Assembly (NCBI GenBank): GCA_964467345.1 | Contig: CAYXPY010000006.1 | Location: 5,303 to 69,302, forward strand | DNA length: 64,000 nt | Source: an uncultured Thermoplasmatales archaeon | Lineage (GTDB): Archaea > Thermoplasmatota > E2 > DHVEG-1 | Direction of reading: 5' to 3' | In this document: positions 1 to 64,000 of the stretch, one piece after another | How positions within the stretch are numbered: the first letter of the stretch is position 1 | Layout: each line of letters begins with the position of its first letter | Position numbers and translations under genes: made by a program | The notes under the pieces: generated by a model | What the model saw: the letters and a program-made list of their open reading frames with translations, nothing else | The model's database searches: none | What the model was told of the DNA's origin: nothing

Positions 1-1400
1 ATTTCGTAATACCCATTGATGTCTGATGTTGTTTGATTCTGGTAATATTGTTGTTCGGTTGCTTGCCAGAACAGACTGACATTTGCCATCTCTAGTGGGT
101 TTGTTGTTTCCTGGTCTGTAATATAGCCTTTTATGAATGCGGTCTCCGGTGGACGTTCGTACAGCGAGATGTTGGTCCATCTGGTCTGATTCTCCTGCAT
201 CTGATATGGTCCTACTTGCCGTTGACAATATCCCTCTGCCGAGACGGTCACCCGCAGTCGAATCGCAGGAGTGCTGATTGCGTAGAAGCCGGTTTGGTTT
301 GTCGTCGTTTGATTTTCGTAATACTCATAGTCATTGATCCGTCCTCGTACATTGACAATTGCGTTTTCAATCGGAATGGTGGTAGCAGCATCGGTGATGT
401 ACCCACAGATGATGGAGGTCTCATTATACATCATTGGCGCAGTCATCGTCTCATCGTTGTTTGGTGTGGTCTGTGGAACCACCGTACTGTCTGTCTCAGA
501 ATGTAGATGTGTTGTCAGCATCATGATTGGGAGTTCTCCTTCGTATCCATCGTAGATTGTTGGTTGCTGTCGTGGGCTGCGCGGCTCTGCGTAGACAAAC
601 GCCTCTTCAGCGGTGATGATGTTGTCTTGGTTTGTATCTGCGTATCCGCGTAATCCATCGATGAGATAGGGTCCGAAGCCTCCAGAAAAGGAAACCTCAT
701 CTTCGCAGGATGCCATGAGCACCACCCGGTTCTGTCCGCGGACGTCCTCACCAAATCCCCTCACCCAGTTCTGGACAGCAAGTTCATTGTGACGTGGAGA
801 GTGATAAGCAGTAGTTGTGAATAGCCAGTTTGGTGGGTCATTGAAACCACCCGCATAGCAGCTATCCACGATCAGGCAGACGCCTTTGGATTCCAACCGG
901 TTGAGTAACACATTCAGTTCGTCATCATAAATAACAAGTTTTTCATAGGCAAAACCCCAGTAACTCACCAATGCCTCATCTGTTCCGTCCGCCTCGTCTT
1001 TTGGTGGGATATCGATCCCTAAGGGAAATCCATGGGTGGTGAGATAGACAAGAGAGTAATCGTTCTTATCTTCCATCCTGTCGAGCCATCGAAACCCTGA
1101 GATGATGTTTGTCACTGTCGCTTCCTCGCCTTTGATGACCTTTATGTGATCCTCCTGCCACCACTCTGACTGCAGCAGCAATGCATAGAGGTCATCGACT
1201 TCTAAAAGCATGTCCGGGCGGTCTTGTTGCGGGTCATCAGCATATACCCCGACTGCAACAAGCAACGCCCAATACTCGGTGTCATCAGAAGTGTTCTCTG
1301 CGGTCGATATGATGTTTTGCAGTGGGAGAATACCTGCAGCAAGTAAAATGAAGACAACAGCATAGCTTTTCCTTAATTTAAACAATAATGTTTTATTCAT
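1..1400 (-). CDS. Secreted caspase-like (peptidase C14) protein; runs off the left edge
   Basis: Not in the ORF track because it has no stop in the window. Manual translation from ATG 1400: MNKTLLFKLRKSYAVVFILLAAGILP (signal-like), YWALLVAVGVY, YLTTHG (catalytic His-Gly), CLIVDSCYAGGF (catalytic Cys), ending ...TSDINGYYE at the edge. The N-terminal half and the last 60 nt were translated; the middle was only spot-checked. Confidence 0.85.
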   Translation of the reverse strand, partial: MNKTLLFKLRKSYAVVFILLAAGILPLQNIISTAENTSDDTEYWALLVAVGVYADDPQQDRPDMLLEVDDLYALLLQSEWWQEDHIKVIKGEEATVTNIISGFRWLDRMEDKNDYSLVYLTTHGFPLGIDIPPKDEADGTDEALVSYWGFAYEKLVIYDDELNVLLNRLESKGVCLIVDSCYAGGFNDPPNWLFTTTAYHSPRHNELAVQNWVRGFGEDVRGQNRVVLMASCEDEVSFSGGFGPYLIDGLRGYADTNQDNIITAEEAFVYAEPRSPRQQPTIYDGYEGELPIMMLTTHLHSETDSTVVPQTTPNNDETMTAPMMYNETSIICGYITDAATTIPIENAIVNVRGRINDYEYYENQTTTNQTGFYAISTPAIRLRVTVSAEGYCQRQVGPYQMQENQTRWTNISLYERPPETAFIKGYITDQETTNPLEMANVSLFWQATEQQYYQNQTTSDINGYYE

Positions 1401-1453
1401 CGTTCTGCCCCCTATCAAGGAAGAAATAAAGAACTGATTGTTTAAGTAATTTA

Positions 1454-1475
1454 TTCCCAAATCATGCCCAAATCT
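1454..1475. promoter_or_regulatory. Candidate operator: CCCAAAT direct repeat with 11-bp period in the divergent caspase/wHTH promoter region
   Basis: TTCCCAAATCATGCCCAAATCT; its reverse complement matches 1790-1811 at 17/22 positions. Confidence 0.5.
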
Positions 1476-1527
1476 AAACAAACGTATTAAAGAAGACTAT
1501 GAATTCCTCTACCAAAAGGTCTCTGGC

Positions 1528-1839
1528 ATGGACTCGTTGAAAAACGTCCTGTATTGGCTTATCGCCAATTCGCTGGGTGGGTTTAATCGAGGTCGGATTC
1601 TTTCGGAACTTTTTCAAAAACCGCAGAACGCAAATGAGCTGTCAAAGAACCTTGGAATCGAATATAAAACCATACGGTACCATCTGAAGGTTTTGGAGGA
1701 TAATGGTATTCTTATGTCGGTTGGTGGAGGGTATGGTAAAACCTACTTCCCGACAGAGAGTTTGGAACGCAATAAGCAATATTTTGTAGAGATTTGGGAT
1801 AAAATTGGGAAAAAATCAAATAAAGAAAAGGAACCATAG
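1528..1839 (+). CDS. Winged helix-turn-helix (ArsR-like) transcriptional regulator
   Basis: LYWLIANSLGGFNRGRIL...PQNANELSKNLGIEYKTIRYHLKVLEDNGIL...GGGYGKTYF; archaeal wHTH family. Confidence 0.85.
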   Translation: MDSLKNVLYWLIANSLGGFNRGRILSELFQKPQNANELSKNLGIEYKTIRYHLKVLEDNGILMSVGGGYGKTYFPTESLERNKQYFVEIWDKIGKKSNKEKEP

Positions 1840-1845
1840 AATAAG

Positions 1846-2412
1846 GTGAAGAGTCGTATGAATGAAGCTCCGATAAAGGAAGAAAAATTTCCGACATACA
1901 ATACAAAAGCACTAGGACTCCTCTTGGTATTGGTTATCGGCGGTGTTGTCTTAGGTTTGATACTATCTACTATATTTGTCACGGAGACAAACGAAAAGAT
2001 AAAAAAATTTAGTGATGAATTCGGTGGGTATGCCCCACCCCCTGGTTTCCCTGAGCTTCGGGTCACGCCCCTTACCCTTGCCGAAGTCTTTCTACCGACA
2101 CTTGGTGTGATTGCTGTCTGCATCAGTATCTTTCTTTTAATCGGCCTGATAGCGGTGTATTTCAAGATCTTTGCGAAAACAAAATCGAAGTACATCGCGG
2201 GGTTACTGTTCTTTTTGGTCCCCTTGTTTATTCAATCGATTTTTTCTGTGTCCACCTTGCGGTCCTTGTTTGTGGCACCAGCGCTTCCGTTCGGCCCCGG
2301 TATCCGTGAAAGTATTGGATTTGGATGGGGTGGTTTAGGGCAGATTATTGTCATCGTCTCCATTTTCGAAAGCATCGGGTTGAGTATATTATTATATCTG
2401 AGCAACGAATAA
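1846..2412 (+). CDS. Multi-pass membrane protein paired with the wHTH regulator
   Basis: About 4 hydrophobic segments; YFKIFAKTKSKYIAGLLFF motif; starts 6 nt after the regulator stop. Confidence 0.75.
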   Translation: MKSRMNEAPIKEEKFPTYNTKALGLLLVLVIGGVVLGLILSTIFVTETNEKIKKFSDEFGGYAPPPGFPELRVTPLTLAEVFLPTLGVIAVCISIFLLIGLIAVYFKIFAKTKSKYIAGLLFFLVPLFIQSIFSVSTLRSLFVAPALPFGPGIRESIGFGWGGLGQIIVIVSIFESIGLSILLYLSNE

Positions 2413-2522
2413 TCCGTTTAGCTAATACTTAGCGATGTACGATAAAAATGTACTTCAGCGTCATTTTTTTCCGATAACTATAAAAAAACTTCGTTCTTTT
2501 CCCCGCTCTGGAGGTATTTTAA

Positions 2523-3239
2523 ATGAAACTAAGAAGTTATGGAATTGTGGCAATAAGTGTGTTAATCATGCTGGGTTCGTGTTTCACGGCGTCAGCCATG
2601 AGTATTTCGGATGGAACGAATGATATCTGGCATTGGACAAACACGGGAACCGCATGGTCATGGAGCGGAAATATCGGAAATAAACCAAACATAGACATAA
2701 CAGAAATCTCCTATGAGGTCAATAATGACAAAATCACATTAAAAATGGAGGTCGCAGGTTCTATCCAATCATCAGAAAAAATCACCTATTGGGTTTACTA
2801 CAACAGCACTGATACAACATATTGGCTCTCGTATTCGAACGGAACTGGTCTTGGATACGCAATGAACCAAGTAAATATGGATATCAGATATTCAGAGAAT
2901 GTCTCGGTTTCTGGTGATACAATGAGTGTTGTTCTTGATGTTATCGGTGATACCACGGCGGTTACTCTCTGGGGCTGGGCTGCTGAGTATACTGATTATG
3001 AAAATCAAGCCACAAATGAATGGTGGGGTGACTGGGCTCCCAATGAAAAATTCGGCTATGATACCGGGGATGATGGAACCGATGATGACGATGGTACCGA
3101 CGGCACTGACGATGGCACTGACGATGGCACAGATGATGAAACTGATGATGGCAATGGCACAGGAACCCCTGGGTTCGAACTTATCTTTGTTGTCGCAGCA
3201 GTCGCAGTCGCGTTGATCCTTCTCAGAAAACGACGATAA
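2523..3239 (+). CDS. PGF-CTERM (archaeosortase A target) cell-surface protein with acidic linker
   Basis: N-terminal signal peptide; C-terminal TPGFE + hydrophobic helix + RKRR; GGAGGT Shine-Dalgarno upstream. Confidence 0.88.
   Translation: MKLRSYGIVAISVLIMLGSCFTASAMSISDGTNDIWHWTNTGTAWSWSGNIGNKPNIDITEISYEVNNDKITLKMEVAGSIQSSEKITYWVYYNSTDTTYWLSYSNGTGLGYAMNQVNMDIRYSENVSVSGDTMSVVLDVIGDTTAVTLWGWAAEYTDYENQATNEWWGDWAPNEKFGYDTGDDGTDDDDGTDGTDDGTDDGTDDETDDGNGTGTPGFELIFVVAAVAVALILLRKRR
3070..3160 (+). repeat. Imperfect 12-nt tandem repeat (GATGGCACTGAC) encoding a DDGT acidic linker
   Basis: Directly visible; translates as DDGTDDDDGTDGTDDGTDDGTDDETDDG. Confidence 0.8.
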
Positions 3240-3250
3240 ACAAAACGTCA

Positions 3251-3275
3251 TTTTCTTTTTCTCTTTTTTTTTCTC
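3251..3275 (+). terminator. Oligo-T archaeal terminator-like tract
   Basis: TTTTCTTTTTCTCTTTTTTTTTCTC just after the PGF-CTERM stop codon. Confidence 0.5.
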
Positions 3276-3307
3276 AAAAACATTCTTTTAACACAGAGTC
3301 ATATCGG

Positions 3308-3982
3308 GTGTCTATGGCAACTCAAATCAAACACATCGATACGATCTTTCAGTTACTAAAAAAACAAATGGCTCCCTATGGGACACCGATTGTCTCAAAA
3401 AAGAAACACGGCATCCCAGAAACCCCGTTTGTCACCTTAATCTCCTGTATCCTGAGCCTACGGACCAAAGACGAAGTCACCGCCCAAGCGTCACACCGGT
3501 TACTCACCAAGCATCACACTCCGCAGGACCTCATCAAATTGACCGACAAACAAATTGAAGCCTATATCTACCCCGTGGGTTTCTACAAGACCAAGGCGAA
3601 GAGAATCAAGGAAATCTCACAAACACTTCTTGACACATACCAAGGAAACGTCCCGGACACAATGGAAGGCCTCCTCAGCCTCAAAGGAGTCGGCAGGAAA
3701 ACAGCAAACATCGTCATGGTCTATGGTCATAAGAAACATGGATACCTCCCTATAGACACCCATTGCCATCGGATCCCAAACAGACTCGGATGGATACAGA
3801 CCAAGACACCTGAGGAGACCGAACAAGAATTACTCAAAATCCTGCCCTCAGAATACTGGGATGATTTCAATGATTTGTTTGTCAGATTCGGACAAACGAT
3901 TTGCGTACCGGTCTCACCATTCTGCAGCCGCTGTTCTCTCCAACGCTACTGTAAAAAAGTAACTGTGAAAACAAGCAGATGA
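3308..3982 (+). CDS. nth: Endonuclease III (HhH-GPD base-excision repair glycosylase/lyase)
   Basis: LKGVGRKTA HhH motif, PIDTHCHRI, and C-x6-C-x2-C-x5-C 4Fe-4S loop (CVPVSPFCSRCSLQRYC). Confidence 0.93.
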   Translation: MSMATQIKHIDTIFQLLKKQMAPYGTPIVSKKKHGIPETPFVTLISCILSLRTKDEVTAQASHRLLTKHHTPQDLIKLTDKQIEAYIYPVGFYKTKAKRIKEISQTLLDTYQGNVPDTMEGLLSLKGVGRKTANIVMVYGHKKHGYLPIDTHCHRIPNRLGWIQTKTPEETEQELLKILPSEYWDDFNDLFVRFGQTICVPVSPFCSRCSLQRYCKKVTVKTSR

Positions 3983-3989
3983 AGAGATC

Positions 3990-4199
3990 TTATTTCTTTG
4001 CTTGTATGAATCGTTCTATCTCCGGAACCGTGATATGCCGATCGGTCGTCATCAAATCCACAAGTTTGTCCTTCTCAGCCCAATTCTCATAGTATTTCTT
4101 CTGCACAGTGTTCAACTTAAAGATGATCCCTTTGCTTTCCGCAAGTTCCTTGAGCTGATGTTCTGTGAGTTCATTTAACAGTTCTTTCTTGATTGACAT
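3990..4199 (-). CDS. Small hypothetical protein
   Basis: 69 aa filling an intergenic gap; LNELTEHQLKELAESKGI resembles a helix-extension-helix motif. Confidence 0.6.
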   Translation of the reverse strand: MSIKKELLNELTEHQLKELAESKGIIFKLNTVQKKYYENWAEKDKLVDLMTTDRHITVPEIERFIQAKK

Positions 4200-4343
4200 A
4201 GGTATCCCATCTCAACAACCCATAAACAAAAACCCGCATTTATCTGTTTCGTTTCAAACGAAATTTTTTTGCCCATGCGATGACATCGAACCGATTAGTT
4301 TATTAATAGGATAAGTAATTCCAATTCTACTAAGTGGAATGGG

Positions 4344-4694
4344 ATGCAGGATGGAGAGAAAGCAGTTATTTCTCCAGAGATGTTAAAACCTCTCATTATC
4401 AGGTCACTTCGGAGAAGTAGCGTGCGAAAAAAGATAGCAGATTACCTGTTTGAGATTAGCCCAAGTGGCAGTTACACCTCGGAGATCGCCTATAACGTCA
4501 AGACCACTCCAACAAACGTCATTGGGGCGATCCGTGGGATGAATTCCCGGTACCGTGATGATGAATCACTCATGAGCCTGAATATCGTCGAGCAGATCGA
4601 GGGAGGCAAACATCGGGATATTAAATTGTATCGTCTGACTGATTTCGGTAAGGAAATCGTCGAAGGCCTGCGGGACAACAAGAAGCGGTACTAA
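4344..4694 (+). CDS. EarA-family archaeal winged-helix transcriptional regulator
   Basis: RSLRRSSVRKKIADYL...SYTSEIA...PTNVIGAIRG...RY...SL...YRLTDFG pattern. Confidence 0.75.
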   Translation: MQDGEKAVISPEMLKPLIIRSLRRSSVRKKIADYLFEISPSGSYTSEIAYNVKTTPTNVIGAIRGMNSRYRDDESLMSLNIVEQIEGGKHRDIKLYRLTDFGKEIVEGLRDNKKRY

Positions 4695-4776
4695 TCATCG
4701 TCTTTTGTTCTTCTTTTAGAGCGAAACTGATAAAATAAGGCGCTGCGTTATCCTCCAATTGGGAGTCAGATGACTT

Positions 4777-5844
4777 ATGGCTGAAGTGAACATAAAAGAA
4801 CTACTCTCCACCTATGATACAAAAAACCTCACGATTGCGACCGTCTGTTCTCATTCCAGTCTTCAGATTTTTCATGGCGCAAAAAAAGAAGGATTTAAAA
4901 CACTGGGGATCTCGGTTGGTGAGGTAAAGAAATTCTATGATGCGTTTCCCCTTGGAAAACCTGATGAGTTTTTCATAGTGGACAATTACAAGGACATCGC
5001 CAAATACGCAGAGGAACTGCGAAAGAAAAACGTCCTGGTGATACCCCATGGTTCGTTTGTCGAATACCTCGGCCCGAAGAATTTTCTAAACCTTGAGGTA
5101 CCCACGTTCGGTAATCGTCATGTCCTGATGTGGGAGTCAGACCGGGAGAAAGAACGGGTCTGGCTTGAGGGAGCAGGCATCACCATGCCTAAGGAGATTA
5201 AAGACCCCCGCAACATCGAAAAACCAGTCATCGTCAAATACCATGGTGCGAAAGGAGGGAAAGGGTTCTTCATCGCAAAAACATTCGCAGAGTTCTCCAA
5301 ACGAGTGAAGCACGATAAACCATACACCATCCAGGAATTCGTGATGGGGACCCGGTACTATCTGCATTATTTCTATTCACCTATCCAGGATAACGCCTAT
5401 AAGCTTTCGAAAGGAAGCCTACAGATGCTTTCCATGGACCGCCGAGACGAGACCACCATCGATGAGGTCCAGCGCCTTGGCTCTATCGCGGAGCTTGAGG
5501 AGCTTGGGATTCATCCGACGTTCGTCGTCACCGGCAACATCCCAATCGTGATGCGCGAATCACTCCTCCCTCAGGTCTTCAAGATGGGAGAAGCGGTCGT
5601 GGAAAAATCCCTAGAGCTGTTCGGCGGCATCATCGGACCATTCTGCCTTGAGACCGTGGTGACTGAAGATTTGGAATTCAAGGTCTTTGAGATCTCCGCT
5701 CGAATCGTCGCAGGAACCAACCCCTACATCGGAGGTTCATCGTATTCTGAGCTGATACAACCGGATCTATCGACGGGTCGAAGGATTGCTCAAGAGGTCC
5801 ACTATGCGACAAAGCACAACAAACTTGAAGAGATCCTCAGCTGA
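4777..5844 (+). CDS. purP: Formate--phosphoribosylaminoimidazolecarboxamide ligase (PurP, ATP-grasp)
   Basis: IATVCSHSSLQIFHGAKKEGFKT, IPHGSF, GAKGGKGFF, FEISARIVAGTN. Confidence 0.93.
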   Translation: MAEVNIKELLSTYDTKNLTIATVCSHSSLQIFHGAKKEGFKTLGISVGEVKKFYDAFPLGKPDEFFIVDNYKDIAKYAEELRKKNVLVIPHGSFVEYLGPKNFLNLEVPTFGNRHVLMWESDREKERVWLEGAGITMPKEIKDPRNIEKPVIVKYHGAKGGKGFFIAKTFAEFSKRVKHDKPYTIQEFVMGTRYYLHYFYSPIQDNAYKLSKGSLQMLSMDRRDETTIDEVQRLGSIAELEELGIHPTFVVTGNIPIVMRESLLPQVFKMGEAVVEKSLELFGGIIGPFCLETVVTEDLEFKVFEISARIVAGTNPYIGGSSYSELIQPDLSTGRRIAQEVHYATKHNKLEEILS

Positions 5845-5853
5845 GGAACACGC

Positions 5854-6534
5854 ATGTTGACCCTGGTATTGGCAGAATCTGAGCTTGAGCCAATACCTGT
5901 CGAACTGCACCGTCATCCCGCGGTGATTGCCCATGCCAGACAACGGAAAAAACAACCATGGCAGATTCTTCTTGATTCTAACTACGACCATGCTGCAATG
6001 ACTCCTCTTTCTGAGGGGCGCAGACGCGGACGGCCTGATATCACCCATCTGTTTTTACTCACAGCCCTGGAATCCATCGTCAATAAAGAAGGTCAGTTAC
6101 AGGTTCTTATCCATACCAGAAACGACCAGGTCATCACCGTCAGTCCGCAGACAAGGATCATGCGGAACTACGAACGGTTCCTTGGACTCATGGAACAACT
6201 CTTTGAGAAAACAGCTGTCCCTGATGATACGCACCCACTGCTGGTTTTAGAACAACACATGACCCTGAAGCAGGTTGTTGAGAAACAACAGGCAGAACGG
6301 GTCATCGTCTTCTCAAAAGAGGGCACGCCGGTGAAGCTTCATGAGTATTTGTTTGAATCGAAGAGACAAAAAACCATTGATCTGATTTGCATCATCGGGG
6401 GGTTTCCCTCCGGGACGTTTCATACGGATTTGAAGACAATCGCAACGGATGTGATATCCGTGTACCCGGAGATGCTCCCTGCCTGGACCGTGGCTAGCGA
6501 GATTCTGGTCACCTATGGGAACATGTGCCGATAG
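5854..6534 (+). CDS. nep1: 16S rRNA pseudouridine N1-methyltransferase Nep1 (SPOUT)
   Basis: LVLAESELEPIP, RGRPDITH, LESIVNKEG, IHTRND, MRNYERFLGLMEQL, IIGGFPSG. Confidence 0.92.
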   Translation: MLTLVLAESELEPIPVELHRHPAVIAHARQRKKQPWQILLDSNYDHAAMTPLSEGRRRGRPDITHLFLLTALESIVNKEGQLQVLIHTRNDQVITVSPQTRIMRNYERFLGLMEQLFEKTAVPDDTHPLLVLEQHMTLKQVVEKQQAERVIVFSKEGTPVKLHEYLFESKRQKTIDLICIIGGFPSGTFHTDLKTIATDVISVYPEMLPAWTVASEILVTYGNMCR

Positions 6535-7433
6535 AGCGTCACCATGATGCCGATCTGTGCCCACATCCTGTTTTCTGCTTCATCGAAAATCACGGATTGT
6601 GGTCCATGAGCCACTTCCTTGGTCACCTCATAGCCATAATACGCAGGGAGGCAGTGAAGGAAGATCGCCTTTGGTCGTGCCGCATCCATGAGCTTCTTAT
6701 CGATGGTATATCCCTTGAACTCCTTGATGCGTTTTTCTTTTTCCGTTTCGTCTCCCATCGAGACCCAGGTGTCGGTCGCTATCACATCAGCATCCTTTGT
6801 TGAGTCTTTGACCTTGTCTGTGATTTCGACATTCACACCGAATTTTTTTGCTTCTTCTACATAGTATTTCTCTGGCCAATATTGCTTTGGTGCGACGATT
6901 CGAACGTTCATCCCTGCTATCCCGCATCCAAGAAGATAGGAATGCGCCATGTTGTTGTTCCCATCCCCGAGGTACACAAATTGCAGTCCCTTGAGTTTTC
7001 CTTTATGCTCCTGAATAGTCATCAGATCGGTGATCACCTGACAGGGATGCTCCTTGTTGTCCAACCCGTTGATGACCGGTACCGTTGCATGTGTTGCCAG
7101 CTCTTTCATCGCCTCGTTGCTCTTCGCACGGTACATGATCATGTCGACGTAACGGGAGAGCACAAGAGCGGTATCCTGGATGCTTTCCCCTCGTCCGAGT
7201 TGGATATCCGTCGTAGACAGGAAGATAGCATGGCCACCAAGCAGGTTCATCCCGGTCTCAAAAGACACCCGTGTCCGTGTGCTTGGTTTCTCAAAGATCA
7301 TACCCAGGGTTTTTCTTTTCATATGTTCGATGCGTTTTCCCTTCTTCGCCTGTGCTTTGAGTTTTATGCTCAGTCCAATGATATCATGGAGGTCGTCTTT
7401 TACATCAAGCATGGAGATAAGGTCTCGTTTCAT
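6513..7433 (-). CDS. argF: Ornithine carbamoyltransferase
   Basis: FEKPSTRT, HPCQ, DTWVSMG, FLHCLP motifs; 3' end overlaps nep1 by 22 nt. Confidence 0.95.
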   Translation of the reverse strand: MKRDLISMLDVKDDLHDIIGLSIKLKAQAKKGKRIEHMKRKTLGMIFEKPSTRTRVSFETGMNLLGGHAIFLSTTDIQLGRGESIQDTALVLSRYVDMIMYRAKSNEAMKELATHATVPVINGLDNKEHPCQVITDLMTIQEHKGKLKGLQFVYLGDGNNNMAHSYLLGCGIAGMNVRIVAPKQYWPEKYYVEEAKKFGVNVEITDKVKDSTKDADVIATDTWVSMGDETEKEKRIKEFKGYTIDKKLMDAARPKAIFLHCLPAYYGYEVTKEVAHGPQSVIFDEAENRMWAQIGIMVTLYRHMFP

Positions 7434-7516
7434 CGAAGAAGGGAATAAGCCTTCCTTCCTTAAACATATCGGATGATGAGAAAGACATTTATCCCCTGAA
7501 AAGATGTGGATACCTG

Positions 7517-8548
7517 ATGGGTGTCGACCTCGGGGAATTGTTCACAAAGGAACCATGCACGTTTGAGGATTTTAAGGACCGTGTTATTGCCCTTGATGGG
7601 TACAATATCCTTCATCAGTTCCTCTCCAGCATCCGGCAGCGTGATGGTACACCACTGAAAGATTCCCAGGGTAGGATAACCTCACATCTGTCTGGGTTGC
7701 TGTATCGGACCGCACACATGATCCAAGCCAAGATTCATCCGGTGTACGTGTTCGATGGCCCGCCACATCCGTTAAAGGCACGGACCATCCAGCAACGTCG
7801 AGAACGGAAAGAACAAGCTGAAAAGCAATGGCAAGAGGCTCTTGAAAAAGGAGACCTTGTGACAGCACGTTCAAAGGCCCAGCAGACCTCCCGGGTTACG
7901 ACAGAGATTATAGCACAAAGCAGACAACTACTGGATGGGTTGGGGATTCCCCATATACAAGCTCTCTCTGAAGGTGAGGCCCAGGCAAGTTACATGGTTC
8001 AAAAAGGTGATGCGTTCGCTGTAGGTTCACAGGACTTCGATTGTCTCTTGTTCGGAGCGCCTGTCTTGGTGCGCAACCTTACCTCCTCTGAAAAACGAAA
8101 ACTACCCAATAAACAAGCGTATACCACGGTTCATCCTGAGCGCATTCGTCTTAAGCCTGGTCTTCAGAAACTCAGTATCTCCCGGCAGCAGCTCGTTGAT
8201 ATCGCCATCCTTATTGGGACTGATTTTAATGATGGGTTCAAGGGGTATGGCCCAAAAAAAAGCCTCAAGCTTCTTCAAGAGAAAGGAAGCCTTGAGAACG
8301 CACTGGAGGGTTTATCCGAGAGTGGGCAGTTGGTATCCTCTGAGGAGATTGCTGTTGTCAGAAAGCTCTTTCTTGAGCCTACCGTCACCGATGACTATGT
8401 GCTTGAATGGAGGAAACCTGATGCTGATACGGTGATGCGCTTGCTTTGTGACGAGCATCAGTTCTCCAGGGAACGGATCGAGCCGGTTCTTGAGCTTTTT
8501 ATAGGAGCACAACAGTCCACTAAGCAAAAGAACCTCTTTGATTTTTAG
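7517..8548 (+). CDS. fen: Flap endonuclease 1
   Basis: MGVDLG, ALDGYNILHQFLSSIRQRDGTPL, EGEAQAS, SQDFD, GTDFN; C-terminal PIP box QKNLFDF. Confidence 0.96.
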   Translation: MGVDLGELFTKEPCTFEDFKDRVIALDGYNILHQFLSSIRQRDGTPLKDSQGRITSHLSGLLYRTAHMIQAKIHPVYVFDGPPHPLKARTIQQRRERKEQAEKQWQEALEKGDLVTARSKAQQTSRVTTEIIAQSRQLLDGLGIPHIQALSEGEAQASYMVQKGDAFAVGSQDFDCLLFGAPVLVRNLTSSEKRKLPNKQAYTTVHPERIRLKPGLQKLSISRQQLVDIAILIGTDFNDGFKGYGPKKSLKLLQEKGSLENALEGLSESGQLVSSEEIAVVRKLFLEPTVTDDYVLEWRKPDADTVMRLLCDEHQFSRERIEPVLELFIGAQQSTKQKNLFDF

Positions 8549-8798
8549 TTTATAAAATATGAGAGGGTCGGCGTAGTCTGGTTGCATTGATGAAAAATGA
8601 TTAAATCTACCGGAGAAACGTTGTTTTCTTCTGTTCTTATTAAAATTTCTTTATATATGAATCATGAAAACAAAATTTACCTCTCTTTATGACTCACTTG
8701 TTTAATTTTTATCATAAAAGAAAAGTATATATAGAGAGTACTCAGTTAACTATTCAATACAAACACCTATTTCTATCGAGAAAAAATAGGGGGATACT

Positions 8799-11210
8799 AT
8801 GAGAGAAAGAATCATGAGAAAGTTAATCATCCTTTTTGTAGGCCTTTTTGTGATCGCAGCAAGCATACTGCCAACCATTGGTGGCATGCCCTCAGAAACA
8901 ACAACTGCCATATCATCCGGTTCCGATGATGTTTCGATCACCATTCAACAAACAGGAGACATCACCAGCATTCATTATACCATTAACGATTTTTCCTTAA
9001 CACCGGTGGATATCGACAGCAAACAATACGTCAAGGTAAGCTTACACAGTGAACCAACCAGCCTCATCGCCGGTGCACCTGCACTTCCCTCGATAGCCCG
9101 CAGTATCATCATACCATCACAGGCAACCATGGCCCTACATGTCACCGCCGCATCCTATGAAGACTATGAGAACATCCTGGTCGCTCCCTCAAAAGGTAAC
9201 CTGCTTCGGACCGTGAACCCAGCGGACGTCCCCTATGAGTTCGGCGCAATCTACACCCAAGACACCTGGTATCCCTCAACTCTTGCACAACTCGAGGAAC
9301 CCTATTACTTGCGTGATTTTCGAGGTCAGGTCGTACGAATTTTCCCCTTCCAATACAACCCTGTTCAAGGGACGTTACGTTTCTATCATGATATCACTGT
9401 TGAGGTCGCCCCCTTGAGTCAGGTTCCATCAAGCAGCCTTACCCAGTATGCACTCACAACGATAGACAGTGATTTCCTCCCCATCTATCAGAATCATTTC
9501 ATAAACTACAATACCGCTAAATACGACCCGGTGTCCGAACAGGGCAATATGCTGGTCATCACCTATGATGCGTTTTATACGACCATGATCCCCTTTGTCG
9601 AATGGAAAAACCTCAAAGGAATTCCCACAGAGATGGTCAATGTCTCATCGATCGGTAACGCAGCCGCGATAAAAACATACGTCGCTGATTACTATAACGC
9701 CCATGGCCTGACGTTCTTGCTCCTCGTTGGTGATGCTGCACAGGTACCAACGTATTCATTAAGCGGGGTGTATTCTGACCCTAGCTATGGATACATTGTA
9801 GGGTCTGACCATTATGCTGATCTTTTCGTCGGCAGGTTCTCCGCAGAAAACGTCGAGCAGGCAGCAACACAGGCCAACCGGACCATTGACTATGAGAGCA
9901 ACCCACAGATTGACGCACAATGGTATGCGAAAGGGGTCGGTATCGCATCAAGCCAAGGGGTTGGAGATGATAATGAATACGATTATGAACATGTTCGAAA
10001 TATCCGCACACTTCTGCTCAATTTCACCTATACGGTCGTCGATGAACTCTACGATGGAAGCCAGGGTGGTGCAGACGCCCCCGGAAACCCGACACCAACG
10101 ATGGTCGCAGCTTCCTTAAACGAAGGACGCAGCATCATAAACTACTGCGGGCATGGCTCTTCAACATCATGGGGCTCAAGTGGATTTAGCAACACCAACA
10201 TCTATGCTTTAACCAACGATAATATGCTTCCGTTCATTGTATCCGTTGCTTGCGTTAACGGGGCATTTGTCAGTGGGACTTGCTTTGCTGAAGCTTGGTT
10301 GCGGGCAACTCACAATGGTCAACCGATAGGTGCCATTGGAGCATATATGTCCACTGTTAGTCAAAGCTGGGACCCCCCAATGGAAGCACAAGATGAATTC
10401 AATAACATCCTCATCGGATTATACCCTGAGAACCAAAAGACCACCTATGGCGCTCTCTGTTTCCATGGTGCGATGTCCATGATCGATGACTACGGATCAA
10501 ACGGAGAATATGAAGCAGATGCATGGACTGTCTTTGGCGACCCCTCAGTACAGGTTCGCACAAACGTCCCCTCCGTCATGGAAGTGATTCATGACAATTT
10601 TATCTCCAATGGTGCTGAGACCTTCGAGGTTGAAGTGGTTGGTCTTCCCAATGCACTATGCGCAATCTCTGCAGAAGGAGACCTCTTAGGCAATGGATAT
10701 ACAGACCAAACCGGACATGCCACCATCCAGTTCTTCACGCCACTGGGCGTCTCCGGTGAAGTTCAGCTTATGGTGACCGGATTTAACATGATACCGTACA
10801 GCGCGACACTTTCGGTTGGGGAACCAAACCTACCACCAGAGACACCAGAGAAACCAACCGGGCGACTCACCGGTGAACCAGGAAAAACCTATATGTATTC
10901 GTCAGTAACAACAGACCCGGACGGCGACGGACTCTACTACATGTGGGACTGGGGTGACGGGACCTATAGCGACTGGCTTGGCCCCTATTCATCAGGAAAC
11001 ACGGTGTCGACGCAGAAATCATGGGACACAGAGGGCAACTACTCTATCAGAGTCAAAGCAAAAGACAACTATGACCATGAGACTGCTTGGTCGGAGCCGC
11101 TGGACGTCACCATGCCGTTTAACGTCCCCTTCATCGTCAGATTCGTCGATTTCTTCCAAAGTCTCTTCCCGCATCTCTTCCAATTCTTCGAAAGACTGCT
11201 AACACTCTAA
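8799..11210 (+). CDS. Secreted C25 (gingipain-like) cysteine peptidase with propeptide and C-terminal PKD domain
   Basis: Signal peptide; LLVGD, GRFS, INYCGHG (His), VSVACVNG (Cys), FGDPS; PKD DPDGDGLYYMWDWGDG. Confidence 0.92.
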   Translation: MRERIMRKLIILFVGLFVIAASILPTIGGMPSETTTAISSGSDDVSITIQQTGDITSIHYTINDFSLTPVDIDSKQYVKVSLHSEPTSLIAGAPALPSIARSIIIPSQATMALHVTAASYEDYENILVAPSKGNLLRTVNPADVPYEFGAIYTQDTWYPSTLAQLEEPYYLRDFRGQVVRIFPFQYNPVQGTLRFYHDITVEVAPLSQVPSSSLTQYALTTIDSDFLPIYQNHFINYNTAKYDPVSEQGNMLVITYDAFYTTMIPFVEWKNLKGIPTEMVNVSSIGNAAAIKTYVADYYNAHGLTFLLLVGDAAQVPTYSLSGVYSDPSYGYIVGSDHYADLFVGRFSAENVEQAATQANRTIDYESNPQIDAQWYAKGVGIASSQGVGDDNEYDYEHVRNIRTLLLNFTYTVVDELYDGSQGGADAPGNPTPTMVAASLNEGRSIINYCGHGSSTSWGSSGFSNTNIYALTNDNMLPFIVSVACVNGAFVSGTCFAEAWLRATHNGQPIGAIGAYMSTVSQSWDPPMEAQDEFNNILIGLYPENQKTTYGALCFHGAMSMIDDYGSNGEYEADAWTVFGDPSVQVRTNVPSVMEVIHDNFISNGAETFEVEVVGLPNALCAISAEGDLLGNGYTDQTGHATIQFFTPLGVSGEVQLMVTGFNMIPYSATLSVGEPNLPPETPEKPTGRLTGEPGKTYMYSSVTTDPDGDGLYYMWDWGDGTYSDWLGPYSSGNTVSTQKSWDTEGNYSIRVKAKDNYDHETAWSEPLDVTMPFNVPFIVRFVDFFQSLFPHLFQFFERLLTL

Positions 11211-11219
11211 TCTACCGCT

Positions 11220-11260
11220 GCGTTCTTACCTTCTTTTCGGTAAGAGCGCTCTCTCTTCCT
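11220..11260 (+). terminator. Stem-loop followed by a pyrimidine tract between the gingipain and deiminase genes
   Basis: GCGTTCTTACC / GGTAAGAGCGC 11-bp stem (one G-U), 8-nt loop, then TCTCTCTTCCTTT. Confidence 0.45.
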
Positions 11261-11338
11261 TTAAAAAAAAATAGGTTAAAACACAAAGAGATTCGACTAA
11301 AAAAAAGATTGTATGAAACATTAGGGGGATAACATACG

Positions 11339-13111
11339 ATGCTGAAAAAAAACAAATTATTGGTAAGCATGCTGATGGTGTGTCTTCTTCTTAGTATGAC
11401 TAACATCGGTGCTTCTCATGCTAGAGATCAAACCACTGGTATAAGTACAGATTATTCTTTTATCTTTTCATCATCATACAGTTCTATCCGTCAACCCGCT
11501 GAATTCGAGCCAATGGAAGGCGTACTCATCCGCTATCCTTTTGGTATTACCTATAATGTCATCAAGGAAATGGCAGAAGACGTCAATGTGGTGACCATTG
11601 TTGCCAGCGTCTCAGAAAAAAACACAGTTCTTACTCAATATCAGAACCAGGGTGTGGACATTAGTCATTGCTCTTTTCTCATTGCTCCCACGGATACGCA
11701 TTGGACCCGAGATTATGGCCCTTGGTTTATCGTAACAGAGGATGACGCGCAAGGGGTTGTTGATTTCACCTATAACCGACCTCGGCCGAATGACGATCAG
11801 ATCCCTACCAAATATGCGATTAACCAAAGTCTCCCGGTGTTCGATATGCCTCTTGTGGCTACCGGGGGAAACTATATGACCGATGGACAAGGGATTGCGA
11901 TATCAACGACCTTGATCTGGGAAGAAAACACAGGGTATACCCATGAACAGATCAATCAGATAGTAGAGCAGTATCTTGGGATTGACACCTACCATGTAGT
12001 TCCTGATGTCAATGGTGAATACATAAAGCATGTTGATTGTTGGGGGAAGTATCTATCACCAGACACGATTTTGATCAGAGAGGTTCCTACGAGCCATTCG
12101 CAGTACGACGAAATCGAGACAGCCGTGGATTATTTCGAGTCTCAACTCAGCTGTTATGGGACACCGTATACTGTTGTTCGGGTCTATACACCAGAAAATC
12201 AGCCCTATACGAACTCGCTTATTTTGAATGATAAAGTATTAGTTCCTATCACTGGGAGTCAATGGGATGATGATGCGATATTGTCCTATCAACAGGCGAT
12301 GCCGGGCTACGAGGTGTTAGGTTTTACTGGATCATGGGCTTCCACTGATGCACTTCATTGCCGAGCGATGGGGATAACTGACCGTTACATGCTTTACATC
12401 GAGCATACCCCTTTATACGGCGATCAAACCAGTCAAACAGGATATGATGTCCAAGCCAGGATTATCCCCTACAGCCAGCAGAACCTTGTTTCTTCAGCAA
12501 CAGGGGTCTATTGGGGGATTGATAACAGTAGCTGGAATTTTATTCAGATGCAGTCCTTGGGAAATGATTACTATCATGCGGTGATTCCCCCGCAGGTCAA
12601 TGGAACCATGGTGTCGTATTATATCCATGCAGAGGATAGCTCTGGTCGGACTGAGGACCATCCATATATCGGTGCACCTGATGCTCATTTCTTTACCGCA
12701 AAAGGAGATGTTCAGCAGAACACGGCTCCCGAGACCCCTCAGAGACCCTCCGGTCAGTCTTCTGGGAAGGTCGGCTCGATTTATCTGTATTCAACGACGA
12801 CTACCGATGCTGATAATGACATGGTGTACTATCTCTGGGATTGGGGGGACGGGAATTTCAGTGAATGGCTCGGCCCGTTTGGCTCAGGTGCGACTGCCAC
12901 GGCGCAACATTCATGGTCTGTCAAGGGGACGTATTCGGTTCGGGTGAAGGCAAAGGATGTATACGACGCTGAGAGCAACTGGTCTGAACCTCTTTCGGTG
13001 ACCATGCCACGAAGCTTTTCCAATGTATGGCTGTTCTTTGAGAAACTGCAACAACGGTTTCCTGTTCTCTACCTGTTTTTTGAGGAATTTTTCAGCCGGC
13101 TTGGCGTGTAA
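11339..13111 (+). CDS. Secreted agmatine/peptidylarginine deiminase (PAD_porph family) with PKD domain
   Basis: Signal peptide; PAEFEP, WTRDYGP, GGNYMTDG, HVDCW, ALHCRAM (catalytic Cys); PKD DADNDMVYYLWDWGDG. Confidence 0.9.
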   Translation: MLKKNKLLVSMLMVCLLLSMTNIGASHARDQTTGISTDYSFIFSSSYSSIRQPAEFEPMEGVLIRYPFGITYNVIKEMAEDVNVVTIVASVSEKNTVLTQYQNQGVDISHCSFLIAPTDTHWTRDYGPWFIVTEDDAQGVVDFTYNRPRPNDDQIPTKYAINQSLPVFDMPLVATGGNYMTDGQGIAISTTLIWEENTGYTHEQINQIVEQYLGIDTYHVVPDVNGEYIKHVDCWGKYLSPDTILIREVPTSHSQYDEIETAVDYFESQLSCYGTPYTVVRVYTPENQPYTNSLILNDKVLVPITGSQWDDDAILSYQQAMPGYEVLGFTGSWASTDALHCRAMGITDRYMLYIEHTPLYGDQTSQTGYDVQARIIPYSQQNLVSSATGVYWGIDNSSWNFIQMQSLGNDYYHAVIPPQVNGTMVSYYIHAEDSSGRTEDHPYIGAPDAHFFTAKGDVQQNTAPETPQRPSGQSSGKVGSIYLYSTTTTDADNDMVYYLWDWGDGNFSEWLGPFGSGATATAQHSWSVKGTYSVRVKAKDVYDAESNWSEPLSVTMPRSFSNVWLFFEKLQQRFPVLYLFFEEFFSRLGV

Positions 13112-13127
13112 AAAACCGTCTTTTTTT

Positions 13128-13331
13128 TTATTTTTTTACGACTTTGTATTTGTCGATGGGATCAAGTAACGCGAGTTGTTCACCGTTATCCCATTGAACC
13201 CAGACTAATGTTTCATCTGTCTCATGCTCTATTTTTGTTACCGTCCCTCGAGCCCCTGGCTTTAATCTCGTCATGGAGTCATTGATGAAGACCAGCTCGA
13301 TTCGGTCGCCGATACTTACTTTGTTTTTCAT
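13128..13331 (-). CDS. DUF4314-like small protein
   Basis: GDRIELVFINDSMTRLKPGARGTV...VQWDNGEQLAL. Confidence 0.75.
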   Translation of the reverse strand: MKNKVSIGDRIELVFINDSMTRLKPGARGTVTKIEHETDETLVWVQWDNGEQLALLDPIDKYKVVKK

Positions 13332-13356
13332 GTGTTATCCCCCTTATTTTTTTGGA

Positions 13357-13428
13357 TGCGGGTAACGGGATTCGAACCCGTGTGACTAGCTTGGGAAGCT
13401 AATATCATAACCACTAGATCATACCCGC
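13357..13428 (-). tRNA. tRNA-Gly(CCC)
   Basis: Reverse complement GCGGGTA-TGATCTAGTGGTTATGAT-A-TTAGC-TTCCCAA-GCTAG-TCAC-ACGGG-TTCGAAT-CCCGT-TACCCGC-A folds as a cloverleaf; CCA not directly encoded. Confidence 0.95.
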
Positions 13429-13535
13429 GTATGTGCAACCACTGGCCAAACCAGATTATGCTTGTACTTTTAAATATATCTCTCTAGGCTAGGTTCTTCC
13501 TTACCTTAAGAAAAAAACATCGATTTTTTTCCCCA

Positions 13536-16500
13536 TCATCTTTTGCGAGAGAATCCAGCGATGATTCGTTTTGTAAAAAACGTTACTATTAACAAAATTA
13601 GCGATATAATCGACAGATAAAAACTGATGCTTGGTCCCCATGAGCAGGGTACAGCTGTTTGCACTGATTGACCTGGTATCGAGATATCAAGAGTGCCACT
13701 CCCCATGAAACTGCCGACCCCTACCTGTGTTAATTGGCTTAGCGCATAATAAAAAACAACCACCGTAAGAAAGATGATTATGATGCTTAAAACAGATATC
13801 ATTATGGTTGTTTTCCGCAGTTTTTTCTCTGTTAACAGACTGAAAAAAATCAAAAGACAAGTGACACCGACTAGTATAGCTAATACTCCCAACACCATCG
13901 TGACTTCAGATGGCACAGCACTGATTTCCCCTCCTGTCGCATTCGATGATTTCGTCAGAGTGATCAATTTTGAGGGTATGACCATGGTCGTGGTCGCTGT
14001 TGATACGGTGTTAGTTTCGCCACTTAATGCCCACCATGGTGATATAAGTGCAATAATGAGCAAACCAATAGCAAAAAGTTTCAGACAGGTAATGACCTGT
14101 CGTTTCCATATGAGGAACCCAAGGGTAGCGATCAGGAAAGCAATGCCAAGATAGAGAACCACGGTATGAAGAAGTGACCCTTGCGAGGTAAGGATATCCA
14201 TTTTTTTATCTCCGCGGATTTGAATCTGTTGCTGGGCGATAGGTTCGTCATTTTCACGAACAAGGATTTCGTAATCCCCTGGTGGTAACGATGCTGTAAC
14301 AGTCCCGTTCTGTTGAATCGAAATCGACTTAGTTTTTTCGTGCCTCTGAAGAGATACCTCCCCTTTTGAAAGCAAGTCTGCATAGGAGTTAAAAACGGAG
14401 AGAACAAGAACAAACTCTGCAGGAAACATTACCGCCAGGCTTGTGGTTTGTTTAAGGCTGACTTCTTGCTCCACTCGAAATGACTTATAACTCAGACTCA
14501 GCTGATACGATGCTGGGAGAAGATTTTTGAACTGATGCGATCCGTCCTTGCTTGAGTCACCTAGTATAGTGGTCGGGATAGCCATCTCACTGCTCACCAG
14601 TGTTGGATTGACATCAACAGCAGGGGGAAAACCCCAGGTGTCAGTGACCGTCACGGAGAGGCTGTATCGGTCAAGGGAAAATGATTTTTTCATATCGATA
14701 AATCGACGGATGCTATTGAGCTTTACTTGTTCTTCTCCAATTAAAAATCCTTGATAGAAGAGTTTCAACTGATACGTTTTTAAAGAATAACACGGGGCTA
14801 AAAGATGAGAGTTACCCTCGGAATCGGTTAGAGTTTCTGCGATGGTCGTATTGTCAATTTCTAAGATACATCGGACATTCTCCACCCCTACGTTATCCTG
14901 ATCGACCAAAGAAACACGAATCCCACCCTGGGGTCGACAGCGGACCCGGATAGCGGTGTCTTTCGTTAGATTCACAAGACCAAAACCAATGTACTGACGC
15001 TGCTTGGCAAATCTTGGGTTCTCCCGATAGATTTTCACAAGATACTCACCGGAATCAAGATCAGGGAAACGGATCTTCTTGAACAAAGAGAGATTCTTCC
15101 AATCAAAAATCCCCAGGGCCATCTGAATCTTCTGTCGCAGGTTCTTCCCGGTCATATTCAGCGAAATGGACCCTAGGGAAAGACGACCGACTGACCCTGA
15201 GGAACGAAAACTGTTCTGCTGATACAGCTCTGCATAGATATATGATACGTTTTTCCCCAACGCCGCAGAGAACAAGGATCCCAGTGGGACCGATCGAGCA
15301 AAATGAGCATACACGGTCAATGTAAATCGTTCTTTTTGTTCCTCTCCCTCAGTGGCGTTTCCTCGAAAGACCGGGATATCTTTAATCAGTTTTTGATAGA
15401 TCGTGGATTCTTCGTCAATTCTGGGATATCCCCCGGTTTCAACAGTTAAAAACTCTACTTTGTATTGATAGATTTTTCCCTGGTCAAGGGTGGTTTGATG
15501 GTTGCCGTTTTCATAAGCGTTTCGTGTAAGATGTAAATTTCCTGTATCTGCTTCAAGTCCTGGTAATTTGATGTTCTGCTTCGCAAAAACTTTGATTTGA
15601 ACGCCGTCATCTGAGCCCTCGGTAATCCCTGTGTTCGAGTTAAAAATGAGTCCGTGGACTTTCCCTGAACCTGCATCACCAAGACAGATCCATCCCTTGG
15701 GCCCTAGTTCCACATCGTCCTCTGTAGAAAGCACTAGCTCGCGTTCTGTGCTCTCTGGGTTCTGAGGCACGGAATACTCTTGGACGGTGTTATCTGCTGA
15801 ATAGATATACACCATGGGTAATATTTCTCCAACGTTCATTTTCTCTATCGATGCACTCCGGGATTTAATAGAAGTGATGCCCCCGATAACACCATCCAGT
15901 ACTGTTGGTTCTTCAATCGTAATAGATTTTAACATCTCATGATGACCGTCGATTAGTATTTTTTTTGCATTCGTTGGGCTATAGTAATAGGTGTAAATGT
16001 TATCTGACTTCAGATCGCCGCGTGGGGATATGCATTCTAACCGTACCCGGACCATCAGATTTCCCTGCACCAGTATTGTTTTTGTAATCTCTGTAGACCA
16101 CGATGTACCAACATAATCAGGTTCACCAGGTACACCATAACGGAAATCAAAAAATCCTACCTGATCCAAATTGTAGGTCTCAACAGCAGTAGAATTTGGT
16201 TTAAATTTAATGGCGGAAAGAGCGATGGGATTGCCAAGCAGCTGACCCTTCTGTATCACTGCATAGATGACAAAGTTCTCCTGCTTGATTCCGTAATAAT
16301 CAAAATCTATTTTTTGACCAGGGATTGGTTCATAAAAATAATGAGTATCCTCGACAGTCACATGCGTTGGGTAATCTGCTGGTGCTGTTTCTTTTGAATC
16401 GTATAGGATAAAATATTTTTCCTTTCCTGTTGCTACCTCAGGAATTAAAAACACAAGGCTGCATGATTTGATATGCGTCTCATCAGCGTGTTCGATGTCG

Positions 16501-16799
16501 TAGACCTGTGATTCGATCTCCTGCATGCCTGATCCGTCGTCCACACCGACACGGACTGAATGGGCTATCTCGTTTGTCCCCCAGCAAGGGTTCTCGAATG
16601 TAATTCTGAAATCGATGGGTTGGTATTTGGCGGTTTCATTACTTGTATCATATGGAATTGTGATTTCTTGTTTGTACGCAAGGGTATCGATCGTCGTCTC
16701 AAGATAGTCCTGAGCAGGTATCCCTGGAACAACAACAGAGGATAGGAACAGTAAAGTAATTATTAACCTGAGAAAATCCTGCTGAATCGTCGATATCAT
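13536..16799 (-). CDS. Large exported multidomain protein (1087 aa) with Ig/carboxypeptidase-regulatory-like repeats and about 4-5 C-terminal TM helices
   Basis: Long ORF with a signal-like N-terminus, beta-rich repeats (VSLVDQDNVGVENV, VTVTDTWG) and a hydrophobic C-terminal region. Confidence 0.75.
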   Translation of the reverse strand: MISTIQQDFLRLIITLLFLSSVVVPGIPAQDYLETTIDTLAYKQEITIPYDTSNETAKYQPIDFRITFENPCWGTNEIAHSVRVGVDDGSGMQEIESQVYDIEHADETHIKSCSLVFLIPEVATGKEKYFILYDSKETAPADYPTHVTVEDTHYFYEPIPGQKIDFDYYGIKQENFVIYAVIQKGQLLGNPIALSAIKFKPNSTAVETYNLDQVGFFDFRYGVPGEPDYVGTSWSTEITKTILVQGNLMVRVRLECISPRGDLKSDNIYTYYYSPTNAKKILIDGHHEMLKSITIEEPTVLDGVIGGITSIKSRSASIEKMNVGEILPMVYIYSADNTVQEYSVPQNPESTERELVLSTEDDVELGPKGWICLGDAGSGKVHGLIFNSNTGITEGSDDGVQIKVFAKQNIKLPGLEADTGNLHLTRNAYENGNHQTTLDQGKIYQYKVEFLTVETGGYPRIDEESTIYQKLIKDIPVFRGNATEGEEQKERFTLTVYAHFARSVPLGSLFSAALGKNVSYIYAELYQQNSFRSSGSVGRLSLGSISLNMTGKNLRQKIQMALGIFDWKNLSLFKKIRFPDLDSGEYLVKIYRENPRFAKQRQYIGFGLVNLTKDTAIRVRCRPQGGIRVSLVDQDNVGVENVRCILEIDNTTIAETLTDSEGNSHLLAPCYSLKTYQLKLFYQGFLIGEEQVKLNSIRRFIDMKKSFSLDRYSLSVTVTDTWGFPPAVDVNPTLVSSEMAIPTTILGDSSKDGSHQFKNLLPASYQLSLSYKSFRVEQEVSLKQTTSLAVMFPAEFVLVLSVFNSYADLLSKGEVSLQRHEKTKSISIQQNGTVTASLPPGDYEILVRENDEPIAQQQIQIRGDKKMDILTSQGSLLHTVVLYLGIAFLIATLGFLIWKRQVITCLKLFAIGLLIIALISPWWALSGETNTVSTATTTMVIPSKLITLTKSSNATGGEISAVPSEVTMVLGVLAILVGVTCLLIFFSLLTEKKLRKTTIMISVLSIIIIFLTVVVFYYALSQLTQVGVGSFMGSGTLDISIPGQSVQTAVPCSWGPSISFYLSIISLILLIVTFFTKRIIAGFSRKR

Positions 16800-16973
16800 A
16801 GAACTATAATAGTATTATCATCTATTTATATAAATATTCTTTTTAACTAAATCCAGGTGAAATATCCATGACTTTAAGAAGGGGGATATGGTCCGTAGTA
16901 TTTATAGGAAAAAACGCCGAAAGACGGTATCTTACCTTGGAGCTGGGAGACGTATCAGAAATGATGCTATGTT

Positions 16974-17312
16974 CTACGGTGTAATAACGGTATCTGATTT
17001 CATTACAATAGAGACAACCTCTTGCATGTCGATAATGCGACCTATCGCTAGTTTCTTATCGAGTTCATAAAAACCAATACAGGTTTGACAAGCCACGAGG
17101 TCAACCCCTGCTTTGGAAAGCCCGGTGAGGGCATCAAGGACCGACGATTGGGTGGTAAGCAGATTGACTGCTGAGTTATAAAATATGATCGTATCTGGTT
17201 TTTTTGGTGATGCCCAGAGTTTACGTAGGAACCCACCTATCATGGTTTTTCCCAGCTCATCGCTTCCTTTCCCGAGAACCTCGCTATGTATAATGATTGT
17301 TGTTTTTGTCAT
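16974..17312 (-). CDS. DsrE-fold, YedF-like sulfurtransferase-related protein
   Basis: LGKGSDELGKTMIGGF...PDTIIFYNSAVNL...ACQTCIGFY...GRIIDM. Confidence 0.8.
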   Translation of the reverse strand: MTKTTIIIHSEVLGKGSDELGKTMIGGFLRKLWASPKKPDTIIFYNSAVNLLTTQSSVLDALTGLSKAGVDLVACQTCIGFYELDKKLAIGRIIDMQEVVSIVMKSDTVITP

Positions 17313-17412
17313 GGTTTCACCTTATAAGATACCTTAAAACAGGTGATGTCCTAAAAACTTATGTGTCCCATAAACTATTAGTTCTTCCTCCTTATATAGT
17401 TGGTATAGTCTT

Positions 17413-18291
17413 ATGAAAAAAACAAAGTTCATCCCCAGTATTGTTCTTCTTTTATTTTTCCTTATTTCTCTTTCTGTCCCTCCAGTAATTGGTCAAGAAC
17501 CCTCATCCTCCGTTATTTATGTTGGTGGAACTGGGCTAGGGAACCATTCTAGTATCCAGAGTGCCCTTCTTACCGCTCCGATTGGTAGCGTTATCTTTGT
17601 TTACAACGGTACCTATTATGAGCATCTCATCATTGAAAAATCGATTCACCTTATCGGTGAAAACAAGGATACGACTATTATTGACGGTAATGGCGGTTCT
17701 TTTGTTGTAACACTTGCCGCTGATCATATCACTCTTTCTGATTTTACCATCACAAATAGCCAGAAAAAATTCCCATTCGCTGGTATCTATGTCACCTCAG
17801 ATTTCAACACGATTTCAGACACCATCCTAACCGATAATTATTATGGGATGCAATTAGGCTATTCAGCCGGTGGTAATCTGATTGTCAACAATTCGATTTT
17901 CCAGAACAGACAATGCGGGATTTACTTTAACCATGCATCAAACAACCGACTCATCGGCAATGTCGTCTCCGATCATCCCGTGAACGGATTTGGGCTCTAT
18001 GAATTCTCAAATAACAATGTGATTGTGAATAACACGTTTTCTTTGAATCAGCATACAGGGATAAATATCCGAGACTCCTATCAAAACCAGGTGATTGGAA
18101 ATAGATTTGATCAAGACGAGATAGGGTTGCATACACCATCTCCTGAGTATCAGACCACAGCTCGTGACAATGTTTTTCTGCAGAATCCAGTGGCCTTGGA
18201 AGAAGAGCGTGATGCAATGGTGTTCACCGTTGTTATCTTCGATATTTTAGTGTTCTTTGTGTTTGTCCTGTTAAGAAAAATATCGTTGTGA
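17413..18291 (+). CDS. NosD/right-handed parallel beta-helix protein, membrane anchored
   Basis: IYVGGTG...SIQSA...NGTYYEHLII...IGENKDTTIIDG, repeated N-x-I-x-x-N units, C-terminal TM helix. Confidence 0.85.
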   Translation: MKKTKFIPSIVLLLFFLISLSVPPVIGQEPSSSVIYVGGTGLGNHSSIQSALLTAPIGSVIFVYNGTYYEHLIIEKSIHLIGENKDTTIIDGNGGSFVVTLAADHITLSDFTITNSQKKFPFAGIYVTSDFNTISDTILTDNYYGMQLGYSAGGNLIVNNSIFQNRQCGIYFNHASNNRLIGNVVSDHPVNGFGLYEFSNNNVIVNNTFSLNQHTGINIRDSYQNQVIGNRFDQDEIGLHTPSPEYQTTARDNVFLQNPVALEEERDAMVFTVVIFDILVFFVFVLLRKISL

Positions 18292-18315
18292 TTCCTGATT
18301 TTTTAGAGATGAGAC

Positions 18316-18750
18316 TTAGGAGCGTTTTTTTCGAAGAAAGACCACTGTGGCTGTCATGACAAGAGCAAAGAGGATAAGCAGCATTAGCACATAGACAAGA
18401 GTATAAGCGATGTACCGGTCAATGATTAGGACAAAGAGAGAGTAGGCGATAATAAACCCAATACCAGCAAAACCAAACATCTGAGCAGACGGTCTTGTTT
18501 GAATGAGACGTATACAGGCGATGATGAGCAGGGCACCAGAGACAAACAAGGCAAATGCTAACGTAATTGAGTTGATGATATACCTCGATGAATAGCTCCA
18601 GATAAATCCCTGGTATGCCGTGTTCAGAGCAACCAACGAGGCAAACAACGACACGCTTCCGACCGCAAGATAAGCTGAATAGACAAGCAGCGTTTTTTTA
18701 TTTGTAAACAAGCGTGTTTCTGCGTTATTTTCTCGGTCTGATGGCATCAT
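18316..18750 (-). CDS. Four-TM hypothetical membrane protein
   Basis: Hydrophobicity pattern; overlaps the end of the upstream TIGR04282-like gene. Confidence 0.65.
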   Translation of the reverse strand: MMPSDRENNAETRLFTNKKTLLVYSAYLAVGSVSLFASLVALNTAYQGFIWSYSSRYIINSITLAFALFVSGALLIIACIRLIQTRPSAQMFGFAGIGFIIAYSLFVLIIDRYIAYTLVYVLMLLILFALVMTATVVFLRKKRS

Positions 18751-19435
18751 CGTCCTCTGTCAGTATCTTCTTCTGCTGTAAGTATGTTATGGTCTGTGAG
18801 GATTTAAAAGATGTATTTTTGTTCCGTTTGATGAGCTGTTTCAAATCATCAAGGGTATCGACATCTCTCCATTGTGGTAAAAGAATAACGTTCTTTTTGG
18901 TGTCCTGAATCTTCTGTAAGGTCTGTGTAAGTACGGAACCTGTCCCCCACTCAACATCATCAAAGACCAAGGGTTCAAAGCTGCTGCGTTGAAACCCAAT
19001 CAAGTAGTATCCTCCATCTGAGGCGGGCCCCAGTACGATGTCATGGGTGTACAGCTCTTGAAATGCTTGTTCAAGGTATGTTACCGGGAGATCTGGGCTG
19101 TCACTTCCTATGAGGACGACCCGCTGGAACCCTTCCTGGCATACATCGGTTAAACACTGTTTCATCCGCTCCCCCAGATTAGACCCCTTCTGTGGGACAA
19201 ACACGAGGTTGTGACCAAGCCATTCTTGGAATTTTTCTTTTTCATGCATAGGCAGAAAACAGATGCGAAGCTGTGCATTGATTTTCTGTGTAGTGACAAG
19301 TGTATCATGAACAAAGCATCGATAGAGCTCTTGGACAATGGTCTCGTCTAGGTCTGCAGAAAGCCTTAGTTTTACTGTTCCCTTCTGTGGGTATTTTACA
19401 AACAAAAGGAGACAACAATCGTGTGTATCGGTCAT
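18725..19435 (-). CDS. TIGR04282-family (DUF2064) glycosyltransferase-like protein, arsenosugar/rSAM-associated
   Basis: FVKYPQKGTVKLRL, QKGSNLGERM, IGSDSPDL, VLGPASDGGYYLIG, DVDTLDDL. Confidence 0.88.
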   Translation of the reverse strand: MTDTHDCCLLLFVKYPQKGTVKLRLSADLDETIVQELYRCFVHDTLVTTQKINAQLRICFLPMHEKEKFQEWLGHNLVFVPQKGSNLGERMKQCLTDVCQEGFQRVVLIGSDSPDLPVTYLEQAFQELYTHDIVLGPASDGGYYLIGFQRSSFEPLVFDDVEWGTGSVLTQTLQKIQDTKKNVILLPQWRDVDTLDDLKQLIKRNKNTSFKSSQTITYLQQKKILTEDDDAIRPRK

Positions 19436-20577
19436 TGTTTCTGCTCCTGCGGTTCAGCAGCATCAAGAGCTTCTTCAAAGAGCTGGAGCACATCGATAAT
19501 TTCGACAGCGGTATGGGTTTTCTTCAGTTGCTCGTAGCAGGTCAGACAGGTACAGACCAGGGTTGGTGCATCCTTCTGCACCTCGGCGAGATACTGTAAA
19601 CGACGTGGTTCGTTACCCTTGTCGTATCCATGATTCCATTGATAACAGCATGAGGATCCTTGAGGTGTCGCCTGTTCAACAAGATCACCAAACATAAGGA
19701 TGGTTGTTCGGACTGCCGCACCCGGGGGTGTTTCTTTTTTGAACCGACAGGAATCATGCACAGTTAACTTTCCTCGTATTTTTCTGTCCGGATACTTGTT
19801 TTTGTATCTGAGGAGATATTCGACAACGCTGAGCACCTCGAAATGTTCGTTATATATTTTTTTTACTTGTTTCACCGCCTCGAAGCATTCCGCGCAAGAG
19901 GTGATAACGATCTTTGGATCGACTGCCTTGATTTTCTCATGAAGCAACCTTAGACAAGAGTCAGCCTGATCAAACTCACCTTGGAGCAGATGCGGTGCAC
20001 CACAACAAGCAGTCACTCCCCCAAGCACAGCATATCTCTCACCACTATGATCAAGGAGCCGTAGGGTCTGGCGCACTGTTTTTGTCGAGTAGATATAACA
20101 GCCAGGATAGAACAGCACGTCAGCGTTCTTCACTGGTACCTCCTCCATGAATCGTGCAAGATCCCGTGACATGATTTTTTTGGCTGACACATACAACTTT
20201 TGAATAATGGCTTTTATACCCTTAAGATTCGGTCCTTTGATGAGAAGATATCGATGGTAGCCCCATGGCTTCTGATCCCGAATCTTCCATTTGAGAACGC
20301 GCATCATGAGGTCTCTACGGATGTTGACTGGGCAGACGGGGACGCATTTCCCGCATTGAGTACAGTGGAAGGTGAACTGACTGATCATCGGAGGAACCGG
20401 TTGGTCCTCTTGTGTTGCCTGATTTAACTGCTGCATCGAAAAGGAGTCTTTTGTGACCGGACAAGCGTCCAGACAGCGATGACACCGGATACATAGATCA
20501 AGATAGTGACTGACTGTCTTTCTTAGGTAACCTTCGGTAGACAAAGGAGATTCTGATGCTTCACTATGAACAGGCAT
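19432..20577 (-). CDS. Fe-S protein with two 4Fe-4S motifs and CCG domains (HdrD/GlpC-like)
   Basis: CIRCHRCLDACP, CTQCGKCVPVCP, FYPGC, CCGAP, SCAEC, HDSC, CTCLTC. Confidence 0.85.
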   Translation of the reverse strand: MPVHSEASESPLSTEGYLRKTVSHYLDLCIRCHRCLDACPVTKDSFSMQQLNQATQEDQPVPPMISQFTFHCTQCGKCVPVCPVNIRRDLMMRVLKWKIRDQKPWGYHRYLLIKGPNLKGIKAIIQKLYVSAKKIMSRDLARFMEEVPVKNADVLFYPGCYIYSTKTVRQTLRLLDHSGERYAVLGGVTACCGAPHLLQGEFDQADSCLRLLHEKIKAVDPKIVITSCAECFEAVKQVKKIYNEHFEVLSVVEYLLRYKNKYPDRKIRGKLTVHDSCRFKKETPPGAAVRTTILMFGDLVEQATPQGSSCCYQWNHGYDKGNEPRRLQYLAEVQKDAPTLVCTCLTCYEQLKKTHTAVEIIDVLQLFEEALDAAEPQEQKQ

Positions 20578-20607
20578 GATGGTCTCACAATGTGTGTATG
20601 ATATAAA

Positions 20608-21327
20608 CTATTTTTCTGTTGATTGTTCCTCTGTGTTTTTCCTTTTTTGCTTCATTTGCCGTCGTGCATACCAGCTGATAAGCACGAGGATGCAAACACT
20701 GATAACAAGAACCCCTATCAGCTCCCAGGGAATGCGCCCCTGTGTTAGACCTTGAGTCAGAGCATCAGTTCCCACCACGACGATAATCGTCCCAGGGAGC
20801 ATGCACAACCAGGACCAGAACACATAGGTTCTAAAGGAGACCTTTGTCAGACCAAACCCATAGTTCAGTAAGGTAAAAGGAAACAGCGGAATCAGTCGTG
20901 TCAGTCCCACAAGGATCATCCCTTGCTCCTCGGTGAGCCGGTCAAGCTTTTGCATAGTCTTGTTTTTCAAAAGCCATCGTGCGACAGAGTCCCGGGCAAG
21001 GTACCGGGCGATGAGAAACGTAAGGCTTGCACCCACTGTTGATGAGATGCTGATGAGAATCACTCCGATGATGGAGCCAAACAACGCCCCTGCGATGACC
21101 CCAAAGATGGTACCAGGGATGGTCGCAATCACCGCACCGATGTAGATGACAAAGAACGCAATCGGTCCCCAGATACCCAGGGAGGTGATCCACTCCTGCA
21201 ACTCCTGGAGGTTGTCTCCGAAACCAAGGCTGTTCATCACGATAAAAAGAACGATGATAAGGGCAATGAAGACGACTGGTTTCACCCAGTCGTTTGTCTT
21301 TCTGGATTGACTGTTGTTTTCGTTCAT
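20608..21327 (-). CDS. TVP38/TMEM64 (DedA/VTT family) membrane protein
   Basis: GALFG...SSTVGASLTFLIARY, LTRLIPLFPFTLLNYGFGLT, MLPGT; start reassigned to ATG 21327 (MNENN). Confidence 0.88.
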   Translation of the reverse strand: MNENNSQSRKTNDWVKPVVFIALIIVLFIVMNSLGFGDNLQELQEWITSLGIWGPIAFFVIYIGAVIATIPGTIFGVIAGALFGSIIGVILISISSTVGASLTFLIARYLARDSVARWLLKNKTMQKLDRLTEEQGMILVGLTRLIPLFPFTLLNYGFGLTKVSFRTYVFWSWLCMLPGTIIVVVGTDALTQGLTQGRIPWELIGVLVISVCILVLISWYARRQMKQKRKNTEEQSTEK

Positions 21328-21343
21328 AGACCTCAGGGTGGTC

Positions 21344-21364
21344 TTTTTTTTTTTTTTTTTTTTT
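21344..21364. repeat. 21-nt homopolymer (T21 on +, A21 on the coding strand) between arsS and the DedA gene
   Basis: Counted directly; overlaps the arsS TAA stop. Confidence 0.85.
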
Positions 21365-22322
21365 ATACCAATGCTCCGCCGCAGGAAGACCCATGACCTG
21401 CAGTACATCCGAAGCAATGATCCGCGGTTGCTATCTCTCGGGTTGACAGCACTGATTTATTAAACTGTTTGATATGACGTGGAGTTGTTGCCATGACTGA
21501 GAGGTTTGCTGCAAGGTTAAAATCACAGTCATAGAAGGTCCCGTCCCATGCGATGTTGATCTGATGACGACACATCAATGAAGGAAGCGTCTGGGGGTTG
21601 AATGATTCTTTCAGCAGCCTCATGTAGTGTGGTTTTTTTTCTTTTAACACATCAAGAAAACGTCCCAGCGGCATGTTGGTGAGGGTGATTAGTCTTGTGA
21701 ACTGTATGTTGTAGTGTTCTGCAAGGTATTTCCGGTACTCATTCTCAAGGGCTTTCTGTTCTGGTGGGAGCACGGGTTCAAGCGGATTAAACACGAGCGT
21801 CAGAGGCAGATGTGGTTGGATCCCGTAGCCTAGGGTATTTAACAACTGTAGTGCTGTGATGCTTTTTTCAAAGATACCTTCTCCTCGTTGAAGGCGGACT
21901 TCTTCTTCGAGATAGCAGGGGAGTGAAGCGACCAGTTCTATCCCAAGCTCTTTGTACAACAAAGGTAAATCGTTATACTCTTGTTCAAGGAGGATGGTGA
22001 GATTTGTCCGTAGTTGTACTCGATGCTGTTGTGCCACAAGAGCTCTTAGGAATTGTGTGAGATGCGGATGAAGCTCTGGTGCTCCACCGGTGATATCAAC
22101 GAAGACTGAGGGGAGTTTTTCAGTGACCGCTAGGATATCTTTCATGGTTTCCCAGCTCATCTGTTCTGTGCGGTTTGGTGATGCTTGAATATGGCAATGG
22201 TGGCAGGTTTGATTGCAGATGAACCCAAGGTTGATTTGTATGGTCTGAAGGTCAAGGCATCGTAATGTAGTACCAGTCAGGTCGAAAATTCGCTGGTCGA
22301 ATTGGTTTTTCTTCTGAGACAT
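21363..22322 (-). CDS. arsS: Arsenosugar biosynthesis radical SAM protein ArsS-like (TIGR04167/DUF3641)
   Basis: QINLGFICNQTCHHCH (CxxxCxxC), DITGGAPELH, ASLPCY, LTNMPLGRF, MCRHQ...YDCDFN, HCFGCTAGHGSSCGGAL. Confidence 0.88.
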   Translation of the reverse strand: MSQKKNQFDQRIFDLTGTTLRCLDLQTIQINLGFICNQTCHHCHIQASPNRTEQMSWETMKDILAVTEKLPSVFVDITGGAPELHPHLTQFLRALVAQQHRVQLRTNLTILLEQEYNDLPLLYKELGIELVASLPCYLEEEVRLQRGEGIFEKSITALQLLNTLGYGIQPHLPLTLVFNPLEPVLPPEQKALENEYRKYLAEHYNIQFTRLITLTNMPLGRFLDVLKEKKPHYMRLLKESFNPQTLPSLMCRHQINIAWDGTFYDCDFNLAANLSVMATTPRHIKQFNKSVLSTREIATADHCFGCTAGHGSSCGGALV

Positions 22323-22395
22323 AAAGCTGGCTCCCTTAGGTATTGTTCTTTGATTGGAATTTACTTCCGCTATTTATCCATTTGCTTCCTTTTTT

Positions 22396-23100
22396 TTAGG
22401 GTTGTTGCCAGGGGTAGAAGCGTGCTAATTTTTCTGCTGGCATGCCACACCAGTATAAAAAGATAATGAGGGTGTCCCTGAATGCGGTATACAAGAGTCC
22501 TTCTTGGTTCCATCGTCGGTCTGAGGTGATGACTGTTACAGGAAGAATGATAATGTCGTCCTTGTGTTTTTTTATCCGACGCATCAGTTCAACATCCTCC
22601 ATTAACGGAATGTCAAGGTACGCTCCTATGGAATCAAAATAGGATTTCCGCAGGAAGATTGTCTGATCTCCATACGGCGCGCGGGTCATCCGGGATCGAA
22701 GCGTGGAAAACATCGCGATGATTCGCAGGAGAAACCGTGGTGAATCTATCTGTAAGCTGAATGCTCCGCCGACAAGCCCGGGGTCCTGAAGGGTTTCTTG
22801 GATACGTGTGAGTGCATTTGTTGGCAGCAAGGTGTCCGCATGCAGAAAGATGAGAATGTCGCCTGAGGCATGGGCTGCTCCGAGGTTCATCTGGCGGGCT
22901 CGCCCTGCTTGACAGCTGTATTTCTGGATGGTTTCATCGGTAATCACCTGAAGGCTATCTTGTGAGGGGCTCCCATCGACGACGATGATCTCAACAGGTT
23001 TCTCTGCTGCGAAACGTCGGAGTGACTCAAGAAGCCCATTAATGATGTTTCCTTCATGCAGGACCGGGATAATGATTGAAAATGCCGGGGAGTCTGGCAC
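22396..23100 (-). CDS. TIGR04283-family GT2 glycosyltransferase, arsenosugar/rSAM-associated
   Basis: SIIIPVLHE, VVDGSP, GRARQMNLGA, FLHADT, YGDQTIF, LMEDVEL, TSDRRW; likely GTG start at 23100 behind a GGGGA Shine-Dalgarno (track start 23124). Confidence 0.88.
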   Translation of the reverse strand: MPDSPAFSIIIPVLHEGNIINGLLESLRRFAAEKPVEIIVVDGSPSQDSLQVITDETIQKYSCQAGRARQMNLGAAHASGDILIFLHADTLLPTNALTRIQETLQDPGLVGGAFSLQIDSPRFLLRIIAMFSTLRSRMTRAPYGDQTIFLRKSYFDSIGAYLDIPLMEDVELMRRIKKHKDDIIILPVTVITSDRRWNQEGLLYTAFRDTLIIFLYWCGMPAEKLARFYPWQQP

Positions 23101-23110
23101 AGATTCCCCT

Positions 23111-24559
23111 TTACACGGACTCAAGGATTTTCAGCAGATACCGGTAGAATTTATCTACCGTGCTGATATGCAGCTGTTCCTCAGGGGAATGTGGGTTTTT
23201 CAGGGTCGGACCAATTGAGATCATGTCCATGCCTGGGAATTTCTCACCGATAATTCCGCATTCCAATCCTGCGTGAATCGCCTCTATCTTTGGTTCGGTT
23301 TTGAACATGTCTTTGAAGATTTTCTTTGAAAGCGCAAGGATTTTTGATTGCAGGTCCGGTTTCCACCCGGGATAGGGCGTTCCCTCTGATACCTTGGCTC
23401 CGGAGAGCATTGCGATGGCGTTGATGCGGTCTCGCATGTCCTGAAGCGCTGATTTCATCGGGCTGCGTGAGCTCATCCCGATCAGCACCGCGTGTTCTTT
23501 CAGGGAGATCGTGGCAAGGTTCGTGGAGGTGTTCACGAGTGTCTTTATGTCATAGTTCATCTGGTGGACCCCGTGCGGCAGCCCATGGAGCAGATTCAGG
23601 AGTTTGGTTTGGGATGGTTTGTCAAGGACTGTTTTCGGTGGCTCACCGGGTTGAACCTCGACCTTGAAGTTCGGGTCTATTGGTTTTATTTCCTCATAGA
23701 TGTCTTTTTCTTCAGCTTTTACAACGTTCAGAAACGTGGTTTTCTGTTTCTTATTAATGGAGAGCTTTGCATACGCCTCCCGCGGGATGGCGTTGTGTTT
23801 ATCCCCCCCTTTCATGTCAATGAGGGAAAAATCGCATTTCTGGGATACCTTCCAAAGCAGGCGTGCAAGGATTTTTATCGCGTTTCCCCGCTGTTCATGG
23901 ATGTCGACACCGGAGTGTCCCCCACGCAGACCAAAGACCTTTACGACCAGATGCTCTGATCCTGCAGGAACTGGTTGTGTTTTCACGGGAAGCTCGATTG
24001 CTGAGTCTCCTCCGCCAGCGCATCCGACTGTGATAACCCCGAAATCCTCGCTGTCAAGGTTCAGCATGATCTTACCGGTAAGCATGTCTGATTTCATGGC
24101 AAACGCACCGGTCAGACCGGTTTCCTCATCGACTGTGTATACTGATTCGATTGGCCCATGCCGTATCTTTTTGTCCTCTAGGATAGCAAGACTGATCGCT
24201 AGTCCGATACCGTTATCAGCTCCTAAGGTGGTCCCGTCAGCGGTAAGCAAGTCTCCTGTGATTTTCAGCTGTATCGGGTCTTTTGAGAAATCGAAACTCA
24301 CATCGCTGTTCTTCTCGCAGACCATATCCATATGTCCTTGCAGGATGATAGTGGGTTTGTTCTGCATGCCGGCTGTGCCTGGTTTTAGTATAACGACGTT
24401 TCCGACAGGGTCTATCTTTGATCTCAAACCCTGTTTCTGTGCGAAGTTAACGATATATTCTCTTATTTTTTCCTCATGTTTTGAGCAGCGTGGGATTTTC
24501 CTAATCTCATCAAAATGTTTCCATACAAGTTTTGGTTCTAAATTCTCAATACCTGGCAT
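23111..24559 (-). CDS. pepD: Aminoacyl-histidine dipeptidase (M20C)
   Basis: LQGHMDMVCEK, TLGADNGIG, TVDEETGL, NLDSED, GGHSGVDI, IHAGLECG, HSPEE; start reassigned to ATG 24559 (GGAGG upstream). Confidence 0.93.
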   Translation of the reverse strand: MPGIENLEPKLVWKHFDEIRKIPRCSKHEEKIREYIVNFAQKQGLRSKIDPVGNVVILKPGTAGMQNKPTIILQGHMDMVCEKNSDVSFDFSKDPIQLKITGDLLTADGTTLGADNGIGLAISLAILEDKKIRHGPIESVYTVDEETGLTGAFAMKSDMLTGKIMLNLDSEDFGVITVGCAGGGDSAIELPVKTQPVPAGSEHLVVKVFGLRGGHSGVDIHEQRGNAIKILARLLWKVSQKCDFSLIDMKGGDKHNAIPREAYAKLSINKKQKTTFLNVVKAEEKDIYEEIKPIDPNFKVEVQPGEPPKTVLDKPSQTKLLNLLHGLPHGVHQMNYDIKTLVNTSTNLATISLKEHAVLIGMSSRSPMKSALQDMRDRINAIAMLSGAKVSEGTPYPGWKPDLQSKILALSKKIFKDMFKTEPKIEAIHAGLECGIIGEKFPGMDMISIGPTLKNPHSPEEQLHISTVDKFYRYLLKILESV

Positions 24560-24669
24560 ACGATGCCTCCCTGTTTGTACGGACCGGTAACACCATAACA
24601 CATAAAAAAGGTTTGCCAAAAAAAATTAGGAGGAAACATTGGAGGATGTAATGTGCTTGGAAACGGATG

Positions 24670-25290
24670 TTAGGGGACGGTTATCGCTTTTTTTAAATAG
24701 GGAAGACCTGATCGTTCGCTGACCTGTACTTCGTATCCATCTGGGAAGATAGCTGGTGTTCCGCTTTTTGGTTTTCTTTTACTGAAAAAGTAGATAAGCT
24801 GTGTTTTACCGTTTTTGAGCTCGACTAACTTGGAGTATAAAGTGTACAGCCCATAGGTGTATTCTGTTGCTCTCTCTGAAGGGACCAGGGCCATGGTGAT
24901 GATCCCAAAGTATCGTTTCACTGGTGTCATGAGCAGATAGGCCAGGGAGCATATAAAGAATGTAAACAAGAGGAGACCTATGAGCTTCTCACCGGTCATC
25001 GTAATGTACATCAGAATCCGAACCACTGAATAGAGTAGGAAGACAAATGCGTACAGACGTGCCTCTTTTTTCCTTTTCACAAAACCAAACGGGATGATTC
25101 CCAGAGATAGAACCACGAGAAGGACGTCTAGCCATACCAAGAGTTCATTATATGAAAACGACAGAAACCGGCTCAGATTGCCGACGAAAACGAAAGAATC
25201 GACAAAAAAGAAGAGAAAGAGACAATTGACAAGAACAACGAAAATGAGGAATGCGACAATCCCTGCTGGGACCTTCTTTCCTTCATTCAT
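24670..25290 (-). CDS. Membrane protein (4-5 TM) with a small basic C-terminal soluble domain
   Basis: Hydrophobic N-terminal two-thirds; C-terminus YTLYSKLVELKNGKTQLIYFFSKRKPKSGTP...PDGYEV...RSGLPYLKK. Confidence 0.7.
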   Translation of the reverse strand: MNEGKKVPAGIVAFLIFVVLVNCLFLFFFVDSFVFVGNLSRFLSFSYNELLVWLDVLLVVLSLGIIPFGFVKRKKEARLYAFVFLLYSVVRILMYITMTGEKLIGLLLFTFFICSLAYLLMTPVKRYFGIITMALVPSERATEYTYGLYTLYSKLVELKNGKTQLIYFFSKRKPKSGTPAIFPDGYEVQVSERSGLPYLKKAITVP

Positions 25291-25459
25291 ACAAACAAAG
25301 AAATGTCAGAGGCAGACTTATATTTTTTCCCTCTCATCAAAATACGGTAACTACTTAAAAATAACAAACGGTTGTCACAAACTCTGTATCACGAAGGAGA
25401 TACAGTAATAAATTTATATAATGCTGCGACGTTTACCAGAAAAACGGAGGCAAAAGAGT

Positions 25460-26239
25460 ATGGATTGGGGTATGAAAAATCGGCTTTCAAAAATCATCAA
25501 ACCAAAAGACGGTCGCACCGTAATGCTCGCCGTCGATCATGGGTATTTCATGGGTCCTACGTCTGGGCTTGAGAAACTTGACGCGATGGTCAATCCCTTG
25601 TTACCCTATACCGATACTTTGATGTTGACACGGGGTGCATTACGCACCTACATCAACCCGACTATAGATGTCCCAATCGTCCTACGAGTCTCTGGAGGGA
25701 CCAGCATCATCGGACCACGGCTTTTAGAGGAAGGAACCGTCGTCTCAATTGAAGATGCAATCAGACTCAACGCCTCCGGGGTCGCGTACTCGATTCTGGT
25801 TGGTGCGGAATTCGAACGAGAAACAATCCTTGGCATGACCCAGTACATCGATGAGGCCGAACGATACGGGATCCCTGTTCTGGCGGTGACTGCCGTAGGT
25901 AAAGATATGAAACGTGACGCCCGCTACATGAGTCTTGCCTCACGGATAGCGGCTGAGCTTGGCGCTCATGTCGTTAAAACGTATTACGTCCCTGAGTTTG
26001 AGAAGGTCATCGAATCCTGTTCCGTACCAGTGGTCATCGCGGGTGGCAAGAAACAACCAGAGGACGAAGCATTGCAGATGGCCTATGACGCGATACAGGC
26101 AGGAGCTATAGGCGTTGACATGGGCAGAAACATCTTCCAAAGCAACCAACCAGTCAACATGATCAAAGCAGTCAACGCCATTGTCCATAAGAATGCCACC
26201 CCTAAGGAAGCCTTCGAGGTTTTCAAAGGGAAAAAATAA
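25460..26239 (+). CDS. lsrF: LsrF-like class I aldolase/thiolase (DhnA family)
   Basis: MDWGMKNRLSKII, AVDHGYFMGPTSGLE, LRVSGG, AELGAHVVKTYY, IAGGKK, DMGRNIFQ; start reassigned to 25460. Confidence 0.85.
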   Translation: MDWGMKNRLSKIIKPKDGRTVMLAVDHGYFMGPTSGLEKLDAMVNPLLPYTDTLMLTRGALRTYINPTIDVPIVLRVSGGTSIIGPRLLEEGTVVSIEDAIRLNASGVAYSILVGAEFERETILGMTQYIDEAERYGIPVLAVTAVGKDMKRDARYMSLASRIAAELGAHVVKTYYVPEFEKVIESCSVPVVIAGGKKQPEDEALQMAYDAIQAGAIGVDMGRNIFQSNQPVNMIKAVNAIVHKNATPKEAFEVFKGKK

Positions 26240-26320
26240 TACCTATCTGTTAGTATTATACTAATTACGATATGTTTAAATAAAACATTTTATTACACCT
26301 AGCTTTGAGGAGGCAAAACT

Positions 26321-26884
26321 ATGGACCTAATGTTGATAATAGGACTCGTCATACTTCTGATAGTAGTGGTAATCCTGTTATGGTTCTTCGGCTACTACAA
26401 CCGAGTCATACGATATGAAAACAGAATTGATAACGCATGGGCTCAGATTGATGTCCAGCTGAAACGAAGAGCAGATCTGATTCCGAACCTCATGGAGACC
26501 GTTAAAGGCTACATGAATCATGAGCGACAGACCCTTGAGGCGGTCACCAAGGCACGGTCTGCTATTATGACGGCAAAGACACCGCAAGAAAGCATCAATG
26601 CAGACAACATGCTTACCGGTGCGCTGAAGACCTTATTTGCGGTCGCGGAAAGCTACCCTGATCTGAAAGCAAACCAGAATTTCCTGCAGCTGCAAGACGA
26701 ATTAACCCACACTGAGGATAAAATCGCTTACTCCCGACAGCACTTCAACGATTCGGTTCTTTCGTTCAATAACCTCGTCGAAACCTTCCCAGGCAATATA
26801 TTTGCACGCATGATGGGCAGGAAAGAACGACAAATGCTGCAAATCCCAGAGGCATCTCGAGAGGTTCCAAAAGTATCGTTCTAA
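26321..26884 (+). CDS. lemA: LemA family protein
   Basis: N-terminal TM; AWAQIDVQLKRRADLIPNL, AVAESYPDLKANQNFLQLQ, FPGNIFA. Confidence 0.95.
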   Translation: MDLMLIIGLVILLIVVVILLWFFGYYNRVIRYENRIDNAWAQIDVQLKRRADLIPNLMETVKGYMNHERQTLEAVTKARSAIMTAKTPQESINADNMLTGALKTLFAVAESYPDLKANQNFLQLQDELTHTEDKIAYSRQHFNDSVLSFNNLVETFPGNIFARMMGRKERQMLQIPEASREVPKVSF

Positions 26885-26906
26885 ACAACGGTTCATCTCT
26901 GTTCCT

Positions 26907-27830
26907 ATGGCTGCTCAACAACCACGACTCATCGATGACCATATACGGAAAAACAAACGGGACACCGTCATTATCTGTATGTTCATGGTCATCCTTCTTT
27001 TTTCTGTCATTTTTGCCGTAGGCGTTATCCTTGGGGCTCCACCGATTCTTGTCATGATGATCGGACTTCCGATCGCTTTATTTTATATTTTCATTACCTA
27101 TTCTTTCTCTGTGCAAAGCGTGATTTCTGCTGCCAAAGCACGCCCAGCAAACCCTCAAGTCAGAGAAGAGAAGATACTCATCTACAAAGTCGAGGAGATG
27201 GCACTCGCAGCAGGGTTGCCAACACCCAAGGTCTATGTGCAGGAATCCAAGGATATCAACGCGTTTGCCACTGGCCATAAACCTGAGGATTCCATTATTT
27301 GTGCCAGCACCGGTGCCCTTCAGCAGCTGAACACCGCGGAACTTGAAGGAGTTATTGGCCATGAGATGAGCCATATCCGCAACCGGGATATCCTTGTGAT
27401 GACCGTTACCGTCGGCGTGGTCGGAGCAATTGCGCTTCTTGCTGAGATCGCATTCCGGATGCTGTTCTGGGGAGCGGCAACGGGGCGAGGAAGTAGTGGC
27501 AGGAAGAAAGGACAAGGCAACATCATCGTCGTGGTGATCGCAATCATTTTCATCATCCTGGCACCGATTTTCTCCAGGCTTACGTATCTTGCAATCTCAC
27601 GAAGAAGAGAATATCTTGCTGATGCAGATGGTGCGTATCTGACACGGAACCCGGAGGGTCTAGCAAAAGCATTGGAAAAAATCAAGGGAGATCTCCCTGA
27701 CGATCCCAAAGGATCCAAAACGGTCGCCCCGTTATATATCGCAAATCCCTTTAAACGAGCGCTGAAAGATTCCATCTGGTCGACACATCCCCCGCTTGAC
27801 GAGCGCATCAGACGACTACGGTCGATGTAA
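26907..27830 (+). CDS. htpX: HtpX-like M48 zinc metalloprotease
   Basis: INAFATG, GVIGHEMSHI (HExxH), SRRREYLAD, STHPPLDERI. Confidence 0.92.
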   Translation: MAAQQPRLIDDHIRKNKRDTVIICMFMVILLFSVIFAVGVILGAPPILVMMIGLPIALFYIFITYSFSVQSVISAAKARPANPQVREEKILIYKVEEMALAAGLPTPKVYVQESKDINAFATGHKPEDSIICASTGALQQLNTAELEGVIGHEMSHIRNRDILVMTVTVGVVGAIALLAEIAFRMLFWGAATGRGSSGRKKGQGNIIVVVIAIIFIILAPIFSRLTYLAISRRREYLADADGAYLTRNPEGLAKALEKIKGDLPDDPKGSKTVAPLYIANPFKRALKDSIWSTHPPLDERIRRLRSM

Positions 27831-27864
27831 CCCCTCTTACCGTTTTCCAAAGAAAAGAAGATTC

Positions 27865-28359
27865 TTATTTGGTTAGAACGGATCGGACGAATGCATCGAT
27901 ATGTTCTTTGCCGTTTTTTATCGTCCCTTTCCTCATCTGTAACCCCAGGAACGAATCTGATACCGCCATACCAAGACTACCAAGGGTTTGTTGCATCATC
28001 TGTCTGGGTTTCCCCTTTGGGTCTGGAATACCACCACCAGTGACAAACAGGAATACCTTTTTTCCTTTGATGTTCTGCGCAGAGGAAAAAAATGTACTAA
28101 TGAACGGTGTTGCGCTTCCTCCCCAGGTTGGTGACCCAACGATGACTGTCTCGTATTTCCCTAAATCGACGGTTGTGTTTTTTATTGGAAGCTGCTGTTG
28201 TTTCATCGCCGCCCGTCCCGCAGTAAAAAACCCTGGTCGTTTCAACGCCTCGATTTCGATTAGGTCGACATCTGCTTGTTTTTGTTGTAGTGTGTCTGCA
28301 AGTAGGGTTGCGATAGCTTTGGTGTTCCCGGTCCTTGAATAATAGACAATCCCAATCAT
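27865..28359 (-). CDS. Flavodoxin-family protein
   Basis: YYSRTGNTKAIA, IVGSPTWGG. Confidence 0.85.
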   Translation of the reverse strand: MIGIVYYSRTGNTKAIATLLADTLQQKQADVDLIEIEALKRPGFFTAGRAAMKQQQLPIKNTTVDLGKYETVIVGSPTWGGSATPFISTFFSSAQNIKGKKVFLFVTGGGIPDPKGKPRQMMQQTLGSLGMAVSDSFLGLQMRKGTIKNGKEHIDAFVRSVLTK

Positions 28360-28566
28360 CGTGTTTCCTTCCTTTTTTTTTGGGGTTGATATTTTCAGTC
28401 GGTATTTAAGAGTTCTTACCCTGTGATGTGCGAGTGTAAATAAGCAGGAAAATCAGAAAACCACCTGAGGGGCTCTTTCTTTTCGTACGTCCTATTCGAA
28501 ACGCTTTTTATGAGTCAAGAATCGAAAACTACATAAGGAAGAAATACATGGCAGCGGAGAATTCAT

Positions 28567-29373
28567 ATGAAGAAAACAGTAGTCGTTATCCTTGCAGCGT
28601 TCCTCGCCTTGACTGTTGTAGTCCCCATCGGTAGCGCAAGTGATGCTGGTGTGGTCGCCGACCAACACATCGTAACCATCTCCCTTGCAAGCACCGGTCT
28701 TCAGGTTGAAGAAACAATCAAGGTAACCAATGAGGGCGACCAGAATGTCACTTCGTTACGGTTCTGGATTCAGCAAAGCATCCTTGGTGCTGTCAAAATC
28801 GTTGAGCTGCAATCAGGAAAGGAACTTGTCCCGCTCATCACAGGAAACATCCGTACCTGTAATCTGAGTGCAGCGAATCTTTCAATACTCCCTCAGGGGT
28901 CTCTGACTCTGGAGGTCACCTATTTTCTGCCGGCAAATGAACAGGATTTCGTAAAAACCCTTCTCTATGATAGCACCTTTTTCTCAGTCACCTACGAGGA
29001 CCGGGATCTCTTCAAAGGGGAACATCTGCTGTATGGCTCTGATGTCAACAACGCGATTCGGATTCGTCTCTACAAGCCAACAGAAGCCCCGTTGAACATC
29101 ACCATGATCATCCTCATATTTGCTGTTGTCATCCTCGTGCTTGCCGCCCTTCTGTTCCTTCTGAAGAAGCAACGCTCGAAGACCAAAAAAACAGTCATAG
29201 AGTCAGAAGAGACCCTTACAACGAAAAAAACACTGCTGCTGTCCCTGTTAAAGGACTTGGAAAAACAATATCGTGCGCAATCCATCTCCGCTGAGACCTA
29301 CAACAAGATAAAGGATGACTACAAACAGCAAGCGGTTGACGCGATGAAAAAACTGGATGATCTGAAGAAATAA
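28567..29373 (+). CDS. Exported single-pass membrane protein with a cytoplasmic coiled tail
   Basis: Signal peptide, TM at about residues 180-200, tail LLKDLEKQYRAQSISAETYNKIKDDYK. Confidence 0.7.
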   Translation: MKKTVVVILAAFLALTVVVPIGSASDAGVVADQHIVTISLASTGLQVEETIKVTNEGDQNVTSLRFWIQQSILGAVKIVELQSGKELVPLITGNIRTCNLSAANLSILPQGSLTLEVTYFLPANEQDFVKTLLYDSTFFSVTYEDRDLFKGEHLLYGSDVNNAIRIRLYKPTEAPLNITMIILIFAVVILVLAALLFLLKKQRSKTKKTVIESEETLTTKKTLLLSLLKDLEKQYRAQSISAETYNKIKDDYKQQAVDAMKKLDDLKK

Positions 29374-29375
29374 CC

Positions 29376-30815
29376 CTAAAAATCAAAGATGCTGGGTTGT
29401 TTCAGATCACCGTCTTCTTTTTTTTCCTCTTCAACGATTTTCTTCTCAACAGATTCGATCAGGATCTCGCCTTGTTTTTCGTCAGATTTCTCAGCACATT
29501 GCACGATATCTTTCATCCGATGAAGGTACTTCTCTCCTAAAAGATATTTAACCTCGCTTTCAGAGAAACCCAACTGTTTAATCATCTTGCAGGCAAACCG
29601 GGGGCTGTTCCGAAACAATGATTGGAACTGGGGGAGAATGGCATCTCTGGTCTTCCGATCCGAGCTATGGCTTTTTTGCGAGATTTTTTTTACCACGCTG
29701 TCGCGTGTTGCTCGAGAGGCTTGGTTGGCCTTCATCTGCTTTATCCATGTGGGGAATGCATACTGGTTGTTACCGTAGCTATGTGTTTTTGCTACGGAGA
29801 CCCCTGCGCTCATCAGGTCGCAGGCGTAAGACCACAGCTCATAGGCTCGTATTTTGTTGACTCTTCCGAAGAACACATCTGCCTTTGAGACAGCGTCATA
29901 TCCTTGCACAAGATCCTCAGAATCGAGGTATTCTCTTGGGAGGTTTTCACTGATCCACAGGAGCAGCATCTCTGGTTGCACATCGGTGTTTCTCATACAA
30001 TCCCGGCTGTTCTGCATGTTTTTTGTCTTGAACACTTCCCGTAACGCATCAAAGATAAGGGTTTCTCTGTCGCGGTATCCAAGGACATCGATGTCTTCGA
30101 AGCTGAGCTGTTTGCGGTTCAGAGACAGGGATTGAAGATCATTGACCGCTGAGCGGACGTCTCCTTTTGACCGATCAGCGATGGTTTTTAACACCCGGAT
30201 GTCTGCTACGATGTCTTCTTGTCTGCAGATTCGTTTCAGCAACTCAACAATGGATGATGAGCCTACTTCGTAGAATTGAATGACCGTGCAGAGGGATTTG
30301 AGTATCTCCCCGCCTCCTTTTGTCAGATTATAAAAATCATTGACGATGAGGATGATTGGTTGTTTCGTTATCTTTATTGTGTCGATGATTGCTTTCTTGC
30401 CACCTTTATCTCCCAGTGAACTGTCTGCTTCTGATTTGTCGAGTTTCTCATAGAGGTTATCTGCCTCGTCAAGAACGATCAGCTTTCGACCTCCCTTCCT
30501 GGAGGGGGTGAATCCTCCGCTGCTATCAAACGTTTCGTTGATGGCACCTGCTGTAGCAACGCGTTTTATCGCAGTCTCATTGCGTGTATCTGATGCGTTC
30601 AATTCTAAGATGGTCCATCCAAGGTCTGCGGCAAGGGCAAGAGCACTGCTGGTCTTTCCGGTCCCTGGTTTTCCTGAAAGGATGGCTGCGCGTTTCTCTG
30701 GGATTTTCCCCTGGTTCCATCGTCCCGCCCAGAGACGTAGGCTTGAGAGGGCACGATCGTTCCCTACCACGTCACGCAATTTCCTTGGCCGGTATTTCTC
30801 AGTCCAGTCCTCCAT
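29376..30815 (-). CDS. rfcL: Replication factor C large subunit
   Basis: DWTEKYRP, GKPGTGKTS Walker A, ELNASD, LDEAD; C-terminal PIP box QPSIFDF. Confidence 0.95.
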   Translation of the reverse strand: MEDWTEKYRPRKLRDVVGNDRALSSLRLWAGRWNQGKIPEKRAAILSGKPGTGKTSSALALAADLGWTILELNASDTRNETAIKRVATAGAINETFDSSGGFTPSRKGGRKLIVLDEADNLYEKLDKSEADSSLGDKGGKKAIIDTIKITKQPIILIVNDFYNLTKGGGEILKSLCTVIQFYEVGSSSIVELLKRICRQEDIVADIRVLKTIADRSKGDVRSAVNDLQSLSLNRKQLSFEDIDVLGYRDRETLIFDALREVFKTKNMQNSRDCMRNTDVQPEMLLLWISENLPREYLDSEDLVQGYDAVSKADVFFGRVNKIRAYELWSYACDLMSAGVSVAKTHSYGNNQYAFPTWIKQMKANQASRATRDSVVKKISQKSHSSDRKTRDAILPQFQSLFRNSPRFACKMIKQLGFSESEVKYLLGEKYLHRMKDIVQCAEKSDEKQGEILIESVEKKIVEEEKKEDGDLKQPSIFDF

Positions 30816-30903
30816 ACTCTATTTGATAGAAAGAGACAGTATTTTAAGATTTGTTTTGACATAACCTTTTTATCGGTCTGGTTTATTATCTCCCACTCCG
30901 GAT

Positions 30904-30986
30904 GCGGGGATGGCCCAGCCCGGTAAGGCGTTGGATTGCTAATCCAATGGTCTCTGACCTCGGGAGTTCGAATCTCCCTCCCCGCG
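30904..30986 (+). tRNA. tRNA-Ser(GCT)
   Basis: GCGGGGA...TTGGA-TTGCTAA-TCCAA, long variable arm, GGGAG-TTCGAAT-CTCCC-TCCCCGC-G. Confidence 0.95.
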
Positions 30987-31042
30987 CTAACATATATTAC
31001 GGTAAATGTTGTTAGAAGAAATCAGAACCGTTTTAGTCTCTA

Positions 31043-31066
31043 GGGGTTCAAATCCCTTCCCCTGCA
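31043..31066 (+). repeat. tRNA 3'-end-like fragment, copy 1 (att-like)
   Basis: GGGGTTCAAATCCCTTCCCCTGCA = T-arm plus acceptor 3' strand; no D or anticodon arm upstream. Confidence 0.65.
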
Positions 31067-31130
31067 TACTTACCTATTGTTTTATATTTAATAATGATTT
31101 CTTTGAATAAAGACAAATCAGAGTGAAAAA

Positions 31131-32015
31131 ATGAAACAACCAGATGATGTAGTCTATGAACATACCCAGGTTGAGAATATTCTTCACCGTGTGAATGTAT
31201 GGTTTTTACCTTTTCGATGGGGAATCAATACATATCGTGGTTGTGAACACAACTGCATCTACTGTAACGCAAGATACACCCATGAGTACCTTGGGTTACC
31301 AACTGGTGAGTTCGCCTATCAAATAATAATTAAAGATAATGCAGCAGAGATTCTTGACAAAGAACTTTCAAAAGAAAAATGGAATAAGAAATGGACGGTT
31401 AATTTATCAACTGTTACCGACCCGTATCAACCAGCAGAGCGTCAATTTAAAATAACAAGAGACGTCCTAAAGGTGTTTCTCAAGCATCATAACGCTCTTT
31501 TGGTTACAACTAAATCAGATTTGATTATGAGAGATTTAGATATTCTTTCGGAGATAGCACAAACAGGTTTTCTTAATGTCGTCCTTACTATTCCTATGTT
31601 AGATGAAGAGTTAAGAAAAAAGATGGAACCCAAGGCACCAAGTATCCAAAAACGGGTTGAAGTCCTAAATAAGATTCATAGTGCAGGTGTTACAGTTGGT
31701 GTCACGGCAATTCCCCTTTTTCCTTACATATCAGATGGCGAGAAGGATTTGGAAAAACTCATTAAAACCCTGGCAGAGAATGGTGCTGATTATGTGATTA
31801 TAGATACGCTTAATTTCCGTGAAGAGTCAAGAAACAGAATCATACCTTTTATCAAAGAGCAGTATCCAACATTGGTTCCAAATTATGAAGAACTCTATAA
31901 AACAATTTACTGTGACAAAGAATATGCAAAACAGGTTAGAAAATATGCGAACAGATTTATTAAGAAATATAACGTAGATAAATACGATAAAATGTTTTCT
32001 TATCACAAAAGTTAA
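31131..32015 (+). CDS. SplB/Rv2578c-like radical SAM protein (COG1533 type)
   Basis: INTYRGCEHNCIYCNAR, STVTDPYQPAE, TTKSDLIMRDLD, MEPKAPS...R, PLFPYISD. Confidence 0.88.
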   Translation: MKQPDDVVYEHTQVENILHRVNVWFLPFRWGINTYRGCEHNCIYCNARYTHEYLGLPTGEFAYQIIIKDNAAEILDKELSKEKWNKKWTVNLSTVTDPYQPAERQFKITRDVLKVFLKHHNALLVTTKSDLIMRDLDILSEIAQTGFLNVVLTIPMLDEELRKKMEPKAPSIQKRVEVLNKIHSAGVTVGVTAIPLFPYISDGEKDLEKLIKTLAENGADYVIIDTLNFREESRNRIIPFIKEQYPTLVPNYEELYKTIYCDKEYAKQVRKYANRFIKKYNVDKYDKMFSYHKS

Positions 32016-32075
32016 TCTTTTTATGTCAACAGGAGTAAATCATCCTCTGTCAATCTTTATCGTACTGGTAATCGT

Positions 32076-32097
32076 GGGTTCAAATCCCTTCCCTGCA
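32076..32097 (+). repeat. tRNA 3'-end-like fragment, copy 2 (att-like)
   Basis: GGGTTCAAATCCCTTCCCTGCA; differs from copy 1 by one C. Confidence 0.65.
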
Positions 32098-32408
32098 CTA
32101 TTAATTTTATTTAATCGAAAAAACTCATGCAACAGATATGAAATTAACAAATATGTTAACAAATGCGAGTCTAAATCTCCTTCCTCGCGTATTATTTATC
32201 ATGGTTCTAATTGCTACGAATGTTAAAAGAAGGGACAAAACGAATCAATTTCGATAATTATAAGATTTGATTCTCTTTTCCACCCCTATCAATTTTAATT
32301 TGTTATAAAAAAAAAATCTACAACATGACCATAAATTAATGATAGAAAATAATAATTGGTTTTTATACTAAATAACTGATTTGGATATAACCGATACGGA
32401 GAATAGAA

Positions 32409-32861
32409 ATGAACATCAGCATCATATACGAGTCTAAATATGGGAATGGAAAACAAGCGATGACGTATCTTGAAAAAATCTTAAGCAATAAAGGATTTTC
32501 TGTCCAACTCCTGTCAATTCATGAACTTAAACCACACATGCTTCCCGAATCGGATTTGTATATTTTTAGTGCACCGAATGCGTTTGGAAAAATCGTACGA
32601 TCCATGAGGAAATTTCTAGAGAAAATAGAGATACAAAGTCCATCTGCGCGATATATTCTTTTTAACACCTGTCTAAATCCAACATCGAAACAGGACAGAG
32701 GTCTTGAACAGATGGAAGAAATTCTCCAGGAAAAAAATATCACGAAGTTATCTGAAGGAGTAAAACTCAAGGTCATGGCAATGAAGGGACCCCTTGAAAC
32801 AGGATATGAAAAAAAACTTGATGAGATGGCTGAGACGATTCAATCAACTCTTAAGATATAA
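32409..32861 (+). CDS. Flavodoxin-domain protein (Flavodoxin_5-like)
   Basis: IIYESKYGNGKQAM, FSAPNAFG. Confidence 0.8.
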   Translation: MNISIIYESKYGNGKQAMTYLEKILSNKGFSVQLLSIHELKPHMLPESDLYIFSAPNAFGKIVRSMRKFLEKIEIQSPSARYILFNTCLNPTSKQDRGLEQMEEILQEKNITKLSEGVKLKVMAMKGPLETGYEKKLDEMAETIQSTLKI

Positions 32862-32946
32862 GCACTGGTTATAAATCAACATTGAAAAATAAACATAAAC
32901 TCTAAAAATAATAACATAATATCAAAAAAAGAGAAGGCTACATAAC

Positions 32947-33519
32947 ATGAACGGAAGACCTCATGGGCTCATTGTTTATGGCACTAGTTTTGGTGCAACG
33001 AAGGCAACCTCTGAAGAAATTGCACAAATACTTCGAGCGGAAAACTTCGATATTAAGATTGTCAATGCACAAGAGGAAAAAATCAGAGACATCTCTGAGT
33101 ATCAACTCATCATCGTTGGTAGTAGCTTGGCAAATTGCAGATGGAATAACCAAGCAGAGGATTTTTTAAAAAGATTCCATAAAGAATTAGATCAGAAAAA
33201 GTTGGCTCTCTTCGTATCCTCTGTAATCACAATCGCTGAACGAGAAGGAAACAAAGAAGAAATTGTCAAAGCACGGAAATTTGCCTTAGAAGATAAAATA
33301 TCAAAGTATAGCCTCAAGCCTATCATGACAGGTATGTTTGGTGGTATCTTGAACTATAATAAAATGGGGCTCCTCGCACGGAAAGGGATGGAAATCGCTT
33401 TCAAATCGCGACTTCAAAAAAACGGATTTAAAGAGGTTCAACCTGGTGTTTATGATTTGCACAATTGGGATGAGATTCGAAGCTGGGCTAGAGATCTCGC
33501 CAAAAAGGCACGTGAATAA
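32947..33519 (+). CDS. Flavodoxin-domain protein (HemG-like)
   Basis: IVYGTSFGATKATSEEIA, IIVGSS, FGGILNY, YDLHNWDEIRSWA. Confidence 0.85.
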   Translation: MNGRPHGLIVYGTSFGATKATSEEIAQILRAENFDIKIVNAQEEKIRDISEYQLIIVGSSLANCRWNNQAEDFLKRFHKELDQKKLALFVSSVITIAEREGNKEEIVKARKFALEDKISKYSLKPIMTGMFGGILNYNKMGLLARKGMEIAFKSRLQKNGFKEVQPGVYDLHNWDEIRSWARDLAKKARE

Positions 33520-33566
33520 ACGCGTACAAAGAGCATAATTGGAAATCAGAAATGATGTGACAGTAT

Positions 33567-33938
33567 ATGAACCATGACAGCAAATCAAAGAAAGCGTTGA
33601 TTCTGTCTTTAGTAGCAGGTATTCTCATAATGAGTAATACGATACTGCTGGGAGTTGCAGCAACGTGGTTTCCGAAGATTATACCGACGCTTCCAGGAGG
33701 GACCGCGAATGATACTCAGACTCTTCATATGCTTACCGCTATTGGATTGATACTTGGTGTTCTGGTTTTATTTGCAGCAATACTGCTGCATATTAAACCT
33801 GTTCATAAAAGAGTATGGGGGATACTTGTTGTAGTGTTCTCGATACCAAGCGTCATCACGGGTGGGGGGTTCATCATCGGTTTCATATTAGGTATCATAG
33901 GTGGAGCGTTATCGCTTTCACGAAAACCTGACGTATAA
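33567..33938 (+). CDS. Small membrane protein (DUF6114-like)
   Basis: LSLVAGILI...FSIPSVITGGGFIIGFILGIIGGAL. Confidence 0.7.
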   Translation: MNHDSKSKKALILSLVAGILIMSNTILLGVAATWFPKIIPTLPGGTANDTQTLHMLTAIGLILGVLVLFAAILLHIKPVHKRVWGILVVVFSIPSVITGGGFIIGFILGIIGGALSLSRKPDV

Positions 33939-33944
33939 AGGACA

Positions 33945-34478
33945 GTGGGAATAATGGTTGAAATTATGGAAATTTCTGTTGCTGTTGCAGCAGTAGGTGT
34001 TTTGATCGGTTTTGTTTACTATATTTTACAGATGAGATATCAGAATAATGTCAGGAGAGCGGACTTGCTCATAAGACTTTATTCTACTACGAACAGCAAA
34101 GAAATCGCAGATTCAGCTTGGAACGTGTCCCGCCTCCAGGTTAAAGATTATGGGGATTATGTAAAACAGTATGGTTCATTTCTCTCAGAAAACCCAATGC
34201 ACAGAGATGTAGTGAAAATTCTTGGTATTTATGATTTAATCGGCAGTCTTCTTTTCAAGAAACTCATAGACCCGGATCTTGCTTCCAATATTTTGGGTGT
34301 GGGTCACACCAAGATGCTCTACGAGCGGCTCAAACCAATACTAGTAGGAATCAGAAGAGAAACTAATGAGCCAGGAGCATATTCTGGGTTTGATTACCTC
34401 GTTAAGGAACTTACAAGATTAGAGCCTCAATTAAAAAAAACAACAGCACTCATGCAGGGTTCCTCAGAATTACCTTAA
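33945..34478 (+). CDS. DUF4760-like protein with N-terminal TM
   Basis: AVAAVGVLIGFVYYILQMRYQNNVRRADLLIRLY...YDLIGSLLFKKLID...FDYL. Confidence 0.7.
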   Translation: MGIMVEIMEISVAVAAVGVLIGFVYYILQMRYQNNVRRADLLIRLYSTTNSKEIADSAWNVSRLQVKDYGDYVKQYGSFLSENPMHRDVVKILGIYDLIGSLLFKKLIDPDLASNILGVGHTKMLYERLKPILVGIRRETNEPGAYSGFDYLVKELTRLEPQLKKTTALMQGSSELP

Positions 34479-34596
34479 CAGAGTACACAATATTAATATT
34501 TTTCGAAGCACAGTCAATTCCTCCTACCAAATAATTCGTTTTCATATAACTGATATAAAACCATTTTTTTCCTTGATTTTTATGCACTGAAAATCG

Positions 34597-35541
34597 TTAT
34601 TCTAAAAAGTATTCACCAGTCCCAAAGTTGTACCGGGACTGAAAAATTTTTGATAGATGATCAGTACCAGTAGTAATATTCTCATATGCCTCTGGTTTGT
34701 TTTTGAGAAAATAGTCAAACCACCCGGTTGCATATCGGAGGCAGAGATCTTTTTGCCATGGGGGGCATAAACAATATTTTCCAAATGCTGCGGTAAAACC
34801 AATATGTGTCCCCCATTGTATTGCTATCAGCTCTTTTGGGGGATTTGCATTTTTATAACAAAGGGATGCTATCGGGATACTAAATGTGATATCAAAACAT
34901 CCTACTTGGAATTGAATAGGCACAGCTACATCATGTACGGTGACAACACTCCCCTGAGACAATGCGACTACAGCATCTATCCTTTTATCAACGGCAGCAG
35001 TCTGTGTCACTACGATACTGCCCATCGAATGGCCAATAAGACCAAGTCTTTCACCATCAACCAGATCTCTCACCGGGCTGTCATGTAGTAAATATGTTGT
35101 CGCATCCATGGTTGCCATCACGAATTCATCCCGAGCGTAATGAAAATAAACTTCAAAAAAGGTGCTAAACCGTAGATAAAAATTCAAGGAAGGAATTGAA
35201 ATGGATCTATTGCCTAGCATGCCTTCGGATCGGCCTTGGCCTGGGAAATCAAAGAATAAGACAACATAGCCTTGTTCTGCTAAGGCATTCGGTATCCAGT
35301 TATATGCCTCTGCATAACCAGCGAATCCTTCACAAAAAACGATCCCTGGGTATGTTTCAGATTGGTCGGAGGGATAGTAGATCTCACCATACAATGTATA
35401 ATTATTACTTTCAAATGTGACGGTTATCATTTCTACAGAGTCTGCGTTTGTAGTGTACGATGAGAGTGCTTTTTCTGGATGAACAACACAGGCACAACAA
35501 AGTAGTATGAGTAAGGAAACTGATACTAATCTTGGAAACAT
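34597..35541 (-). CDS. Secreted alpha/beta hydrolase
   Basis: Signal peptide, FDFPGQGRSEG, GLIGHSMG nucleophile elbow, GTHIGF. Confidence 0.85.
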   Translation of the reverse strand: MFPRLVSVSLLILLCCACVVHPEKALSSYTTNADSVEMITVTFESNNYTLYGEIYYPSDQSETYPGIVFCEGFAGYAEAYNWIPNALAEQGYVVLFFDFPGQGRSEGMLGNRSISIPSLNFYLRFSTFFEVYFHYARDEFVMATMDATTYLLHDSPVRDLVDGERLGLIGHSMGSIVVTQTAAVDKRIDAVVALSQGSVVTVHDVAVPIQFQVGCFDITFSIPIASLCYKNANPPKELIAIQWGTHIGFTAAFGKYCLCPPWQKDLCLRYATGWFDYFLKNKPEAYENITTGTDHLSKIFQSRYNFGTGEYFLE

Positions 35542-35746
35542 AACAAGATATCATGTATTTTCTCTCTTATAAGCATTTTTCATACTATTTATATCACTTC
35601 GGTTGACAAGGGTTATTTTTCGGTATGTTTTGTGTTCAAAGCCCTTTTCTCTTCTTATTTAATGGTGCAACAAAGTAGCACACTCAAAACCTTCGGAATA
35701 CTCAAAAAAAAAAATAGAAAGAAAGGCGAGGTGTTATATGATATCG

Positions 35747-36139
35747 TTATTTTTTTTGTTTTCGTCTGATGAGTAGTCCACTCCCAGCTAAACCAATAAG
35801 AACAACGACTCCAATGATTCCAAGCACGGGTAGGTTTAACGATGACGTCGCCTCTGAATTTGCTGTGGGATTTGGGCTGATCAACATATCGCCAGTATAG
35901 TTTTGATAATCGGGGAGTTCGTTGGTTTCGCCTTCCTCAACAATGTCATCGCCAGTAGCGATGAGCAGAGGTTCGGCAGTTCCTTCAGTCTCATCGATTG
36001 TATCGGTCATCCCCATATCTTCAGGGGCTTGGGTTTCCCTGACAATAGGGTCTTCTGCCGAGACGGATGCTGCCGTCATCATTATTACAAGGATTCCTAC
36101 AATGCTTATCATCGGTTTCCAACTTTTTTTTATTTTCAT
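35747..36139 (-). CDS. Small exported acidic protein with C-terminal TM anchor
   Basis: Signal peptide, acidic low-complexity middle, LGIIGVVVLIGLAGSGLLIRRKQKK. Confidence 0.7.
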   Translation of the reverse strand: MKIKKSWKPMISIVGILVIMMTAASVSAEDPIVRETQAPEDMGMTDTIDETEGTAEPLLIATGDDIVEEGETNELPDYQNYTGDMLISPNPTANSEATSSLNLPVLGIIGVVVLIGLAGSGLLIRRKQKK

Positions 36140-36449
36140 GGTCTTTCACCTTACTACCGATATTGTCGGTTTCCATTTATATAGTGTCTTAAAATGTTTG
36201 GAAAAAACCAAATAATAACCTCTATTTTTTTCATTTATTTCCAATTTATCTTATATAGATAAAGATTAACCAAAATAGCCTGAAAAACGAAAACGACCGG
36301 AGGAACTGAATCAGAATCCCCCTCTGGTCTATTATTATAATCAAGAATGTATCACATTTACTTTTCAGTATGAATGAATTGATATTTTTTATGGATTTTT
36401 ATCAAATTTTTTACTTATTTTTTTGTAAATACCCTAAAAGATTATTTTC

Positions 36450-37400
36450 TTATCTCCGGTAAGCTATATAGATATCTGCCTCAAGCATCACTCCCTCCTT
36501 ATAGAAATGATGCACAAAGTAGACATTCCCCAGAGAATCAAGGGTTGGCTCTCCAGCAAATTGAGAAACGATAAGTTCCGGTGATTGCCAGGTCCCATTT
36601 ATTTTTACAGATCGAAACACCGCCGGGGTACCAAGATACGTCCTGGTGAACCAGAGTTCCTTACCGTCAACGGAGAGATAGGGATAGCCTTCATCCTCAG
36701 CAGAATTGACCGTTTCGATATTCACCGGAACCTGCCATTCACCTGCGACTTTTGTTGACATCCAGATATCTCGTTTTCCGTTTCCCCCAACCCGTGAGGA
36801 ATGAAAATACAGCTCATCACCCTGGATGTGCAATTCTCCGACCTCATAGTCCGGGTTGAAAGCTGCTTGTTGCCAGTCCTGCCAACCCCCCTGTTGGAAT
36901 CGAGCGAAAAACCACTGAACACCACTATACCCTTCACGTGCGGAGCAAAACCAAAGAATGTTCTGGTCAACGCAGGCACATCCATCCAAAGCAAGCTTTC
37001 CTTTCTCCTGGAGCATGACCCGCTCTGGTTTCGTCCAGTTCCCCTCCTCCAAAAGGCAAACATAAATGCCGGTGACCTCGTCAAGAACCTGCCGTTCTGC
37101 TGGAACAGACACATCAGGGGTGAAGAAAAAATACAGCTCTGCCCCATCACTGGTAATAAAAGGTGAATCCTCAGCCCCCGCGGTGTTCACGGGTCCAGGG
37201 AGGGGGACTGGTTCGCTAAAATCAGATGAATGCATCTGAGGAGGATACTGATCGTCTGCAGGAGTAAGCTTGACGGCTGTCGATGGAATCTTACTGTCCC
37301 TCTCAGGAGTAATTATAGGCTCGCTTTTTTGTTGCTCCATACAACCCGTGACCATAAGTATGCTGCTGCAGAAAAGAATGATGATGCATAGTCTCTTCAT
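36450..37400 (-). CDS. Putative lipoprotein with PD40/TolB-like beta-propeller repeats
   Basis: ILMVTGC lipobox-like; PVNTAGAEDSPFITSDGAELYF, SSRVGGNGKRDIW, VNSAEDEGYPYLSVDGKELWF. Confidence 0.8.
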   Translation of the reverse strand: MKRLCIIILFCSSILMVTGCMEQQKSEPIITPERDSKIPSTAVKLTPADDQYPPQMHSSDFSEPVPLPGPVNTAGAEDSPFITSDGAELYFFFTPDVSVPAERQVLDEVTGIYVCLLEEGNWTKPERVMLQEKGKLALDGCACVDQNILWFCSAREGYSGVQWFFARFQQGGWQDWQQAAFNPDYEVGELHIQGDELYFHSSRVGGNGKRDIWMSTKVAGEWQVPVNIETVNSAEDEGYPYLSVDGKELWFTRTYLGTPAVFRSVKINGTWQSPELIVSQFAGEPTLDSLGNVYFVHHFYKEGVMLEADIYIAYRR

Positions 37401-37422
37401 GGGCCCTCATTTTTTTGATTAC

Positions 37423-38409
37423 TTATTCGTATGTATACCGCTCAAGTTCATAACTTTTCTTTGGCCGACTCTGTGTATACTGTGCTCGCTGGATGAACTG
37501 ACCACAGTTACTTCCGATCTGGTTCTCCTCAGGAACACCAATACTCAGTATCACATCATAACCTTTTTGTCGGAATTGTTCCACAAGTATTCCCGCTGAT
37601 GCCGCATCATAGGGGTTGATCACTGAGAGAAGACCGCGTTCCAATGATCGAACCGTCGGGTTCATCGGTGTAAGTTTTATCAGAAAGCAGTCAGAATCAA
37701 AAACAGCCCTGAGTTCTTCGACATCAAGAGGATATCCTTTTACCGCTGCGAAGTTCAGAGTGATTTTTTTATCGCCATTCTCCGGTTGAAAAAAACGTCC
37801 CCCATACTGTTTTATTTGTTCAAAAGACCATTTTTTCGCAGGAATCAGTTCATCGCGTTTCTTCTCATCAGAGGTGTGAAGCGAGAATTGGAGTTGAAAA
37901 CGCCCTTCAGGATAATATCTGTTTTTGATAACGATGAGCTCATCAAAAAACCGTTCCGCAGCTGTCGTGGAAGGGGCAATGGAAGAAAGTGATATATGCA
38001 ACGATCCTGCATCATATCGGGTGGGTAGTTCCTGTAGCACATCCAGTACCGCTGGATTAAGGGAGGGTTCCCCCATGCGCGCGAACTGGATTTTGAATTT
38101 TTCTGTGAGCGGTTTGCCCTCTGGGAATCTTCGGCGTACCATAAAATCAATCTGTGAAATGATCTCCTCAGCGGTAAGACTTCCTTGAAAATCCCCTCCT
38201 GCATCACACATCTTGCACTGGACCGGACAGCCAAACATTGAGGATACGATCAGCACCCATTTCTTCTCTCGGGACAAGGGCGGCTGAATCGATTCGACAC
38301 ATTCGATCAAGTATCTCGGATGACTTTGTTTTCCTGATAGGTCCTGCCGTAGTTGCATCACATAGACCTTTGCTATCTCATCCCGCCCGTACTCAGCAAT
38401 AATCCTCAT
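37423..38409 (-). CDS. RlmN/Cfr-like radical SAM protein (atypical)
   Basis: VSSMFGCPVQCKMCDAGG, ARMGEPSLN, QFSLH, GSNCGQ; lacks the Cys of the RlmN T-L-C-V-S-S-Q motif. Confidence 0.8.
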   Translation of the reverse strand: MRIIAEYGRDEIAKVYVMQLRQDLSGKQSHPRYLIECVESIQPPLSREKKWVLIVSSMFGCPVQCKMCDAGGDFQGSLTAEEIISQIDFMVRRRFPEGKPLTEKFKIQFARMGEPSLNPAVLDVLQELPTRYDAGSLHISLSSIAPSTTAAERFFDELIVIKNRYYPEGRFQLQFSLHTSDEKKRDELIPAKKWSFEQIKQYGGRFFQPENGDKKITLNFAAVKGYPLDVEELRAVFDSDCFLIKLTPMNPTVRSLERGLLSVINPYDAASAGILVEQFRQKGYDVILSIGVPEENQIGSNCGQFIQRAQYTQSRPKKSYELERYTYE

Positions 38410-39320
38410 GATGCGTCCTCTCTTTCCTTTAGATACCGCTGTACCATCATCGCAGCAAACATCCCATCACCAACAGCAATGCCGGTCTGCCGGTATGTTC
38501 CCCGGACCACGTCCCCAGCAAAATACAATCCTGGAAGGGATGTCTGCGGTAACTTGTTACTCTCCGAGTAATACCTCAAGAGACGAGAGGTGAGAAACGG
38601 GAGATTTGGTTCCCGTCCGCAGGCGATGAGAAGATAATCCGCGGACCGTTCGATTCCCTTATCTTGTTGTCTGCATTTCAGCAACAATCCTTTAGAATCA
38701 TGCTGGATTTTCTGTACGACACAACCTACCTGAATGCTTGCCCCCTTGGCTTGGACCTGCCTTTTCAGAATCGGTAAACAGACTGGCTGTGAACGGGACA
38801 GGATAGTAACCTCATGACCCTTCTCTAACAACGTCAACGTATAATCAAAAGCGATGTCTCCTCCACCGATCACACTGATCCTTTTTTTCGTCCTGGATGG
38901 TATTTTCCTTGGCTCGTAGAACAAACGTTTTTCTTCAATGGCAGCGGCACCAGGGATAGATAGTTTCTTAGGCTTGGTTCCTGAAGCGATGATAACCGCG
39001 GAGGAAACAACACGTCCCTTCTTGGTCTGGACAGTGAAAGCATTGTTACTCTGTTCCACACGCTGTACCTCTGATTTTGTAATGGAAACCCCCACCTTGA
39101 ATAGATGCTGGACAAACTGGTCTGCAAGTGTCGTCCCACTGATTCCTTGGGGGAACCCCGGGTAGTTCTCAACAAGGAACGCATGTCTGAGCAGACCACC
39201 AGGCTGCTGACTCTCCAGGACCATGGGGTGTAACCCGGCTCGTTTGAGAAAGATTGCCGCAGCAATCCCTGCAGGACCCGCACCAAGGATGATTACCGGT
39301 GTTTCTTTACCCATGTACAA
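38406..39320 (-). CDS. TrxB-fold NAD(P)/FAD oxidoreductase lacking the CXXC motif
   Basis: GAGPAGIAAA, VENYPGF, IIASGT, IGGGDIA, FAGDV; LFYEP where CATC normally lies. Confidence 0.85.
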   Translation of the reverse strand: MYMGKETPVIILGAGPAGIAAAIFLKRAGLHPMVLESQQPGGLLRHAFLVENYPGFPQGISGTTLADQFVQHLFKVGVSITKSEVQRVEQSNNAFTVQTKKGRVVSSAVIIASGTKPKKLSIPGAAAIEEKRLFYEPRKIPSRTKKRISVIGGGDIAFDYTLTLLEKGHEVTILSRSQPVCLPILKRQVQAKGASIQVGCVVQKIQHDSKGLLLKCRQQDKGIERSADYLLIACGREPNLPFLTSRLLRYYSESNKLPQTSLPGLYFAGDVVRGTYRQTGIAVGDGMFAAMMVQRYLKEREDAS

Positions 39321-39928
39321 AGCTCCTGTGTTGTTGTCAATGTCGCAAAACCATCAGAAAGGTTTGTAAGACTCGCGGTATGGAACCTTTTTTCATCGGA
39401 TGCGGTCGCATCGGTGACGAAGAACACGTCATACCCTCGCATGAACGCGTCCCGTGCCGTGGTCTCACAGCACAGATGTGTCAAGACCCCGGTGATGACA
39501 AGACTGCTCACCTGCTGGTCCTTTAGGAAAGACTCAAGATTGGTTTGAAAGAAGGCGCTGTACTGTGTTTTCCTGATCACTGGCTCTGTTGGAAGCGGCT
39601 GAAGGGACTCGATGAGCGATGCCATGGCTTGGTCATCATAAAGAACGTCTCTCCACCAGCGACCCATTGTCCCTGTTTGTTCTGTTCGAAGCAGCGCGTA
39701 ACGGGTGAAGATCACAGGACGTTGTTCCCCTCGGTACGTCGTGATGAGTTTTTGGATGTTAGGTACTATCCGAGCCGCTTCTTTGAAATAAGCATGGGAC
39801 TGTGGATTGCAGAAATACTGTTGCATGTCGATGACAAGTAAGGCTGAAGATTCCGGGTGAAAAACAGTGGTTCTCCGTTGATGAGGATGCCCTTTTTTTC
39901 TCCCTAACGTCTTTTTTTTTGTTGTCAT
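39293..39928 (-). CDS. Isochorismatase-family cysteine hydrolase
   Basis: Catalytic triad contexts VIDMQ (Asp), IRKTQYSAF (Lys), THLCCETTARDA (Cys). Confidence 0.9.
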   Translation of the reverse strand: MTTKKKTLGRKKGHPHQRRTTVFHPESSALLVIDMQQYFCNPQSHAYFKEAARIVPNIQKLITTYRGEQRPVIFTRYALLRTEQTGTMGRWWRDVLYDDQAMASLIESLQPLPTEPVIRKTQYSAFFQTNLESFLKDQQVSSLVITGVLTHLCCETTARDAFMRGYDVFFVTDATASDEKRFHTASLTNLSDGFATLTTTQELCTWVKKHR

Positions 39929-40116
39929 TTCTCTTCCGCCTCAATACCCTGTCTTGTTTCCTGGTTTGCGAGGCTGGAAACATAAAAAAAACACTGCCTC
40001 ATTCTCTAGGGACACATATCATCGGTGGTAAAAAAAGCTAATGCTTTGGATAAACTGCTTTACGCAGGGGGAACGGTTAAATAAAAACATGGTGATTTCA
40101 TCGGTGAGATGATAGG

Positions 40117-40737
40117 ATGGCTATTGAACAACTGCGAGTTGGGTTTGACAATTTCAGTTATGTGATCTATTGTCCCGTTCAGAAAAAAGCAGCGATTGTC
40201 GACCCTGGGTTTGATGCAAAAAAACTCATGCAATTTCTAAAAGAGAACCATCTTAGTCTGGAGTTTGTCATCCTTACCCATTACCATAGTGATCATTGCG
40301 CTGAACTTCCCTCTCTGAAAAAGATAACCCCGACCGCACAGGTAGTGGCTTCAAAGGAGGATGGACAGAGACTTCCTGTACCACCGGATGTTGTCGTCTC
40401 GGATGGAAACATGCTGTTGCTTGGGACAGTCCGTCTTTCTTTTTTAGCCACCCCAGGTCATACTCCTGGTGGGATTTGCATTATTGTTGGTGATGAGGCG
40501 GTAGTGACGGGAGATACGTTGTTTATCGGGGATTGTGGCAGGACTGATCTTGCTGGCGGGAGTCTTGAGCAGATGTTTCGCAGCCTCCAGGAGAAGATAC
40601 TCCCCCTCTCAGATGAATTGGTTGTGTATCCTGGTCATGATTATGGAGCGGTACCGTTTGACACCCTTGGTCATCAGAAACGTACAAACAAGACTTTACT
40701 AGCGAAAAATCTCAAGGAGTTTTCACTGATACCATAA
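40117..40737 (+). CDS. MBL-fold metallo-hydrolase (glyoxalase II-like)
   Basis: THYHSDH, TPGHTPG, TGDTLF, YPGHDYG. Confidence 0.92.
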   Translation: MAIEQLRVGFDNFSYVIYCPVQKKAAIVDPGFDAKKLMQFLKENHLSLEFVILTHYHSDHCAELPSLKKITPTAQVVASKEDGQRLPVPPDVVVSDGNMLLLGTVRLSFLATPGHTPGGICIIVGDEAVVTGDTLFIGDCGRTDLAGGSLEQMFRSLQEKILPLSDELVVYPGHDYGAVPFDTLGHQKRTNKTLLAKNLKEFSLIP

Positions 40738-40810
40738 TCATCCATATCTAATCATGTGTTTTTTTCTTTTATAATACCCTGTCATGACTTTTGTTTAGTA
40801 CGATAGAAAA

Positions 40811-40835
40811 GTTAATTAACAATCGTTAATTAACG
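40811..40835. promoter_or_regulatory. Tandem palindromes GTTAATTAAC x2 (14-bp period) upstream of the DUF362 gene
   Basis: GTTAATTAAC-AATC-GTTAATTAAC; the second copy extends to CGTTAATTAACG. Confidence 0.45.
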
Positions 40836-40944
40836 TAAAGTTCAAACAAAAACATAGAATACCAGTCTTCATCTCCACCCAAAGAACAACCACATAAGAA
40901 AAAGTACTACCTGCTCCCCTAATACTCTCCACCACGGAGTCGAT

Positions 40945-42045
40945 GTGAAAGAAATGGACCAAAAAAACGAATCAACAACCTCTCGTGTCAGTATTCAAAA
41001 AAGCAGCTACGAGAACATCAATATCCACACACTTTTAGAACCGTTTGGTGGGATGAAACACTTCATCAAAAAAGGAGACCGCGTCCTTTTAAAAACAAAC
41101 CTCCTCATCCCAAGCGACCCGAAAAAAGCAGTCGTGACCCATCCTGCGGTCATCAAAGCGATCGCACAGAGCGTTATAACAGAAGGTGGCGTTCCTTTCA
41201 TCGGTGACTCCCCCTCAGGTCCATTCACGAAAAGACGACTGGAAAAAGCGTATCAGAAATCAGGATTGGTCTCCGTAGCAAAAGATCTTGGAATCGACCT
41301 GAACTATGATACAAAAATTACGAAAATCACTATCCCGCAGGGGCGGAAATTAAAGAAAACAGTGTTCTGCAACTATGCTTTGCACGCGGAGAAGATTATC
41401 GCGGTTCCAAAGATAAAGACCCATTCATACATGATTATGACCCTGGCGACCAAGATAATGTATGGTGCAATACCCGGGTTGACCAAAGCAAAGTATCATT
41501 CTCGTTTCATCAGAAGAACCGCGTTTGCAGATATGCTCCTTGATGTGCTCTCTGTGAGAAGACCAGACCTCATCATCATGGATGGCGTGGTCGGTATGCA
41601 AGGAGACGGTCCCTCAGGTGGCACCCCTATCGAACTTGGTTTGCTGCTGGCCTCAGAAGATGCAGTCGCACTGGACCTTACCGTCCTTGACTTTCTTGGA
41701 ATAGAACCGGTCCGTATTCCCACACTTCGGCAAGCGAAAATCAGACGCCTCTGGCCATCCCAAATAGAGTACCCCCTGCTTTCACCCGAAAACGTCCGTT
41801 ACGAGGGTTTCCAGTTACCTTCCAGTGCACACTTTCTGATGTCTGCAACAAAGAATCATCAACGGCCACGACCAACAGAGAAATGCACTGCCTGCGGTGA
41901 CTGTGTAAAGATTTGCCCAAAGCAGGCCATCCAGATCAGAAACAATCGTGCGGTCATTGATTACACAAAATGCATTGCTTGTTACTGTTGCCACGAGGTC
42001 TGCCCCTACGAGGCACTCACACTAGAATCCAGAAAACAACAATGA
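40945..42045 (+). CDS. DUF362 domain protein with a C-terminal 2x[4Fe-4S] ferredoxin domain
   Basis: GDRVLLKTNL, VTHP, PKIKTH, IMDGVVGMQGDGPSGG; CTACGDCVKICP and CIACYCCHEVCP. Confidence 0.9.
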   Translation: MKEMDQKNESTTSRVSIQKSSYENINIHTLLEPFGGMKHFIKKGDRVLLKTNLLIPSDPKKAVVTHPAVIKAIAQSVITEGGVPFIGDSPSGPFTKRRLEKAYQKSGLVSVAKDLGIDLNYDTKITKITIPQGRKLKKTVFCNYALHAEKIIAVPKIKTHSYMIMTLATKIMYGAIPGLTKAKYHSRFIRRTAFADMLLDVLSVRRPDLIIMDGVVGMQGDGPSGGTPIELGLLLASEDAVALDLTVLDFLGIEPVRIPTLRQAKIRRLWPSQIEYPLLSPENVRYEGFQLPSSAHFLMSATKNHQRPRPTEKCTACGDCVKICPKQAIQIRNNRAVIDYTKCIACYCCHEVCPYEALTLESRKQQ

Positions 42046-42084
42046 ATTCCTTTTTTTATACGACCCGTACCAAAGATTTTTTTG

Positions 42085-43452
42085 TTACACCTCATGGAGA
42101 TTTCCCAGGGTCCTTAAGATTAATTCAGGGAGCGCTGGATGGATATGCATCCCATGGGAGACAAAGGCAATGTTTCCTGCCAATGCCATCGTATTGATTA
42201 CTTCCTGAATCAGAATTGATGCATACGGACCGATGATATGGAACCCAAGGATCTTCCCGGTGTGTTTCTCGATAATGGCTTTCGCAAAACCATCCTGTTC
42301 CATCATCGCCTCGCCTTTCGCTACATCAGAATAGCGTGCGGTGCCGACAAGAATCTCAAAGCCTTTCCTTGCTTCCTCCTCTGTTAAGCCAACAGCTGCA
42401 ATCTCCGGATGGGTAAAGACCGCGTAGGGAACCACTTGGTAGTCCAGTTTTGTTTTCTTCTCATGGAACGCGTTCTTCCAGGCGATTATCGCCTCCTCGT
42501 TTGCCACATGTTTAAACATAGCTTTTCCAATCGCATCCCCAAACGCCCAAATGTTCTTCTTGCTAGTCTCAAGGTACTCATTGACCTTGATATACCCTCG
42601 TGCATCGGTTTGGACTCCCGTATTTTCGACTTTAAGCAAATCTGCGTTAGATTTCCTTCCTGCTGCAACGAAAATCTTCTCAGCAGCGATAGTGATTTCT
42701 TTCCCTGAACTGCTCTCTTTCCCTCGTACAACATACTCATTTCCTTTCTTTTGTATCTCGAAGACCTCGGTGTTCAGGAAAATCTGCATACGTTTAGCTA
42801 ATTGTTCCTTCAACACCTCTGAGATTTCCGGCTCGGTGTTGGGTAGTAACCTGGCACCCCGCTGAAAAACGGTAACCTTCGTCCCAACCGCGGAGAAGAA
42901 ATGAGCAAACTCCATAGCGATATATCCACCTCCGATGATGACTAGACTTCGTGGTTGATCTTGTAAGGAGAACACATTCTCATTCGTCAGATACGGAACA
43001 GACTCGAGGCCTTTTACCGCAGGAATAAGTGGTCGTGCACCAGAACCAAGAAAAATTTTTTCACCCGTAATCTCCTCACCGGACACCTGCAATACATAGT
43101 CTTTTATGAAAGAACCAGTATCGTGATAGTAATCAAGGTTCTCTGACTGGGTAATCCCCTGTTCCATCGCTTGATGGCTCTCTTGAATGGGTTGTTGGAT
43201 GCGTCTCATAATCGCCTGAAAATCAATCTCTTTGATTTCTGCGGTTATCCCCAGTTTTTTTGCTTCCAGTATCTCCATGATTCTGTCTGCTGGATGGATG
43301 ATCATCTTAGAAGGGATGCAGCCTACGTTAAGGCATGTTCCACCCAAAGGTCCCCTATCCACCCAGGCAACCTTCTTACCATGGGAGAGCGCTGCATCAA
43401 CAATCTCCCCACCAGACCCACTCCCCACTACGATGACATCATATTTTTTCAT
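42085..43452 (-). CDS. Class I pyridine nucleotide-disulfide oxidoreductase (dihydrolipoamide dehydrogenase/mycothione reductase-like)
   Basis: GSGSGG, GGTCLNVGCIP, IIGGGYIAME, GDAIG, HIHPALPE. Confidence 0.9.
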   Translation of the reverse strand: MKKYDVIVVGSGSGGEIVDAALSHGKKVAWVDRGPLGGTCLNVGCIPSKMIIHPADRIMEILEAKKLGITAEIKEIDFQAIMRRIQQPIQESHQAMEQGITQSENLDYYHDTGSFIKDYVLQVSGEEITGEKIFLGSGARPLIPAVKGLESVPYLTNENVFSLQDQPRSLVIIGGGYIAMEFAHFFSAVGTKVTVFQRGARLLPNTEPEISEVLKEQLAKRMQIFLNTEVFEIQKKGNEYVVRGKESSSGKEITIAAEKIFVAAGRKSNADLLKVENTGVQTDARGYIKVNEYLETSKKNIWAFGDAIGKAMFKHVANEEAIIAWKNAFHEKKTKLDYQVVPYAVFTHPEIAAVGLTEEEARKGFEILVGTARYSDVAKGEAMMEQDGFAKAIIEKHTGKILGFHIIGPYASILIQEVINTMALAGNIAFVSHGMHIHPALPELILRTLGNLHEV

Positions 43453-44001
43453 CTACTCATTCTCCATTCTATCTTTTTCATTTATCATTTTTATTTTCAC
43501 CGCGACTTCATTTCTTCGTAAAAAACCAGGGGTGAATGGGCTGTTGTAACGCATCAAGACCGGTTCTGCGTTCATCTGCATTGCTTGTTCTTGCAGCAGA
43601 GTTTTTAGTTTCTGAATATTTCTTTCCACTAAAGCTTGTGTCGTACGACCACTAAAGCGAAGTACTGCCATGTCTTTTTCTGGTTCTACCACAATGGTCA
43701 CGGCAGGATTGGTTGGCTGGGGGGCCGTTTCCTTTTTATAGAATGCTGGAAGGACAAAAGCCATGGAATTTTTTCCTGTAACCACTGGTGTGGTCATGGG
43801 AATTCGTTCAGAGGTTATCACTGGAGCAGTCATTGCTATTTTCTGCTGTTTTTTATTTTCACCACTGATGTATTGAAAAAGAAGACCAAAACCAGAATCG
43901 TCCCTATTGTTCATGACCTTGGCAAGGATTACTTCAGGGTACCGGCGAATCTCAAGTTGTCCGATTTTTTTAACCAGCGTATAGGGCATTTCTTGTGTCA
44001 T
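43453..44001 (-). CDS. SOUL heme-binding protein
   Basis: EIRRYP, GFGLLFQYISGEN, KIAMTAPV, MAFVLP, RYNSPFTPGFLRRNEV. Confidence 0.9.
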   Translation of the reverse strand: MTQEMPYTLVKKIGQLEIRRYPEVILAKVMNNRDDSGFGLLFQYISGENKKQQKIAMTAPVITSERIPMTTPVVTGKNSMAFVLPAFYKKETAPQPTNPAVTIVVEPEKDMAVLRFSGRTTQALVERNIQKLKTLLQEQAMQMNAEPVLMRYNSPFTPGFLRRNEVAVKIKMINEKDRMENE

Positions 44002-44041
44002 CGATTGAATTGAATAATTTTCTGATATATATGGCTGTGGT

Positions 44042-45271
44042 TTACGGGAAAATCAAATGAGGACTAATGGTCGCATCGATCGAAACAGGGATTGACTGAT
44101 TTACTCCTGCGATTGAGAAATTCCCTTGGAGCCTGATAACAAACCAGTCCGGGAAGAGTTTCCCGGTCCCTGCGGTAACCATCTTCAGATACGGAAGCAG
44201 AATCTGAGTTTCAAGGAAATCCTGCCGTTCTGGCTCAAGCGTGGAGGCTTCCATGGGTTTTTGAGCGATTAATTTTTCATTTTTCCCAGTCAATCCATAG
44301 ATGCTACACATGAGGTCATGGGCTTGTAAGGGGATTTTGCTTGGATTATACAGTGCTAATCCTATGGTTGTCAGAAACCCGCGAAGACGTATCTTGGCTT
44401 CAAGAGAAAGGGTAATTCCTAATGACTCGTTCTGGAAGAGTAGTTCTTTGATATCGGGGATGAAGAGTTGAGCTGTCGCTGAGAGCGGTATGGTTTTATC
44501 GATGCCCATGAGATGTACCCCGGCGTTTCCTGTGATGATAAGGTTCAACGTCTTCGCATTTAAGGCTTCATAGAAGAGAGAGCCATTGAGATGGAACTCC
44601 GTGTTTCCTTTTGGGACGATGGTCCCCTGTATTTGAGAAATTTCTCCCACAAGGTCTCCTGTTTCTGTTTCGACCCGGACTGTGAAATTCTCCAGTGACA
44701 TTTCAAAAAGGTTCGGGTTGTTCACCCCTACACTTCCTTGGAACAGTATGCCCGTTTCGGTTATCTCTGTGACTTCTGCTCTGATGCTGAGTGCTGGTGA
44801 TGAGATATTCTTAAAGAGGTCCTGGAATGAGGCAGTGATATTGATGTGGAACGGGATGGTTTTTTCAAAAATACCAGCGAAGTTCAATCCGAATATCCCC
44901 TGGATAGAGCTATAGATTTTCGAGGAGAGATCCCCTGAAAAGGCAAGGGTTTCATTGGTCGTAAACACTCGCCGTTGTCTTGCGGGTATTGAACCTCCGG
45001 CGAAACGCACATCCAAGATTACGTCCCCGTCAGGTGTCCTTCCTATGATGTTGAGGTTTTTGATGACTAAATCATACTGATTATTGTTTGTCATGGAGAT
45101 TTTTGCTGTGAATCGTAGGTCATCGGTGGTTATCTGTGAAAGATTGAACTCCACATCGATTTTAGGTTCTCTGATGTCCTGGACAAAAAAGACAAGTACT
45201 CCTCCGATGACTACATTTATAATGATAAGGATACCAAGCAGAAGAACACCCAGGGAGATTTTTCTTTCCAT
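44042..45271 (-). CDS. Membrane-anchored protein with repeated LEA_2-like domains
   Basis: N-terminal TM; three repeats of the I-x-N-x-N/N-P-N-x-F pattern. Confidence 0.7.
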   Translation of the reverse strand: MERKISLGVLLLGILIIINVVIGGVLVFFVQDIREPKIDVEFNLSQITTDDLRFTAKISMTNNNQYDLVIKNLNIIGRTPDGDVILDVRFAGGSIPARQRRVFTTNETLAFSGDLSSKIYSSIQGIFGLNFAGIFEKTIPFHINITASFQDLFKNISSPALSIRAEVTEITETGILFQGSVGVNNPNLFEMSLENFTVRVETETGDLVGEISQIQGTIVPKGNTEFHLNGSLFYEALNAKTLNLIITGNAGVHLMGIDKTIPLSATAQLFIPDIKELLFQNESLGITLSLEAKIRLRGFLTTIGLALYNPSKIPLQAHDLMCSIYGLTGKNEKLIAQKPMEASTLEPERQDFLETQILLPYLKMVTAGTGKLFPDWFVIRLQGNFSIAGVNQSIPVSIDATISPHLIFP

Positions 45272-45416
45272 ATCCGTTCCAACACGATAACGATTTTTAA
45301 AGAAGTATACAATATATTATAGAGGTTCATATATAATATTTATGATGCTTATTTTTTCTTCTCCAGAGCCAAAAAGTATATAACAGAGTGTGAATTTTGG
45401 CTGCTGAGGTTTTTCT

Positions 45417-45896
45417 GTGCTCGATACAACACTTCTCATCGTCTATCTCGTCGTCATGCTACTGACGTTTCTATTCATGGAAGCAGTCGCGTGGTTCCTT
45501 CACAAATACGTCATGCATGGGTTTGGATGGTTCCTCCATGAAGATCATCATCGATATACAAAGAAACGTTTTGAAAAAAACGATGTCTTTGGGTTGTTCT
45601 TCGCAGGACTTTCAATCATTCTCATTTTCACCGGCTTCTTTGGAGGCTTTGATATACGCTTCTTCCTTGGTATTGGTGTTGCGATGTACGGTGCTGGGTA
45701 TTTCTTGGTACATGATATTTTCTTCCACCGGCGTGTAAAAATAAAATACCGACCGAAAAGCAAGTACATCAAACGCGTCTTACATGCCCATTCTGTCCAT
45801 CATCAAAAAAGCAAAGCACATGAAGGGATCTGCTTTGGATTTCTCTACGCAAGTAGGCAGTATGTGTTGCCTACGGAGAATTCAGCGTCAAACTGA
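45417..45896 (+). CDS. crtZ: Beta-carotene hydroxylase (CrtZ, fatty acid hydroxylase superfamily)
   Basis: MEAVAWFLHKYVMHGFGWFLHEDHH, FEKNDVF, YFLVHDIFFHRR, HAHSVHH, CFGFL. Confidence 0.92.
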   Translation: MLDTTLLIVYLVVMLLTFLFMEAVAWFLHKYVMHGFGWFLHEDHHRYTKKRFEKNDVFGLFFAGLSIILIFTGFFGGFDIRFFLGIGVAMYGAGYFLVHDIFFHRRVKIKYRPKSKYIKRVLHAHSVHHQKSKAHEGICFGFLYASRQYVLPTENSASN

Positions 45897-45921
45897 TTGG
45901 ATGTCTCCGTTCTTCTCTTTC

Positions 45922-46275
45922 TTAGACTGTGATTGATTTGGTTAGTTTTCCAAACAAACTGCAATATGCAGTGACTGTCAGTTCGTCACCACTTATCGCA
46001 GTGACATTATAATTATAGCGGAAAAAGAATAACCGTTGTTGATTCGTATAGGATTCACTAGTATACAGCTCCCCATTTTTTTCAACGTCAACCTTATACA
46101 CATAATGGACTTTGGGGGCTAGCGAAAAATGCAGGATTAAGACCTGCAGGGTGTCAGGTTCATAGTCGAGTCTCATGTACCGTGGGTTATGGGCGGCTGC
46201 CTGCATGCTTACCATCAGTGCTCCGATGAGAAGCATGATCACAAACAACGTATACGTTCTATACTTCATATTCAC
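45922..46275 (-). CDS. Small secreted hypothetical protein
   Basis: Signal peptide followed by AHNP; KVHYV...AYCSLFG; starts 6 nt downstream of the GSDH-like stop. Confidence 0.7.
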   Translation of the reverse strand: MNMKYRTYTLFVIMLLIGALMVSMQAAAHNPRYMRLDYEPDTLQVLILHFSLAPKVHYVYKVDVEKNGELYTSESYTNQQRLFFFRYNYNVTAISGDELTVTAYCSLFGKLTKSITV

Positions 46276-46281
46276 ATTCTC

Positions 46282-47856
46282 CTATTCAACCGTTAGATGC
46301 CAAATCTCCCCGGATCGTAAGAAGGATCCAATAAAACGTGTCGTCACCACATAGATCTCCCCGTTTTCATCCTCCCCGAAACCAAAGACGAACCGTTTCA
46401 AAGGTTTCTCATTTGCCAAAGAGAATTCGAATCGTTCCCATACGCCTGGCTCGATCTCAGCGAGATAATACAGCTTCCCATCAGGTTTTGTAAACTGTGT
46501 GCTCCAGTCGCCGAACACATATAATCCTATGAGCGACGATGACTGGGTGCCTCTATAGACATACCCCCCGATGATCGAACGTCCTACGAAATGACTGTAC
46601 TCATGGATCGGAGGCTTAAGCGTCTCGATACTGATGTTCAGATATTCCGCTAACTCCGGGTCATAGGGATGTGTCCCCTCAAGGATCCGCCATCCATAGT
46701 TCCCTCCGCTTTCCACGATATCGATTTCTTCCCATTCGTCCTGGCCTACGTCTGCGACATACAGCGCTCCAGTGAGCTGATCAAATGAGAATCGATATGG
46801 GTTGCGGAAACCATATGCGTAGATTTCGTCAAGGCCCTGGGTTCCGACGAAAGGATTGTCTGGTGGAATCGCATATGGTGTGTCTCCATCAACATCAATT
46901 CGAAGGATTTTACCAAGGAGCGTACTGGTATTCTGTCCGTTCCCGATGTCTCCATGCAGATCACCAGCTCCACCACCATCGCCCACCCCGATATACAAGT
47001 ATCCATCTGGTCCGAATGCCAGCTGACCACCGTTATGGTTTGCCTCTGGTTGGTCGATACGAAGGATGATGTTCTCCGAAGACGGGTCCGCGATGTTGGG
47101 ATCCTCAGCTGAGACCGTGTACTCTGCGATGATACTTTCATGGTCTACCCCTTCTGCGGTTTTTGGTCCACTGTAGTATACGAAGAACCGACCGTTGGTC
47201 TCATACTCTGGATGAAACGCAAGACCAAGCAGCCCTCGTTCATCATAGAGTAAGTTGAGCTTGACCATCTTGCTTGTCAGATCTAAAAAAGGTGGCGAAA
47301 CCTGGATTTCCCCGTCGTCAATGACATAGATGATCCCGGGTTGGTCTGCCACAAAGAGACGGTTTGTTCCATCTCCTGCGACGGTAAGCATTGTTGGCGC
47401 CTTCATGCCCGCGGCAACCAATTCTACTGTCGCGGTTAGTGCGTTGCTATCACCAGGGATAAGCTGGGTAAATAGACCACGCAGACGTGCCCGAATGGTT
47501 CTTACATCCTCGATACCTTCTGATGCATTTGCGGTGACCGTAATAGTTGTCTTCCCAAAACCAAACACAAAGGGGACTTTGATTCCCACCACGTTTCCTG
47601 GGCGTATTAAGGAAATCGCCCCTTCTGTTTTTTTACCAAAAACTATAAGACCACCATCAAGGTCGATATTCCAGGATATATTCGTCAAATTCACTATTCC
47701 CTGGTTACGGATCACAGCCTGGATACCCAGACCTCCCGTGATAGCCTCTACTTCAATGGCTAGCGATGGTAAAGAACTCACCTCTCTTCTGTCGTCTATG
47801 TGTAAACCAGTTGCATATAGACTTGGGGCTAAGAGCAATAAACAGCTTACGATCAC
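46282..47856 (-). CDS. Secreted PQQ-dependent sugar dehydrogenase-like (GSDH) beta-propeller with an N-terminal Ig-like domain
   Basis: ERGLLGLAFHP, NHNGGQLAFGPDGYLYIGVGDGG, GKILRIDVD, AYGFRNPYRFSFD, GGNYGW. Confidence 0.88.
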   Translation of the reverse strand: MIVSCLLLLAPSLYATGLHIDDRREVSSLPSLAIEVEAITGGLGIQAVIRNQGIVNLTNISWNIDLDGGLIVFGKKTEGAISLIRPGNVVGIKVPFVFGFGKTTITVTANASEGIEDVRTIRARLRGLFTQLIPGDSNALTATVELVAAGMKAPTMLTVAGDGTNRLFVADQPGIIYVIDDGEIQVSPPFLDLTSKMVKLNLLYDERGLLGLAFHPEYETNGRFFVYYSGPKTAEGVDHESIIAEYTVSAEDPNIADPSSENIILRIDQPEANHNGGQLAFGPDGYLYIGVGDGGGAGDLHGDIGNGQNTSTLLGKILRIDVDGDTPYAIPPDNPFVGTQGLDEIYAYGFRNPYRFSFDQLTGALYVADVGQDEWEEIDIVESGGNYGWRILEGTHPYDPELAEYLNISIETLKPPIHEYSHFVGRSIIGGYVYRGTQSSSLIGLYVFGDWSTQFTKPDGKLYYLAEIEPGVWERFEFSLANEKPLKRFVFGFGEDENGEIYVVTTRFIGSFLRSGEIWHLTVE

Positions 47857-48033
47857 AATATTTTTTCTTCGAATAATATAACCTCCTTCAATTGGTCATT
47901 ACATAGATAAGAAATACCATATAAAGATTGTGGTTAGACAAATAAATAAAAAAAATGAAATTTATTTTCGATAACCTCAACATTTAAATACCAAAGAACT
48001 TTTGTAAACATGTAATCCCGGGGAGTCATCGTA

Positions 48034-48942
48034 GTGAAACTCGTTTACCTGTGGCAGATAGTAAAATTAGCACGAATGCCGATTGTTCTGGCAGTGATAC
48101 CGATTTTCCTTATCGGTGTCTTGTTCGCACTTCGTTCTGGAGTGTCCTTTTCTCTTGTCAATTTCCTCTGGGGTTTTAGCATCTTATTTATCATTGAGAT
48201 AGCAGCGTCCTTTGCAAACGATTTCTATGATTACGACGCGGATAAACACAACAGACAATTTGGTTTCTCTGGCGGGAGTGGAGTCTTACTCGAATATCCA
48301 GAACTGCTCCCATTTGCAAAATGGGCATCAGTCATGATGTTTATCCTTGCCCTCATCTTAACAGGTTTGTTTATCGTTGTCGCATCACTGCCTCTTTGGG
48401 TCATCGCTTATATCGGTGTTGCCGTGTTTTTTTGTTGGTTTTACACCGCACCGCCACTTCGTCTTGTATATAGAGGTCTTGGTGAAATACCTCATCTATT
48501 CGCAGGAATCATGTTCCCTGGATGGGGGTATCTTATCCTGACTGGGACTATCACATCTGATCTCCTCATTTTTGCAATCCCCTTTGGGTTTCTTGGTCTA
48601 ACAGTGATACTGAATTTTGAGATACCTGACAGGGAAGCCGATATCCATGGGGGGAAACGAAATCTCGTCGTGATGAAAGGTCGGTATTTTTCTTTTCTCA
48701 TAATTTTTTTATTTTATCTGGTTACTTTTCTTTATTTTTTTATTCTCGCAGTCTTTGGCTGGTTTAATGATATCATCAATCCATGGGTGATTACAATTCT
48801 TGCGTTTCTCCCTGTATCCCTCTCTTTTATCGCTATCATTAAAAAATCTATACAACAAGATATCGCAACAAAATACGCCATACGAAATGCGATCGCTGGC
48901 TTTCTTTCGTCGTTTCTAATAATGGCATCCCTTTTATTTTAA
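48034..48942 (+). CDS. UbiA-family prenyltransferase (MenA-like)
   Basis: ANDFYDYDAD, SGGSG, YTAPPLRLVYRGLGE, EIPDREADIHGGKRNL. Confidence 0.85.
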   Translation: MKLVYLWQIVKLARMPIVLAVIPIFLIGVLFALRSGVSFSLVNFLWGFSILFIIEIAASFANDFYDYDADKHNRQFGFSGGSGVLLEYPELLPFAKWASVMMFILALILTGLFIVVASLPLWVIAYIGVAVFFCWFYTAPPLRLVYRGLGEIPHLFAGIMFPGWGYLILTGTITSDLLIFAIPFGFLGLTVILNFEIPDREADIHGGKRNLVVMKGRYFSFLIIFLFYLVTFLYFFILAVFGWFNDIINPWVITILAFLPVSLSFIAIIKKSIQQDIATKYAIRNAIAGFLSSFLIMASLLF

Positions 48943-49092
48943 CTGAAAACCTTGAGATATTGAATGTGTAACACATTTTTAGGGAATCTATATAAATATC
49001 TTTTGTAAAATTTATTTAAAGAGATCTTTTATTCCTAAAATATGGGAGTTATCTCCTAGAATAGAATCATCATGATTAAAGGGGAGTAAAGA

Positions 49093-49911
49093 ATGAAAAA
49101 AAGAACTGCAATAGTCTTGGCAATAATGCTGCTGCTCTCAAGCTTTGTCGTTGTAGGGACCACACAATCTCATCAATTAAATGACGATACTATTGAAATG
49201 AAACATGAGATTCAACCATGGTCAACACTCCAATCAGACGATGACATTACGATATCCTTTTCAAAGGCCCCATTGTCCTTAGGAGTAAATATTGAAATAC
49301 AAAACAACGGAAATGAGACCTATCAAGACGTACAATGGAGTTTTCGAGCAAAACCACAGATCTCTGGAACCGGGCTTATTTACAAAGACCAGATACGATC
49401 CGGGGTGATTGACCAACTTGGTTCCAATGAGCTGGTGACAATTCCCTTACGACCTTTGAAGGGGCAAACTTCGAGTCCTTTTGGGCTTGGGTTGTTCTAT
49501 TTTAACGCCTCGGTCAGCACCTCAGATGTCTTCTTCCGCTCTTCACAGCTGTGTTGGCTGGTGTTCTTTTTCATGGTTAATCTGAAACCAACCTACATGG
49601 ATATAGCGCCTGCAGAAGCATACAGCTTATATGAAAATGGGACTTTTAACCTCATCATCGATGTGGTTGGCTTGAATATCTATAGCCTTGGTCATCTCCC
49701 TGGCGCTGTGAATTATGTCTGGGCTGATGGGACATTAAATCAGACGATCCCCACTCTTGACAAAAACCTAACCTATCTTGTCTACTGTCACACCGATCCA
49801 CCTTCCACCGCAAGTGCTCAAGCGTTGGTCAATGCAGGGTTTTCCAAAGTCTATCGATTAGAAGGAAATTATCGAGCCTGGGTTGATGCAGGCTACCCTA
49901 CAGAAACCTAA
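49093..49911 (+). CDS. Secreted protein with an Ig-like domain and a C-terminal rhodanese domain
   Basis: Signal peptide; IIDV...GHLPGAVN...LVYCHTD...LVNAGFSKVYRLEGNYRAWVDAGYP. Confidence 0.85.
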   Translation: MKKRTAIVLAIMLLLSSFVVVGTTQSHQLNDDTIEMKHEIQPWSTLQSDDDITISFSKAPLSLGVNIEIQNNGNETYQDVQWSFRAKPQISGTGLIYKDQIRSGVIDQLGSNELVTIPLRPLKGQTSSPFGLGLFYFNASVSTSDVFFRSSQLCWLVFFFMVNLKPTYMDIAPAEAYSLYENGTFNLIIDVVGLNIYSLGHLPGAVNYVWADGTLNQTIPTLDKNLTYLVYCHTDPPSTASAQALVNAGFSKVYRLEGNYRAWVDAGYPTET

Positions 49912-50017
49912 ACACACCTTCCTTATCCCCTTCTTTATGCACCGTAACAAATAAAGTCACATAATCTTCTTAAACCACTGTAGTATACGACTAACAAGGT
50001 TTGAAAGCGGGAGACAT

Positions 50018-50737
50018 ATGATTATCAACTATCTTATCTTAGACATCCTTATAATCTTATTTCCGTTCTTACTTTCATTTAAGTGGAAATTTGCTTATTA
50101 TCGGTACTACAAGGCATTGTTCCCTGCGATTGCTATCGTAGGCACTGGCTATATCATCTGGGATGCGATTGTCACGGCGCGAGGAGACTGGTGGTTCAAC
50201 TATGAGTATCTCTCGGGAATCACCATCATCGGACTACCTCTTGAAGAGATCTTATTCTTCATTGTTGTCCCCTATTCCTGTATATTCATCTATGAGAACC
50301 TTGAGTATTTCTTTCCTGATAAAAAAATAAGATTCAACAAGATCTTCTATGTTGTTTTGATCGTATTGTTCGTTATCGGTGGACTTGCCTTCTATCATCA
50401 GGACTATACGATCCTTGCTCTGATGTCGTGTGCGTTCTTTTTCCTAGTAGCACTTTGGCGTTCCCCAGACATCCTGCAATCCCGGAACTACTGGCTCTAC
50501 ATCGGGATTTCGATGATTCCCTTCATCATTTTCAATTATCTCTTGACCTCCATTCCGATCGTTCTGTATAATCCAGCGGCCATATGGGGTGGCGATGGTC
50601 TTTGGAACGGACGGTTCTTCACCATTCCTCTTGAGGATTTCTTTTACAATTACTCGATGCTGTCCTTTTATCTCCTCGTATACGTATATTTCAAAAAACG
50701 ATGGATATCCAATAAAAAAGATAATTCTCACAGGTGA
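50018..50737 (+). CDS. crtY: Lycopene beta-cyclase, fused CrtYc/CrtYd (archaeal membrane type)
   Basis: Two repeats: IWDAIV...GDWWFN...GLPLEEILFFIVVPY and FNYLL...Y...IPLEDFFY. Confidence 0.88.
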   Translation: MIINYLILDILIILFPFLLSFKWKFAYYRYYKALFPAIAIVGTGYIIWDAIVTARGDWWFNYEYLSGITIIGLPLEEILFFIVVPYSCIFIYENLEYFFPDKKIRFNKIFYVVLIVLFVIGGLAFYHQDYTILALMSCAFFFLVALWRSPDILQSRNYWLYIGISMIPFIIFNYLLTSIPIVLYNPAAIWGGDGLWNGRFFTIPLEDFFYNYSMLSFYLLVYVYFKKRWISNKKDNSHR

Positions 50738-50746
50738 TACAACTTG

Positions 50747-50790
50747 TTTATGATTCTATATGATGTAATCATAAAATATTTATGCTATTA
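50747..50790 (+). promoter_or_regulatory. Inverted repeat overlapping a BRE/TATA-like element upstream of crtI
   Basis: TTTATGATT-N11-AATCATAAA (50747-50775) running into AAAATATTTATG. Confidence 0.35.
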
Positions 50791-50813
50791 CACATTCGTT
50801 GATAAAAAAAGGG

Positions 50814-52301
50814 ATGAACGTGGCTGAAAAAAAAATCATCATCATCGGTGCTGGATTCGGTGGCATGTCTCTTGGGGCACTGCTTGCCAAGGAAGGACAT
50901 CAGGTAACCATCCTTGAAAAAAACGACCAGCCAGGGGGACGAGCGATCGTTTGGAAAGAAAAAGGATTCGTCTTCGACATGGGACCGTCCTGGTACCTCA
51001 TGCCTGATGTGTTTGATAAATTCTTTGCGGAATTTGGGAAAAAACCAGATGATTATTACAAGCTTGTCCGACTCAATCCCGCGTACCGAGTGTTTTTCAG
51101 CAAAGATGAAATCGTTGATGTGTCACCTGACCTTGAACAGAACCTGCAGCTCTTCGAACGCTACCAGAAAGGAGGACGTGAACAACTAAAAAGATATCTT
51201 GCTGCAGCTGAGTATCAGTATCAAATTGCGATGAATGAGTTCATCTACAAGGAATACCGCCATCTCTGGGATTTCTTCAGCCTCCGACTGCTGCTTAAGG
51301 GCAGCAAACTGCATATCTTCACCAGCCTGGATGAATACGCCAAACGGTACATCACCGATCCCAAGATGCGGAAAATACTGGAATACACGATGGTGTTCCT
51401 TGGTGGGACACCCTTTGATACCCCTGCCTTGTATTCCCTGATGTCCCATGTCGACTTCAACTTAGGCGTCTGGTACCCCGATGGCGGATTTGGGGCGCTT
51501 GCAAAGGGATTTGAACGACTCGCTACCGAACAAGGTGTGGTTTTTGAGTATAACGCTGAGGTGGAAAAGATAACTGTCAGTGGCAATCGTGTCACCGGTG
51601 TGAAAACTGCAAAAGGCGACATGGCTGCTGATGTTGTGATCGCCAACGCTGATTACCCGTACGTCGAAACCCATCTGTTGGAAAAACAATATCAAACCTA
51701 TCCTGAGGAGTACTGGAACAAAAAAGCTATCGCTCCCTCAGCTCTCCTGATGTATCTTGGGGTGAAAGGAAAAATCAAGGCGTTTGCACATCATAACCTA
51801 TATTTCGCGCCTCAATGGGAGGACCATTTCAACACCATCTTCCATGACCCCCGATGGCCGCAGGACCCCTCCTACTATGTCAGCTGTCCATCGAAAACCG
51901 ACCCAACCGTGGCACCCGCCCAGGACGAAAACATTTTCATCCTCATCCCGGTAGCAGCAGGTCTACCAGACACGCAAGAAACCCGGGAGAAATATTTCAC
52001 GAAAGTCATGGACCATCTCGAGGAACTCACTGGGGAAAACATCAAGGACAGACTGATAGTGAAACGACTGTTCGCACATCAAGATTTCACACAACAATAT
52101 CATGCGTACAAAGGCACTGCTCTTGGTCTGGCACATACCTTAGGGCAGACCGCAATCTTCCGCTCCTCCCATAAGAGTAAAAAAGTAAAAGGGCTGTATT
52201 ACACCGGACACTACACACACCCAGGCATTGGAGTGCCTATGGTTATCATCTCCTCCCAAATCGTGGCTTCGGAGATAAGGAACGCATATGATCATCGATA
52301 A
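50814..52301 (+). CDS. crtI: Phytoene desaturase
   Basis: IIGAGFGG, GFVFDMGPSWY, YPDGG, YHAYKGTALG, HPGIGVPMVIIS. Confidence 0.95.
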   Translation: MNVAEKKIIIIGAGFGGMSLGALLAKEGHQVTILEKNDQPGGRAIVWKEKGFVFDMGPSWYLMPDVFDKFFAEFGKKPDDYYKLVRLNPAYRVFFSKDEIVDVSPDLEQNLQLFERYQKGGREQLKRYLAAAEYQYQIAMNEFIYKEYRHLWDFFSLRLLLKGSKLHIFTSLDEYAKRYITDPKMRKILEYTMVFLGGTPFDTPALYSLMSHVDFNLGVWYPDGGFGALAKGFERLATEQGVVFEYNAEVEKITVSGNRVTGVKTAKGDMAADVVIANADYPYVETHLLEKQYQTYPEEYWNKKAIAPSALLMYLGVKGKIKAFAHHNLYFAPQWEDHFNTIFHDPRWPQDPSYYVSCPSKTDPTVAPAQDENIFILIPVAAGLPDTQETREKYFTKVMDHLEELTGENIKDRLIVKRLFAHQDFTQQYHAYKGTALGLAHTLGQTAIFRSSHKSKKVKGLYYTGHYTHPGIGVPMVIISSQIVASEIRNAYDHR

Positions 52302-53181
52302 AACGTTCTTCTCTATCTTTCGCAAAGGAAGTCGTACCTACTTCTACAGTAGCATTTTTTTTCCAATGCACATACGACGAGAAGTATTCATCCTGTATGG
52401 GTTTGTCAGGAAAACCGATAATTACGTTGATGTCATCCCACAGGACCGTGACGGATTCTATGAGTTCAAAGAGAAATATTATCAGGCAAAACAAGGTAAA
52501 GAGACAGGAGATATCGTTATTGATTCGTTCGTCCGTTTAGCAGAAAAAAAGAAATTTCAGGATGAATGGATCGAGGCGTTCCTCCATTCCATGGAGATGG
52601 ATTTAACAAAGAAACGCTATGAGACCATCGATGAGGTGCTAGAGTATATCTACGGTTCTGCGGAAGTCATTGGTCTGATGATGGCAAAAATCATCGGACT
52701 GCCAAAAGAATCCTTCGAGCATGCCAAATACCTCGGACGAGCGATGCAATACATTAACTTCATCAGGGATATCGCCGAGGACCTGGATCTTGGACGGGTC
52801 TATTTCCCTCAAACTGATTTACGGAAACACGGACTGGCGAACCTCACCTATGACCATGTCAAAGACCATCCGGATCGATTCACGAATTTTCTTCAGACCC
52901 AGCTTGATCGGTACTGCCACTGGCAGGAGCATGCAGAGGAAGGATACCACTTCATCCCGAAACGATACCTGATATCCATCAAAACCGCATCGGAGATGTA
53001 TCATTGGACCGCTGAACAAATCTCAAACCATCCCTTTATCGTCTATGACATGAAAGTAAAACCTATGATATCAAAAATCCTTCTTACGGTGGTTTCCAAT
53101 CTCATCGATACCATGGGAACAAAATTCGGGACCTCCTTTTGTGTTGAAGCAACCCACGAAAAACATGATTCTTCAGAGTAG
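52288..53181 (+). CDS. crtB: Phytoene synthase
   Basis: KGSRTYFYSS, LYGFVRKTDNYVD, FLHSMEMD, YIYGSAEVIGLM, AMQYINFIRDIAED, GRVYFP. Confidence 0.95.
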   Translation: MIIDKTFFSIFRKGSRTYFYSSIFFPMHIRREVFILYGFVRKTDNYVDVIPQDRDGFYEFKEKYYQAKQGKETGDIVIDSFVRLAEKKKFQDEWIEAFLHSMEMDLTKKRYETIDEVLEYIYGSAEVIGLMMAKIIGLPKESFEHAKYLGRAMQYINFIRDIAEDLDLGRVYFPQTDLRKHGLANLTYDHVKDHPDRFTNFLQTQLDRYCHWQEHAEEGYHFIPKRYLISIKTASEMYHWTAEQISNHPFIVYDMKVKPMISKILLTVVSNLIDTMGTKFGTSFCVEATHEKHDSSE

Positions 53182-53186
53182 TTTCT

Positions 53187-54167
53187 ATGAATGGATTTGT
53201 CAAACCTCGCATCGTAATCAGTAAATGTATCGAATTCGAATTTTGTCGATATAATGGCCAGATAATCCGTAGTGACATCGTCAGTACGATGAAACCACAT
53301 GTTGAGTTCCTCCCGATATGCCCTGAGGTAGAAATTGGACTAGGTATACCCCGAGACCCTATCCGTATCATTGAAAAACAATCGAAAAAATATCTTGTTC
53401 AACCAACTACTGGCCGTGACGTCTCTGAAGATATGAAGAGGTTTACGGAGCGATTTCTTATTAGCCAAAAAGATATCGATGGTTTTTTGTTAAAATCCCA
53501 ATCCCCCTCCTGTGGGACCCGTGATGTGAAAATCTATCCTGCAATGACACCGTCTGCAGCAATCCGTCGAGAAGCAGGTTTTTTTGGTGACCACGTACTT
53601 ACAGATTTTCCTTTTTTGGCAATCGAAGATGAAATGCGTCTGCACAATCCAATCATACGAGAGCATTATTTTATGAAAATCTTTACGTTCGCTCGATTCC
53701 GCAGGATACAACAAGTTGGATTATTACAACCGCTACTTCGATTTCATACTGAAAATAAATTTTTACTAATGGCATACAGTCAAAAGGAGCTACGGAGTCT
53801 TGGCAACATCCTTGCCAACCAAGAAAAACAACCCTTACCTCGTGTCTTTTCAGAATACGAACAACATCTTCATACTGCATTTTCCAAAGCACCGCGGTAT
53901 ACCTCTCAAATCAACGTCCTTAATCATGTGTTTGGGTATGTCTCACAGGACCTCAAAGAAAATGAAAAAAAGTTCTATGCAAGCCTTTTACAGAAATTCC
54001 GTGATGGTCAGATTCCTCTGAGTGTCCTGATAAACCTTGTGAGATCCTGGGTGATACGATTTGATCAACCGTATCTCCTCCCGCAGACCTTTTTCCAACC
54101 CTATCCTGATGAGTTGTTCGATACTGAATCGATAAAAGCAAGCAACGTGAGAGATTTCTGGAAATGA
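53187..54167 (+). CDS. DUF523-DUF1722 protein (TudS/RudS-type 4-thiouridine desulfidase family, YbgA)
   Basis: ISKC...CRYNG, PICPEVEIGLGIPR, KSQSPSCG, AIEDEMRL, FHTENKFLLMAYS, YLLPQTFFQPYP. Confidence 0.9.
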   Translation: MNGFVKPRIVISKCIEFEFCRYNGQIIRSDIVSTMKPHVEFLPICPEVEIGLGIPRDPIRIIEKQSKKYLVQPTTGRDVSEDMKRFTERFLISQKDIDGFLLKSQSPSCGTRDVKIYPAMTPSAAIRREAGFFGDHVLTDFPFLAIEDEMRLHNPIIREHYFMKIFTFARFRRIQQVGLLQPLLRFHTENKFLLMAYSQKELRSLGNILANQEKQPLPRVFSEYEQHLHTAFSKAPRYTSQINVLNHVFGYVSQDLKENEKKFYASLLQKFRDGQIPLSVLINLVRSWVIRFDQPYLLPQTFFQPYPDELFDTESIKASNVRDFWK

Positions 54168-55066
54168 AGATAGGATACCCCTGCATTAACCGCTCCCTTT
54201 CCTGCAAGGGAGACCGTACGTTCCGTTTACGCTCGTATTCAGAAGAAAGACTGCAGCAGACCATTCAAAATAACCTTGAGTGCTTGTTCCATATATTACG
54301 ATTCAATCTCGACCACGGGCTGCTCTTTTTCAGAATCTCCTCAGACCTCATTCCCTTCGCATCTCATCCTGTCTGTACGTTCCCCTGGCAGAGGGTGTTT
54401 CAAAAACGTTTCGAGGAAATCGGTCAGTTCATTATAAAAAACGACATGCGCATCTCGATGCATCCAGATCAATTCATCGTACTTAATACACCTAGGGAGG
54501 ACGTCTTTCAACGCAGTGTCGCAGAGATAGCCTATCATGCCAACGTCCTTGACCTCATGGGCCTTGATACATCAGTAAAAATACAGCTTCATGTTGGTGG
54601 CGTCTATGGGGAGAAGCAAAAAAGCATGGATCGGTTTATCAGTCGGTATCGCTCATTAGATGCTACATTGAAGCATAGACTTGTTATCGAAAACGATGAA
54701 AAAAGCTACAGCATCAAGGATTGTCTCCTGATACATGAAAAAACCAAGATTCCGGTTCTTTTTGATTATTTTCATCATACCTTGCTTAATGATCATGAAT
54801 CCTTAAGCGACGTGTTAGAATCCTGTAAAAAAACCTGGAAACCAAAAGACGGGATCCCTATGGTCGATTATAGTTCACAGAAGCCTCAAATGAAAAAAGG
54901 ATCACACGCAGAACATCTAAACAACCATGATTTTTCCAAGTTTGTTCATCAATCAAAACCATATGATTTCGATCTGATGTTGGAGATTAAAGATAAGGAG
55001 CATAGTGCAATTAAGGCACTCAAGATTCTACAATCTGATTACCGACTTGTCTCTCCAACAAAATAA
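54164..55066 (+). CDS. uvsE: UV DNA damage endonuclease
   Basis: MKIGYPCIN, FFRISSDLIPFASHP, RISMHPDQF, HVGGVYG, IENDEK, FDYFHH, MLEIKDKE. Confidence 0.95.
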   Translation: MKIGYPCINRSLSCKGDRTFRLRSYSEERLQQTIQNNLECLFHILRFNLDHGLLFFRISSDLIPFASHPVCTFPWQRVFQKRFEEIGQFIIKNDMRISMHPDQFIVLNTPREDVFQRSVAEIAYHANVLDLMGLDTSVKIQLHVGGVYGEKQKSMDRFISRYRSLDATLKHRLVIENDEKSYSIKDCLLIHEKTKIPVLFDYFHHTLLNDHESLSDVLESCKKTWKPKDGIPMVDYSSQKPQMKKGSHAEHLNNHDFSKFVHQSKPYDFDLMLEIKDKEHSAIKALKILQSDYRLVSPTK

Positions 55067-55075
55067 GAGGTTCTT

Positions 55076-55531
55076 ATGAATGAAAATAATCTAAAGAAAC
55101 AGATATTGCAATTATTTGAACATCAGCGGTTCGCTGTGATTGCCACAGAGAGAAACGGTCAACCCTACACCCATCTTGTCGCTTTTACCTTCACCCCTGA
55201 TTTACGCACACTCCTCTTTGCCACCAGACGGGACACACAAAAATACCTCAATATCAAAGAAAATCCATATGTCTCTGTTTTAATCGATAATCGTGAGAAC
55301 ACTCCTTCTGATCTGTCTGAAGCGATAACGGTCAATGCCCAAGGGCTGGCAACGGAAACACCCGATCTGAGCAAAGCGTATCATAGATTATTGGTAGAAA
55401 AACACCCTGGTCTATCATCATTTTTCGATGATCCTGCTTGTGCTCTCATTGAAGTCCATGTCAGGACCTATCAGGTTGTTCAGAAATTCGAACACATAGA
55501 TATCTTAAAAATACCAGATGAGAAAGCATAA
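55076..55531 (+). CDS. Pyridoxamine 5'-phosphate oxidase-like (split-barrel flavin-binding) protein
   Basis: FAVIATERNGQPYTHLVAF, FATRRDTQKYLNIKENPYVSVLIDNR. Confidence 0.88.
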   Translation: MNENNLKKQILQLFEHQRFAVIATERNGQPYTHLVAFTFTPDLRTLLFATRRDTQKYLNIKENPYVSVLIDNRENTPSDLSEAITVNAQGLATETPDLSKAYHRLLVEKHPGLSSFFDDPACALIEVHVRTYQVVQKFEHIDILKIPDEKA

Positions 55532-55542
55532 TTCACTGCGGT

Positions 55543-56193
55543 TCAGATACTATCAGGGAGATGCAGCTCATAGCCTCGACGAATAAGAGGGGTGTTTATT
55601 AACGCCCTGATGATGTCTAAAGGAGGGAACTGTTCCTTATAACCTAACACCGCGACATAATCCCCACCTTTTTGATACGGATCCCAATAATATACAGAGT
55701 ACGTTCCCGGAGTATTGATCGTCTCATCAAACCGAGGTCCTTGATAGTATGATTTTCCACCGAACGGTTCATAGAACTCTTCTCGGGGAGTCCCTGGTGG
55801 TACGTCTTGTTTTACGATCACACCATATCCAGGCGGAACATCAAATGGTAATGTCTGATTCGGCGGGGGCAGTCCAGGCCCAACTAACGCGAACCATGGG
55901 GTAAAATTCGCGTAAAAACCATCACAAACCGGTACGATGGCCTCAATGAAGACCTGGAGCGGTTGATCCTTAATCTGGAAACTATACACATCGATATCGG
56001 TCGAAGGGTTGATCCAGTCTGTCTCCAACCATGAATACACCGCTATCGATTGAGTGATTGACCTTCGCACCTGAAATGGTTTTTGTATGGTGGAGTCACG
56101 ATGTTCTAAATACGGCACATGAGCTGAGAGAGATGGTAAAAGACAAAGACCGGCACATAAGCCAGCAAAGACTATTAGTACGGTTCTTTTCAT
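55543..56193 (-). CDS. Secreted hypothetical protein, divergent from the heliorhodopsin gene
   Basis: Start reassigned to ATG 56193 (MKRTVLIVFAGLCAGLCLLPSLSAHVP); FYEPFGGKSY, GTYSVYYW, GDYVAVLGYKEQF. Confidence 0.75.
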   Translation of the reverse strand: MKRTVLIVFAGLCAGLCLLPSLSAHVPYLEHRDSTIQKPFQVRRSITQSIAVYSWLETDWINPSTDIDVYSFQIKDQPLQVFIEAIVPVCDGFYANFTPWFALVGPGLPPPNQTLPFDVPPGYGVIVKQDVPPGTPREEFYEPFGGKSYYQGPRFDETINTPGTYSVYYWDPYQKGGDYVAVLGYKEQFPPLDIIRALINTPLIRRGYELHLPDSI

Positions 56194-56323
56194 ACTATTA
56201 TCTAAGGAGATTTCGCTATATAAACATTTTTTATTACGCATTTCTGGGTTATAACACAATTCCATAAAACAAATAAAGCATAACTGATTTCTCAATAGGG
56301 AGTGTTTGAGGGAGAAGATACCC

Positions 56324-57241
56324 ATGCATGAAATAAAAATTATGTGTCCAAAATGCCGCCACCAGTTCATCACCAAAGGTGAACCAAATGAAAAAATCTA
56401 TGTGACATGCCCGTCCTGCAAGACCTATGGGACGTTCACTGTTCCAGCAGGAACCTGTGATCCGAACAAAGTAGAGTGTTTCACCGATACCGGTGATGCC
56501 CGTTTCAAGAAACTACGAATCTTCAATGCAGTCATGGGTGTTATCCACATGATCCAAGGGTTCCTCATGCTTCTTTTAAGTAATGCATTTACACTTCCCC
56601 TGACATACACCCATCCTGAATACAATGCTATTACGAACACGATTTCTCCAGTATCTGAAACCTTTTTCAACGTCCAAATTGGACCACTCGTTGCCTTATT
56701 TCTCTTCATGTCTGCTACCGCTCATATTCTCATCTCAACAGTATTATACAAATGGTATGTAAAAAAACTTCAAAACCATATCAACCCTGCTCGATGGTAT
56801 GAATATTCTTTCAGCGCATCGTTGATGATCTTCCTTATCGCCATGCTTGTGACGATCTATGACTTTGGGACCTTGCTAGCCTTATTTACACTTACCGCAG
56901 TCATGAACCTCATGGGTCTCGTGATGGAGCTGCATAATCAAACAACGACAAAAACAAACTGGACTTCTTTTAATATCGGATGTATCGCTGGTTTTATCCC
57001 TTGGGTCGTCATCTTCATTCCCCTTGTTACTGCTGCTTCTGTACCAGATTTTGTCATTGCTATATTTATAACAATTGCAGTGTTCTTCAATCTGTTCGCC
57101 ATCAACATGTTCTTACAGTATAAGAAAATCGGGAAATGGAAGGAGTACCTCTACGGGGAACGCATGTACATAGTCCTAAGCCTTGTTGCGAAATCCGCCC
57201 TTGCCTGGCAGGTGTTTGCTGGGACGCTTCGACCGATGTAA
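56324..57241 (+). CDS. heR: Heliorhodopsin with an N-terminal zinc-ribbon extension
   Basis: IHMIQG, AHILIS, NPARWYEYSFSAS (counterion Glu), GLVMELHNQ, SLVAKS (retinal Lys); N-terminal CPKC-x17-CPSC. Confidence 0.95.
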   Translation: MHEIKIMCPKCRHQFITKGEPNEKIYVTCPSCKTYGTFTVPAGTCDPNKVECFTDTGDARFKKLRIFNAVMGVIHMIQGFLMLLLSNAFTLPLTYTHPEYNAITNTISPVSETFFNVQIGPLVALFLFMSATAHILISTVLYKWYVKKLQNHINPARWYEYSFSASLMIFLIAMLVTIYDFGTLLALFTLTAVMNLMGLVMELHNQTTTKTNWTSFNIGCIAGFIPWVVIFIPLVTAASVPDFVIAIFITIAVFFNLFAINMFLQYKKIGKWKEYLYGERMYIVLSLVAKSALAWQVFAGTLRPM

Positions 57242-57298
57242 AAAACCAACCCTATTTTCCTTTTTCTTTTTTTTTTTTTCCAAAAAATCATTTCAGCA

Positions 57299-58222
57299 TT
57301 ATATGTTACAAACCTCGGAGCCGTTTTCCGAACAAATCTGAATAGTGCATTCAATGATATTGAATTTCTTCAGGAGATAATCATTGATCCGTGAGATGAC
57401 CTCTTCTTGTTTCCCCTGGATCTTGCTTTCATTGATTTGTACATGAGCGGAGAACACAAGCATATCCGGGGTAATCGACCAAAGGTGAGCATTGTGGAGT
57501 TCCCGGAGTTCTGAAAAATTCTTTTTAAGATCATCAGAAATCATATCGACATTAAGACCTTTCGGGGAGGTCTCCAGAAGTATCCGTGTCGAGTCTTTCA
57601 GTACCCCCCATGCCCAGAGAACAATGATAAGAGAAATACCAATGCTGACAAAAGGATCGATAAACGTCCAATTGGTGAACATAATGATGATTGCCGCGAT
57701 CACAATCCCAACAGATGAGACCGCATCAGCAAACATATGATAAAAAATACTACGGATGTTCAGATCCCCCTTATGCGATCCCCGCAGGATCAGAATGCTT
57801 ATAATGTTGACCGTAAGACCGATGAATGCGATAAGAAGCATCTCCAAACCAAGGATTTCCACAGGGTTAAGCAATCGGAGGATCGCTTCATAGACAATGA
57901 GTCCAACAATCACAAGAAGGAACAATCCGTTCACAAACGCAGCCAACACCTCAGCGCGGTATAACCCAAACGTCCGGTGATGGCAGGGGGGTCTCCGAGC
58001 AATAACGATTGCGACAAGCCCAATGAGTAACGCGAACACATGCGTGAACATATGGCCCGCGTCGCTGAGTAACGCCATACTGTTGGTAAGATACCCCCCG
58101 ATGATCTCCAGGATCATCACGATCGAGGTAATACCAAGTGAAAAAACCAGTTTTTTTTGCTCGACATGTCGATATTCAAAGAGATGTTCAGAAAATGCTT
58201 TTTGGACTGGGTTCTTGGTCAT
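57299..58222 (-). CDS. Cation diffusion facilitator (CzcD/ZitB-like Zn/Co/Cd exporter)
   Basis: ALLSDAGHMFTH, TFGLYRAEVLAAFVNG, HMFADAVSS, HLW, AHV. Confidence 0.92.
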   Translation of the reverse strand: MTKNPVQKAFSEHLFEYRHVEQKKLVFSLGITSIVMILEIIGGYLTNSMALLSDAGHMFTHVFALLIGLVAIVIARRPPCHHRTFGLYRAEVLAAFVNGLFLLVIVGLIVYEAILRLLNPVEILGLEMLLIAFIGLTVNIISILILRGSHKGDLNIRSIFYHMFADAVSSVGIVIAAIIIMFTNWTFIDPFVSIGISLIIVLWAWGVLKDSTRILLETSPKGLNVDMISDDLKKNFSELRELHNAHLWSITPDMLVFSAHVQINESKIQGKQEEVISRINDYLLKKFNIIECTIQICSENGSEVCNI

Positions 58223-58259
58223 AGCACCGGTCTTCTTTCGTATGATTTTTTTTCAATAC

Positions 58260-60122
58260 TTAAAACAGATCGACTACTTTGAATTTTCCTTCCATCTGCT
58301 GAATTGCTTTGTTTGGCAGGGTGAAACGCATGACATTCCCCGTATTATTTTCATTTTCGACCCATATTTTTCCACCATGGGAAAGAACAATGCCCCGTGA
58401 GATAGAGAGCCCTAGCCCTATATCGCCACTTGTTCGGTCTGTACCCGCATCAGCTTGATAGATGACGTCGAACATTTTCTTCTGTTTCTGCTTTGGTATC
58501 CCACGTCCTTCATCCTGTATCTCAAAGAGCACCTCACCAGGTTCTTTATTTACTCTGACTGTTATCGTGGAATTCTCTGGGGACGATTGTATCGCGTTCT
58601 GCAGGAGGTTTATCAACACCTGTTTCACGCGTTCCTTGTCAATCGTAAGCTCAGGGAGCTCCTTGGGTATTTCTGTGCTTATCCGTATTTGTTTTACATC
58701 GGCTGCAGGCTCTGAGGTCCCAATTGCATCCTCTACTAACCGTTTGACATTGGTTTTCTGTGGGGAGAACTTCATTGTCCCTGACTCAAGATGAACGATG
58801 TCAAGGATATCCTGCAGAAGTTGTGTTGACCGGTTCGTATTTGCCACAACCACACCTAACCCTTTTTTCTGTTCATCATTCACCGGGCCAAGGCTTTCCA
58901 GAAGCAGGATCTCGGCATATCCTTTGATGGTAGACATCGATGATCGCAGCTCATGGGTGGTGATATCAAGGAAGTTTGATTTTGTCCGATCGAGTTTCTT
59001 TAACTTTGTGTTTTGTTGCTCAAGCCTCTTCTGCGACTTTTGCAATCTCTCCCGTTCGATATGGAGATCCCCTATGGTTCGTTTATATTCGTTCAATCTC
59101 TTTTTTAACAACGTGTTCTGTTTTGTCAGTTCAACAGTTCGCTCCTGGACCTTTTTTTCTAACCAATAATGGGCTTTCCGCAGCTCCCCTTCTATTTTTT
59201 TCCTATCTGTTACGTCATCCATGGTCGAATAGATAGAAAGCACAGCACCTGACTCGTTAAAACACAGGAAATCATTGATCACAAAAACACGAGGTTCACC
59301 GTTTTTCGCTAGATATGTCCGTTCGTGTCCACCGGTGTATGATTTTCTACTTGTTATTTTTTCCCTAAAAGAGTTTTTTGCGGTTTCTTGCTCGTCACAA
59401 TGGATGAAATTAAAAATCGGTTTCCCTATGATCTCCTGTCGTTCATATCCCAGCAATTGACACCATTTTTCATTCACATCGGTAATCGTCCCTTCTGCTG
59501 ATAGTGTATGATAGGGGACTGGGGCCTTCTCATAGAGCTGTTTGAACTTCTCCTCTGAGACCCGTAACGCCCGTTCCATCTGTTTGTTTTGCGAATTATC
59601 TTTAATGATCCCGATAGAACCGATCACATTCCCGATACGGTCCTTCAATACACTCAGGGAAATATCGACATCGACAAGGGCGTTGTCTTTCCGTATCATT
59701 TGTGTTTCCAGATGATGTTGAATCCCTTTCTGCCTGATGTTCTCCGATCTTATCTTTTGCCATTCTTCTTTTGGGTAGAGGTATTTGACCGGTTTCATCA
59801 TCAGCTCGTTTTTACTCATCCCAAGAAGCTTTTCTGTATAGGTGTTCCAATGCACGATCCGCTCGTTCTCATCAGTAAGCATGATAGCGACTGCGGAATT
59901 ATCAAAAATAATTCGATATTTTTCAATTGGATCTCCCAAATCAATCGTTGGTATGTCTTCCCCTTTATGATGCCGAAGGATTGAAAACATTGATACAAAA
60001 GAATCGTTTTCACATTCTTCGTCTACAGGTTTTTTTGGTTCTTCCATGCTTCGACTATGAAGCCGTCCCAATCGCTCCTCTGCTCGTAATGTTTTTATTA
60101 TCTCAGGATCATCGTTTTTCAT
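58260..60122 (-). CDS. Cytoplasmic PAS-PAS sensor histidine kinase
   Basis: Two PAS/PAC repeats; THELRSSM (H-box), NLLQNAI, DEGRGIP, GLGLSIS; no TM segment. Confidence 0.9.
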   Translation of the reverse strand: MKNDDPEIIKTLRAEERLGRLHSRSMEEPKKPVDEECENDSFVSMFSILRHHKGEDIPTIDLGDPIEKYRIIFDNSAVAIMLTDENERIVHWNTYTEKLLGMSKNELMMKPVKYLYPKEEWQKIRSENIRQKGIQHHLETQMIRKDNALVDVDISLSVLKDRIGNVIGSIGIIKDNSQNKQMERALRVSEEKFKQLYEKAPVPYHTLSAEGTITDVNEKWCQLLGYERQEIIGKPIFNFIHCDEQETAKNSFREKITSRKSYTGGHERTYLAKNGEPRVFVINDFLCFNESGAVLSIYSTMDDVTDRKKIEGELRKAHYWLEKKVQERTVELTKQNTLLKKRLNEYKRTIGDLHIERERLQKSQKRLEQQNTKLKKLDRTKSNFLDITTHELRSSMSTIKGYAEILLLESLGPVNDEQKKGLGVVVANTNRSTQLLQDILDIVHLESGTMKFSPQKTNVKRLVEDAIGTSEPAADVKQIRISTEIPKELPELTIDKERVKQVLINLLQNAIQSSPENSTITVRVNKEPGEVLFEIQDEGRGIPKQKQKKMFDVIYQADAGTDRTSGDIGLGLSISRGIVLSHGGKIWVENENNTGNVMRFTLPNKAIQQMEGKFKVVDLF

Positions 60123-60365
60123 ATCATCACTCCTTGATTCGATGGCCTGTTCTCATTACACTGTAAACCTACGTTAAACTGGTCAGTATCATCTAATGAA
60201 GACCTATGTGTCATTGCAGTTCCCATCCGTATTATAACAACAAAAGTAACCATTTTTTGGTATAAAACATTAATGGCTCTCAACATAAAATTTTTTGATT
60301 GGAAGAAACCATCTCAGAAAAACTTATATAGCATATTGTTTGTTAATGATACAAGGGGAATATAT

Positions 60366-62300
60366 ATGAAAAAACTACTCGCAATTGTCGTATTAGGGGT
60401 ATTGCTTGCAACTGGATTAGCAACAGGCAATTCCTTACACGCCGAAAATACTACTATGAAAACAAGCGAAACCATCGCATGTTCAGAGATAAACGTGGTC
60501 GAATCAAACGAATATATCTCACTGGCATTTGATGGATCAACCTCGTTTCTGATGCGACCCGACGAGCCGGTGATCCCAAGAATAACAAGGGTCTACGTCC
60601 TTCCGTTCCAAGCTTTTGACATCCAGGTCTCTGTTGATTTCTCATCACCACATGCATACACACTTGACCGGCTCATTCGCCCGGCGCCACACCCCATCAT
60701 CGATGGCAAAGAAACAACAGAGATGATAAGTACTCCCTCAGAAACCATCTATCAGAGCGCTGAGATTTACCCACGAGAATCATTTTCCTATTCCACAAGC
60801 ACTGGTCTTTCAGGGGCAGAGCATGTGGTCTTCCTCTCGGTGACCGTTTATCCTCTTCGGTACTCGCCTCTTGAGAACACGGTTTTTGTTTCTGACCAAT
60901 GTGTCATTACCATCTCCTACGAACCTCCTCGCAACCCACAGGTGTTTTCTGATGAGTACGACTTGCTTGTGATTGCTCCTGCTGACTATGAGGCTGCGCT
61001 GCAACCTCTTGTTGCTCATAAGAACTCTTTTGGGATGAGCACCCTGTTTGTCAGCCTTGAGTCAATCTACAGTGAGATTACTGCAGGCAGGGATGATGCA
61101 GAGAACGTAAAACTCTATATCAAAAAGGCGATAGAGGATCTTGGGGTGACGTATGTGTTGCTCGTCGGCGGCATGACACTTCAAAAGGAGGAATGGATTG
61201 TCCCTGTTCGGTATACAAACAATCATGTCGGAGTAGGCTATGAGCTTGGGGTTATCAGTGATTTGTATTTTGCTGATATTTACAAGGAAAATGGGACTGC
61301 GTTTGAAGACTGGGACAGTAACGGGAACGGGATTTTTGCTGAGTACACATCAACAAGTAAAGATATCATTGACGGATCGCCTGATATTTACATCGGTCGG
61401 CTTGCTTGCAGTTCTGTAAAAGAGGTGTCCCTCATGGTTGATAAAATTTTAGACTACGAGACGACCCCGGCGGATGATTCCTGGTTTAAACGGATGCTTC
61501 TCATTGGTGGGGATACCTATCCTGAATCCGGTGGTGTGGGTGCCTATGAGGCTGAGATAGATACGAACGTCTCTGCAGGTTACATGACGGGGTTTGAGTT
61601 CGAACGACTCTTTGCTTCCTCAGGGACGCTTACTGGCCAAAAAAGTGTTGAACAAGCGATAAACGCTGGTGTTGGATTTATCCACTGCGCGGGACATGCG
61701 AACCCTTCGACGCTAGTGACGCATCCTCCGCTGAATAAAACCGAGAAGATAACGATCATGGGGATGTATAATATCCCACCGATGAATGCGTTCTACGCTT
61801 TGATTTACCAGAAACGAGGTATCGCTGGTTTTCTTGAGGAACTTAAAGAGCGATGGATGCCAAGGTTACGGAACGGGGAAAAACAACCGGTTGTCGTGGT
61901 CGGTGGATGTCACAATAGCCAGTTCAACGTCACGCTCATGAACATTCGCACCTACGGTTTTACCCATGCGTATGGCTATGGTATTCACGTCCCGAAATGC
62001 TGGAGCTGGTGGTTGACAAGCAAAAAGGACGGTGGCGCGATTGCGACTATGGGTAATTCAGGACTGGGCATGGGATTACCCGGGTTTGATTACCCCAATG
62101 GTCTTGACGGCTGGCTTCTCCCCCGGTTCTTCTACAACTACAACCAACTAGGGCTACATCACGTCGGGGAGGCACATAGTGCTGCCATCGCTGATTATGT
62201 CAACGAATTTGATATCAATGCAGATGATGCAGATCGTCAGATGGTAGAACAATGGGTTCTTCTAGGAGACCCAAGCCTGATGATCGGAGGATATTCGTAA
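60366..62300 (+). CDS. Second secreted C25 (gingipain-like) peptidase, no PKD tail
   Basis: Start reassigned to ATG 60366 (MKKLLAIVVLG); YVLLVGG, YIGRL, HCAGHAN (His), VGGCHNSQF (Cys), WVLLGDPSL. Confidence 0.9.
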   Translation: MKKLLAIVVLGVLLATGLATGNSLHAENTTMKTSETIACSEINVVESNEYISLAFDGSTSFLMRPDEPVIPRITRVYVLPFQAFDIQVSVDFSSPHAYTLDRLIRPAPHPIIDGKETTEMISTPSETIYQSAEIYPRESFSYSTSTGLSGAEHVVFLSVTVYPLRYSPLENTVFVSDQCVITISYEPPRNPQVFSDEYDLLVIAPADYEAALQPLVAHKNSFGMSTLFVSLESIYSEITAGRDDAENVKLYIKKAIEDLGVTYVLLVGGMTLQKEEWIVPVRYTNNHVGVGYELGVISDLYFADIYKENGTAFEDWDSNGNGIFAEYTSTSKDIIDGSPDIYIGRLACSSVKEVSLMVDKILDYETTPADDSWFKRMLLIGGDTYPESGGVGAYEAEIDTNVSAGYMTGFEFERLFASSGTLTGQKSVEQAINAGVGFIHCAGHANPSTLVTHPPLNKTEKITIMGMYNIPPMNAFYALIYQKRGIAGFLEELKERWMPRLRNGEKQPVVVVGGCHNSQFNVTLMNIRTYGFTHAYGYGIHVPKCWSWWLTSKKDGGAIATMGNSGLGMGLPGFDYPNGLDGWLLPRFFYNYNQLGLHHVGEAHSAAIADYVNEFDINADDADRQMVEQWVLLGDPSLMIGGYS

Positions 62301-62365
62301 TCCTCTTTCTCTTTTTTTTTTTCTGGAAACATTCATACCATCATAATTCATGGTCCAGGTTTGAA

Positions 62366-63013
62366 ATGAAACCAAGAAAAAATGCAGGAAACACCCACCC
62401 TAGTTTATTTCACTATCATGATCTTGTCATCGAACTACATCCAGAGGTGTATGATCCTGCTGAGGATTCCTTTCTTCTTCTTGAATCACTCCAACTAAAT
62501 CCTCAGGATGTTGTGTTGGAGATCGGCACCGGGTGTGGACTGATTGCCTTGGGATGTGCTCAAAAAGGATGCAAAGTCTTCTGTACCGATATTAACCCGT
62601 TTGCGGTGCAGGTGACACGTCGGAATATCAGTCGAAACCAGCGGCTCCTTCATGGACCCATTGAAGTACGACACGGTGATCTCTTTTCCGCTTTCAAGGA
62701 CCATGAACGCTTCAACGTCATCATCTTCAACCCCCCCTATCTGCCAACCACAAAGGAAGAAAGAACCGGAGGATGGTTTGATATCGCGACAGACGGAGGA
62801 TGGGATGGTTTGAAAGTAACCAAACGATTTCTCGAAGGACTCTCCCGGCGTCTTCTCCCAAAGGGATCTGCGTATTTCGTATTTAGCTCCCTTTCTAATC
62901 GACATACACTGGAGCAACATCTGAAAAAACAGAAATTAACTGCACGCATCATCAGTCGTCATCTCTCTGAAGGAGAGGAGCTTGATGTGTACCGGGTCAT
63001 TCCGAAGGCTTAA
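62366..63013 (+). CDS. HemK2/MTQ2-type protein (Gln/Lys) methyltransferase
   Basis: EVYDPAEDSFLL, LEIGTGCG, TDINP, IFNPPYLP, ATDGGWDG; start reassigned to 62366. Confidence 0.9.
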   Translation: MKPRKNAGNTHPSLFHYHDLVIELHPEVYDPAEDSFLLLESLQLNPQDVVLEIGTGCGLIALGCAQKGCKVFCTDINPFAVQVTRRNISRNQRLLHGPIEVRHGDLFSAFKDHERFNVIIFNPPYLPTTKEERTGGWFDIATDGGWDGLKVTKRFLEGLSRRLLPKGSAYFVFSSLSNRHTLEQHLKKQKLTARIISRHLSEGEELDVYRVIPKA

Positions 63014-63057
63014 AATGAAATAAAACGGTTACCTGCATCATCTGAAGCTGAGTATGT

Positions 63058-63627
63058 ATGACCGATGAGTATTATCCGTGGGGCGGTGAATTCACTATTG
63101 GCGCATCAACAGGATGTGTCGCGGTCGTCTTACTCAACATCCACTACGACCCCCCTAAGACTGTTGCGATATACGGGCGTTTAAAAACTGAAAACATCGG
63201 CATCGAAAAGATAGTTGCCAACACCATTTCCAATCCATTTCTTCGCTTTCTGGTTCTCTGCGGAGAGGATATCAGAGGGCATCGTTCGGGGTCTTCGCTT
63301 ATCGCATTGCATAAAAACGGGATTGACCATAACAATCGGATCATCGATGCACCCGGTGCAATTCCCTACATAGAAAACATAACTGAAGAGGCGATCAAAC
63401 GATTTCAGTCTCAACTCAACATTGTTGATTTGATAGGAGAAAAAGACACAGCAAGAATCGACACCATCATTAATGAATGTACACAGAAATCCCCCCCATC
63501 ATTCGGAGAACCATACATCGCCATCCGATTAAAACCAGTAACAACCGTCGATGTCACAGACAACCGGGCGTTACATTCCCGGATTATCATTGATTATATG
63601 GGGAAAGTCAAAAAGAGAGGTGGATAA
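63058..63627 (+). CDS. mtrA: MtrA/MtxA-like corrinoid protein, soluble (no TM anchor)
   Basis: KTENIGIEKIVANTISNPFLRFLVLCGEDIRGHRSG (corrinoid His), IIDAPGAIPYIENI. Confidence 0.88.
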   Translation: MTDEYYPWGGEFTIGASTGCVAVVLLNIHYDPPKTVAIYGRLKTENIGIEKIVANTISNPFLRFLVLCGEDIRGHRSGSSLIALHKNGIDHNNRIIDAPGAIPYIENITEEAIKRFQSQLNIVDLIGEKDTARIDTIINECTQKSPPSFGEPYIAIRLKPVTTVDVTDNRALHSRIIIDYMGKVKKRGG

Positions 63628-64000
63628 ATGTTTTCGTTTACAAAAGAACAAAAAATCTATGACATCCAAGGGATATCATTCGGTGGACAGCCAGGGATGT
63701 ATCCCACGGTTCTTTTCGCAGGGCTGTTCTTCAAAGGAACCCCTGATTACACTGAAGCAACAAAACAGATTCTTGCTCTCTCCCATCTGAGTCAGCAAAC
63801 CGGAACCCCGGTCATCCCAGATATCTTCATACGTAAAACAGAGTATATCACACCCATCCTCTCCTTCATTGAAACCGCTCTTCCACAGAACATGCCCTTT
63901 TCAGTTGACATCATTGATCCTTGCATCAAAATCGAGGTCTTAGCACAACTTGCAGAAAGAAAACTACTGCCCCGGACCATCTATAATTCGGTTCATATCG
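63628..64000 (+). CDS. mtrH: MtrH/MtxH-like methyltransferase, truncated by the right edge
   Basis: Manual translation from the ATG directly after the mtrA stop: MFSFTKEQKIYDIQGISFGGQPGMYPTVLF...RTIYNSVH, open to the edge. Confidence 0.85.
   Translation, partial: MFSFTKEQKIYDIQGISFGGQPGMYPTVLFAGLFFKGTPDYTEATKQILALSHLSQQTGTPVIPDIFIRKTEYITPILSFIETALPQNMPFSVDIIDPCIKIEVLAQLAERKLLPRTIYNSVHI

Follow-up and report, generated by a model that had tools for sequence, protein, structure and literature searches.

An ArsS ("arsenosugar") cassette in a Thermoplasmatota archaeon with an HdrD-like iron–sulfur protein as putative replacement of the DedA-coupled disulfide reductase

The 64-kb stretch of DNA analysed here (the window) carries, on the minus strand between positions 18316 and 23100, a predicted organo-arsenic ("arsenosugar") cassette of a kind known from bacteria, here borne by a sediment archaeon. 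Our preferred reading, to which we assign a probability of roughly 0.55, is that it represents the Thermoplasmatota version of a widespread, partly characterised ArsS cassette, in which an HdrD-like protein replaces the disulfide reductase. In its generic form, such a cassette would consist of the radical SAM protein ArsS, two transferases (DUF2064/TIGR04282 and GT2/TIGR04283), a DedA membrane protein of the COG0398 subfamily and a thiol/disulfide oxidoreductase adjacent or fused to DedA. In bacteria an FAD/NAD(P)H class-I disulfide oxidoreductase (PNDR) takes this last place; the archaeal counterpart would be an HdrD-like protein with two [4Fe-4S] and two CCG sites, in a strictly anaerobic lineage. 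This exchange of a flavin for an iron–sulfur disulfide reductase, paired with DedA, offers a testable clue to the function of the partner genes.

All six genes of the initial annotation are present as described, co-directional and closely spaced (+73, +35, +30, −4 and −26 nt in cassette order), and their assigned identities are borne out, the three TIGR models all scoring above curated cut-offs. Specifically, the GT2 glycosyltransferase (22396..23100) matches TIGR04283, named 'arsenosugar biosynthesis glycosyltransferase' in NCBIfam, at 240.7 bits (cut-off 182) and PF00535 at 61.1 bits; solved structures match it weakly at best, the closest being GT2 enzymes such as GpgS (E about 0.004-0.009). 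Its start was placed at the GTG at 23100, preceded by AGGGG; a longer reading frame from the TTG at 23124 was discarded, as it overlaps the stop of the upstream pepD. The ArsS protein (21363..22322) passes the TIGR04167 model with 396.8 bits against a cut-off of 300 and matches PF12345 at 171.9 bits. It combines a radical SAM core, with the CX3CX2C motif at C36/C40/C43, and a Cys-rich DUF3641 domain, and its C-terminus, HCFGCTAGHGSSCGG, is conserved. The window protein is the Cys and not the Sec form: among surveyed ArsS copies with a readable C-terminal motif, none showed a TGA at the GSS-C position and 74 had Cys.

The DedA/VTT membrane protein (20608..21327) scores 103.7 bits against PF09335 (cut-off 33.9). 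It belongs to the COG0398 (YdjX/TVP38) subfamily: in phmmer comparisons with the E. coli paralogues it matched YdjX (102 bits) and YdjZ (59 bits), leaving DedA (COG0586) and YqaA (COG1238) unmatched, and the model of the UndP flippase UptA gave only 22.9 bits against a cut-off of 250. We set its start at the ATG at 21327, which follows GAGGT and a 22-nt poly-A tract; the listed TTG at 21417 lies upstream of where homologues begin. Next comes the HdrD/GlpC/EtfD-like CCG Fe-S protein (19432..20577), whose stop codon overlaps by 4 nt the gene of the DUF2064 protein (18725..19435). The latter, of the nucleotide-diphospho-sugar-transferase fold (CofC-like), reaches 197.5 bits with TIGR04282 (cut-off 134) and 123.2 bits with PF09837, and is matched by the structural-genomics entry 3CGX at 198.7 bits. 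A small 4-TM protein of 144 aa (18316..18750) gave no significant family match in HMM scans.

The host is a Thermoplasmatota archaeon; its archaeal nature, initially proposed, is supported by FEN1, NEP1 and PurP in the window and by the Thermoplasmatota names that the relatives of the locus bear. The five-gene core is kept in 10 related Thermoplasmatota loci, with identities down to about 51% for the CCG protein and 56% for ArsS, and the CCG gene lies beside arsS in every related locus examined, as the initial annotation had anticipated. The arrangement is not due to chance, since the identical gene order recurs on 10 independent contigs with differing flanks. The sixth gene fared differently. 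The 4-TM protein is a lineage-specific neighbour, 38-92% identical among Thermoplasmatota loci, but in one of them (L012) its gene has moved upstream together with a NosD-like gene, leaving the remaining cassette intact. It therefore probably lies outside the core. In addition, a conserved seventh gene had been overlooked. It encodes, on the minus strand (16974..17312), a DsrE-fold protein of 112 aa resembling the C-terminal domain of YedF; the match to TIGR03527 is partial, with 104 bits against a cut-off of 110 over model positions 85-194 of 194. All 10 Thermoplasmatota loci with enough flank carry this gene on the strand of the cassette, and in L012 it directly follows TIGR04282; none of the 80 other ArsS loci surveyed has it. 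Its AC-x-TC motif is invariant in 10 orthologues. It probably serves the archaeal cassette as an accessory gene.

We compared this arrangement with 80 non-Thermoplasmatota ArsS loci, counting neighbours within 7 kb. A COG0398-type DedA occurs near ArsS in 18 loci, PNDR in 17, GT2 in 16, TIGR04282 in 14 and the AhpD-like TIGR04169 protein in 13, and an ArsM-like methyltransferase lies directly upstream of ArsS in 17. DedA was taken at first for an extra component; these counts argue otherwise, and five of the DedA loci (L031, L039, L066, L080 and L083) also hold an ArsM-like gene. DedA and PNDR occur together in 11 loci, adjacent every time, and L093 carries a 720-aa DedA~PNDR fusion after ArsS. 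AhpD-like proteins and DedA never co-occur (0/13 and 0/18 loci, respectively), which fits alternative thiol-redox partners. The order ArsS-DedA-PNDR-DUF2064~GT2, seen in L026, L027 and the Acidobacteriota locus L097, parallels the archaeal ArsS-DedA-CCG-DUF2064; a DUF2064~GT2 fusion is also found in L016, and bacteria often have the two transferases fused. Hence, rather than being an add-on, as initially thought, the CCG protein fills the position of the FAD enzyme. The window DedA matches the flavoreductase-adjacent DedAs of L027 and L031 at 249-270 bits, the ArsS of L031 is 51% identical to that of the window, and a neighbour-joining tree, which carries no support values, places the archaeal clade among the DedA-PNDR loci.

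The claim that arsM is absent nearby held. An HMM of 19 ArsS-adjacent sequences labelled ArsM-like (one of them, from L018, a generic methyltransferase) detected no ArsM-like ORF in any of the six frames of the window, nor in the related archaeal contigs searched (about 128 kb), and none of the 10 archaeal loci has an arsM. This is one point in favour of a different reading, clearly the less probable, by which the archaeal cassette does not act on arsenic: ArsS-type chemistry would be directed at another soft nucleophile, such as a selenium or sulfur species, to give a different adenosyl or ribosyl conjugate or a glycolipid, and the 'arsenosugar' names would be transferred annotation. The resemblance of the seventh gene to part of YedF, a selenium-metabolism protein, points the same way, as do the selenoprotein forms within the TIGR04167 family (PMC13188914). 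Moreover, the family has just one characterised member, and most of the nearest bacterial ArsS-DedA-PNDR loci have no ArsM beside them, one of these (L097) sitting in a pentose-phosphate operon. The ArsS-adjacent ArsM-like proteins scanned fall short of all curated ArsM cut-offs (310-355 bits against 500; 164-236 against 263), except that of L090 (363 bits against NF008823). Against this reading, the window ArsS exceeds an equivalog-level model by about 97 bits, the Cys-rich C-terminus is kept in both ArsM-linked and unlinked ArsS, and the ArsM-like gene upstream of ArsS in 17/80 loci is accompanied in five, L031 included, by the DedA(+PNDR) module. In addition, arsM genes have been reported from other sediment Thermoplasmatota (PMC9239135; PMC10060404).

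The CCG protein contains two ferredoxin motifs (CX2CX2CX3CP) as well as two complete CCG motifs, scores 41.4 bits against PF02754 (cut-off 20.6) and also matches 4Fe-4S dicluster families and Fer4. Across 40 orthologues, C29, C35, C39, C72, C75, C78, C82, C160, C191, C192, C228, C231, C277, C342, C344 and C347 are invariant, and C310 and C311 are at least 90% conserved, so that both HdrB-type cysteine sets are retained. The best folds for its AlphaFold model (pLDDT 83.8) are M. smegmatis EtfD (9ojn, E 1.9e-9, TMq 0.59), LutA (9a6l) and HdrB (8rwn/7bkb), with only 13-18% sequence identity to these solved relatives; it reaches none of the NCBIfam equivalog cut-offs (TfrB, 69.9 against 385). Some CCG proteins, EtfD and GlpC among them, can be quinone-linked electron-transfer proteins and not disulfide reductases. 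Homologues at E<=1e-30 form only 35 representative clusters, and every orthologue whose gene context was read belongs to a cassette. We read the protein as a non-orthologous, anaerobe-type replacement of the DedA-coupled disulfide reductase, since it stands where bacteria have the flavoreductase and since two divergent proteins (P0082 and P0363, mutual identity only 44%) are fusions of such a protein with DedA. Together with the DedA~PNDR fusion, these DedA~CCG fusions support a physical coupling.

The initial annotation had considered reduction of the radical SAM cluster as a role for this protein. That it is a dedicated low-potential donor to the [4Fe-4S] cluster of ArsS is unlikely, although it has two ferredoxin-type [4Fe-4S] motifs, its gene is translationally coupled inside the operon, and radical SAM enzymes require one-electron activation. 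ArsS turnover is redox-neutral in the characterised enzyme (PMC13598754), and the interchangeable partners, namely a flavoprotein with the redox-active disulfide motif CLNTGC, the HdrD-like CCG protein and the AhpD-like CxxC protein, share thiol/disulfide chemistry and not low-potential donation. The class-I reductase in the bacterial slot is no known radical-SAM activator, strict conservation extends to both CCG cysteine sets, which are a hallmark of disulfide- or quinone-reactive sites, and the fusions tie the CCG protein to DedA and not to ArsS. A separate flavodoxin gene lies at 27865-28359 of the window.

Finally, it is improbable that DedA and the reductase form a self-contained module for membrane homeostasis (lipid scrambling or redox) that only tends to neighbour ArsS and plays no part in its pathway, even though COG0398 DedAs are described as most often fused to PNDR domains with no reference to arsenic (Todor et al., mBio 2023, PMC10127716), E. 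coli, where no ArsS was seen, has ydjX-ydjY(4Fe-4S)-ydjZ-ynjA(AhpD-like), and the pair sits a few kb from ArsS in some loci (L019, L039), because in bacterial and archaeal cassettes it lies between ArsS and both transferases, the small CCG orthologue group is confined to cassettes wherever context was read, and AhpD-type and DedA-type loci exclude each other.

Returning to the Thermoplasmatota cassette as an ArsS pathway with an exchanged reductase, the roles of the transferases, DedA and the reductase are assigned solely by gene context, as the cyanobacterial ArsS is, to our knowledge, the only component yet characterised. By analogy with that enzyme, ArsS would split SAM and add the 5'-deoxyadenosyl radical to a trivalent (di)methylarsenical, whose source would be the environment or an ArsM gene at another place in the genome. 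From the adenosyl-arsenical, the two transferases may then build a riboside (an arsenosugar or a lipid-linked derivative). DedA and the HdrD-like protein could form a membrane-bound module with disulfide chemistry, which might either draw on imported pentavalent species to supply the arsenical in trivalent, thiol-bound form, or keep carrier and catalytic cysteines reduced; candidate cysteines are those of the YedF-like CxxC protein and of the Cys-rich C-terminus of ArsS. DedA itself may carry substrate or product from one side of the membrane to the other, or within it.

Among known systems, the closest for the enzyme is the ArsM-ArsS pair of Synechocystis sp. PCC 6803, whose ArsS adenosylates DMAs(III) to DDMAA (Xue et al. 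2019, as summarised in bioRxiv 10.1101/2022.09.23.509062; PMC13598754). The archaeal protein shares with it the TIGR04167 family, the CX3CX2C motif, the DUF3641 Cys-rich C-terminus and the Cys form. It differs in that no arsM is adjacent or co-transcribed, in its anaerobic archaeal host and in its gene neighbours, which are two transferases, DedA and an Fe-S reductase.

Bacterial loci contain members of the NCBIfam 'arsenosugar biosynthesis' set (TIGR04167 ArsS, TIGR04282, TIGR04283, the TIGR04169 peroxidase-like protein and NF038099 ArsM); in one of them (L064) the order is ArsM-FA hydroxylase-GT2-AhpD-ArsS. The window likewise has ArsS, TIGR04282 and TIGR04283 and, as in L097, DedA directly after ArsS and a redox protein between DedA and DUF2064. 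Unlike these loci, its redox protein is the HdrD-like CCG protein and neither a flavoprotein nor AhpD-like, its transferases are separate genes flanking the cassette and not a fusion, and it adds the YedF-like gene while lacking a fatty-acid hydroxylase, DUF547 and ArsM. With the COG0398 DedA~PNDR proteins (PMC10127716) it shares the DedA subfamily, YdjX being the best paralogue, and the coupling or fusion of DedA to a cytoplasmic disulfide-type oxidoreductase; here, however, the partner is an oxygen-sensitive Fe-S protein instead of an FAD/NAD(P)H enzyme, and the host is an anaerobe, whereas COG0398 is linked to aerobic metabolism (Todor et al.). Lastly, the CCG protein resembles HdrD, HdrB/C, GlpC, LutA and mycobacterial EtfD in having a 2x[4Fe-4S] ferredoxin domain followed by two CCG domains with full Cys sets, and in its association with a membrane partner; here that partner is a DedA devoid of cofactors, in place of a cytochrome b (HdrE) or of a transmembrane domain fused to the protein.

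The cassette consists of six co-directional open reading frames on the minus strand (window 18316-23100), encoding a GT2 protein, ArsS, a DedA/VTT protein, a CCG Fe-S protein, a TIGR04282/DUF2064 protein and a protein with four transmembrane segments (4-TM), with intergenic distances of +73, +35, +30, -4 and -26 nt. The ORFs and their HMM scores confirm the gene row described in the initial annotation. Its interpretation, an arsenosugar-type operon with an extra CCG Fe-S protein and a DedA flippase but no arsM, is supported only in part: the missing arsM holds, the parts given to DedA and to the Fe-S protein need revision. The GT2 gene starts, as had been assumed, with the GTG at 23100, with AGGGG in front. 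The ATG at 21327, preceded by GAGGT and a 22-nt poly-A tract, is the start of DedA and coincides with the beginning of its homologues. The poly-A tract (window 21341-21362) lies within the 35 nt that separate the stop codon of ArsS from the start of DedA, and slippage or a sequencing error could occur at this homopolymer. The window encodes FEN1, NEP1 and PurP, in keeping with its archaeal character, and the MAGs most closely related to it are Thermoplasmatota from the sediments of lakes and other sites. Recent horizontal transfer of the cassette was rejected, its GC content (0.44-0.49) not being distinct from that of the window (0.37-0.49).

ArsS belongs to TIGR04167, scoring 396.8 bits (equivalog cut-off 300) over model positions 6-303 of 303. 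Its CX3CX2C radical SAM motif (C36/C40/C43) is invariant, the Cys-rich C-terminal DUF3641 domain is present (PF12345, 171.9 bits) and HCFGCTAGxGSSC is conserved in the C-terminus. No TGA, indicative of a Sec form, was found at the GSS-C position in any surveyed copy with a readable C-terminal motif, so that selenium usage offers no clue here. A PDB sequence search with ArsS returned nothing beyond a generic radical-SAM match (YydG). Cyanobacterial ArsS adds a 5'-deoxyadenosyl radical to the trivalent dimethylarsenical DMAs(III) to give DDMAA, an adenosylation demonstrated for the cyanobacterial enzyme only (PMC13598754; bioRxiv 10.1101/2022.09.23.509062). The reaction is redox-neutral overall (PMC13598754). 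Our search of the arsS literature found no paper linking it with DedA, CCG proteins or archaea. In the same operon, the GT2 protein belongs to TIGR04283 (240.7 bits, cut-off 182) and the DUF2064 protein to TIGR04282 (197.5 bits, cut-off 134); both are putative transferases, and the sole solved relative, 3CGX, has no assigned function.

The CCG protein carries two CX2CX2CX3CP ferredoxin motifs (C29, C32, C35, C39 and C72, C75, C78, C82) and two CCG motifs of the C-Xn-CC-Xn-CXXC form (C160/C191/C192/C228/C231 and C277/C310/C311/C344/C347), the HdrD-type pattern. Among 40 orthologues the motif cysteines are invariant except for C310/C311, conserved in at least 90%, and C32, a residue taken from the window sequence that falls into neither class; seven of the eight ferredoxin cysteines and both CCG sets are therefore conserved. 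The AlphaFold model (pLDDT 83.8) matches the folds of mycobacterial EtfD (9ojn, E 1.9e-9, TMq 0.59), LutA (E 3.5e-6) and HdrB (E 5.6e-4). The protein reaches no curated equivalog, the best being TfrB (69.9 bits against 385), with GlpC at 49.3 against 278, and the cassette locus contains no cytochrome b gene for an HdrE-type partner. A search of 1.8 billion representatives yields a small orthologue group of 35 clusters at E<=1e-30, and every orthologue whose genomic context was read lies inside the cassette. In two members of this group, P0082 and P0363, DedA and the CCG protein are fused end to end (DedA~CCG). The junction of P0082 falls within an A-rich run, and the loci L009 and L010 share 100% DNA identity and possibly come from one sample. 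A sequencing artefact was nevertheless ruled out by P0363: since the two fused proteins share only 44% identity, the fusion is maintained.

The order GT2-ArsS-DedA-CCG-DUF2064 recurs in further Thermoplasmatota loci (L001, L002, L006, L008, L009, L011, L012, L013 and L014). It is kept at identities as low as 51% for the CCG protein and 56-62% for ArsS, and the flanks differ; in L008, a Na/sulfate symporter gene stands upstream of the cassette in place of pepD. In the rearranged locus L012, the 4-TM gene has moved upstream as a pair with a divergent NosD-like beta-helix gene. For this reason the 4-TM gene, whose 144-aa product matches no family, is not counted as core, although it had been listed as a cassette member. 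In the window, the NosD-like protein, a parallel beta-helix with a transmembrane anchor at its C-terminus, is encoded convergently to the cassette (17413-18291, plus strand). Next to it, a minus-strand gene (16974-17312) encodes a 112-aa protein with an invariant CxxC that resembles the C-terminal part of YedF, a protein of selenium metabolism. Its match to TIGR03527 is partial (104 bits, cut-off 110; model positions 85-194 of 194) and falls short of membership: it is homologous to the DsrE-like C-domain only, YedF proper having a TusA-like N-domain as well. A PDB sequence search with this protein gave no match. In related archaeal loci its gene is always on the cassette strand, and in L012 it lies directly 3' of DUF2064. 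Beyond it, a gene for a secreted/multi-TM protein of 1087 aa without a family match (13536-16799, minus strand) is conserved in L011.

Elsewhere, the window encodes a heliorhodopsin (56306-57241, plus strand; PF18761, 317.7 bits). Upstream of it, within window 48034-57241, lies a carotenoid cluster comprising a UbiA prenyltransferase, a rhodanese-domain protein, a lycopene cyclase, a phytoene-desaturase-like oxidase and a phytoene/squalene synthase, followed by a 2-thiouracil desulfurase/DUF1722 protein. A secreted proteolysis/citrullination set that is unusual for an archaeon (window 8799-13111 and 60273-62300) is made up of a pair of gingipain-like Peptidase_C25 proteins, one of which has a propeptide as well as PKD domains, and of a peptidyl-arginine deiminase of the Porphyromonas type, also equipped with a PKD domain.

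To place the cassette among other ArsS loci, metagenome contigs were pattern-scanned with an ArsS alignment, which yielded 80 loci, one of them the Thermoplasmatota cassette L014. The comparison set of 80 non-Thermoplasmatota loci comprised the other 79 contigs, many of them short, and the genome locus L005. Neighbouring genes were called as ORFs, clustered and labelled from NCBIfam and by HMM searches that were iterated across the six reading frames. Within 7 kb of ArsS, DedA was found in 18 of the 80 loci, an FAD class-I pyridine-nucleotide disulfide oxidoreductase (PNDR) in 17 (that of L027 scoring 802 bits against NF004991), an ArsM-like methyltransferase in 17 and GT2/TIGR04283 in 16. TIGR04282 was present in 14, often fused to GT2 (the L016 protein passes both models), an AhpD-like TIGR04169 protein in 13, an OlsE-like fatty-acid hydroxylase in 12 and DUF547 in six. 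DedA and PNDR occur together in 11 of these loci and are adjacent in all of them. In L093, a DedA~PNDR fusion of 720 aa lies directly 3' of ArsS; none of the AhpD-type loci of the set has DedA within 7 kb.

The loci whose ArsS is nearest the archaeal one (L026 and L027, 49-56% identity) show the order ArsS-DedA-PNDR-DUF2064~GT2, as does a named Acidobacteriota genome (L097). The annotated sources of relatives of the L027 PNDR are Acidobacteriota and Thermodesulfobacteriota. Given this occurrence and the matching bacterial order, DedA is a regular member of the cassette and not an addition to it; the CCG protein, likewise taken for an extra, occupies exactly the position of the bacterial flavoprotein. 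Flavin disulfide reductases are encoded in this genome only outside the cassette: a class-I PNDR with a dimerisation domain beside a SOUL haem-binding protein (window 42085-44001, minus strand; 240 bits to the L027 PNDR) and a thioredoxin-reductase-like Pyr_redox_2 protein beside an isochorismatase (window 38406-39320, minus strand). In L097 (GCA_033549365.1, 2113-15844) the cassette sits amid a pentose-phosphate operon in the order ROK kinase, 6PGD, G6PD, 6PGL, cassette, transketolase, HAD phosphatase, RpiB and PGI, which may point to a connection with the supply of pentoses. On the high-GC contig L018 (3052-6620), the genes upstream of ArsS-DedA encode a rhodanese, two membrane proteins paralogous to each other and a distantly related HdrD-like CCG protein of 393 aa. 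This CCG protein, about 2.7 kb away and with only 34 bits to that of the window, may reflect an independent recruitment. L018 had looked like a bacterial ArsS locus with both CCG and ArsM, but its 'ArsM' is a generic UbiE/CpaM-like methyltransferase, and the locus was left out of the evidence.

The cassette DedA is a VTT domain protein (PF09335, 103.7 bits). It scores 102 bits against E. coli YdjX and 59 bits against YdjZ, with no match at E<10 to E. coli DedA (COG0586) or YqaA (COG1238). By sequence, it is thus assigned to the COG0398 (YdjX/TVP38) subfamily and not to the UndP-flippase group COG0586. Its 22.9 bits against the UptA model NF052604 (cut-off 250) place it outside that family as well, so that the proposed role as a flippase of lipid carriers such as UndP or dolichol-P finds no support in its subfamily membership. 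PNDR domains are the most frequent fusion partners of COG0398 DedAs, and the fusions with oxidoreductases are a recognised puzzle (PMC10127716).

The lack of arsM at the cassette was borne out: no ORF in the 64-kb window or in nine related loci (about 128 kb; 192 kb in total) is an ArsM by HMM, and the adjacent, co-transcribed arsM of the cyanobacterial-type arsM-arsS operon is absent. Generic methyltransferases account for the best matches (E 5e-5 and 0.0025), the weak hits being a PCMT-like methyltransferase in L012 and an MTS-type methyltransferase at window 62252-63013. As arsM has been reported from other sediment Thermoplasmatota (PMC9239135; PMC10060404), methylarsenicals could come either from a distal arsM or from scavenging. 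Alternatively, the cassette substrate might be something other than arsenic. The ArsM-like proteins encoded next to ArsS fall, where scanned, below the curated ArsM cut-offs except in L090, and many of the closest bacterial cassettes have no adjacent ArsM; the DedA module does accompany an ArsM-like gene in L031, L039, L066, L080 and L083. We therefore keep a non-arsenic substrate in consideration as an unlikely but live alternative.

ArsS loci have three partner types: PNDR flavoproteins that carry a CLNTGC redox disulfide, CCG proteins of the HdrD-like kind and AhpD-like proteins with a CxxC. These appear to be interchangeable, with thiol/disulfide chemistry as their common trait, and the reductase seems to be coupled to DedA and not to ArsS. 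We therefore favour the interpretation of the CCG protein and DedA as a DedA-anchored disulfide-reductase module. A dedicated activator of the ArsS radical SAM cluster, which the Fe-S protein had been proposed to reduce, seems less likely. The disulfide-reductase module could serve to supply the arsenical in trivalent, thiol-bound form, or to maintain the cysteines of carrier and catalyst, those of the YedF-like CxxC and of the ArsS C-terminus, in the reduced state. The transferases probably convert the adenosyl-arsenical into a riboside. The Fe-S version of the reductase suits a strict anaerobe. The fatty-acid hydroxylase of bacterial clusters and DedA are hints of a role for membranes, and the product may be lipid-linked.

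COG0398 DedA and a cytoplasmic disulfide-type reductase might constitute a general two-part membrane machine, with a flavin-based reductase in aerobes and an HdrD-like Fe-S one in anaerobic archaea. In the ArsS cassette, the machine would take in or flip a metalloid compound that reacts with thiols and hand it over in reduced form. The end product in these archaea would be an arseno-glycolipid, a membrane-associated organoarsenical of a kind not known so far, with scavenged methylarsenicals as its source and no need for ArsM. To this tentative joint reading we give a probability of about 0.2. The cassette itself is a sign that methylated arsenic may be transformed by the widespread Thermoplasmatota of freshwater and sediments, a matter of relevance to arsenic cycling in anoxic sediments.

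Arsenosugar synthesis is understood for its first step (ArsS) only. The finding that anaerobic archaea have an HdrD-like Fe-S protein in the flavoprotein slot, and that it forms DedA fusions of the same kind, restricts the function common to both to DedA-coupled chemistry of the thiol/disulfide or possibly the quinone-linked type, and yields a testable hypothesis. Public archaeal MAGs already carry automatic annotations of the cassette, which is here an informative variant, not a new system; its value lies in the replacement of the flavoprotein by the HdrD-like protein and in the DedA fusions, both of which limit what the DedA-reductase pair can be doing. A parallel is found in E. coli K-12 (L094; NC_000913.3, 1833401-1836063), where ydjX (COG0398 DedA), ydjY (4Fe-4S), ydjZ (COG0398 DedA) and ynjA (AhpD-like) are consecutive: here too a COG0398 DedA stands beside Fe-S and AhpD-like proteins, in an organism for which no arsenosugar synthesis is known.

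Follow-up and report, generated by a model that had tools for sequence, protein, structure and literature searches.

A conserved three-gene module that joins an RlmN-related radical SAM enzyme with one catalytic cysteine to a CXXC-less flavoprotein and an isochorismatase-fold amidohydrolase

The window analysed here is a stretch of 64,000 nucleotides from an uncultured Thermoplasmatales archaeon. It carries three consecutive, overlapping genes on the minus strand, referred to below as the trio, together with a divergent intergenic region at their 5' side:

39293-39928, minus strand: IsoC, a predicted isochorismatase-fold cysteine amidohydrolase, 211 aa
38406-39320, minus strand: TrxB-like FAD/NAD(P)H flavoprotein without CXXC, 304 aa
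37423-38409, minus strand: RlmN-related radical SAM enzyme with one predicted catalytic cysteine, 328 aa
39929-40116, no strand: divergent intergenic region 5' of the trio, read from the sequence

The original prediction for this locus described gene overlaps of 28 nt and 4 nt (ATGA), and both can be read from the DNA. The first, between IsoC and the TrxB-like gene, measures 28 nt with the TTG start at 39320 and 22 nt with the ATG start two codons downstream; the second joins the TrxB-like and radical SAM genes. An A/T-rich TTTTTTTATG box in the intergenic region (39990-39981, minus strand), approximately 53 nt upstream of the IsoC ATG, is a possible archaeal promoter. Metatranscriptome contigs span parts of all three genes as well as the IsoC/TrxB-like junction. 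The trio is flanked by a divergent MBL-fold gene (40117-40737) and a downstream lipoprotein-like gene (36450-37400), both of which are common only to the loci of the closest relatives.

The radical SAM protein features the cluster motif C61-x3-C65-x2-C68 (38229-38206), the SAM motif M112-G-E-P (38076-38065) and a C-terminal cysteine, C302 in SNCGQ (37506-37504), that aligns with C355 of E. coli RlmN (ACGQ). Residues kept in the alignment with E. coli RlmN include E39, S56, M112-G-E-P, H178, R185 and C302-G-Q. In this enzyme lineage, RlmN C355 and Cfr C338 are the methyl-carrier cysteines, and RlmN C118 and Cfr C105 are the resolving cysteines. Class A enzymes are defined by two conserved cysteines, and C118 of RlmN is described as indispensable for crosslink resolution; the electron source for the RlmN cysteinyl radical is described as unidentified (PMC9692996). 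The C118 position is occupied by I54 (38250-38248) in the window protein, where VLIVSSM stands opposite the TLCVSSQ of RlmN, exactly as predicted alongside the retention of CxxxCxxC, MGEP and the C-terminal CGQ.

This arrangement is a property of the whole family. C61, C65, C68 and MGEP are invariant in 70 orthologues, which have only four invariant cysteines in total, and among 53 full-length representatives at 50% identity a cysteine is found at position 302 in 52 and at position 54 in none. No second conserved cysteine, structurally equivalent or otherwise, was detected in either set. The nearby ECVES cysteine (C37) had been put forward as a possible substitute; it is phenylalanine in most orthologues and cysteine in only 43%, which rules it out as a replacement resolving cysteine.

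Comparison with named families places the protein well outside RlmN and Cfr. The first ~60 residues of E. coli RlmN, which form its N-terminal helical domain, have no counterpart. The best named family is RlmN (TIGR00048), with 47.2 bits against a cut-off of 290, and Cfr models give 30-36 bits against cut-offs of 468-550. The best PDB sequence matches are also RlmN and Cfr (E 1e-6 to 4e-10). An AF2 model (pLDDT 82, pTM 0.85) retrieved generic radical SAM folds (SuiB, TYW1, NifB and SPL) and no RlmN among the top Foldseek matches, a result that in our view counts for little beside the sequence and profile matches. Isoelectric points were uninformative as an indicator of RNA binding, the pI of E. 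coli RlmN itself being 6.6. The missing resolving cysteine, the absent N-terminal domain and the scores far under the family cut-offs all indicate that this is not a canonical RlmN or Cfr. Automated labels of the trio proteins read '23S rRNA (adenine2503-C2)-methyltransferase', 'radical SAM protein' and 'isochorismatase family protein'; the rRNA methyltransferase label of the radical SAM protein is very probably wrong.

The flavoprotein matches Pyr_redox_2 (E 2e-34) and scores 179 bits with the TrxR model TIGR01292, under its 343-bit cut-off. Its FAD/NAD(P)H motifs are kept (GxGxxG as GAGPAG, GxGDxA as GGGDIA, and a C-terminal GD) and are conserved in the orthologues (n = 67). It was correctly recognized as a reductase without CXXC: Y135 and R138 (38918-38907) occupy the positions of the two redox cysteines of TrxR, FYEPRK stands opposite CATCDG in the alignment with TrxR 2q7v, and no conserved cysteine pair exists among the 67 orthologues. 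With this replacement of CXXC by Y...R, thioredoxin reduction by the TrxR mechanism is not possible. A likeness to ferredoxin/flavodoxin-NADP reductases had also been suggested. The absence of CXXC fits that suggestion. In sequence, matches to TrxR-type ferredoxin-NADP reductase structures (E 3e-14 to 4e-11) are far weaker than those to genuine TrxR (E 7e-35). On sequence grounds, the protein is best described as a derivative of TrxR in which CXXC has been lost.

IsoC belongs to the Pfam family Isochorismatase (PF00857; E 4.5e-47, 160.8 bits against a cut-off of 27) and possesses a putative catalytic triad of D34 (39829-39827), K120 and C153 (39472-39470), along with a basic N-terminal tail of ~27 aa. 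The triad and the family-specific SHA and WW motifs are kept across 51 orthologues. The isochorismatase call holds for the fold. The nucleophile cysteine of the D-K-C triad aligns with a glycine in EntB, and IsoC is predicted to be an enzyme of the cysteine-amidohydrolase type and no true isochorismatase. Its best named matches are the ureido and carbamoyl hydrolases BiuH and RutB, with 76 bits against cut-offs of 370 and 378, respectively, and it falls under every characterized equivalog cut-off (BiuH, RutB, PncA and YcaC).

The radical SAM protein is encoded in at least 583 species from the Thermoplasmatota and at least ten bacterial phyla. Trio-bearing groups comprise Thermoplasmatota, Chloroflexota, Acetothermia, Fraserbacteria, Eisenbacteria, Planctomycetota, Ignavibacteriae, Acidobacteriota, Myxococcota and others; the distribution is patchy, and archaeal and bacterial radical SAM copies are about 50% identical. 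When the 65 loci with enough upstream or flanking sequence were compared, the flavoprotein gene was directly 5' of the radical SAM gene in all 65, and 60 had the full trio with gene order and strand unchanged, in both domains of life. The modal TrxB-like/radical SAM junction is a 4-nt overlap, as in the window. Natural fusions join the TrxB-like and radical SAM proteins (P0124, P0147 and P0180) and the radical SAM and isochorismatase proteins (P0145, P0152, P0157, P0166 and P0189), and the IsoC gene is immediately 5' of the fusion at the P0124 locus.

No fourth conserved gene or transporter was found near the trio in 80 loci. Where methyltransferase, glycerol-dehydrogenase-like or MttB-like genes adjoin it, they are lineage-specific, and two loci (L088 and L024) have an adenine phosphoribosyltransferase-like gene just upstream. 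The expectation of a conserved, self-contained unit is thus borne out by the colinearity of 60 of the 65 loci, by both pairwise fusions and by the lack of a fourth conserved partner. We conclude that the trio is a real, self-contained and uncharacterized three-enzyme module and not an RlmN/Cfr orthologue. A literature search found no paper on it.

Searches for context that would name a substrate gave no riboswitch, transporter or pathway gene linked to the trio; with Rfam, no riboswitch or leader was found in nine bacterial loci, in the window or upstream of a QueT fusion. PLSDB contained no plasmid match. An anti-phage defence role was rejected after PADLOC returned no meaningful match. Methylation of the archaeal lipid backbone (butanetriol tetraethers, Methanomassiliicoccus) was considered because of the taxonomy, and was rejected: the family is equally common in bacteria, and a paper on the subject mentions neither RlmN nor isochorismatase.

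The sister clades of the trio radical SAM family have the same one-cysteine layout. Some of their members are located on phage genomes, in replication and nucleotide-metabolism modules. Outside the trio family, the nearest clades include P0231 and P0232, which are fusions of the radical SAM domain with a QueT queuosine-precursor transporter, and P0231 is additionally fused to an MTA/SAH-nucleosidase-like domain; these QueT-fused relatives match the window enzyme with about 130 bits. Downstream of one sister-clade gene, too, there is an isochorismatase-fold gene. The trio family has NCGQ, like the CGQ of RlmN; in the QueT-fused and phage clades the motif reads CGN or CGK. Since phage and QueT-fused relatives without a flavoprotein exist, a dedicated reductase may not be required for the radical chemistry itself. 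The phage location and the QueT fusions hint at nucleobase substrates; the isochorismatase-fold gene next to one relative and the adenine phosphoribosyltransferase-like genes at L088 and L024 are further hints of a base or a nucleotide as substrate. Together these clades suggest a wider, unexplored group of one-cysteine RlmN-like enzymes that may act on nucleobases or nucleotides.

The reading that we prefer, with a probability of roughly 45%, is that the three genes encode one functional module in which IsoC, the flavoprotein and the one-cysteine radical SAM enzyme work on a small molecule, probably a nucleobase-like one. The radical SAM enzyme, descended from the RlmN/Cfr lineage, would bind one [4Fe-4S] cluster through C61, C65 and C68 and SAM through MGEP, and would employ C302, the homologue of the methyl-carrying C355 of RlmN, as its covalent catalytic residue. 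Because it lacks both the resolving cysteine and the N-terminal RNA-binding domain, our proposal is that neither rRNA nor tRNA is its methylation target and that it acts on a free, probably nucleobase-like, small molecule. Transfer of a methylene or methyl group from S-methyl-C302 to an sp2 carbon would be the most likely reaction. As an obligate partner, the flavoprotein would pass electrons from NAD(P)H via FAD to the radical SAM reaction, where the acceptor could be the cluster or the Cys-CH2-substrate/thiyl intermediate that C118 handles in RlmN. For IsoC we propose hydrolysis of an amide or ureido group, either on the substrate or on the product. We infer the small-molecule substrate, the methyl transfer and the electron supply by the flavoprotein; the fusions and the sister clades lean in this direction. 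A more specific version, in which the trio is a new type of radical SAM system, namely a flavin-assisted, one-cysteine class A-like methyl/methylene transferase for a free nucleobase-type metabolite, with a dedicated NAD(P)H flavoprotein replacing the resolving and re-reducing role of the second cysteine and the amidohydrolase completing the pathway, is unlikely.

The sister clades also allow a different reading, in which the radical SAM enzyme is a salvage lyase and not a methylase. Acting on a scavenged base, either a modified purine or a 7-deazapurine, it would catalyze QueL-like C-N or C-C cleavage; with an amide or ureido group removed by IsoC and a redox step carried out by the flavoprotein, a usable base would be regenerated. 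According to PMC11130926 and PMC12632869, QueL is a radical SAM enzyme for the conversion of queuine into preQ1, and the former cites Yuan et al. 2019 for the queuine lyase of Clostridioides difficile. Should the QueT-fused relatives turn out to be queuine lyases, the conserved cysteine may have a function other than methylation. The nucleosidase-like domain of P0231 and the ureido and carbamoyl hydrolases that IsoC resembles would suit such a pathway, as would the adenine phosphoribosyltransferase-like genes at L088 and L024, although these could simply recycle adenine from 5'-deoxyadenosine. However, no queuosine salvage gene (tgt, queK or qrtT/queT) is linked to the trio among the conserved neighbours in 80 loci, no preQ1 riboswitch was found with Rfam, and the trio family has the exact CGQ of RlmN in place of the CGN or CGK of the QueT-fused and phage clades. 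NCBIfam gave no QueL match for six sister-clade proteins, and the homologue lists of these clades contain no C. difficile names. We take the C. difficile QueL to be CD1684 (UniProt Q186P0). On balance, salvage by a lyase is a tentative and rather unlikely alternative.

Less probable still is an RNA (or DNA) adenine C-methyltransferase, that is, an RlmN/Cfr paralogue in which a non-cysteine base resolves the crosslink and the neighbouring genes encode helpers. RlmN and Cfr are the sole solved structures and named families matched, conservation extends to the methyl-carrier cysteine and many residues of the active site, and the source annotations name a 23S rRNA (adenine2503-C2)-methyltransferase. 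These points have to be set against a TIGR00048 score of 47 bits (cut-off 290), the absence of the N-terminal helical domain and a C118 equivalent that is never present, C118 being described as indispensable in RlmN (PMC9692996). Obligate coupling or fusion to a flavoprotein and an amidohydrolase has no parallel in rlmN or cfr loci, and a patchy distribution over two domains, with ~50% identity between archaea and bacteria, is more in keeping with a transferable accessory module than with a gene for ribosome maturation. That the three genes are mere neighbours with unrelated housekeeping roles, such as a general thioredoxin-type reductase and a generic hydrolase, could be argued from how common and widespread each domain family is. 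This is already contradicted by colinearity in 60 of 65 archaeal and bacterial loci, with a conserved 4-nt coupling, by the occurrence of both pairwise fusions and by surrounding genes that differ between loci; moreover, the CXXC required for thioredoxin reduction is absent from the flavoprotein in 67 of 67 orthologues.

The trio is thus a distinct three-enzyme module carried by hundreds of uncultured anaerobes, archaeal as well as bacterial. A family that keeps the methyl-carrier cysteine and never has the resolving cysteine is a natural experiment on how class A adducts are resolved and how the cysteinyl radical is re-reduced, and the constant tie of the one-cysteine enzyme to a CXXC-less flavoprotein makes this question directly testable. 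If the flavin-assisted transferase proposal is true, the module would be the radical equivalent of what ThyX and TrmFO do by flavin-dependent reductive methylation, and possibly an anaerobic route that makes or salvages a widespread modified purine, pyrimidine or cofactor precursor.

Each component of the module has characterized relatives. IsoC has the same fold and Asp-Lys-Cys triad as RutB, BiuH, CSHase and PncA (PDB 3IRV), but has its own SHA and WW motifs and an N-terminal extension and, unlike these enzymes, is genomically tied to a radical SAM enzyme, to which it is fused in Elusimicrobiota. The flavoprotein shares the two-Rossmann-domain FAD/NAD(P)H fold and all nucleotide-binding motifs with low-Mr TrxB and is 30-40% identical to bacterial TrxR. 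TrxR-type ferredoxin-NADP reductases also lack CXXC, but similarity to them is far lower (E about 1e-14), and the trio flavoprotein differs from both in being dedicated to one radical SAM partner. A precedent for such a partnership is eukaryotic TYW1, which PMC8941971 describes as a radical SAM enzyme with its own flavin-binding domain, an arrangement paralleled by the TrxB-like–radical SAM fusions P0124, P0147 and P0180. The flavin-binding domain of TYW1 does not have the two-Rossmann-domain reductase fold of the trio flavoprotein, its radical SAM domain is from another family, and TYW1 acts on tRNA.

QueL is comparable in that it is a radical SAM enzyme for a free modified nucleobase, and relatives of the window enzyme are fused to QueT, as expected for queuosine salvage. 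Orthology to QueL is only putative; the trio has no link to queuosine salvage genes, and the trio family differs from the QueT-fused relatives in having NCGQ instead of TCGN/K and two extra partner enzymes. The closest characterized relatives are the class A radical SAM methyl synthases RlmN and Cfr (PDB 3RFA, 5HR7, 6FZ6 and 9P0P). What the window enzyme has in common with them is CxxxCxxC in one radical SAM domain, the conserved VE(S/T) motif on a beta-strand extension, GMGEP for SAM, with the methionine equivalent to RlmN M176, the SLH and RDE motifs, and the cysteine of the C-terminal mobile loop in CGQ, homologous to C355. It differs in having a hydrophobic residue in place of RlmN C118 or Cfr C105 with no other conserved cysteine, in lacking the helical RNA-binding domain of ~60 aa at the N terminus of RlmN and in two insertions relative to RlmN. 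Unlike RlmN and Cfr, it is always paired, and sometimes fused, with a flavoprotein and an amidohydrolase.

The trio comprises the genes of IsoC (an isochorismatase-fold cysteine amidohydrolase), a TrxB-like flavoprotein without CXXC and an RlmN-related radical SAM protein, which lie head to tail in the window:

39293-39928, minus strand, IsoC gene, 211 aa
38406-39320, minus strand, TrxB-like gene, 304 aa
37423-38409, minus strand, radical SAM gene, 328 aa

Reading the DNA gave an IsoC/TrxB-like overlap of 28 nt with a TTG start (22 nt with an ATG two codons later) and an ATGA overlap between the TrxB-like and radical SAM genes; the genes, overlaps and motifs had been described correctly in the original prediction. 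The nearest locus is in an uncultured Thermoplasmatales MAG (92% identity), and the window is of archaeal origin, as judged from an RFC large subunit-like ORF (from translation) and FEN-1 and PurP-type genes (Pfam). A lipoprotein-like gene with TolB/PD40-like repeats (36450-37400) starts 22 nt downstream of the radical SAM stop codon, and a divergent MBL-fold (glyoxalase II-like) gene (40117-40737) is on the other flank; both accompany the trio only in its closest relatives (L001-L004) and are outside the conserved module. Elsewhere, the window carries a carotenoid-type cluster (45417-45896 and 48034-53181; UbiA prenyltransferase, lycopene cyclase, phytoene synthase and a phytoene desaturase-like amine oxidase) close to a gene of the fatty-acid-hydroxylase family, and a 2-thiouracil desulfurase (TudS-like) + DUF1722 gene directly upstream of, and overlapping, a UvdE UV-endonuclease gene (53187-55066).

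A scan with one genome per species revealed relatives of the radical SAM protein in at least 583 species, and the best 80 loci were examined. These include Thermoplasmatota, Methanomassiliicoccales, Chloroflexota (Anaerolineales), Acetothermia, Fraserbacteria, Eisenbacteria, Planctomycetota, Ignavibacteriae, Acidobacteriota, Myxococcota, Latescibacterota and Clostridia, with approximately 50% identity between archaeal and bacterial copies. The TrxB-like gene is immediately 5′ of the radical SAM gene in all 65 loci with enough upstream sequence, the complete colinear order is found in 60 of these, and the modal TrxB-like/radical SAM junction is a 4-nt overlap, as in the window. Among the five loci without an adjacent IsoC is the bacterial L061, where a genuine TrxR-like gene and a lipoyl synthase-like gene (1175-3007) sit in its place and immediately precede the pair formed by the CXXC-less TrxB-like and radical SAM genes. 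Clustering of all neighbouring ORFs in the 80 loci yielded no fourth conserved gene. A profile search, with architectures confirmed by Pfam, revealed TrxB-like–radical SAM fusions (P0124, 625 aa; P0147; P0180) and radical SAM–isochorismatase fusions (P0145, P0152, P0157, P0166 and P0189), where the named members of three of the latter five clusters are from Elusimicrobiota. Both pairwise fusions and the synteny show that the three proteins work together. The three genes form one module (probability roughly 0.9), and adjacency by chance is excluded; comparative evidence supports the original idea of a module that is self-contained and distinct from RlmN. Parts of each of the three genes are covered by contigs from a soil metatranscriptome study, which is weak evidence that the trio is expressed. 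Two loci have an adenine phosphoribosyltransferase-like gene just upstream. One is the P0124 locus on an unclassified metagenome contig (L088, 524-1075), where this gene precedes an IsoC gene that itself overlaps the 5′ end of the fusion; the other is in a Thermoplasmatales MAG (L024, 5346-5819), where the homologous gene lies about 700 nt before the trio.

RlmN and Cfr are the sole named families and solved structures matched by the radical SAM protein, and the match is weak (47 bits versus an RlmN cut-off of 290; E 4e-10 with a profile). Alignment with E. coli RlmN (L082) places C302 (NCGQ) at C355 (ACGQ) and I54 (VLIVSSM) at C118 (TLCVSSQ), while the helical domain formed by the first ~60 residues of RlmN has no counterpart. 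The only invariant cysteines in 70 archaeal and bacterial orthologues are C61, C65, C68 and C302; the ECVES cysteine (C37), once considered a stand-in for the resolving cysteine, is retained in just 43% of them and cannot fill that role. Of 53 full-length proteins, each representing a 50%-identity cluster from a 1.8-billion-protein library, 52 have cysteine at position 302 and none at position 54. According to a review (PMC9692996), two conserved cysteines define the class A methylases, and C118 is indispensable for resolution of the protein–RNA crosslink in RlmN; the family therefore lacks a defining feature of RlmN/Cfr, although the methyl carrier and a large share of the active-site residues are retained. 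Confidence in the AF2 model is good (pLDDT 82, pTM 0.85), and Foldseek matched it to generic radical SAM folds, with RlmN not among the top matches. A true RNA methyltransferase is improbable given the missing helical domain, the missing C118 equivalent and the presence of partner enzymes, and we hold with considerable confidence that the enzyme is not one.

The isochorismatase fold of IsoC is clear (PF00857, E 4.5e-47), and its Asp34-Lys120-Cys153 triad is that of cysteine amidohydrolases, whereas EntB has glycine at the nucleophile position. The best named matches, both far under cut-off, are the ureido/amide hydrolases BiuH and RutB. The flavoprotein derives from low-Mr TrxR (E 7e-35 to PDB 2q7v): every FAD and NAD(P)H motif is retained, but Y135 and R138 stand in place of the CxxC cysteines; no conserved cysteine pair was found in 67 orthologues. 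Its sequence is far nearer to genuine TrxR than to TrxR-type ferredoxin-NADP reductases.

A mechanism is proposed where the substrate is a free molecule, probably nucleobase-like, bearing or gaining an amide or ureido group that IsoC would hydrolyse. C302, most likely SAM-methylated as in RlmN, would act as the covalent catalytic cysteine and add to an sp2 carbon once the 5′-deoxyadenosyl radical abstracts H. Electrons from NAD(P)H could pass through the flavoprotein to the cluster, or to an adduct or thiyl intermediate. For RlmN, the review cited above describes the electron donor for the cysteinyl radical formed on resolving the crosslink as unidentified (PMC9692996), and the flavoprotein may stand in for both this donor and C118. 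Whether the flavoprotein is a redox partner with a small molecule as its target is about evenly balanced, and that the reaction is specifically methyl transfer is doubtful. Three flavodoxin-like and two more radical SAM genes (27865-28359, 31131-32015, 32409-32861, 32947-33519 and 21363-22322), one of the latter with a DUF3641 C-terminal domain, lie no more than 16 kb upstream of the trio (lower window coordinates); the trio flavoprotein is therefore not the sole possible electron donor in the genome.

Sister proteins (~130 bits; profile–profile E 8e-43) share the one-cysteine layout, but with a TCGN or TCGK motif, and the phage-borne clade (TCGN) has no cysteine at the C118 position. Many of their genes are on phage or phage-like contigs, usually in replication or nucleotide-metabolism modules:

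Bacteroides phage Versailles ON453897.1 (L094), 15696-16703, sister gene
Moorella phage MTATph1 OR602862.1 (L099), ~105123-106085, sister gene adjoining thymidylate synthase, apparently split into two CDS
Metagenomic phage-like contigs L083, L085, L089 and L096, sister genes

Jumbo-phage-like contigs with sister genes carry RNR, NUDIX and nucleotidyltransferase genes. In rumen metagenome contigs L091-L093 (5001-6608), the gene immediately downstream of a phage-type radical SAM gene encodes an isochorismatase-fold protein with an N-terminal CxxC-x-CxxC zinc ribbon, and the radical SAM–isochorismatase pairing therefore predates the trio. P0231 (Bacilli MAG, L095 8001-10445, MCQ2753177.1, 814 aa) joins a QueT-type transporter, a radical SAM and an MTA/SAH-nucleosidase-like domain under the NCBI name of nucleosidase only, and P0232 is a QueT–radical SAM fusion. 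QueL, described as the only radical SAM enzyme known in queuosine salvage, turns queuine, a free base, into preQ1 (PMC11130926, PMC12632869). We suspect that the QueT fusions are QueL-like, with P0231 a probable fused unit for queuosine salvage. These relatives point to bases or nucleotides, and not ribosomal RNA, as the substrates of the entire one-cysteine clade. The trio enzyme could likewise be a QueL-like lyase or salvage enzyme that uses its conserved cysteine differently; the QueT fusions, the resemblance of IsoC to ureidohydrolases and the phosphoribosyltransferase neighbours favor this, although we consider it unlikely. No riboswitch was found by Rfam in nine bacterial loci, the window or upstream of the QueT fusion (no preQ1 at L095); PADLOC gave no meaningful defence-system match, PLSDB no plasmid copies, and a literature search no paper on the trio.

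The trio proteins are mis-annotated in public data and worth biochemical study. For a flavin partner that is built in, eukaryotic TYW1, presented as a radical SAM flavoenzyme (PMC8941971), offers a precedent. We see the trio foremost as a new and widespread variation on the class A radical SAM theme.

Follow-up and report, generated by a model that had tools for sequence, protein, structure and literature searches.

We saw that the carotenoid, tRNA desulfidase and UV-repair genes of the window (the whole stretch of 64 000 nt of DNA, from a sediment archaeon, analyzed here) make up a tightly coupled operon, crtI-crtB-RudS-UvsE-PNPOx, and that the nearby zinc-ribbon heliorhodopsin (Znf-HeR) is a transcription unit of its own, because a minus-strand gene, SEC, intervenes between PNPOx and HeR (Table 1). 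Linkage of HeR to photoprotection genes is far above chance, yet not universal; the island that these genes form is modular, with HeR as its facultative member. We give an even chance to the reading that the region is a version of a ‘sunlight island’ in which HeR would be a co-selected, facultative component acting on partner proteins, and not a master switch.

Table 1. Features of the window around the heliorhodopsin gene
Feature	Coordinates	Strand	Evidence or remark
SOUL haem-binding protein	43453..44001	-	PF04832 at 3.8e-43
Weakly LEA_2-like protein, function unassigned	44042..45271	-	PF03168 at 2.4e-06
CrtZ-like beta-carotene hydroxylase, 159 aa, FA_hydroxylase family	45417..45896	+	PF04116 at 41.5 bits
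Small secreted protein	45922..46275	-	Partner of GSDH gene
Secreted GSDH-type (PQQ-like) dehydrogenase	46282..47856	-	PF07995 at 3.6e-41
UbiA-family prenyltransferase	48034..48942	+	PF01040 at 77 bits
Protein with hydrophobic N-terminus and C-terminal rhodanese domain	49093..49911	+	PF00581 at 48 bits
Lycopene beta-cyclase (crtY), fused CrtYc/CrtYd type	50018..50737	+	Lycopene_cyc PF18916 twice, TIGR03462 twice
Phytoene desaturase CrtI	50799..52301	+	NF058655 ‘CrtID’ 706 bits (cutoff 640); TIGR02734 509 bits
Phytoene synthase CrtB	52288..53181	+	SQS_PSY PF00494 at 178 bits
RudS-type TudS-DUF1722 fusion, putative tRNA 4-thiouridine desulfidase	53187..54167	+	PF04463 then PF08349
UvsE/UVDE UV-damage endonuclease	54164..55066	+	PF03851 228 bits; TIGR00629 203 bits (cutoff 124)
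PNPOx-fold protein, last operon gene	55076..55531	+	PF01243 at 52.6 bits
SEC, conserved secreted beta-sandwich protein, family unassigned	55543..56193	-	Between PNPOx and HeR; absent from the sequence-only reading
Divergent SEC/HeR intergenic region, 130 bp	56194..56323	.	Two conserved TATA-like blocks (orthologous upstream regions aligned)
Zinc-ribbon heliorhodopsin (Znf-HeR)	56306/56324..57241	+	PF18761 318 bits; NF038020 341 bits
CDF cation-efflux transporter	57299..58222	-	PF01545, PF16916; TIGR01297 275 bits
Soluble PAS-PAS-HisKA-HATPase histidine kinase	58260..60122	-	PAS twice, HisKA, HATPase_c

Gene content of the window was tested against Pfam and NCBIfam. All genes named in a preceding sequence-only reading were recovered where it had placed them, and its functional labels (carotenoid pathway, RudS-type desulfidase, UvsE) proved sound. 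The close spacing it had reported from crtI to PNPOx, gaps of ≤9 nt or overlaps, was borne out as well: crtI overlaps crtB by 14 nt, crtB and RudS are 5 nt apart, RudS overlaps UvsE by 4 nt and a gap of 9 nt separates UvsE from PNPOx. Translation of CrtI probably starts at the ATG at 50814; 76 nt lie between crtY and crtI, and a TATA-like box of its own precedes crtY at 49946-49956. The core forms one transcript, in which crtI and crtB are translationally coupled to RudS, UvsE and PNPOx, with crtY, crtZ and the UbiA prenyltransferase upstream; jointly, the island genes may limit photo-oxidative membrane damage, near-UV tRNA damage and UV DNA damage. The source of the RudS substrate is ThiI. 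Judged against Table 1 of PMC11417400, the RudS-type protein (2-thiour_desulf and DUF1722 domains) carries Cys14/45/109, the CPE motif and the SPSCG motif. The PNPOx-fold protein resembles general stress protein 26 (top PDB sequence match 3ec6, 5e-6).

The sequence-only reading began the cluster at crtY; it extends further upstream, through CrtZ-like, GSDH and small secreted protein, UbiA, rhodanese and SOUL genes. We compared it with 56 species-level archaeal HeR loci. The SOUL gene is a recurrent island member, ≤10 kb from HeR in 10 of the 56 and frequently in the order SOUL-SEC-HeR. The LEA_2-like gene co-occurs in L028, L030, L032, L054, L087, L089, L090 and L094, and orthologues of the CrtZ-like gene adjoin crtB in L016, L017, L028, L032, L045 and L081; a search of NCBIfam models with the CrtZ-like protein gave zero matches, and its histidine motifs appear on inspection to resemble those of CrtZ. 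The pair of GSDH and small-secreted-protein genes was seen near HeR or photoprotection genes in L002, L017, L028, L032, L043, L054 and L082. The UbiA protein is weakly MenA-like (NCBIfam MenA scores are far under the cutoffs), and its gene directly adjoins HeR in L017, L028, L032 and L049. The rhodanese protein, which from its N-terminus is likely to be secreted, is encoded 5′ of crtY in L052, L054, L086 and L094 too.

At the other end, the co-oriented run stops short of HeR, since SEC lies between the two on the minus strand. Among the neighbours of zinc-ribbon HeR, SEC is the best conserved: it adjoins HeR in 14 of the 24 zinc-ribbon HeR loci with ≥8 kb upstream. Pfam and NCBIfam searches with SEC returned zero matches, and all named proteins among its 554 homologues are Thermoplasmatota hypothetical proteins. 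The motif AHVPYLE is invariant directly past the signal peptide (alignment A1); the AF2 model (pLDDT 79.6) gave weak fold matches, jelly-roll or PPC-like. HeR is monocistronic and divergent from SEC. The protein carries a CxxC-17-CxxC ribbon at residues 8-32 (encoded at 56324-56453), followed by the seven-helix body with Glu160 in YEYS and Lys290 in VAKSALAW; the match to TaHeR (PDB 6is6, 1.8e-123) is confined to this body.

Photoprotection genes (crt, RudS, UvsE or photolyase) were found ≤10 kb from HeR in ∼38% of evaluable archaeal loci (8/21, those with ≥8 kb on both sides), while chance expectation is ∼1% per gene in a 2-Mb genome. The linkage is not unique to this genome; it recurs in many species-level genomes and in several rearranged orders. 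At least four architectures bring crt, RudS, UvsE or photolyase (PHR) genes near HeR, namely those of the window, of L017/L032, of L028 and of a clade of ribbon-less HeRs (L045-L050; only 61-63% identical). CrtB, RudS and UbiA genes were each present in 13 of the 56 loci, among the commonest HeR neighbours, and the PNPOx gene in 12; the full order crtI-crtB-RudS-UvsE-PNPOx is repeated in L002, L043, L054, L084-L091, L094-L098 and L106. As ∼60% of archaeal HeR loci have no crt, RudS, UvsE or photolyase gene nearby, HeR clearly has other contexts.

Parts of the island come and go separately. L035, with an HeR 88% identical to that of the window, keeps SOUL-SEC-HeR-CDF-kinase and lacks an 11.5-kb block that starts with the LEA_2-like gene and includes crt to PNPOx; L092 has crtY to PHR plus SEC with HeR not adjacent; L081 and L082 have SEC and PHR-PNPOx-RudS(-UvsE/UbiA-CrtZ-CrtB) without HeR; in L090, which has operon and SEC, the position of HeR is taken by an ABC ATPase with the same zinc ribbon. 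One could argue from the indel-like behaviour of the 11.5-kb block, and from the mosaic RudS-UvsE-PNPOx segment (50-63% identity versus 80-90% for its flanks), that the genes were acquired jointly, through horizontal transfer into the ancestor of a sunlit-habitat clade, with proximity a matter of inertia and HeR and the operon not interacting. We find this very unlikely: inertia alone would not keep the linkage, because it was re-created in several orders and orientations and in the ribbon-less clade as well, and HeR-photolyase adjacency is seen independently in Chloroflexota loci (L067, L076 and L080).

The sequence-only reading had found no CarH/LitR, LOV signature or photolyase, and for the window this holds: domain searches of its ∼60 ORFs gave no photolyase, no CarH/LitR-type (MerR/B12-type) regulator and no other known photoreceptor domain, a tblastn search of the window with a photolyase query gave zero matches, and the NCRFL LOV motif is absent from all six frames, the kinase included. 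The further statement that HeR is the only photoreceptor stands within the window but not for sister loci, where a class II CPD photolyase is encoded between PNPOx and SEC (L043, L052, L091, L092, L094-L098 and L106).

HeR might then be the master light sensor, switching on the carotenoid/RudS/UvsE operon via its zinc ribbon or the PAS kinase in a CarH/LitR-like role. The idea was put forward in PMC8612252 and PMC9585477; it is in keeping with the window having no other known photoreceptor, with the non-random linkage, with the slow, sensor-like HeR photocycles and with the enrichment of HeRs near two-component genes (PMC8612252). Nevertheless, we hold it to be unlikely, and comparison of loci weakens the idea of HeR control of the operon. 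HeR is outside the operon; operon and SEC are kept without adjacent HeR (L092, L081, L082) or with the ABC ATPase instead (L090), while L035 keeps HeR-SEC without the operon. Of the 24 zinc-ribbon HeR loci whose flanking DNA suffices, only 3 have a kinase orthologue; the kinase gene sits with CDF, and no response regulator gene lies close by. Since the zinc ribbon occurs also on ABC ATPases and unrelated membrane proteins, it is a portable module not specific to HeR, and would not be a dedicated transcriptional output. No operator shared between HeR and the operon was found; the 11-mer that they do share, AACAAATAAAG, at 56268 in the SEC/HeR intergenic region, is a TATA-like box, and the pair is not conserved in orthologues. 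Finally, the experimentally shown functions of HeRs to date are all protein-protein modulation, none transcriptional (PMC9769723, PMC11109279). Regulation in trans by HeR would still be compatible with the synteny.

We suggest instead that HeR is most likely a slow-cycling photosensor acting by protein-protein contact on a lineage-specific neighbouring partner; candidates in sister genomes are a class II photolyase and an ABC exporter. The photolyase slot and the Znf-HeR/ABC operons of sister loci provide precedent for action of this type. TfHeR of Trichococcus binds and stimulates class II CPD photolyase (PMC9769723), and sister loci L043, L052 and L094-L098 place this enzyme one gene from HeR; OcHeR modulates the ABC transporter OmrDE (PMC11109279), and in L013 and L108 Znf-HeR shares an operon with a zinc-ribbon ABC ATPase and an ABC-2 permease. 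In the window, by contrast, neither partner is present: none of the experimentally precedented ones (photolyase, glutamine synthetase, ABC transporter) adjoins HeR, and no enzyme gene belongs to the same transcription unit as HeR. The bacterial HeRs studied have no zinc ribbon, unlike HeR of the window.

The adjoining carotenoid pathway could plausibly supply a chromophore precursor or an antenna pigment for HeR. Rhodopsin genes are known in clusters with retinal biosynthesis: crtEBIY-blh beside proteorhodopsin and haloarchaeal crtY/brp/blh. In such clusters, as in the window, crtB, crtI and crtY are beside a retinal protein; in the window, however, blh/brp was not found, and crt and repair genes are fused in a single operon. 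That the crt genes serve mainly HeR, yielding beta-carotene for retinal and zeaxanthin for an antenna, with the repair genes as co-transcribed passengers, we regard as rather unlikely. The crtB, crtI, crtY and CrtZ-like genes do correspond to a beta-carotene/zeaxanthin route, CrtB is frequent beside HeR, and a preprint (10.1101/2025.11.27.691015) argues for a carotenoid-binding fenestration in most HeRs, with zeaxanthin docked. But antenna binding by HeR is a docking prediction only, and chromophore supply would be incomplete as encoded in the window, because neither blh/brp nor another carotenoid-cleaving gene was found there, nor among the multi-TM neighbours tested from related loci. Moreover, translational coupling ties the crt genes to RudS and UvsE, both unrelated to chromophores, a crt-containing cluster is present without HeR in L092 and L081, and many HeR loci with RudS or PHR lack crt genes (L046, L049).

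Both the gene arrangement and the idea of HeR as light sensor have been published (PMC8612252, PMC9585477). Bulzu et al. (2021, mSphere; PMC8612252) described, from six sequences, the Znf-HeR of Thermoplasmatales with its N-terminal CxxC-17x-CxxC ribbon, flanked by lycopene cyclase, phytoene desaturase, SQS_PSY, UvdE, photolyase and, once, a histidine kinase, and proposed HeR as light switch for defence against photo-oxidative stress. The window has the same HeR subfamily and flanking genes; SEC, the RudS assignment, the HeR-less clusters and the occurrence of the ribbon in ABC ATPases and further membrane proteins were not described there. The same lineage and cluster appear in PMC9585477 (Mol Biol Evol 2022), as an HeR cluster of Thermoprofundales (MBG-D) Subgroup E with CrtZ/CrtB/CrtD-type genes, PhrB and UvsE, where HeR was speculated to regulate carotenoid and DNA-repair genes; on our reading, the window would hold one version of the island that surface-dwelling Thermoprofundales carry. 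In that study, ‘BchG’ is probably the UbiA gene and ‘BchE’ the B12-radical-SAM gene, which adjoin HeR here and in relatives. There, HeR was ‘always accompanied’ by such genes, in contrast with the fraction of evaluable loci given above. In bacteria, light-responsive operons under LitR/CarH control combine RudS with genes for photolyase and carotenoids (PMC11417400 and references therein). The window shares their functional mix (carotenoid synthesis, RudS desulfidase, UV DNA repair) and differs in its archaeal host, in its rhodopsin neighbour and in that a MerR/B12-type regulator was not found; UvsE replaces or accompanies photolyase in the archaeal cluster.

Downstream of HeR, 37 nt separate the kinase gene from the CDF gene, which follows it on the same strand; the two look co-transcribed and converge on HeR. 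Kinase orthologues are found only in L012, L034, L035, L052, L094, L096 and L098. The CDF transporter is closest to ZitB (255 bits to the ZitB model, under its cutoff), and a CDF gene adjoins HeR in L025, L031 and L048 too, in other orientations.

We read the locus as a member of a known and recurrent 'sunlight island' of Thermoprofundales (MBG-D) in which heliorhodopsin (HeR) is a facultative member, a reading to which we give about an even chance of being correct. A damage-mitigation operon would act here at several layers, with carotenoids for the membrane, RudS (the TudS-DUF1722 type of tRNA 4-thiouridine, s4U, desulfidase) for near-UV-sensitive tRNA and the UV-damage endonuclease UvsE for DNA, supplemented by a stress-type PNPOx protein; this operon would have been co-selected with a separately transcribed zinc-ribbon HeR (Znf-HeR), which would act by protein contact and would not switch the operon on. 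Two analogies make action by protein contact appear most likely: one with all HeRs studied by experiment, the other with the partners encoded in sister loci.

The ORF listing and profile searches recovered all genes named in the sequence-only reading, which had proposed an HeR-controlled photoprotection system. The close spacing it claimed was also found: crtI and crtB overlap by 14 nt, crtB and the RudS gene are 5 nt apart, the RudS and UvsE genes overlap by 4 nt, and 9 nt separate the UvsE and PNPOx genes. CrtB, CrtI and CrtY, a feature of clusters of rhodopsin with retinal-biosynthesis genes, are all present, and the match to the equivalog profile TIGR00629 places the endonuclease in the UvsE/UVDE family. 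Profile searches extended the cluster upstream of crtY by SOUL, CrtZ-like, GSDH-pair, UbiA and rhodanese genes.

Genes of the photoprotection cluster and of the HeR neighbourhood, in window coordinates
Product	Position	Strand	Basis or remark
SOUL haem-binding protein	43453-44001	-	profile search
CrtZ-like hydroxylase	45417-45896	+	profile search
GSDH-type secreted dehydrogenase and small secreted protein	45922-47856	-	profile search
UbiA prenyltransferase	48034-48942	+	profile search; weakly MenA-like
Rhodanese-domain protein	49093-49911	+	profile search; hydrophobic N-terminus
CrtYc/d fused lycopene cyclase	50018-50737	+	profile search
CrtI	50799/50814-52301	+	NF058655 'CrtID', 706 bits (cutoff 640)
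CrtB	52288-53181	+	profile search
TudS-DUF1722 fusion with RudS architecture	53187-54167	+	PF04463 (TudS) residues 9-149, then PF08349 (DUF1722) residues 191-307, both above cutoff
UvsE	54164-55066	+	TIGR00629, 202.7 bits (cutoff 124.45); PF03851, 228.5 bits
PNPOx-fold protein	55076-55531	+	
SEC, secreted protein	55543-56193	-	216 aa
HeR with N-terminal zinc ribbon	56306/56324-57241	+	PF18761, 317.7 bits (cutoff 26.7); NF038020 equivalog, 341 bits (cutoff 100)
CDF (cation-efflux) transporter, ZitB-like	57299-58222	-	
PAS-PAS histidine kinase, soluble	58260-60122	-	

The RudS label proposed for the DUF523/1722 gene agrees with its domain order, cysteines and motifs. Cys14, Cys45 and Cys109 correspond to the Cys12/44/110 pattern of RudS_ST, and the CPE and SPSCG motifs are present by inspection; the set agrees with the pattern tabulated for characterised RudS proteins (three [4Fe-4S] cysteines with catalytic Glu and Ser). 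We regard the product as a putative desulfidase. No gene for ThiI (s4U8 synthesis) was found within the 64-kb window, and the UbiA protein had no relative in PDB.

Several upstream members recur at other loci. The GSDH pair is repeated in the islands of L017, L028, L032 and L082; its 117-aa secreted protein has a His directly after the hydrophobic N-terminal leader (AAH/NPRY). A SOUL protein was seen beside HeR and SEC in 10 of the 56 archaeal loci described below and a GSP26-like PNPOx protein in 12; this recurrence hints at handling of tetrapyrrole photosensitisers as an extra layer of the island.

The HeR matches TaHeR (PDB 6is6) at 1.8e-123, the match being limited to the seven-helix body; the segments VAKSALAW (with Lys290, which we take from HeR structures to be the retinal Schiff-base lysine of TM7) and YEYS (with Glu160, presumably the counterion in TM3) are the same as the aligned TaHeR segments. 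Residues 8-32 form a CPKC-17 residues-CPSC ribbon with a weak Zn_ribbon_4 match. The CxxC-17x-CxxC ribbon fused to HeR places the protein in the Znf-HeR subfamily. HeRs are characterised by an inverted topology, a slow photocycle and the absence of ion pumping; a ribbon of cytoplasmic type at the N-terminus would fit an N-in topology.

HeR does not belong to the co-oriented run beginning with crtY, because the minus-strand SEC gene, absent from the sequence-only reading, lies between PNPOx and HeR. The HeR gene is monocistronic: it diverges from SEC, with 130 bp and two conserved TATA-like blocks between them, and converges with the CDF gene. The kinase gene is 37 nt upstream of the CDF gene on the same strand, and the two are more naturally read as one kinase-CDF unit. 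No photolyase, glutamine synthetase or ABC transporter gene, as known from HeR-enzyme pairs, adjoins HeR in the window; in sister loci HeR does have such partners, a photolyase in L043, L052 and L094-L098 and an ABC transporter in L013 and L108. A ZitB-like CDF gene adjoins HeR in several lineages (the window, L025, L031 and L048), either as CDF>HeR> or as HeR>CDF<; the adjacency is curious in light of the HeR zinc ribbon and of TaHeR, which reportedly binds zinc.

A scan for HeR with one genome per GTDB species gave 80 loci, 56 archaeal-type (almost all from Thermoplasmatota) and 24 bacterial; window proteins were mapped onto them by tblastn and all neighbouring ORFs were clustered. The gene order of the window is repeated in L002, L043, L054 and L052 and partly in L003. 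In L016, L017, L028 and L032 (HeR 72-75% identical) the order is rearranged and the linkage kept; in L045-L050, a clade with ribbon-less HeR (61-63% identical), Tpt1-RudS-like-photolyase-UbiA genes precede HeR and crtZ/I/B/Y follow it. Synteny across genomes had been proposed as a check, and the linkage does recur in other species-level genomes and in several orders. One or more genes of the crt, RudS, UvsE or photolyase kinds are present at 9 of the 24 Znf-HeR loci whose upstream flank reaches at least 8 kb, with a chance expectation of ∼1% per gene (single-copy genes, ∼2-Mb genome). The linkage is real, yet it is not 'always' there: an earlier study described HeR in Thermoprofundales as 'always accompanied', the companions being carotenoid genes, PhrB and UvsE (PMC9585477), whereas one or more of the four kinds of gene just named stood near HeR at 8 of the 21 archaeal loci whose two flanks are each at least 8 kb long. 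That the linkage is purely historical we consider very unlikely.

Some neighbourhoods had features of their own. The series upstream of HeR in L045-L050 consists of GTP cyclohydrolase FolE2/MptA, Tpt1 RNA 2'-phosphotransferase, RudS-like, class II photolyase and UbiA genes, with photolyase and HeR on the same strand. In one Znf-HeR clade (L024, L026, L027 and L029) two convergent genes for the K+ transport regulator TrkA always follow HeR and an LPG_synthase_TM-methyltransferase gene precedes it, with no photoprotection genes nearby. Many close relatives (L003, L004, L005, L008, L035, L043 and L052) have two further genes downstream of HeR and on its strand, one for a C39-like peptidase (DUF3335), the other for a B12-binding radical-SAM protein; the window lacks both. 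The radical-SAM protein is weakly BchE/HpnJ-like and probably corresponds to what the 2022 paper (PMC9585477) names 'BchE'.

A search from the side of the operon (24 loci from a RudS metagenome scan, and further loci from look-ups of seven SEC homologues) showed SEC and HeR downstream of most close orthologues of RudS for which the downstream DNA was long enough. On the other hand, L092 has crtY-crtI-crtB-RudS-PNPOx-photolyase and SEC, then peroxiredoxin and other genes, without HeR; in L081 and L082 SEC is beside photolyase-PNPOx-RudS-UbiA-CrtZ-CrtB or photolyase-PNPOx-UvsE-RudS, with no HeR within 13-16 kb. The converse was seen in L035 (HeR 88% identical), which reads disulfide reductase-SOUL-SEC-HeR-CDF-kinase; compared with L035:7182-10927 the window carries an 11.5-kb insertion between SOUL and SEC (44042-55531), which extends from the LEA-like gene as far as PNPOx. 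When close relatives are compared, the photoprotection block behaves like an indel, and the block and the HeR unit can each occur without the other beside it.

The content of the block varies as well. In L043, L052, L085, L091, L092, L094-L098 and L106 the operon closes with a gene for a class II CPD photolyase (a representative scored 638 bits with TIGR00591, cutoff 550), right next to which come SEC and the HeR slot. This slot matters, since a class II CPD photolyase is bound and stimulated by a HeR (PMC9769723). Photolyase variants (e.g. L043, L094-L098 and L106) are 61-63% identical to the window in RudS, 62-63% in UvsE and 50-52% in PNPOx, as against 83-85% in CrtB, 79-81% in SEC and 82-91% in HeR; judged by these identities, the low values between high flanks indicate that the repair cassette (RudS-UvsE-PNPOx) was probably replaced within the island.

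Much of this ground had been covered. Bulzu et al. (2021) named the zinc-ribbon HeRs of Thermoplasmatales Znf-HeR, reported that genes for lycopene cyclase, phytoene desaturase, SQS_PSY, photolyase and UvdE flank most of them and that a histidine kinase gene flanks one, and suggested that HeRs serve as light switches in the mitigation of oxidative stress (PMC8612252). HeR of Thermoprofundales was later found restricted to Subgroup E, of sunlit habitats, and was speculated to regulate the genes accompanying it (PMC9585477, 2022); RudS genes were described in light-responsive operons with photolyase and carotenoid genes (PMC11417400, 2024). As these three papers cover both its observation and its inference, the sequence-only reading is a re-derivation of published material, with the explicit tRNA layer as its sole addition. 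A clear case of HeR governing a multi-layer defence against UV and light would be valuable, if true. What we add are limits on this hypothesis: the linkage is facultative, HeR is transcriptionally separate, and neither kinase nor ribbon is a strong candidate for the output of a signal. The cluster has natural variants, HeR-less or HeR-swapped, that could be used as ready-made controls; the comparison also brought out SEC, an overlooked conserved neighbour, and the portability of the zinc ribbon.

The ribbon, present in 36 of the 56 archaeal HeR loci, is shared with other proteins. In L090 the gene divergent from SEC (13143-15094) encodes an HeR-type ribbon fused to an ABC-transporter ATPase and is followed by an ABC-2 permease gene; DNA homology to the window runs through PNPOx-SEC, resumes solely over a 130-nt ribbon-coding stretch (56324-56453, 69% identity) and stops. 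In L013 (7944-10948) and L108 (2884-5871) genes for ribbon-ABC ATPase, ABC-2 permease and ribbon-HeR are consecutive on one strand, divergent from SEC-SOUL, and apparently form one operon. A ribbon-only search of 1.84 billion representative proteins gave 40 matches, enough to show other architectures and too few to define a family: HeR fragments, ABC ATPases and unrelated 4-6-TM proteins (P0252, P0254, P0255, P0258 and P0261). From its distribution the ribbon appears to be an N-terminal module in general use among the membrane-associated proteins of these archaea and no dedicated output from HeR to DNA; the proposal that HeR signals through it is weakened, as the same ribbon heads ABC ATPases and unrelated TM proteins.

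One could speculate that the ribbon serves for docking, which would agree with the published finding that a HeR modulates an ABC transporter (PMC11109279). As a portable cytoplasmic tag it would link HeR to other ribbon-tagged membrane machines, with SEC as a constant extracellular companion; the light signal would pass when ribbons associate with each other, or by way of a partner that the ribbons share, without transcriptional control of the photoprotection operon. The grounds are the same 43-residue ribbon on ABC ATPase and HeR of one operon (L013, L108), the ribbon-ABC ATPase in the HeR slot of L090 and the ribbons of unrelated 4-6-TM proteins; we hold the idea quite unlikely.

The sequence-only reading took HeR for the master switch of the operon, being the only photoreceptor in sight. 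For the window its statement that no CarH/LitR, LOV signature or photolyase is visible was confirmed: Pfam scans of ∼60 ORFs gave no CarH/LitR-type, LOV, BLUF, cryptochrome/photolyase or type-1 rhodopsin domain, a class II photolyase as tblastn query gave no match, and the LOV motif NCRFL is absent from all frames. HeR is the only photoreceptor within these bounds; as support for a master sensor the point is weakened. CarH/LitR-type light-inducible operons feature an adjacent MerR-type B12 photoregulator, unlike the window, where no MerR-family B12-binding photoregulator was found in the ∼60 ORFs, nor was one noticed among conserved neighbour clusters. The neighbouring PAS kinase, offered as HeR output, has an orthologue in only 3 of the 24 Znf-HeR loci and is read with the CDF gene. 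With operon membership, kinase, zinc ribbon and 'only photoreceptor' all weakened as its specific supports, we think a master switch unlikely.

Neither a shared operator nor a transcription-factor gene was found in the cluster. The 11-mer AACAAATAAAG occurs exactly twice in the 64 kb, at 49946-49956 (72 nt upstream of crtY) and 56268-56278 (56 nt upstream of the HeR ATG), and was rejected as such an operator: in orthologue alignments each copy is a local TATA-like box, and the pair is not conserved, because in genomes where UbiA precedes crtY the crtY box is replaced by TTTATAAAAGC. A scan for sigma-70 promoters and terminators gave counts near shuffle expectation; the sigma-70 model is uninformative for an archaeal host.

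Chromophore supply is another conceivable main reason for the HeR-crt linkage. The products of the crt genes could serve HeR, beta-carotene as source of retinal or zeaxanthin as antenna, and binding of xanthophylls by HeRs has been argued in a preprint on grounds of structure and docking (10.1101/2025.11.27.691015). However, neither a beta-carotene 15,15'-dioxygenase gene (blh/brp, PF15461) nor another cleavage-enzyme gene was found in the window, and no blh/brp was among those multi-TM neighbours of HeR that represented the related loci; a carotenoid-cleavage gene could lie elsewhere in the genome. The crt genes are, moreover, welded to RudS and UvsE, not to HeR. Blh, brp and retinal biosynthesis have no mention in either earlier genomic paper (PMC8612252, PMC9585477). 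We find this explanation doubtful.

SEC is the commonest neighbour of Znf-HeR (14 of 24 loci with at least 8 kb upstream); homologues are present at L001-L004, L006, L008-L010, L013, L014, L016, L018, L023, L028, L030, L035, L043, L052 and L054. A signal peptide is followed by an invariant AHVPYLE, from which mature SEC may start with His, and the C-terminus ends in ELH. There was no match in Pfam, NCBIfam or PDB sequences; of 554 homologues all named ones are hypothetical proteins of Thermoplasmatota. The AF2 model is a beta-sandwich (pLDDT 79.6) with weak fold matches to jelly-roll, PPC or CBM-like domains (query-normalised TM-score ≤0.36), the copper proteins MopE and CorA among the weak ones. 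The invariant His directly after the signal peptide could point to a histidine-brace metal site; this would be a guess.

In L109 a membrane-anchored SEC paralogue is encoded between SEC and HeR. A conserved 7-TM protein of ∼270 aa is encoded convergent to SEC in HeR-less loci (L081:8633-9448, L082:4217-5071, L110:1720-2538 and L111:6630-7442), and also near HeR in L007, L070 and L076 (one archaeal locus and two of Chloroflexota). It was rejected as a divergent rhodopsin (hhalign probability against HeR 0.1%, no Pfam match even at E=10); its tryptophan-rich motifs may resemble those of TspO. Its neighbours in L111 include Pyr_excise (T4 endonuclease V-like), MsrA and MsrB genes.

Elsewhere in the window, co-oriented genes at 18725-23124 (-) encode DUF2064, a CCG/4Fe-4S protein, a VTT-domain membrane protein, a radical-SAM protein with DUF3641 and a family-2 glycosyltransferase. 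Two gingipain-like C25 peptidase genes (one with PKD domains) and a gene for a PKD-bearing peptidyl-arginine deiminase of Porphyromonas type, at 8799-13111 (+) and 60273-62300 (+), make up a secreted proteolysis set that is notable for an archaeon.
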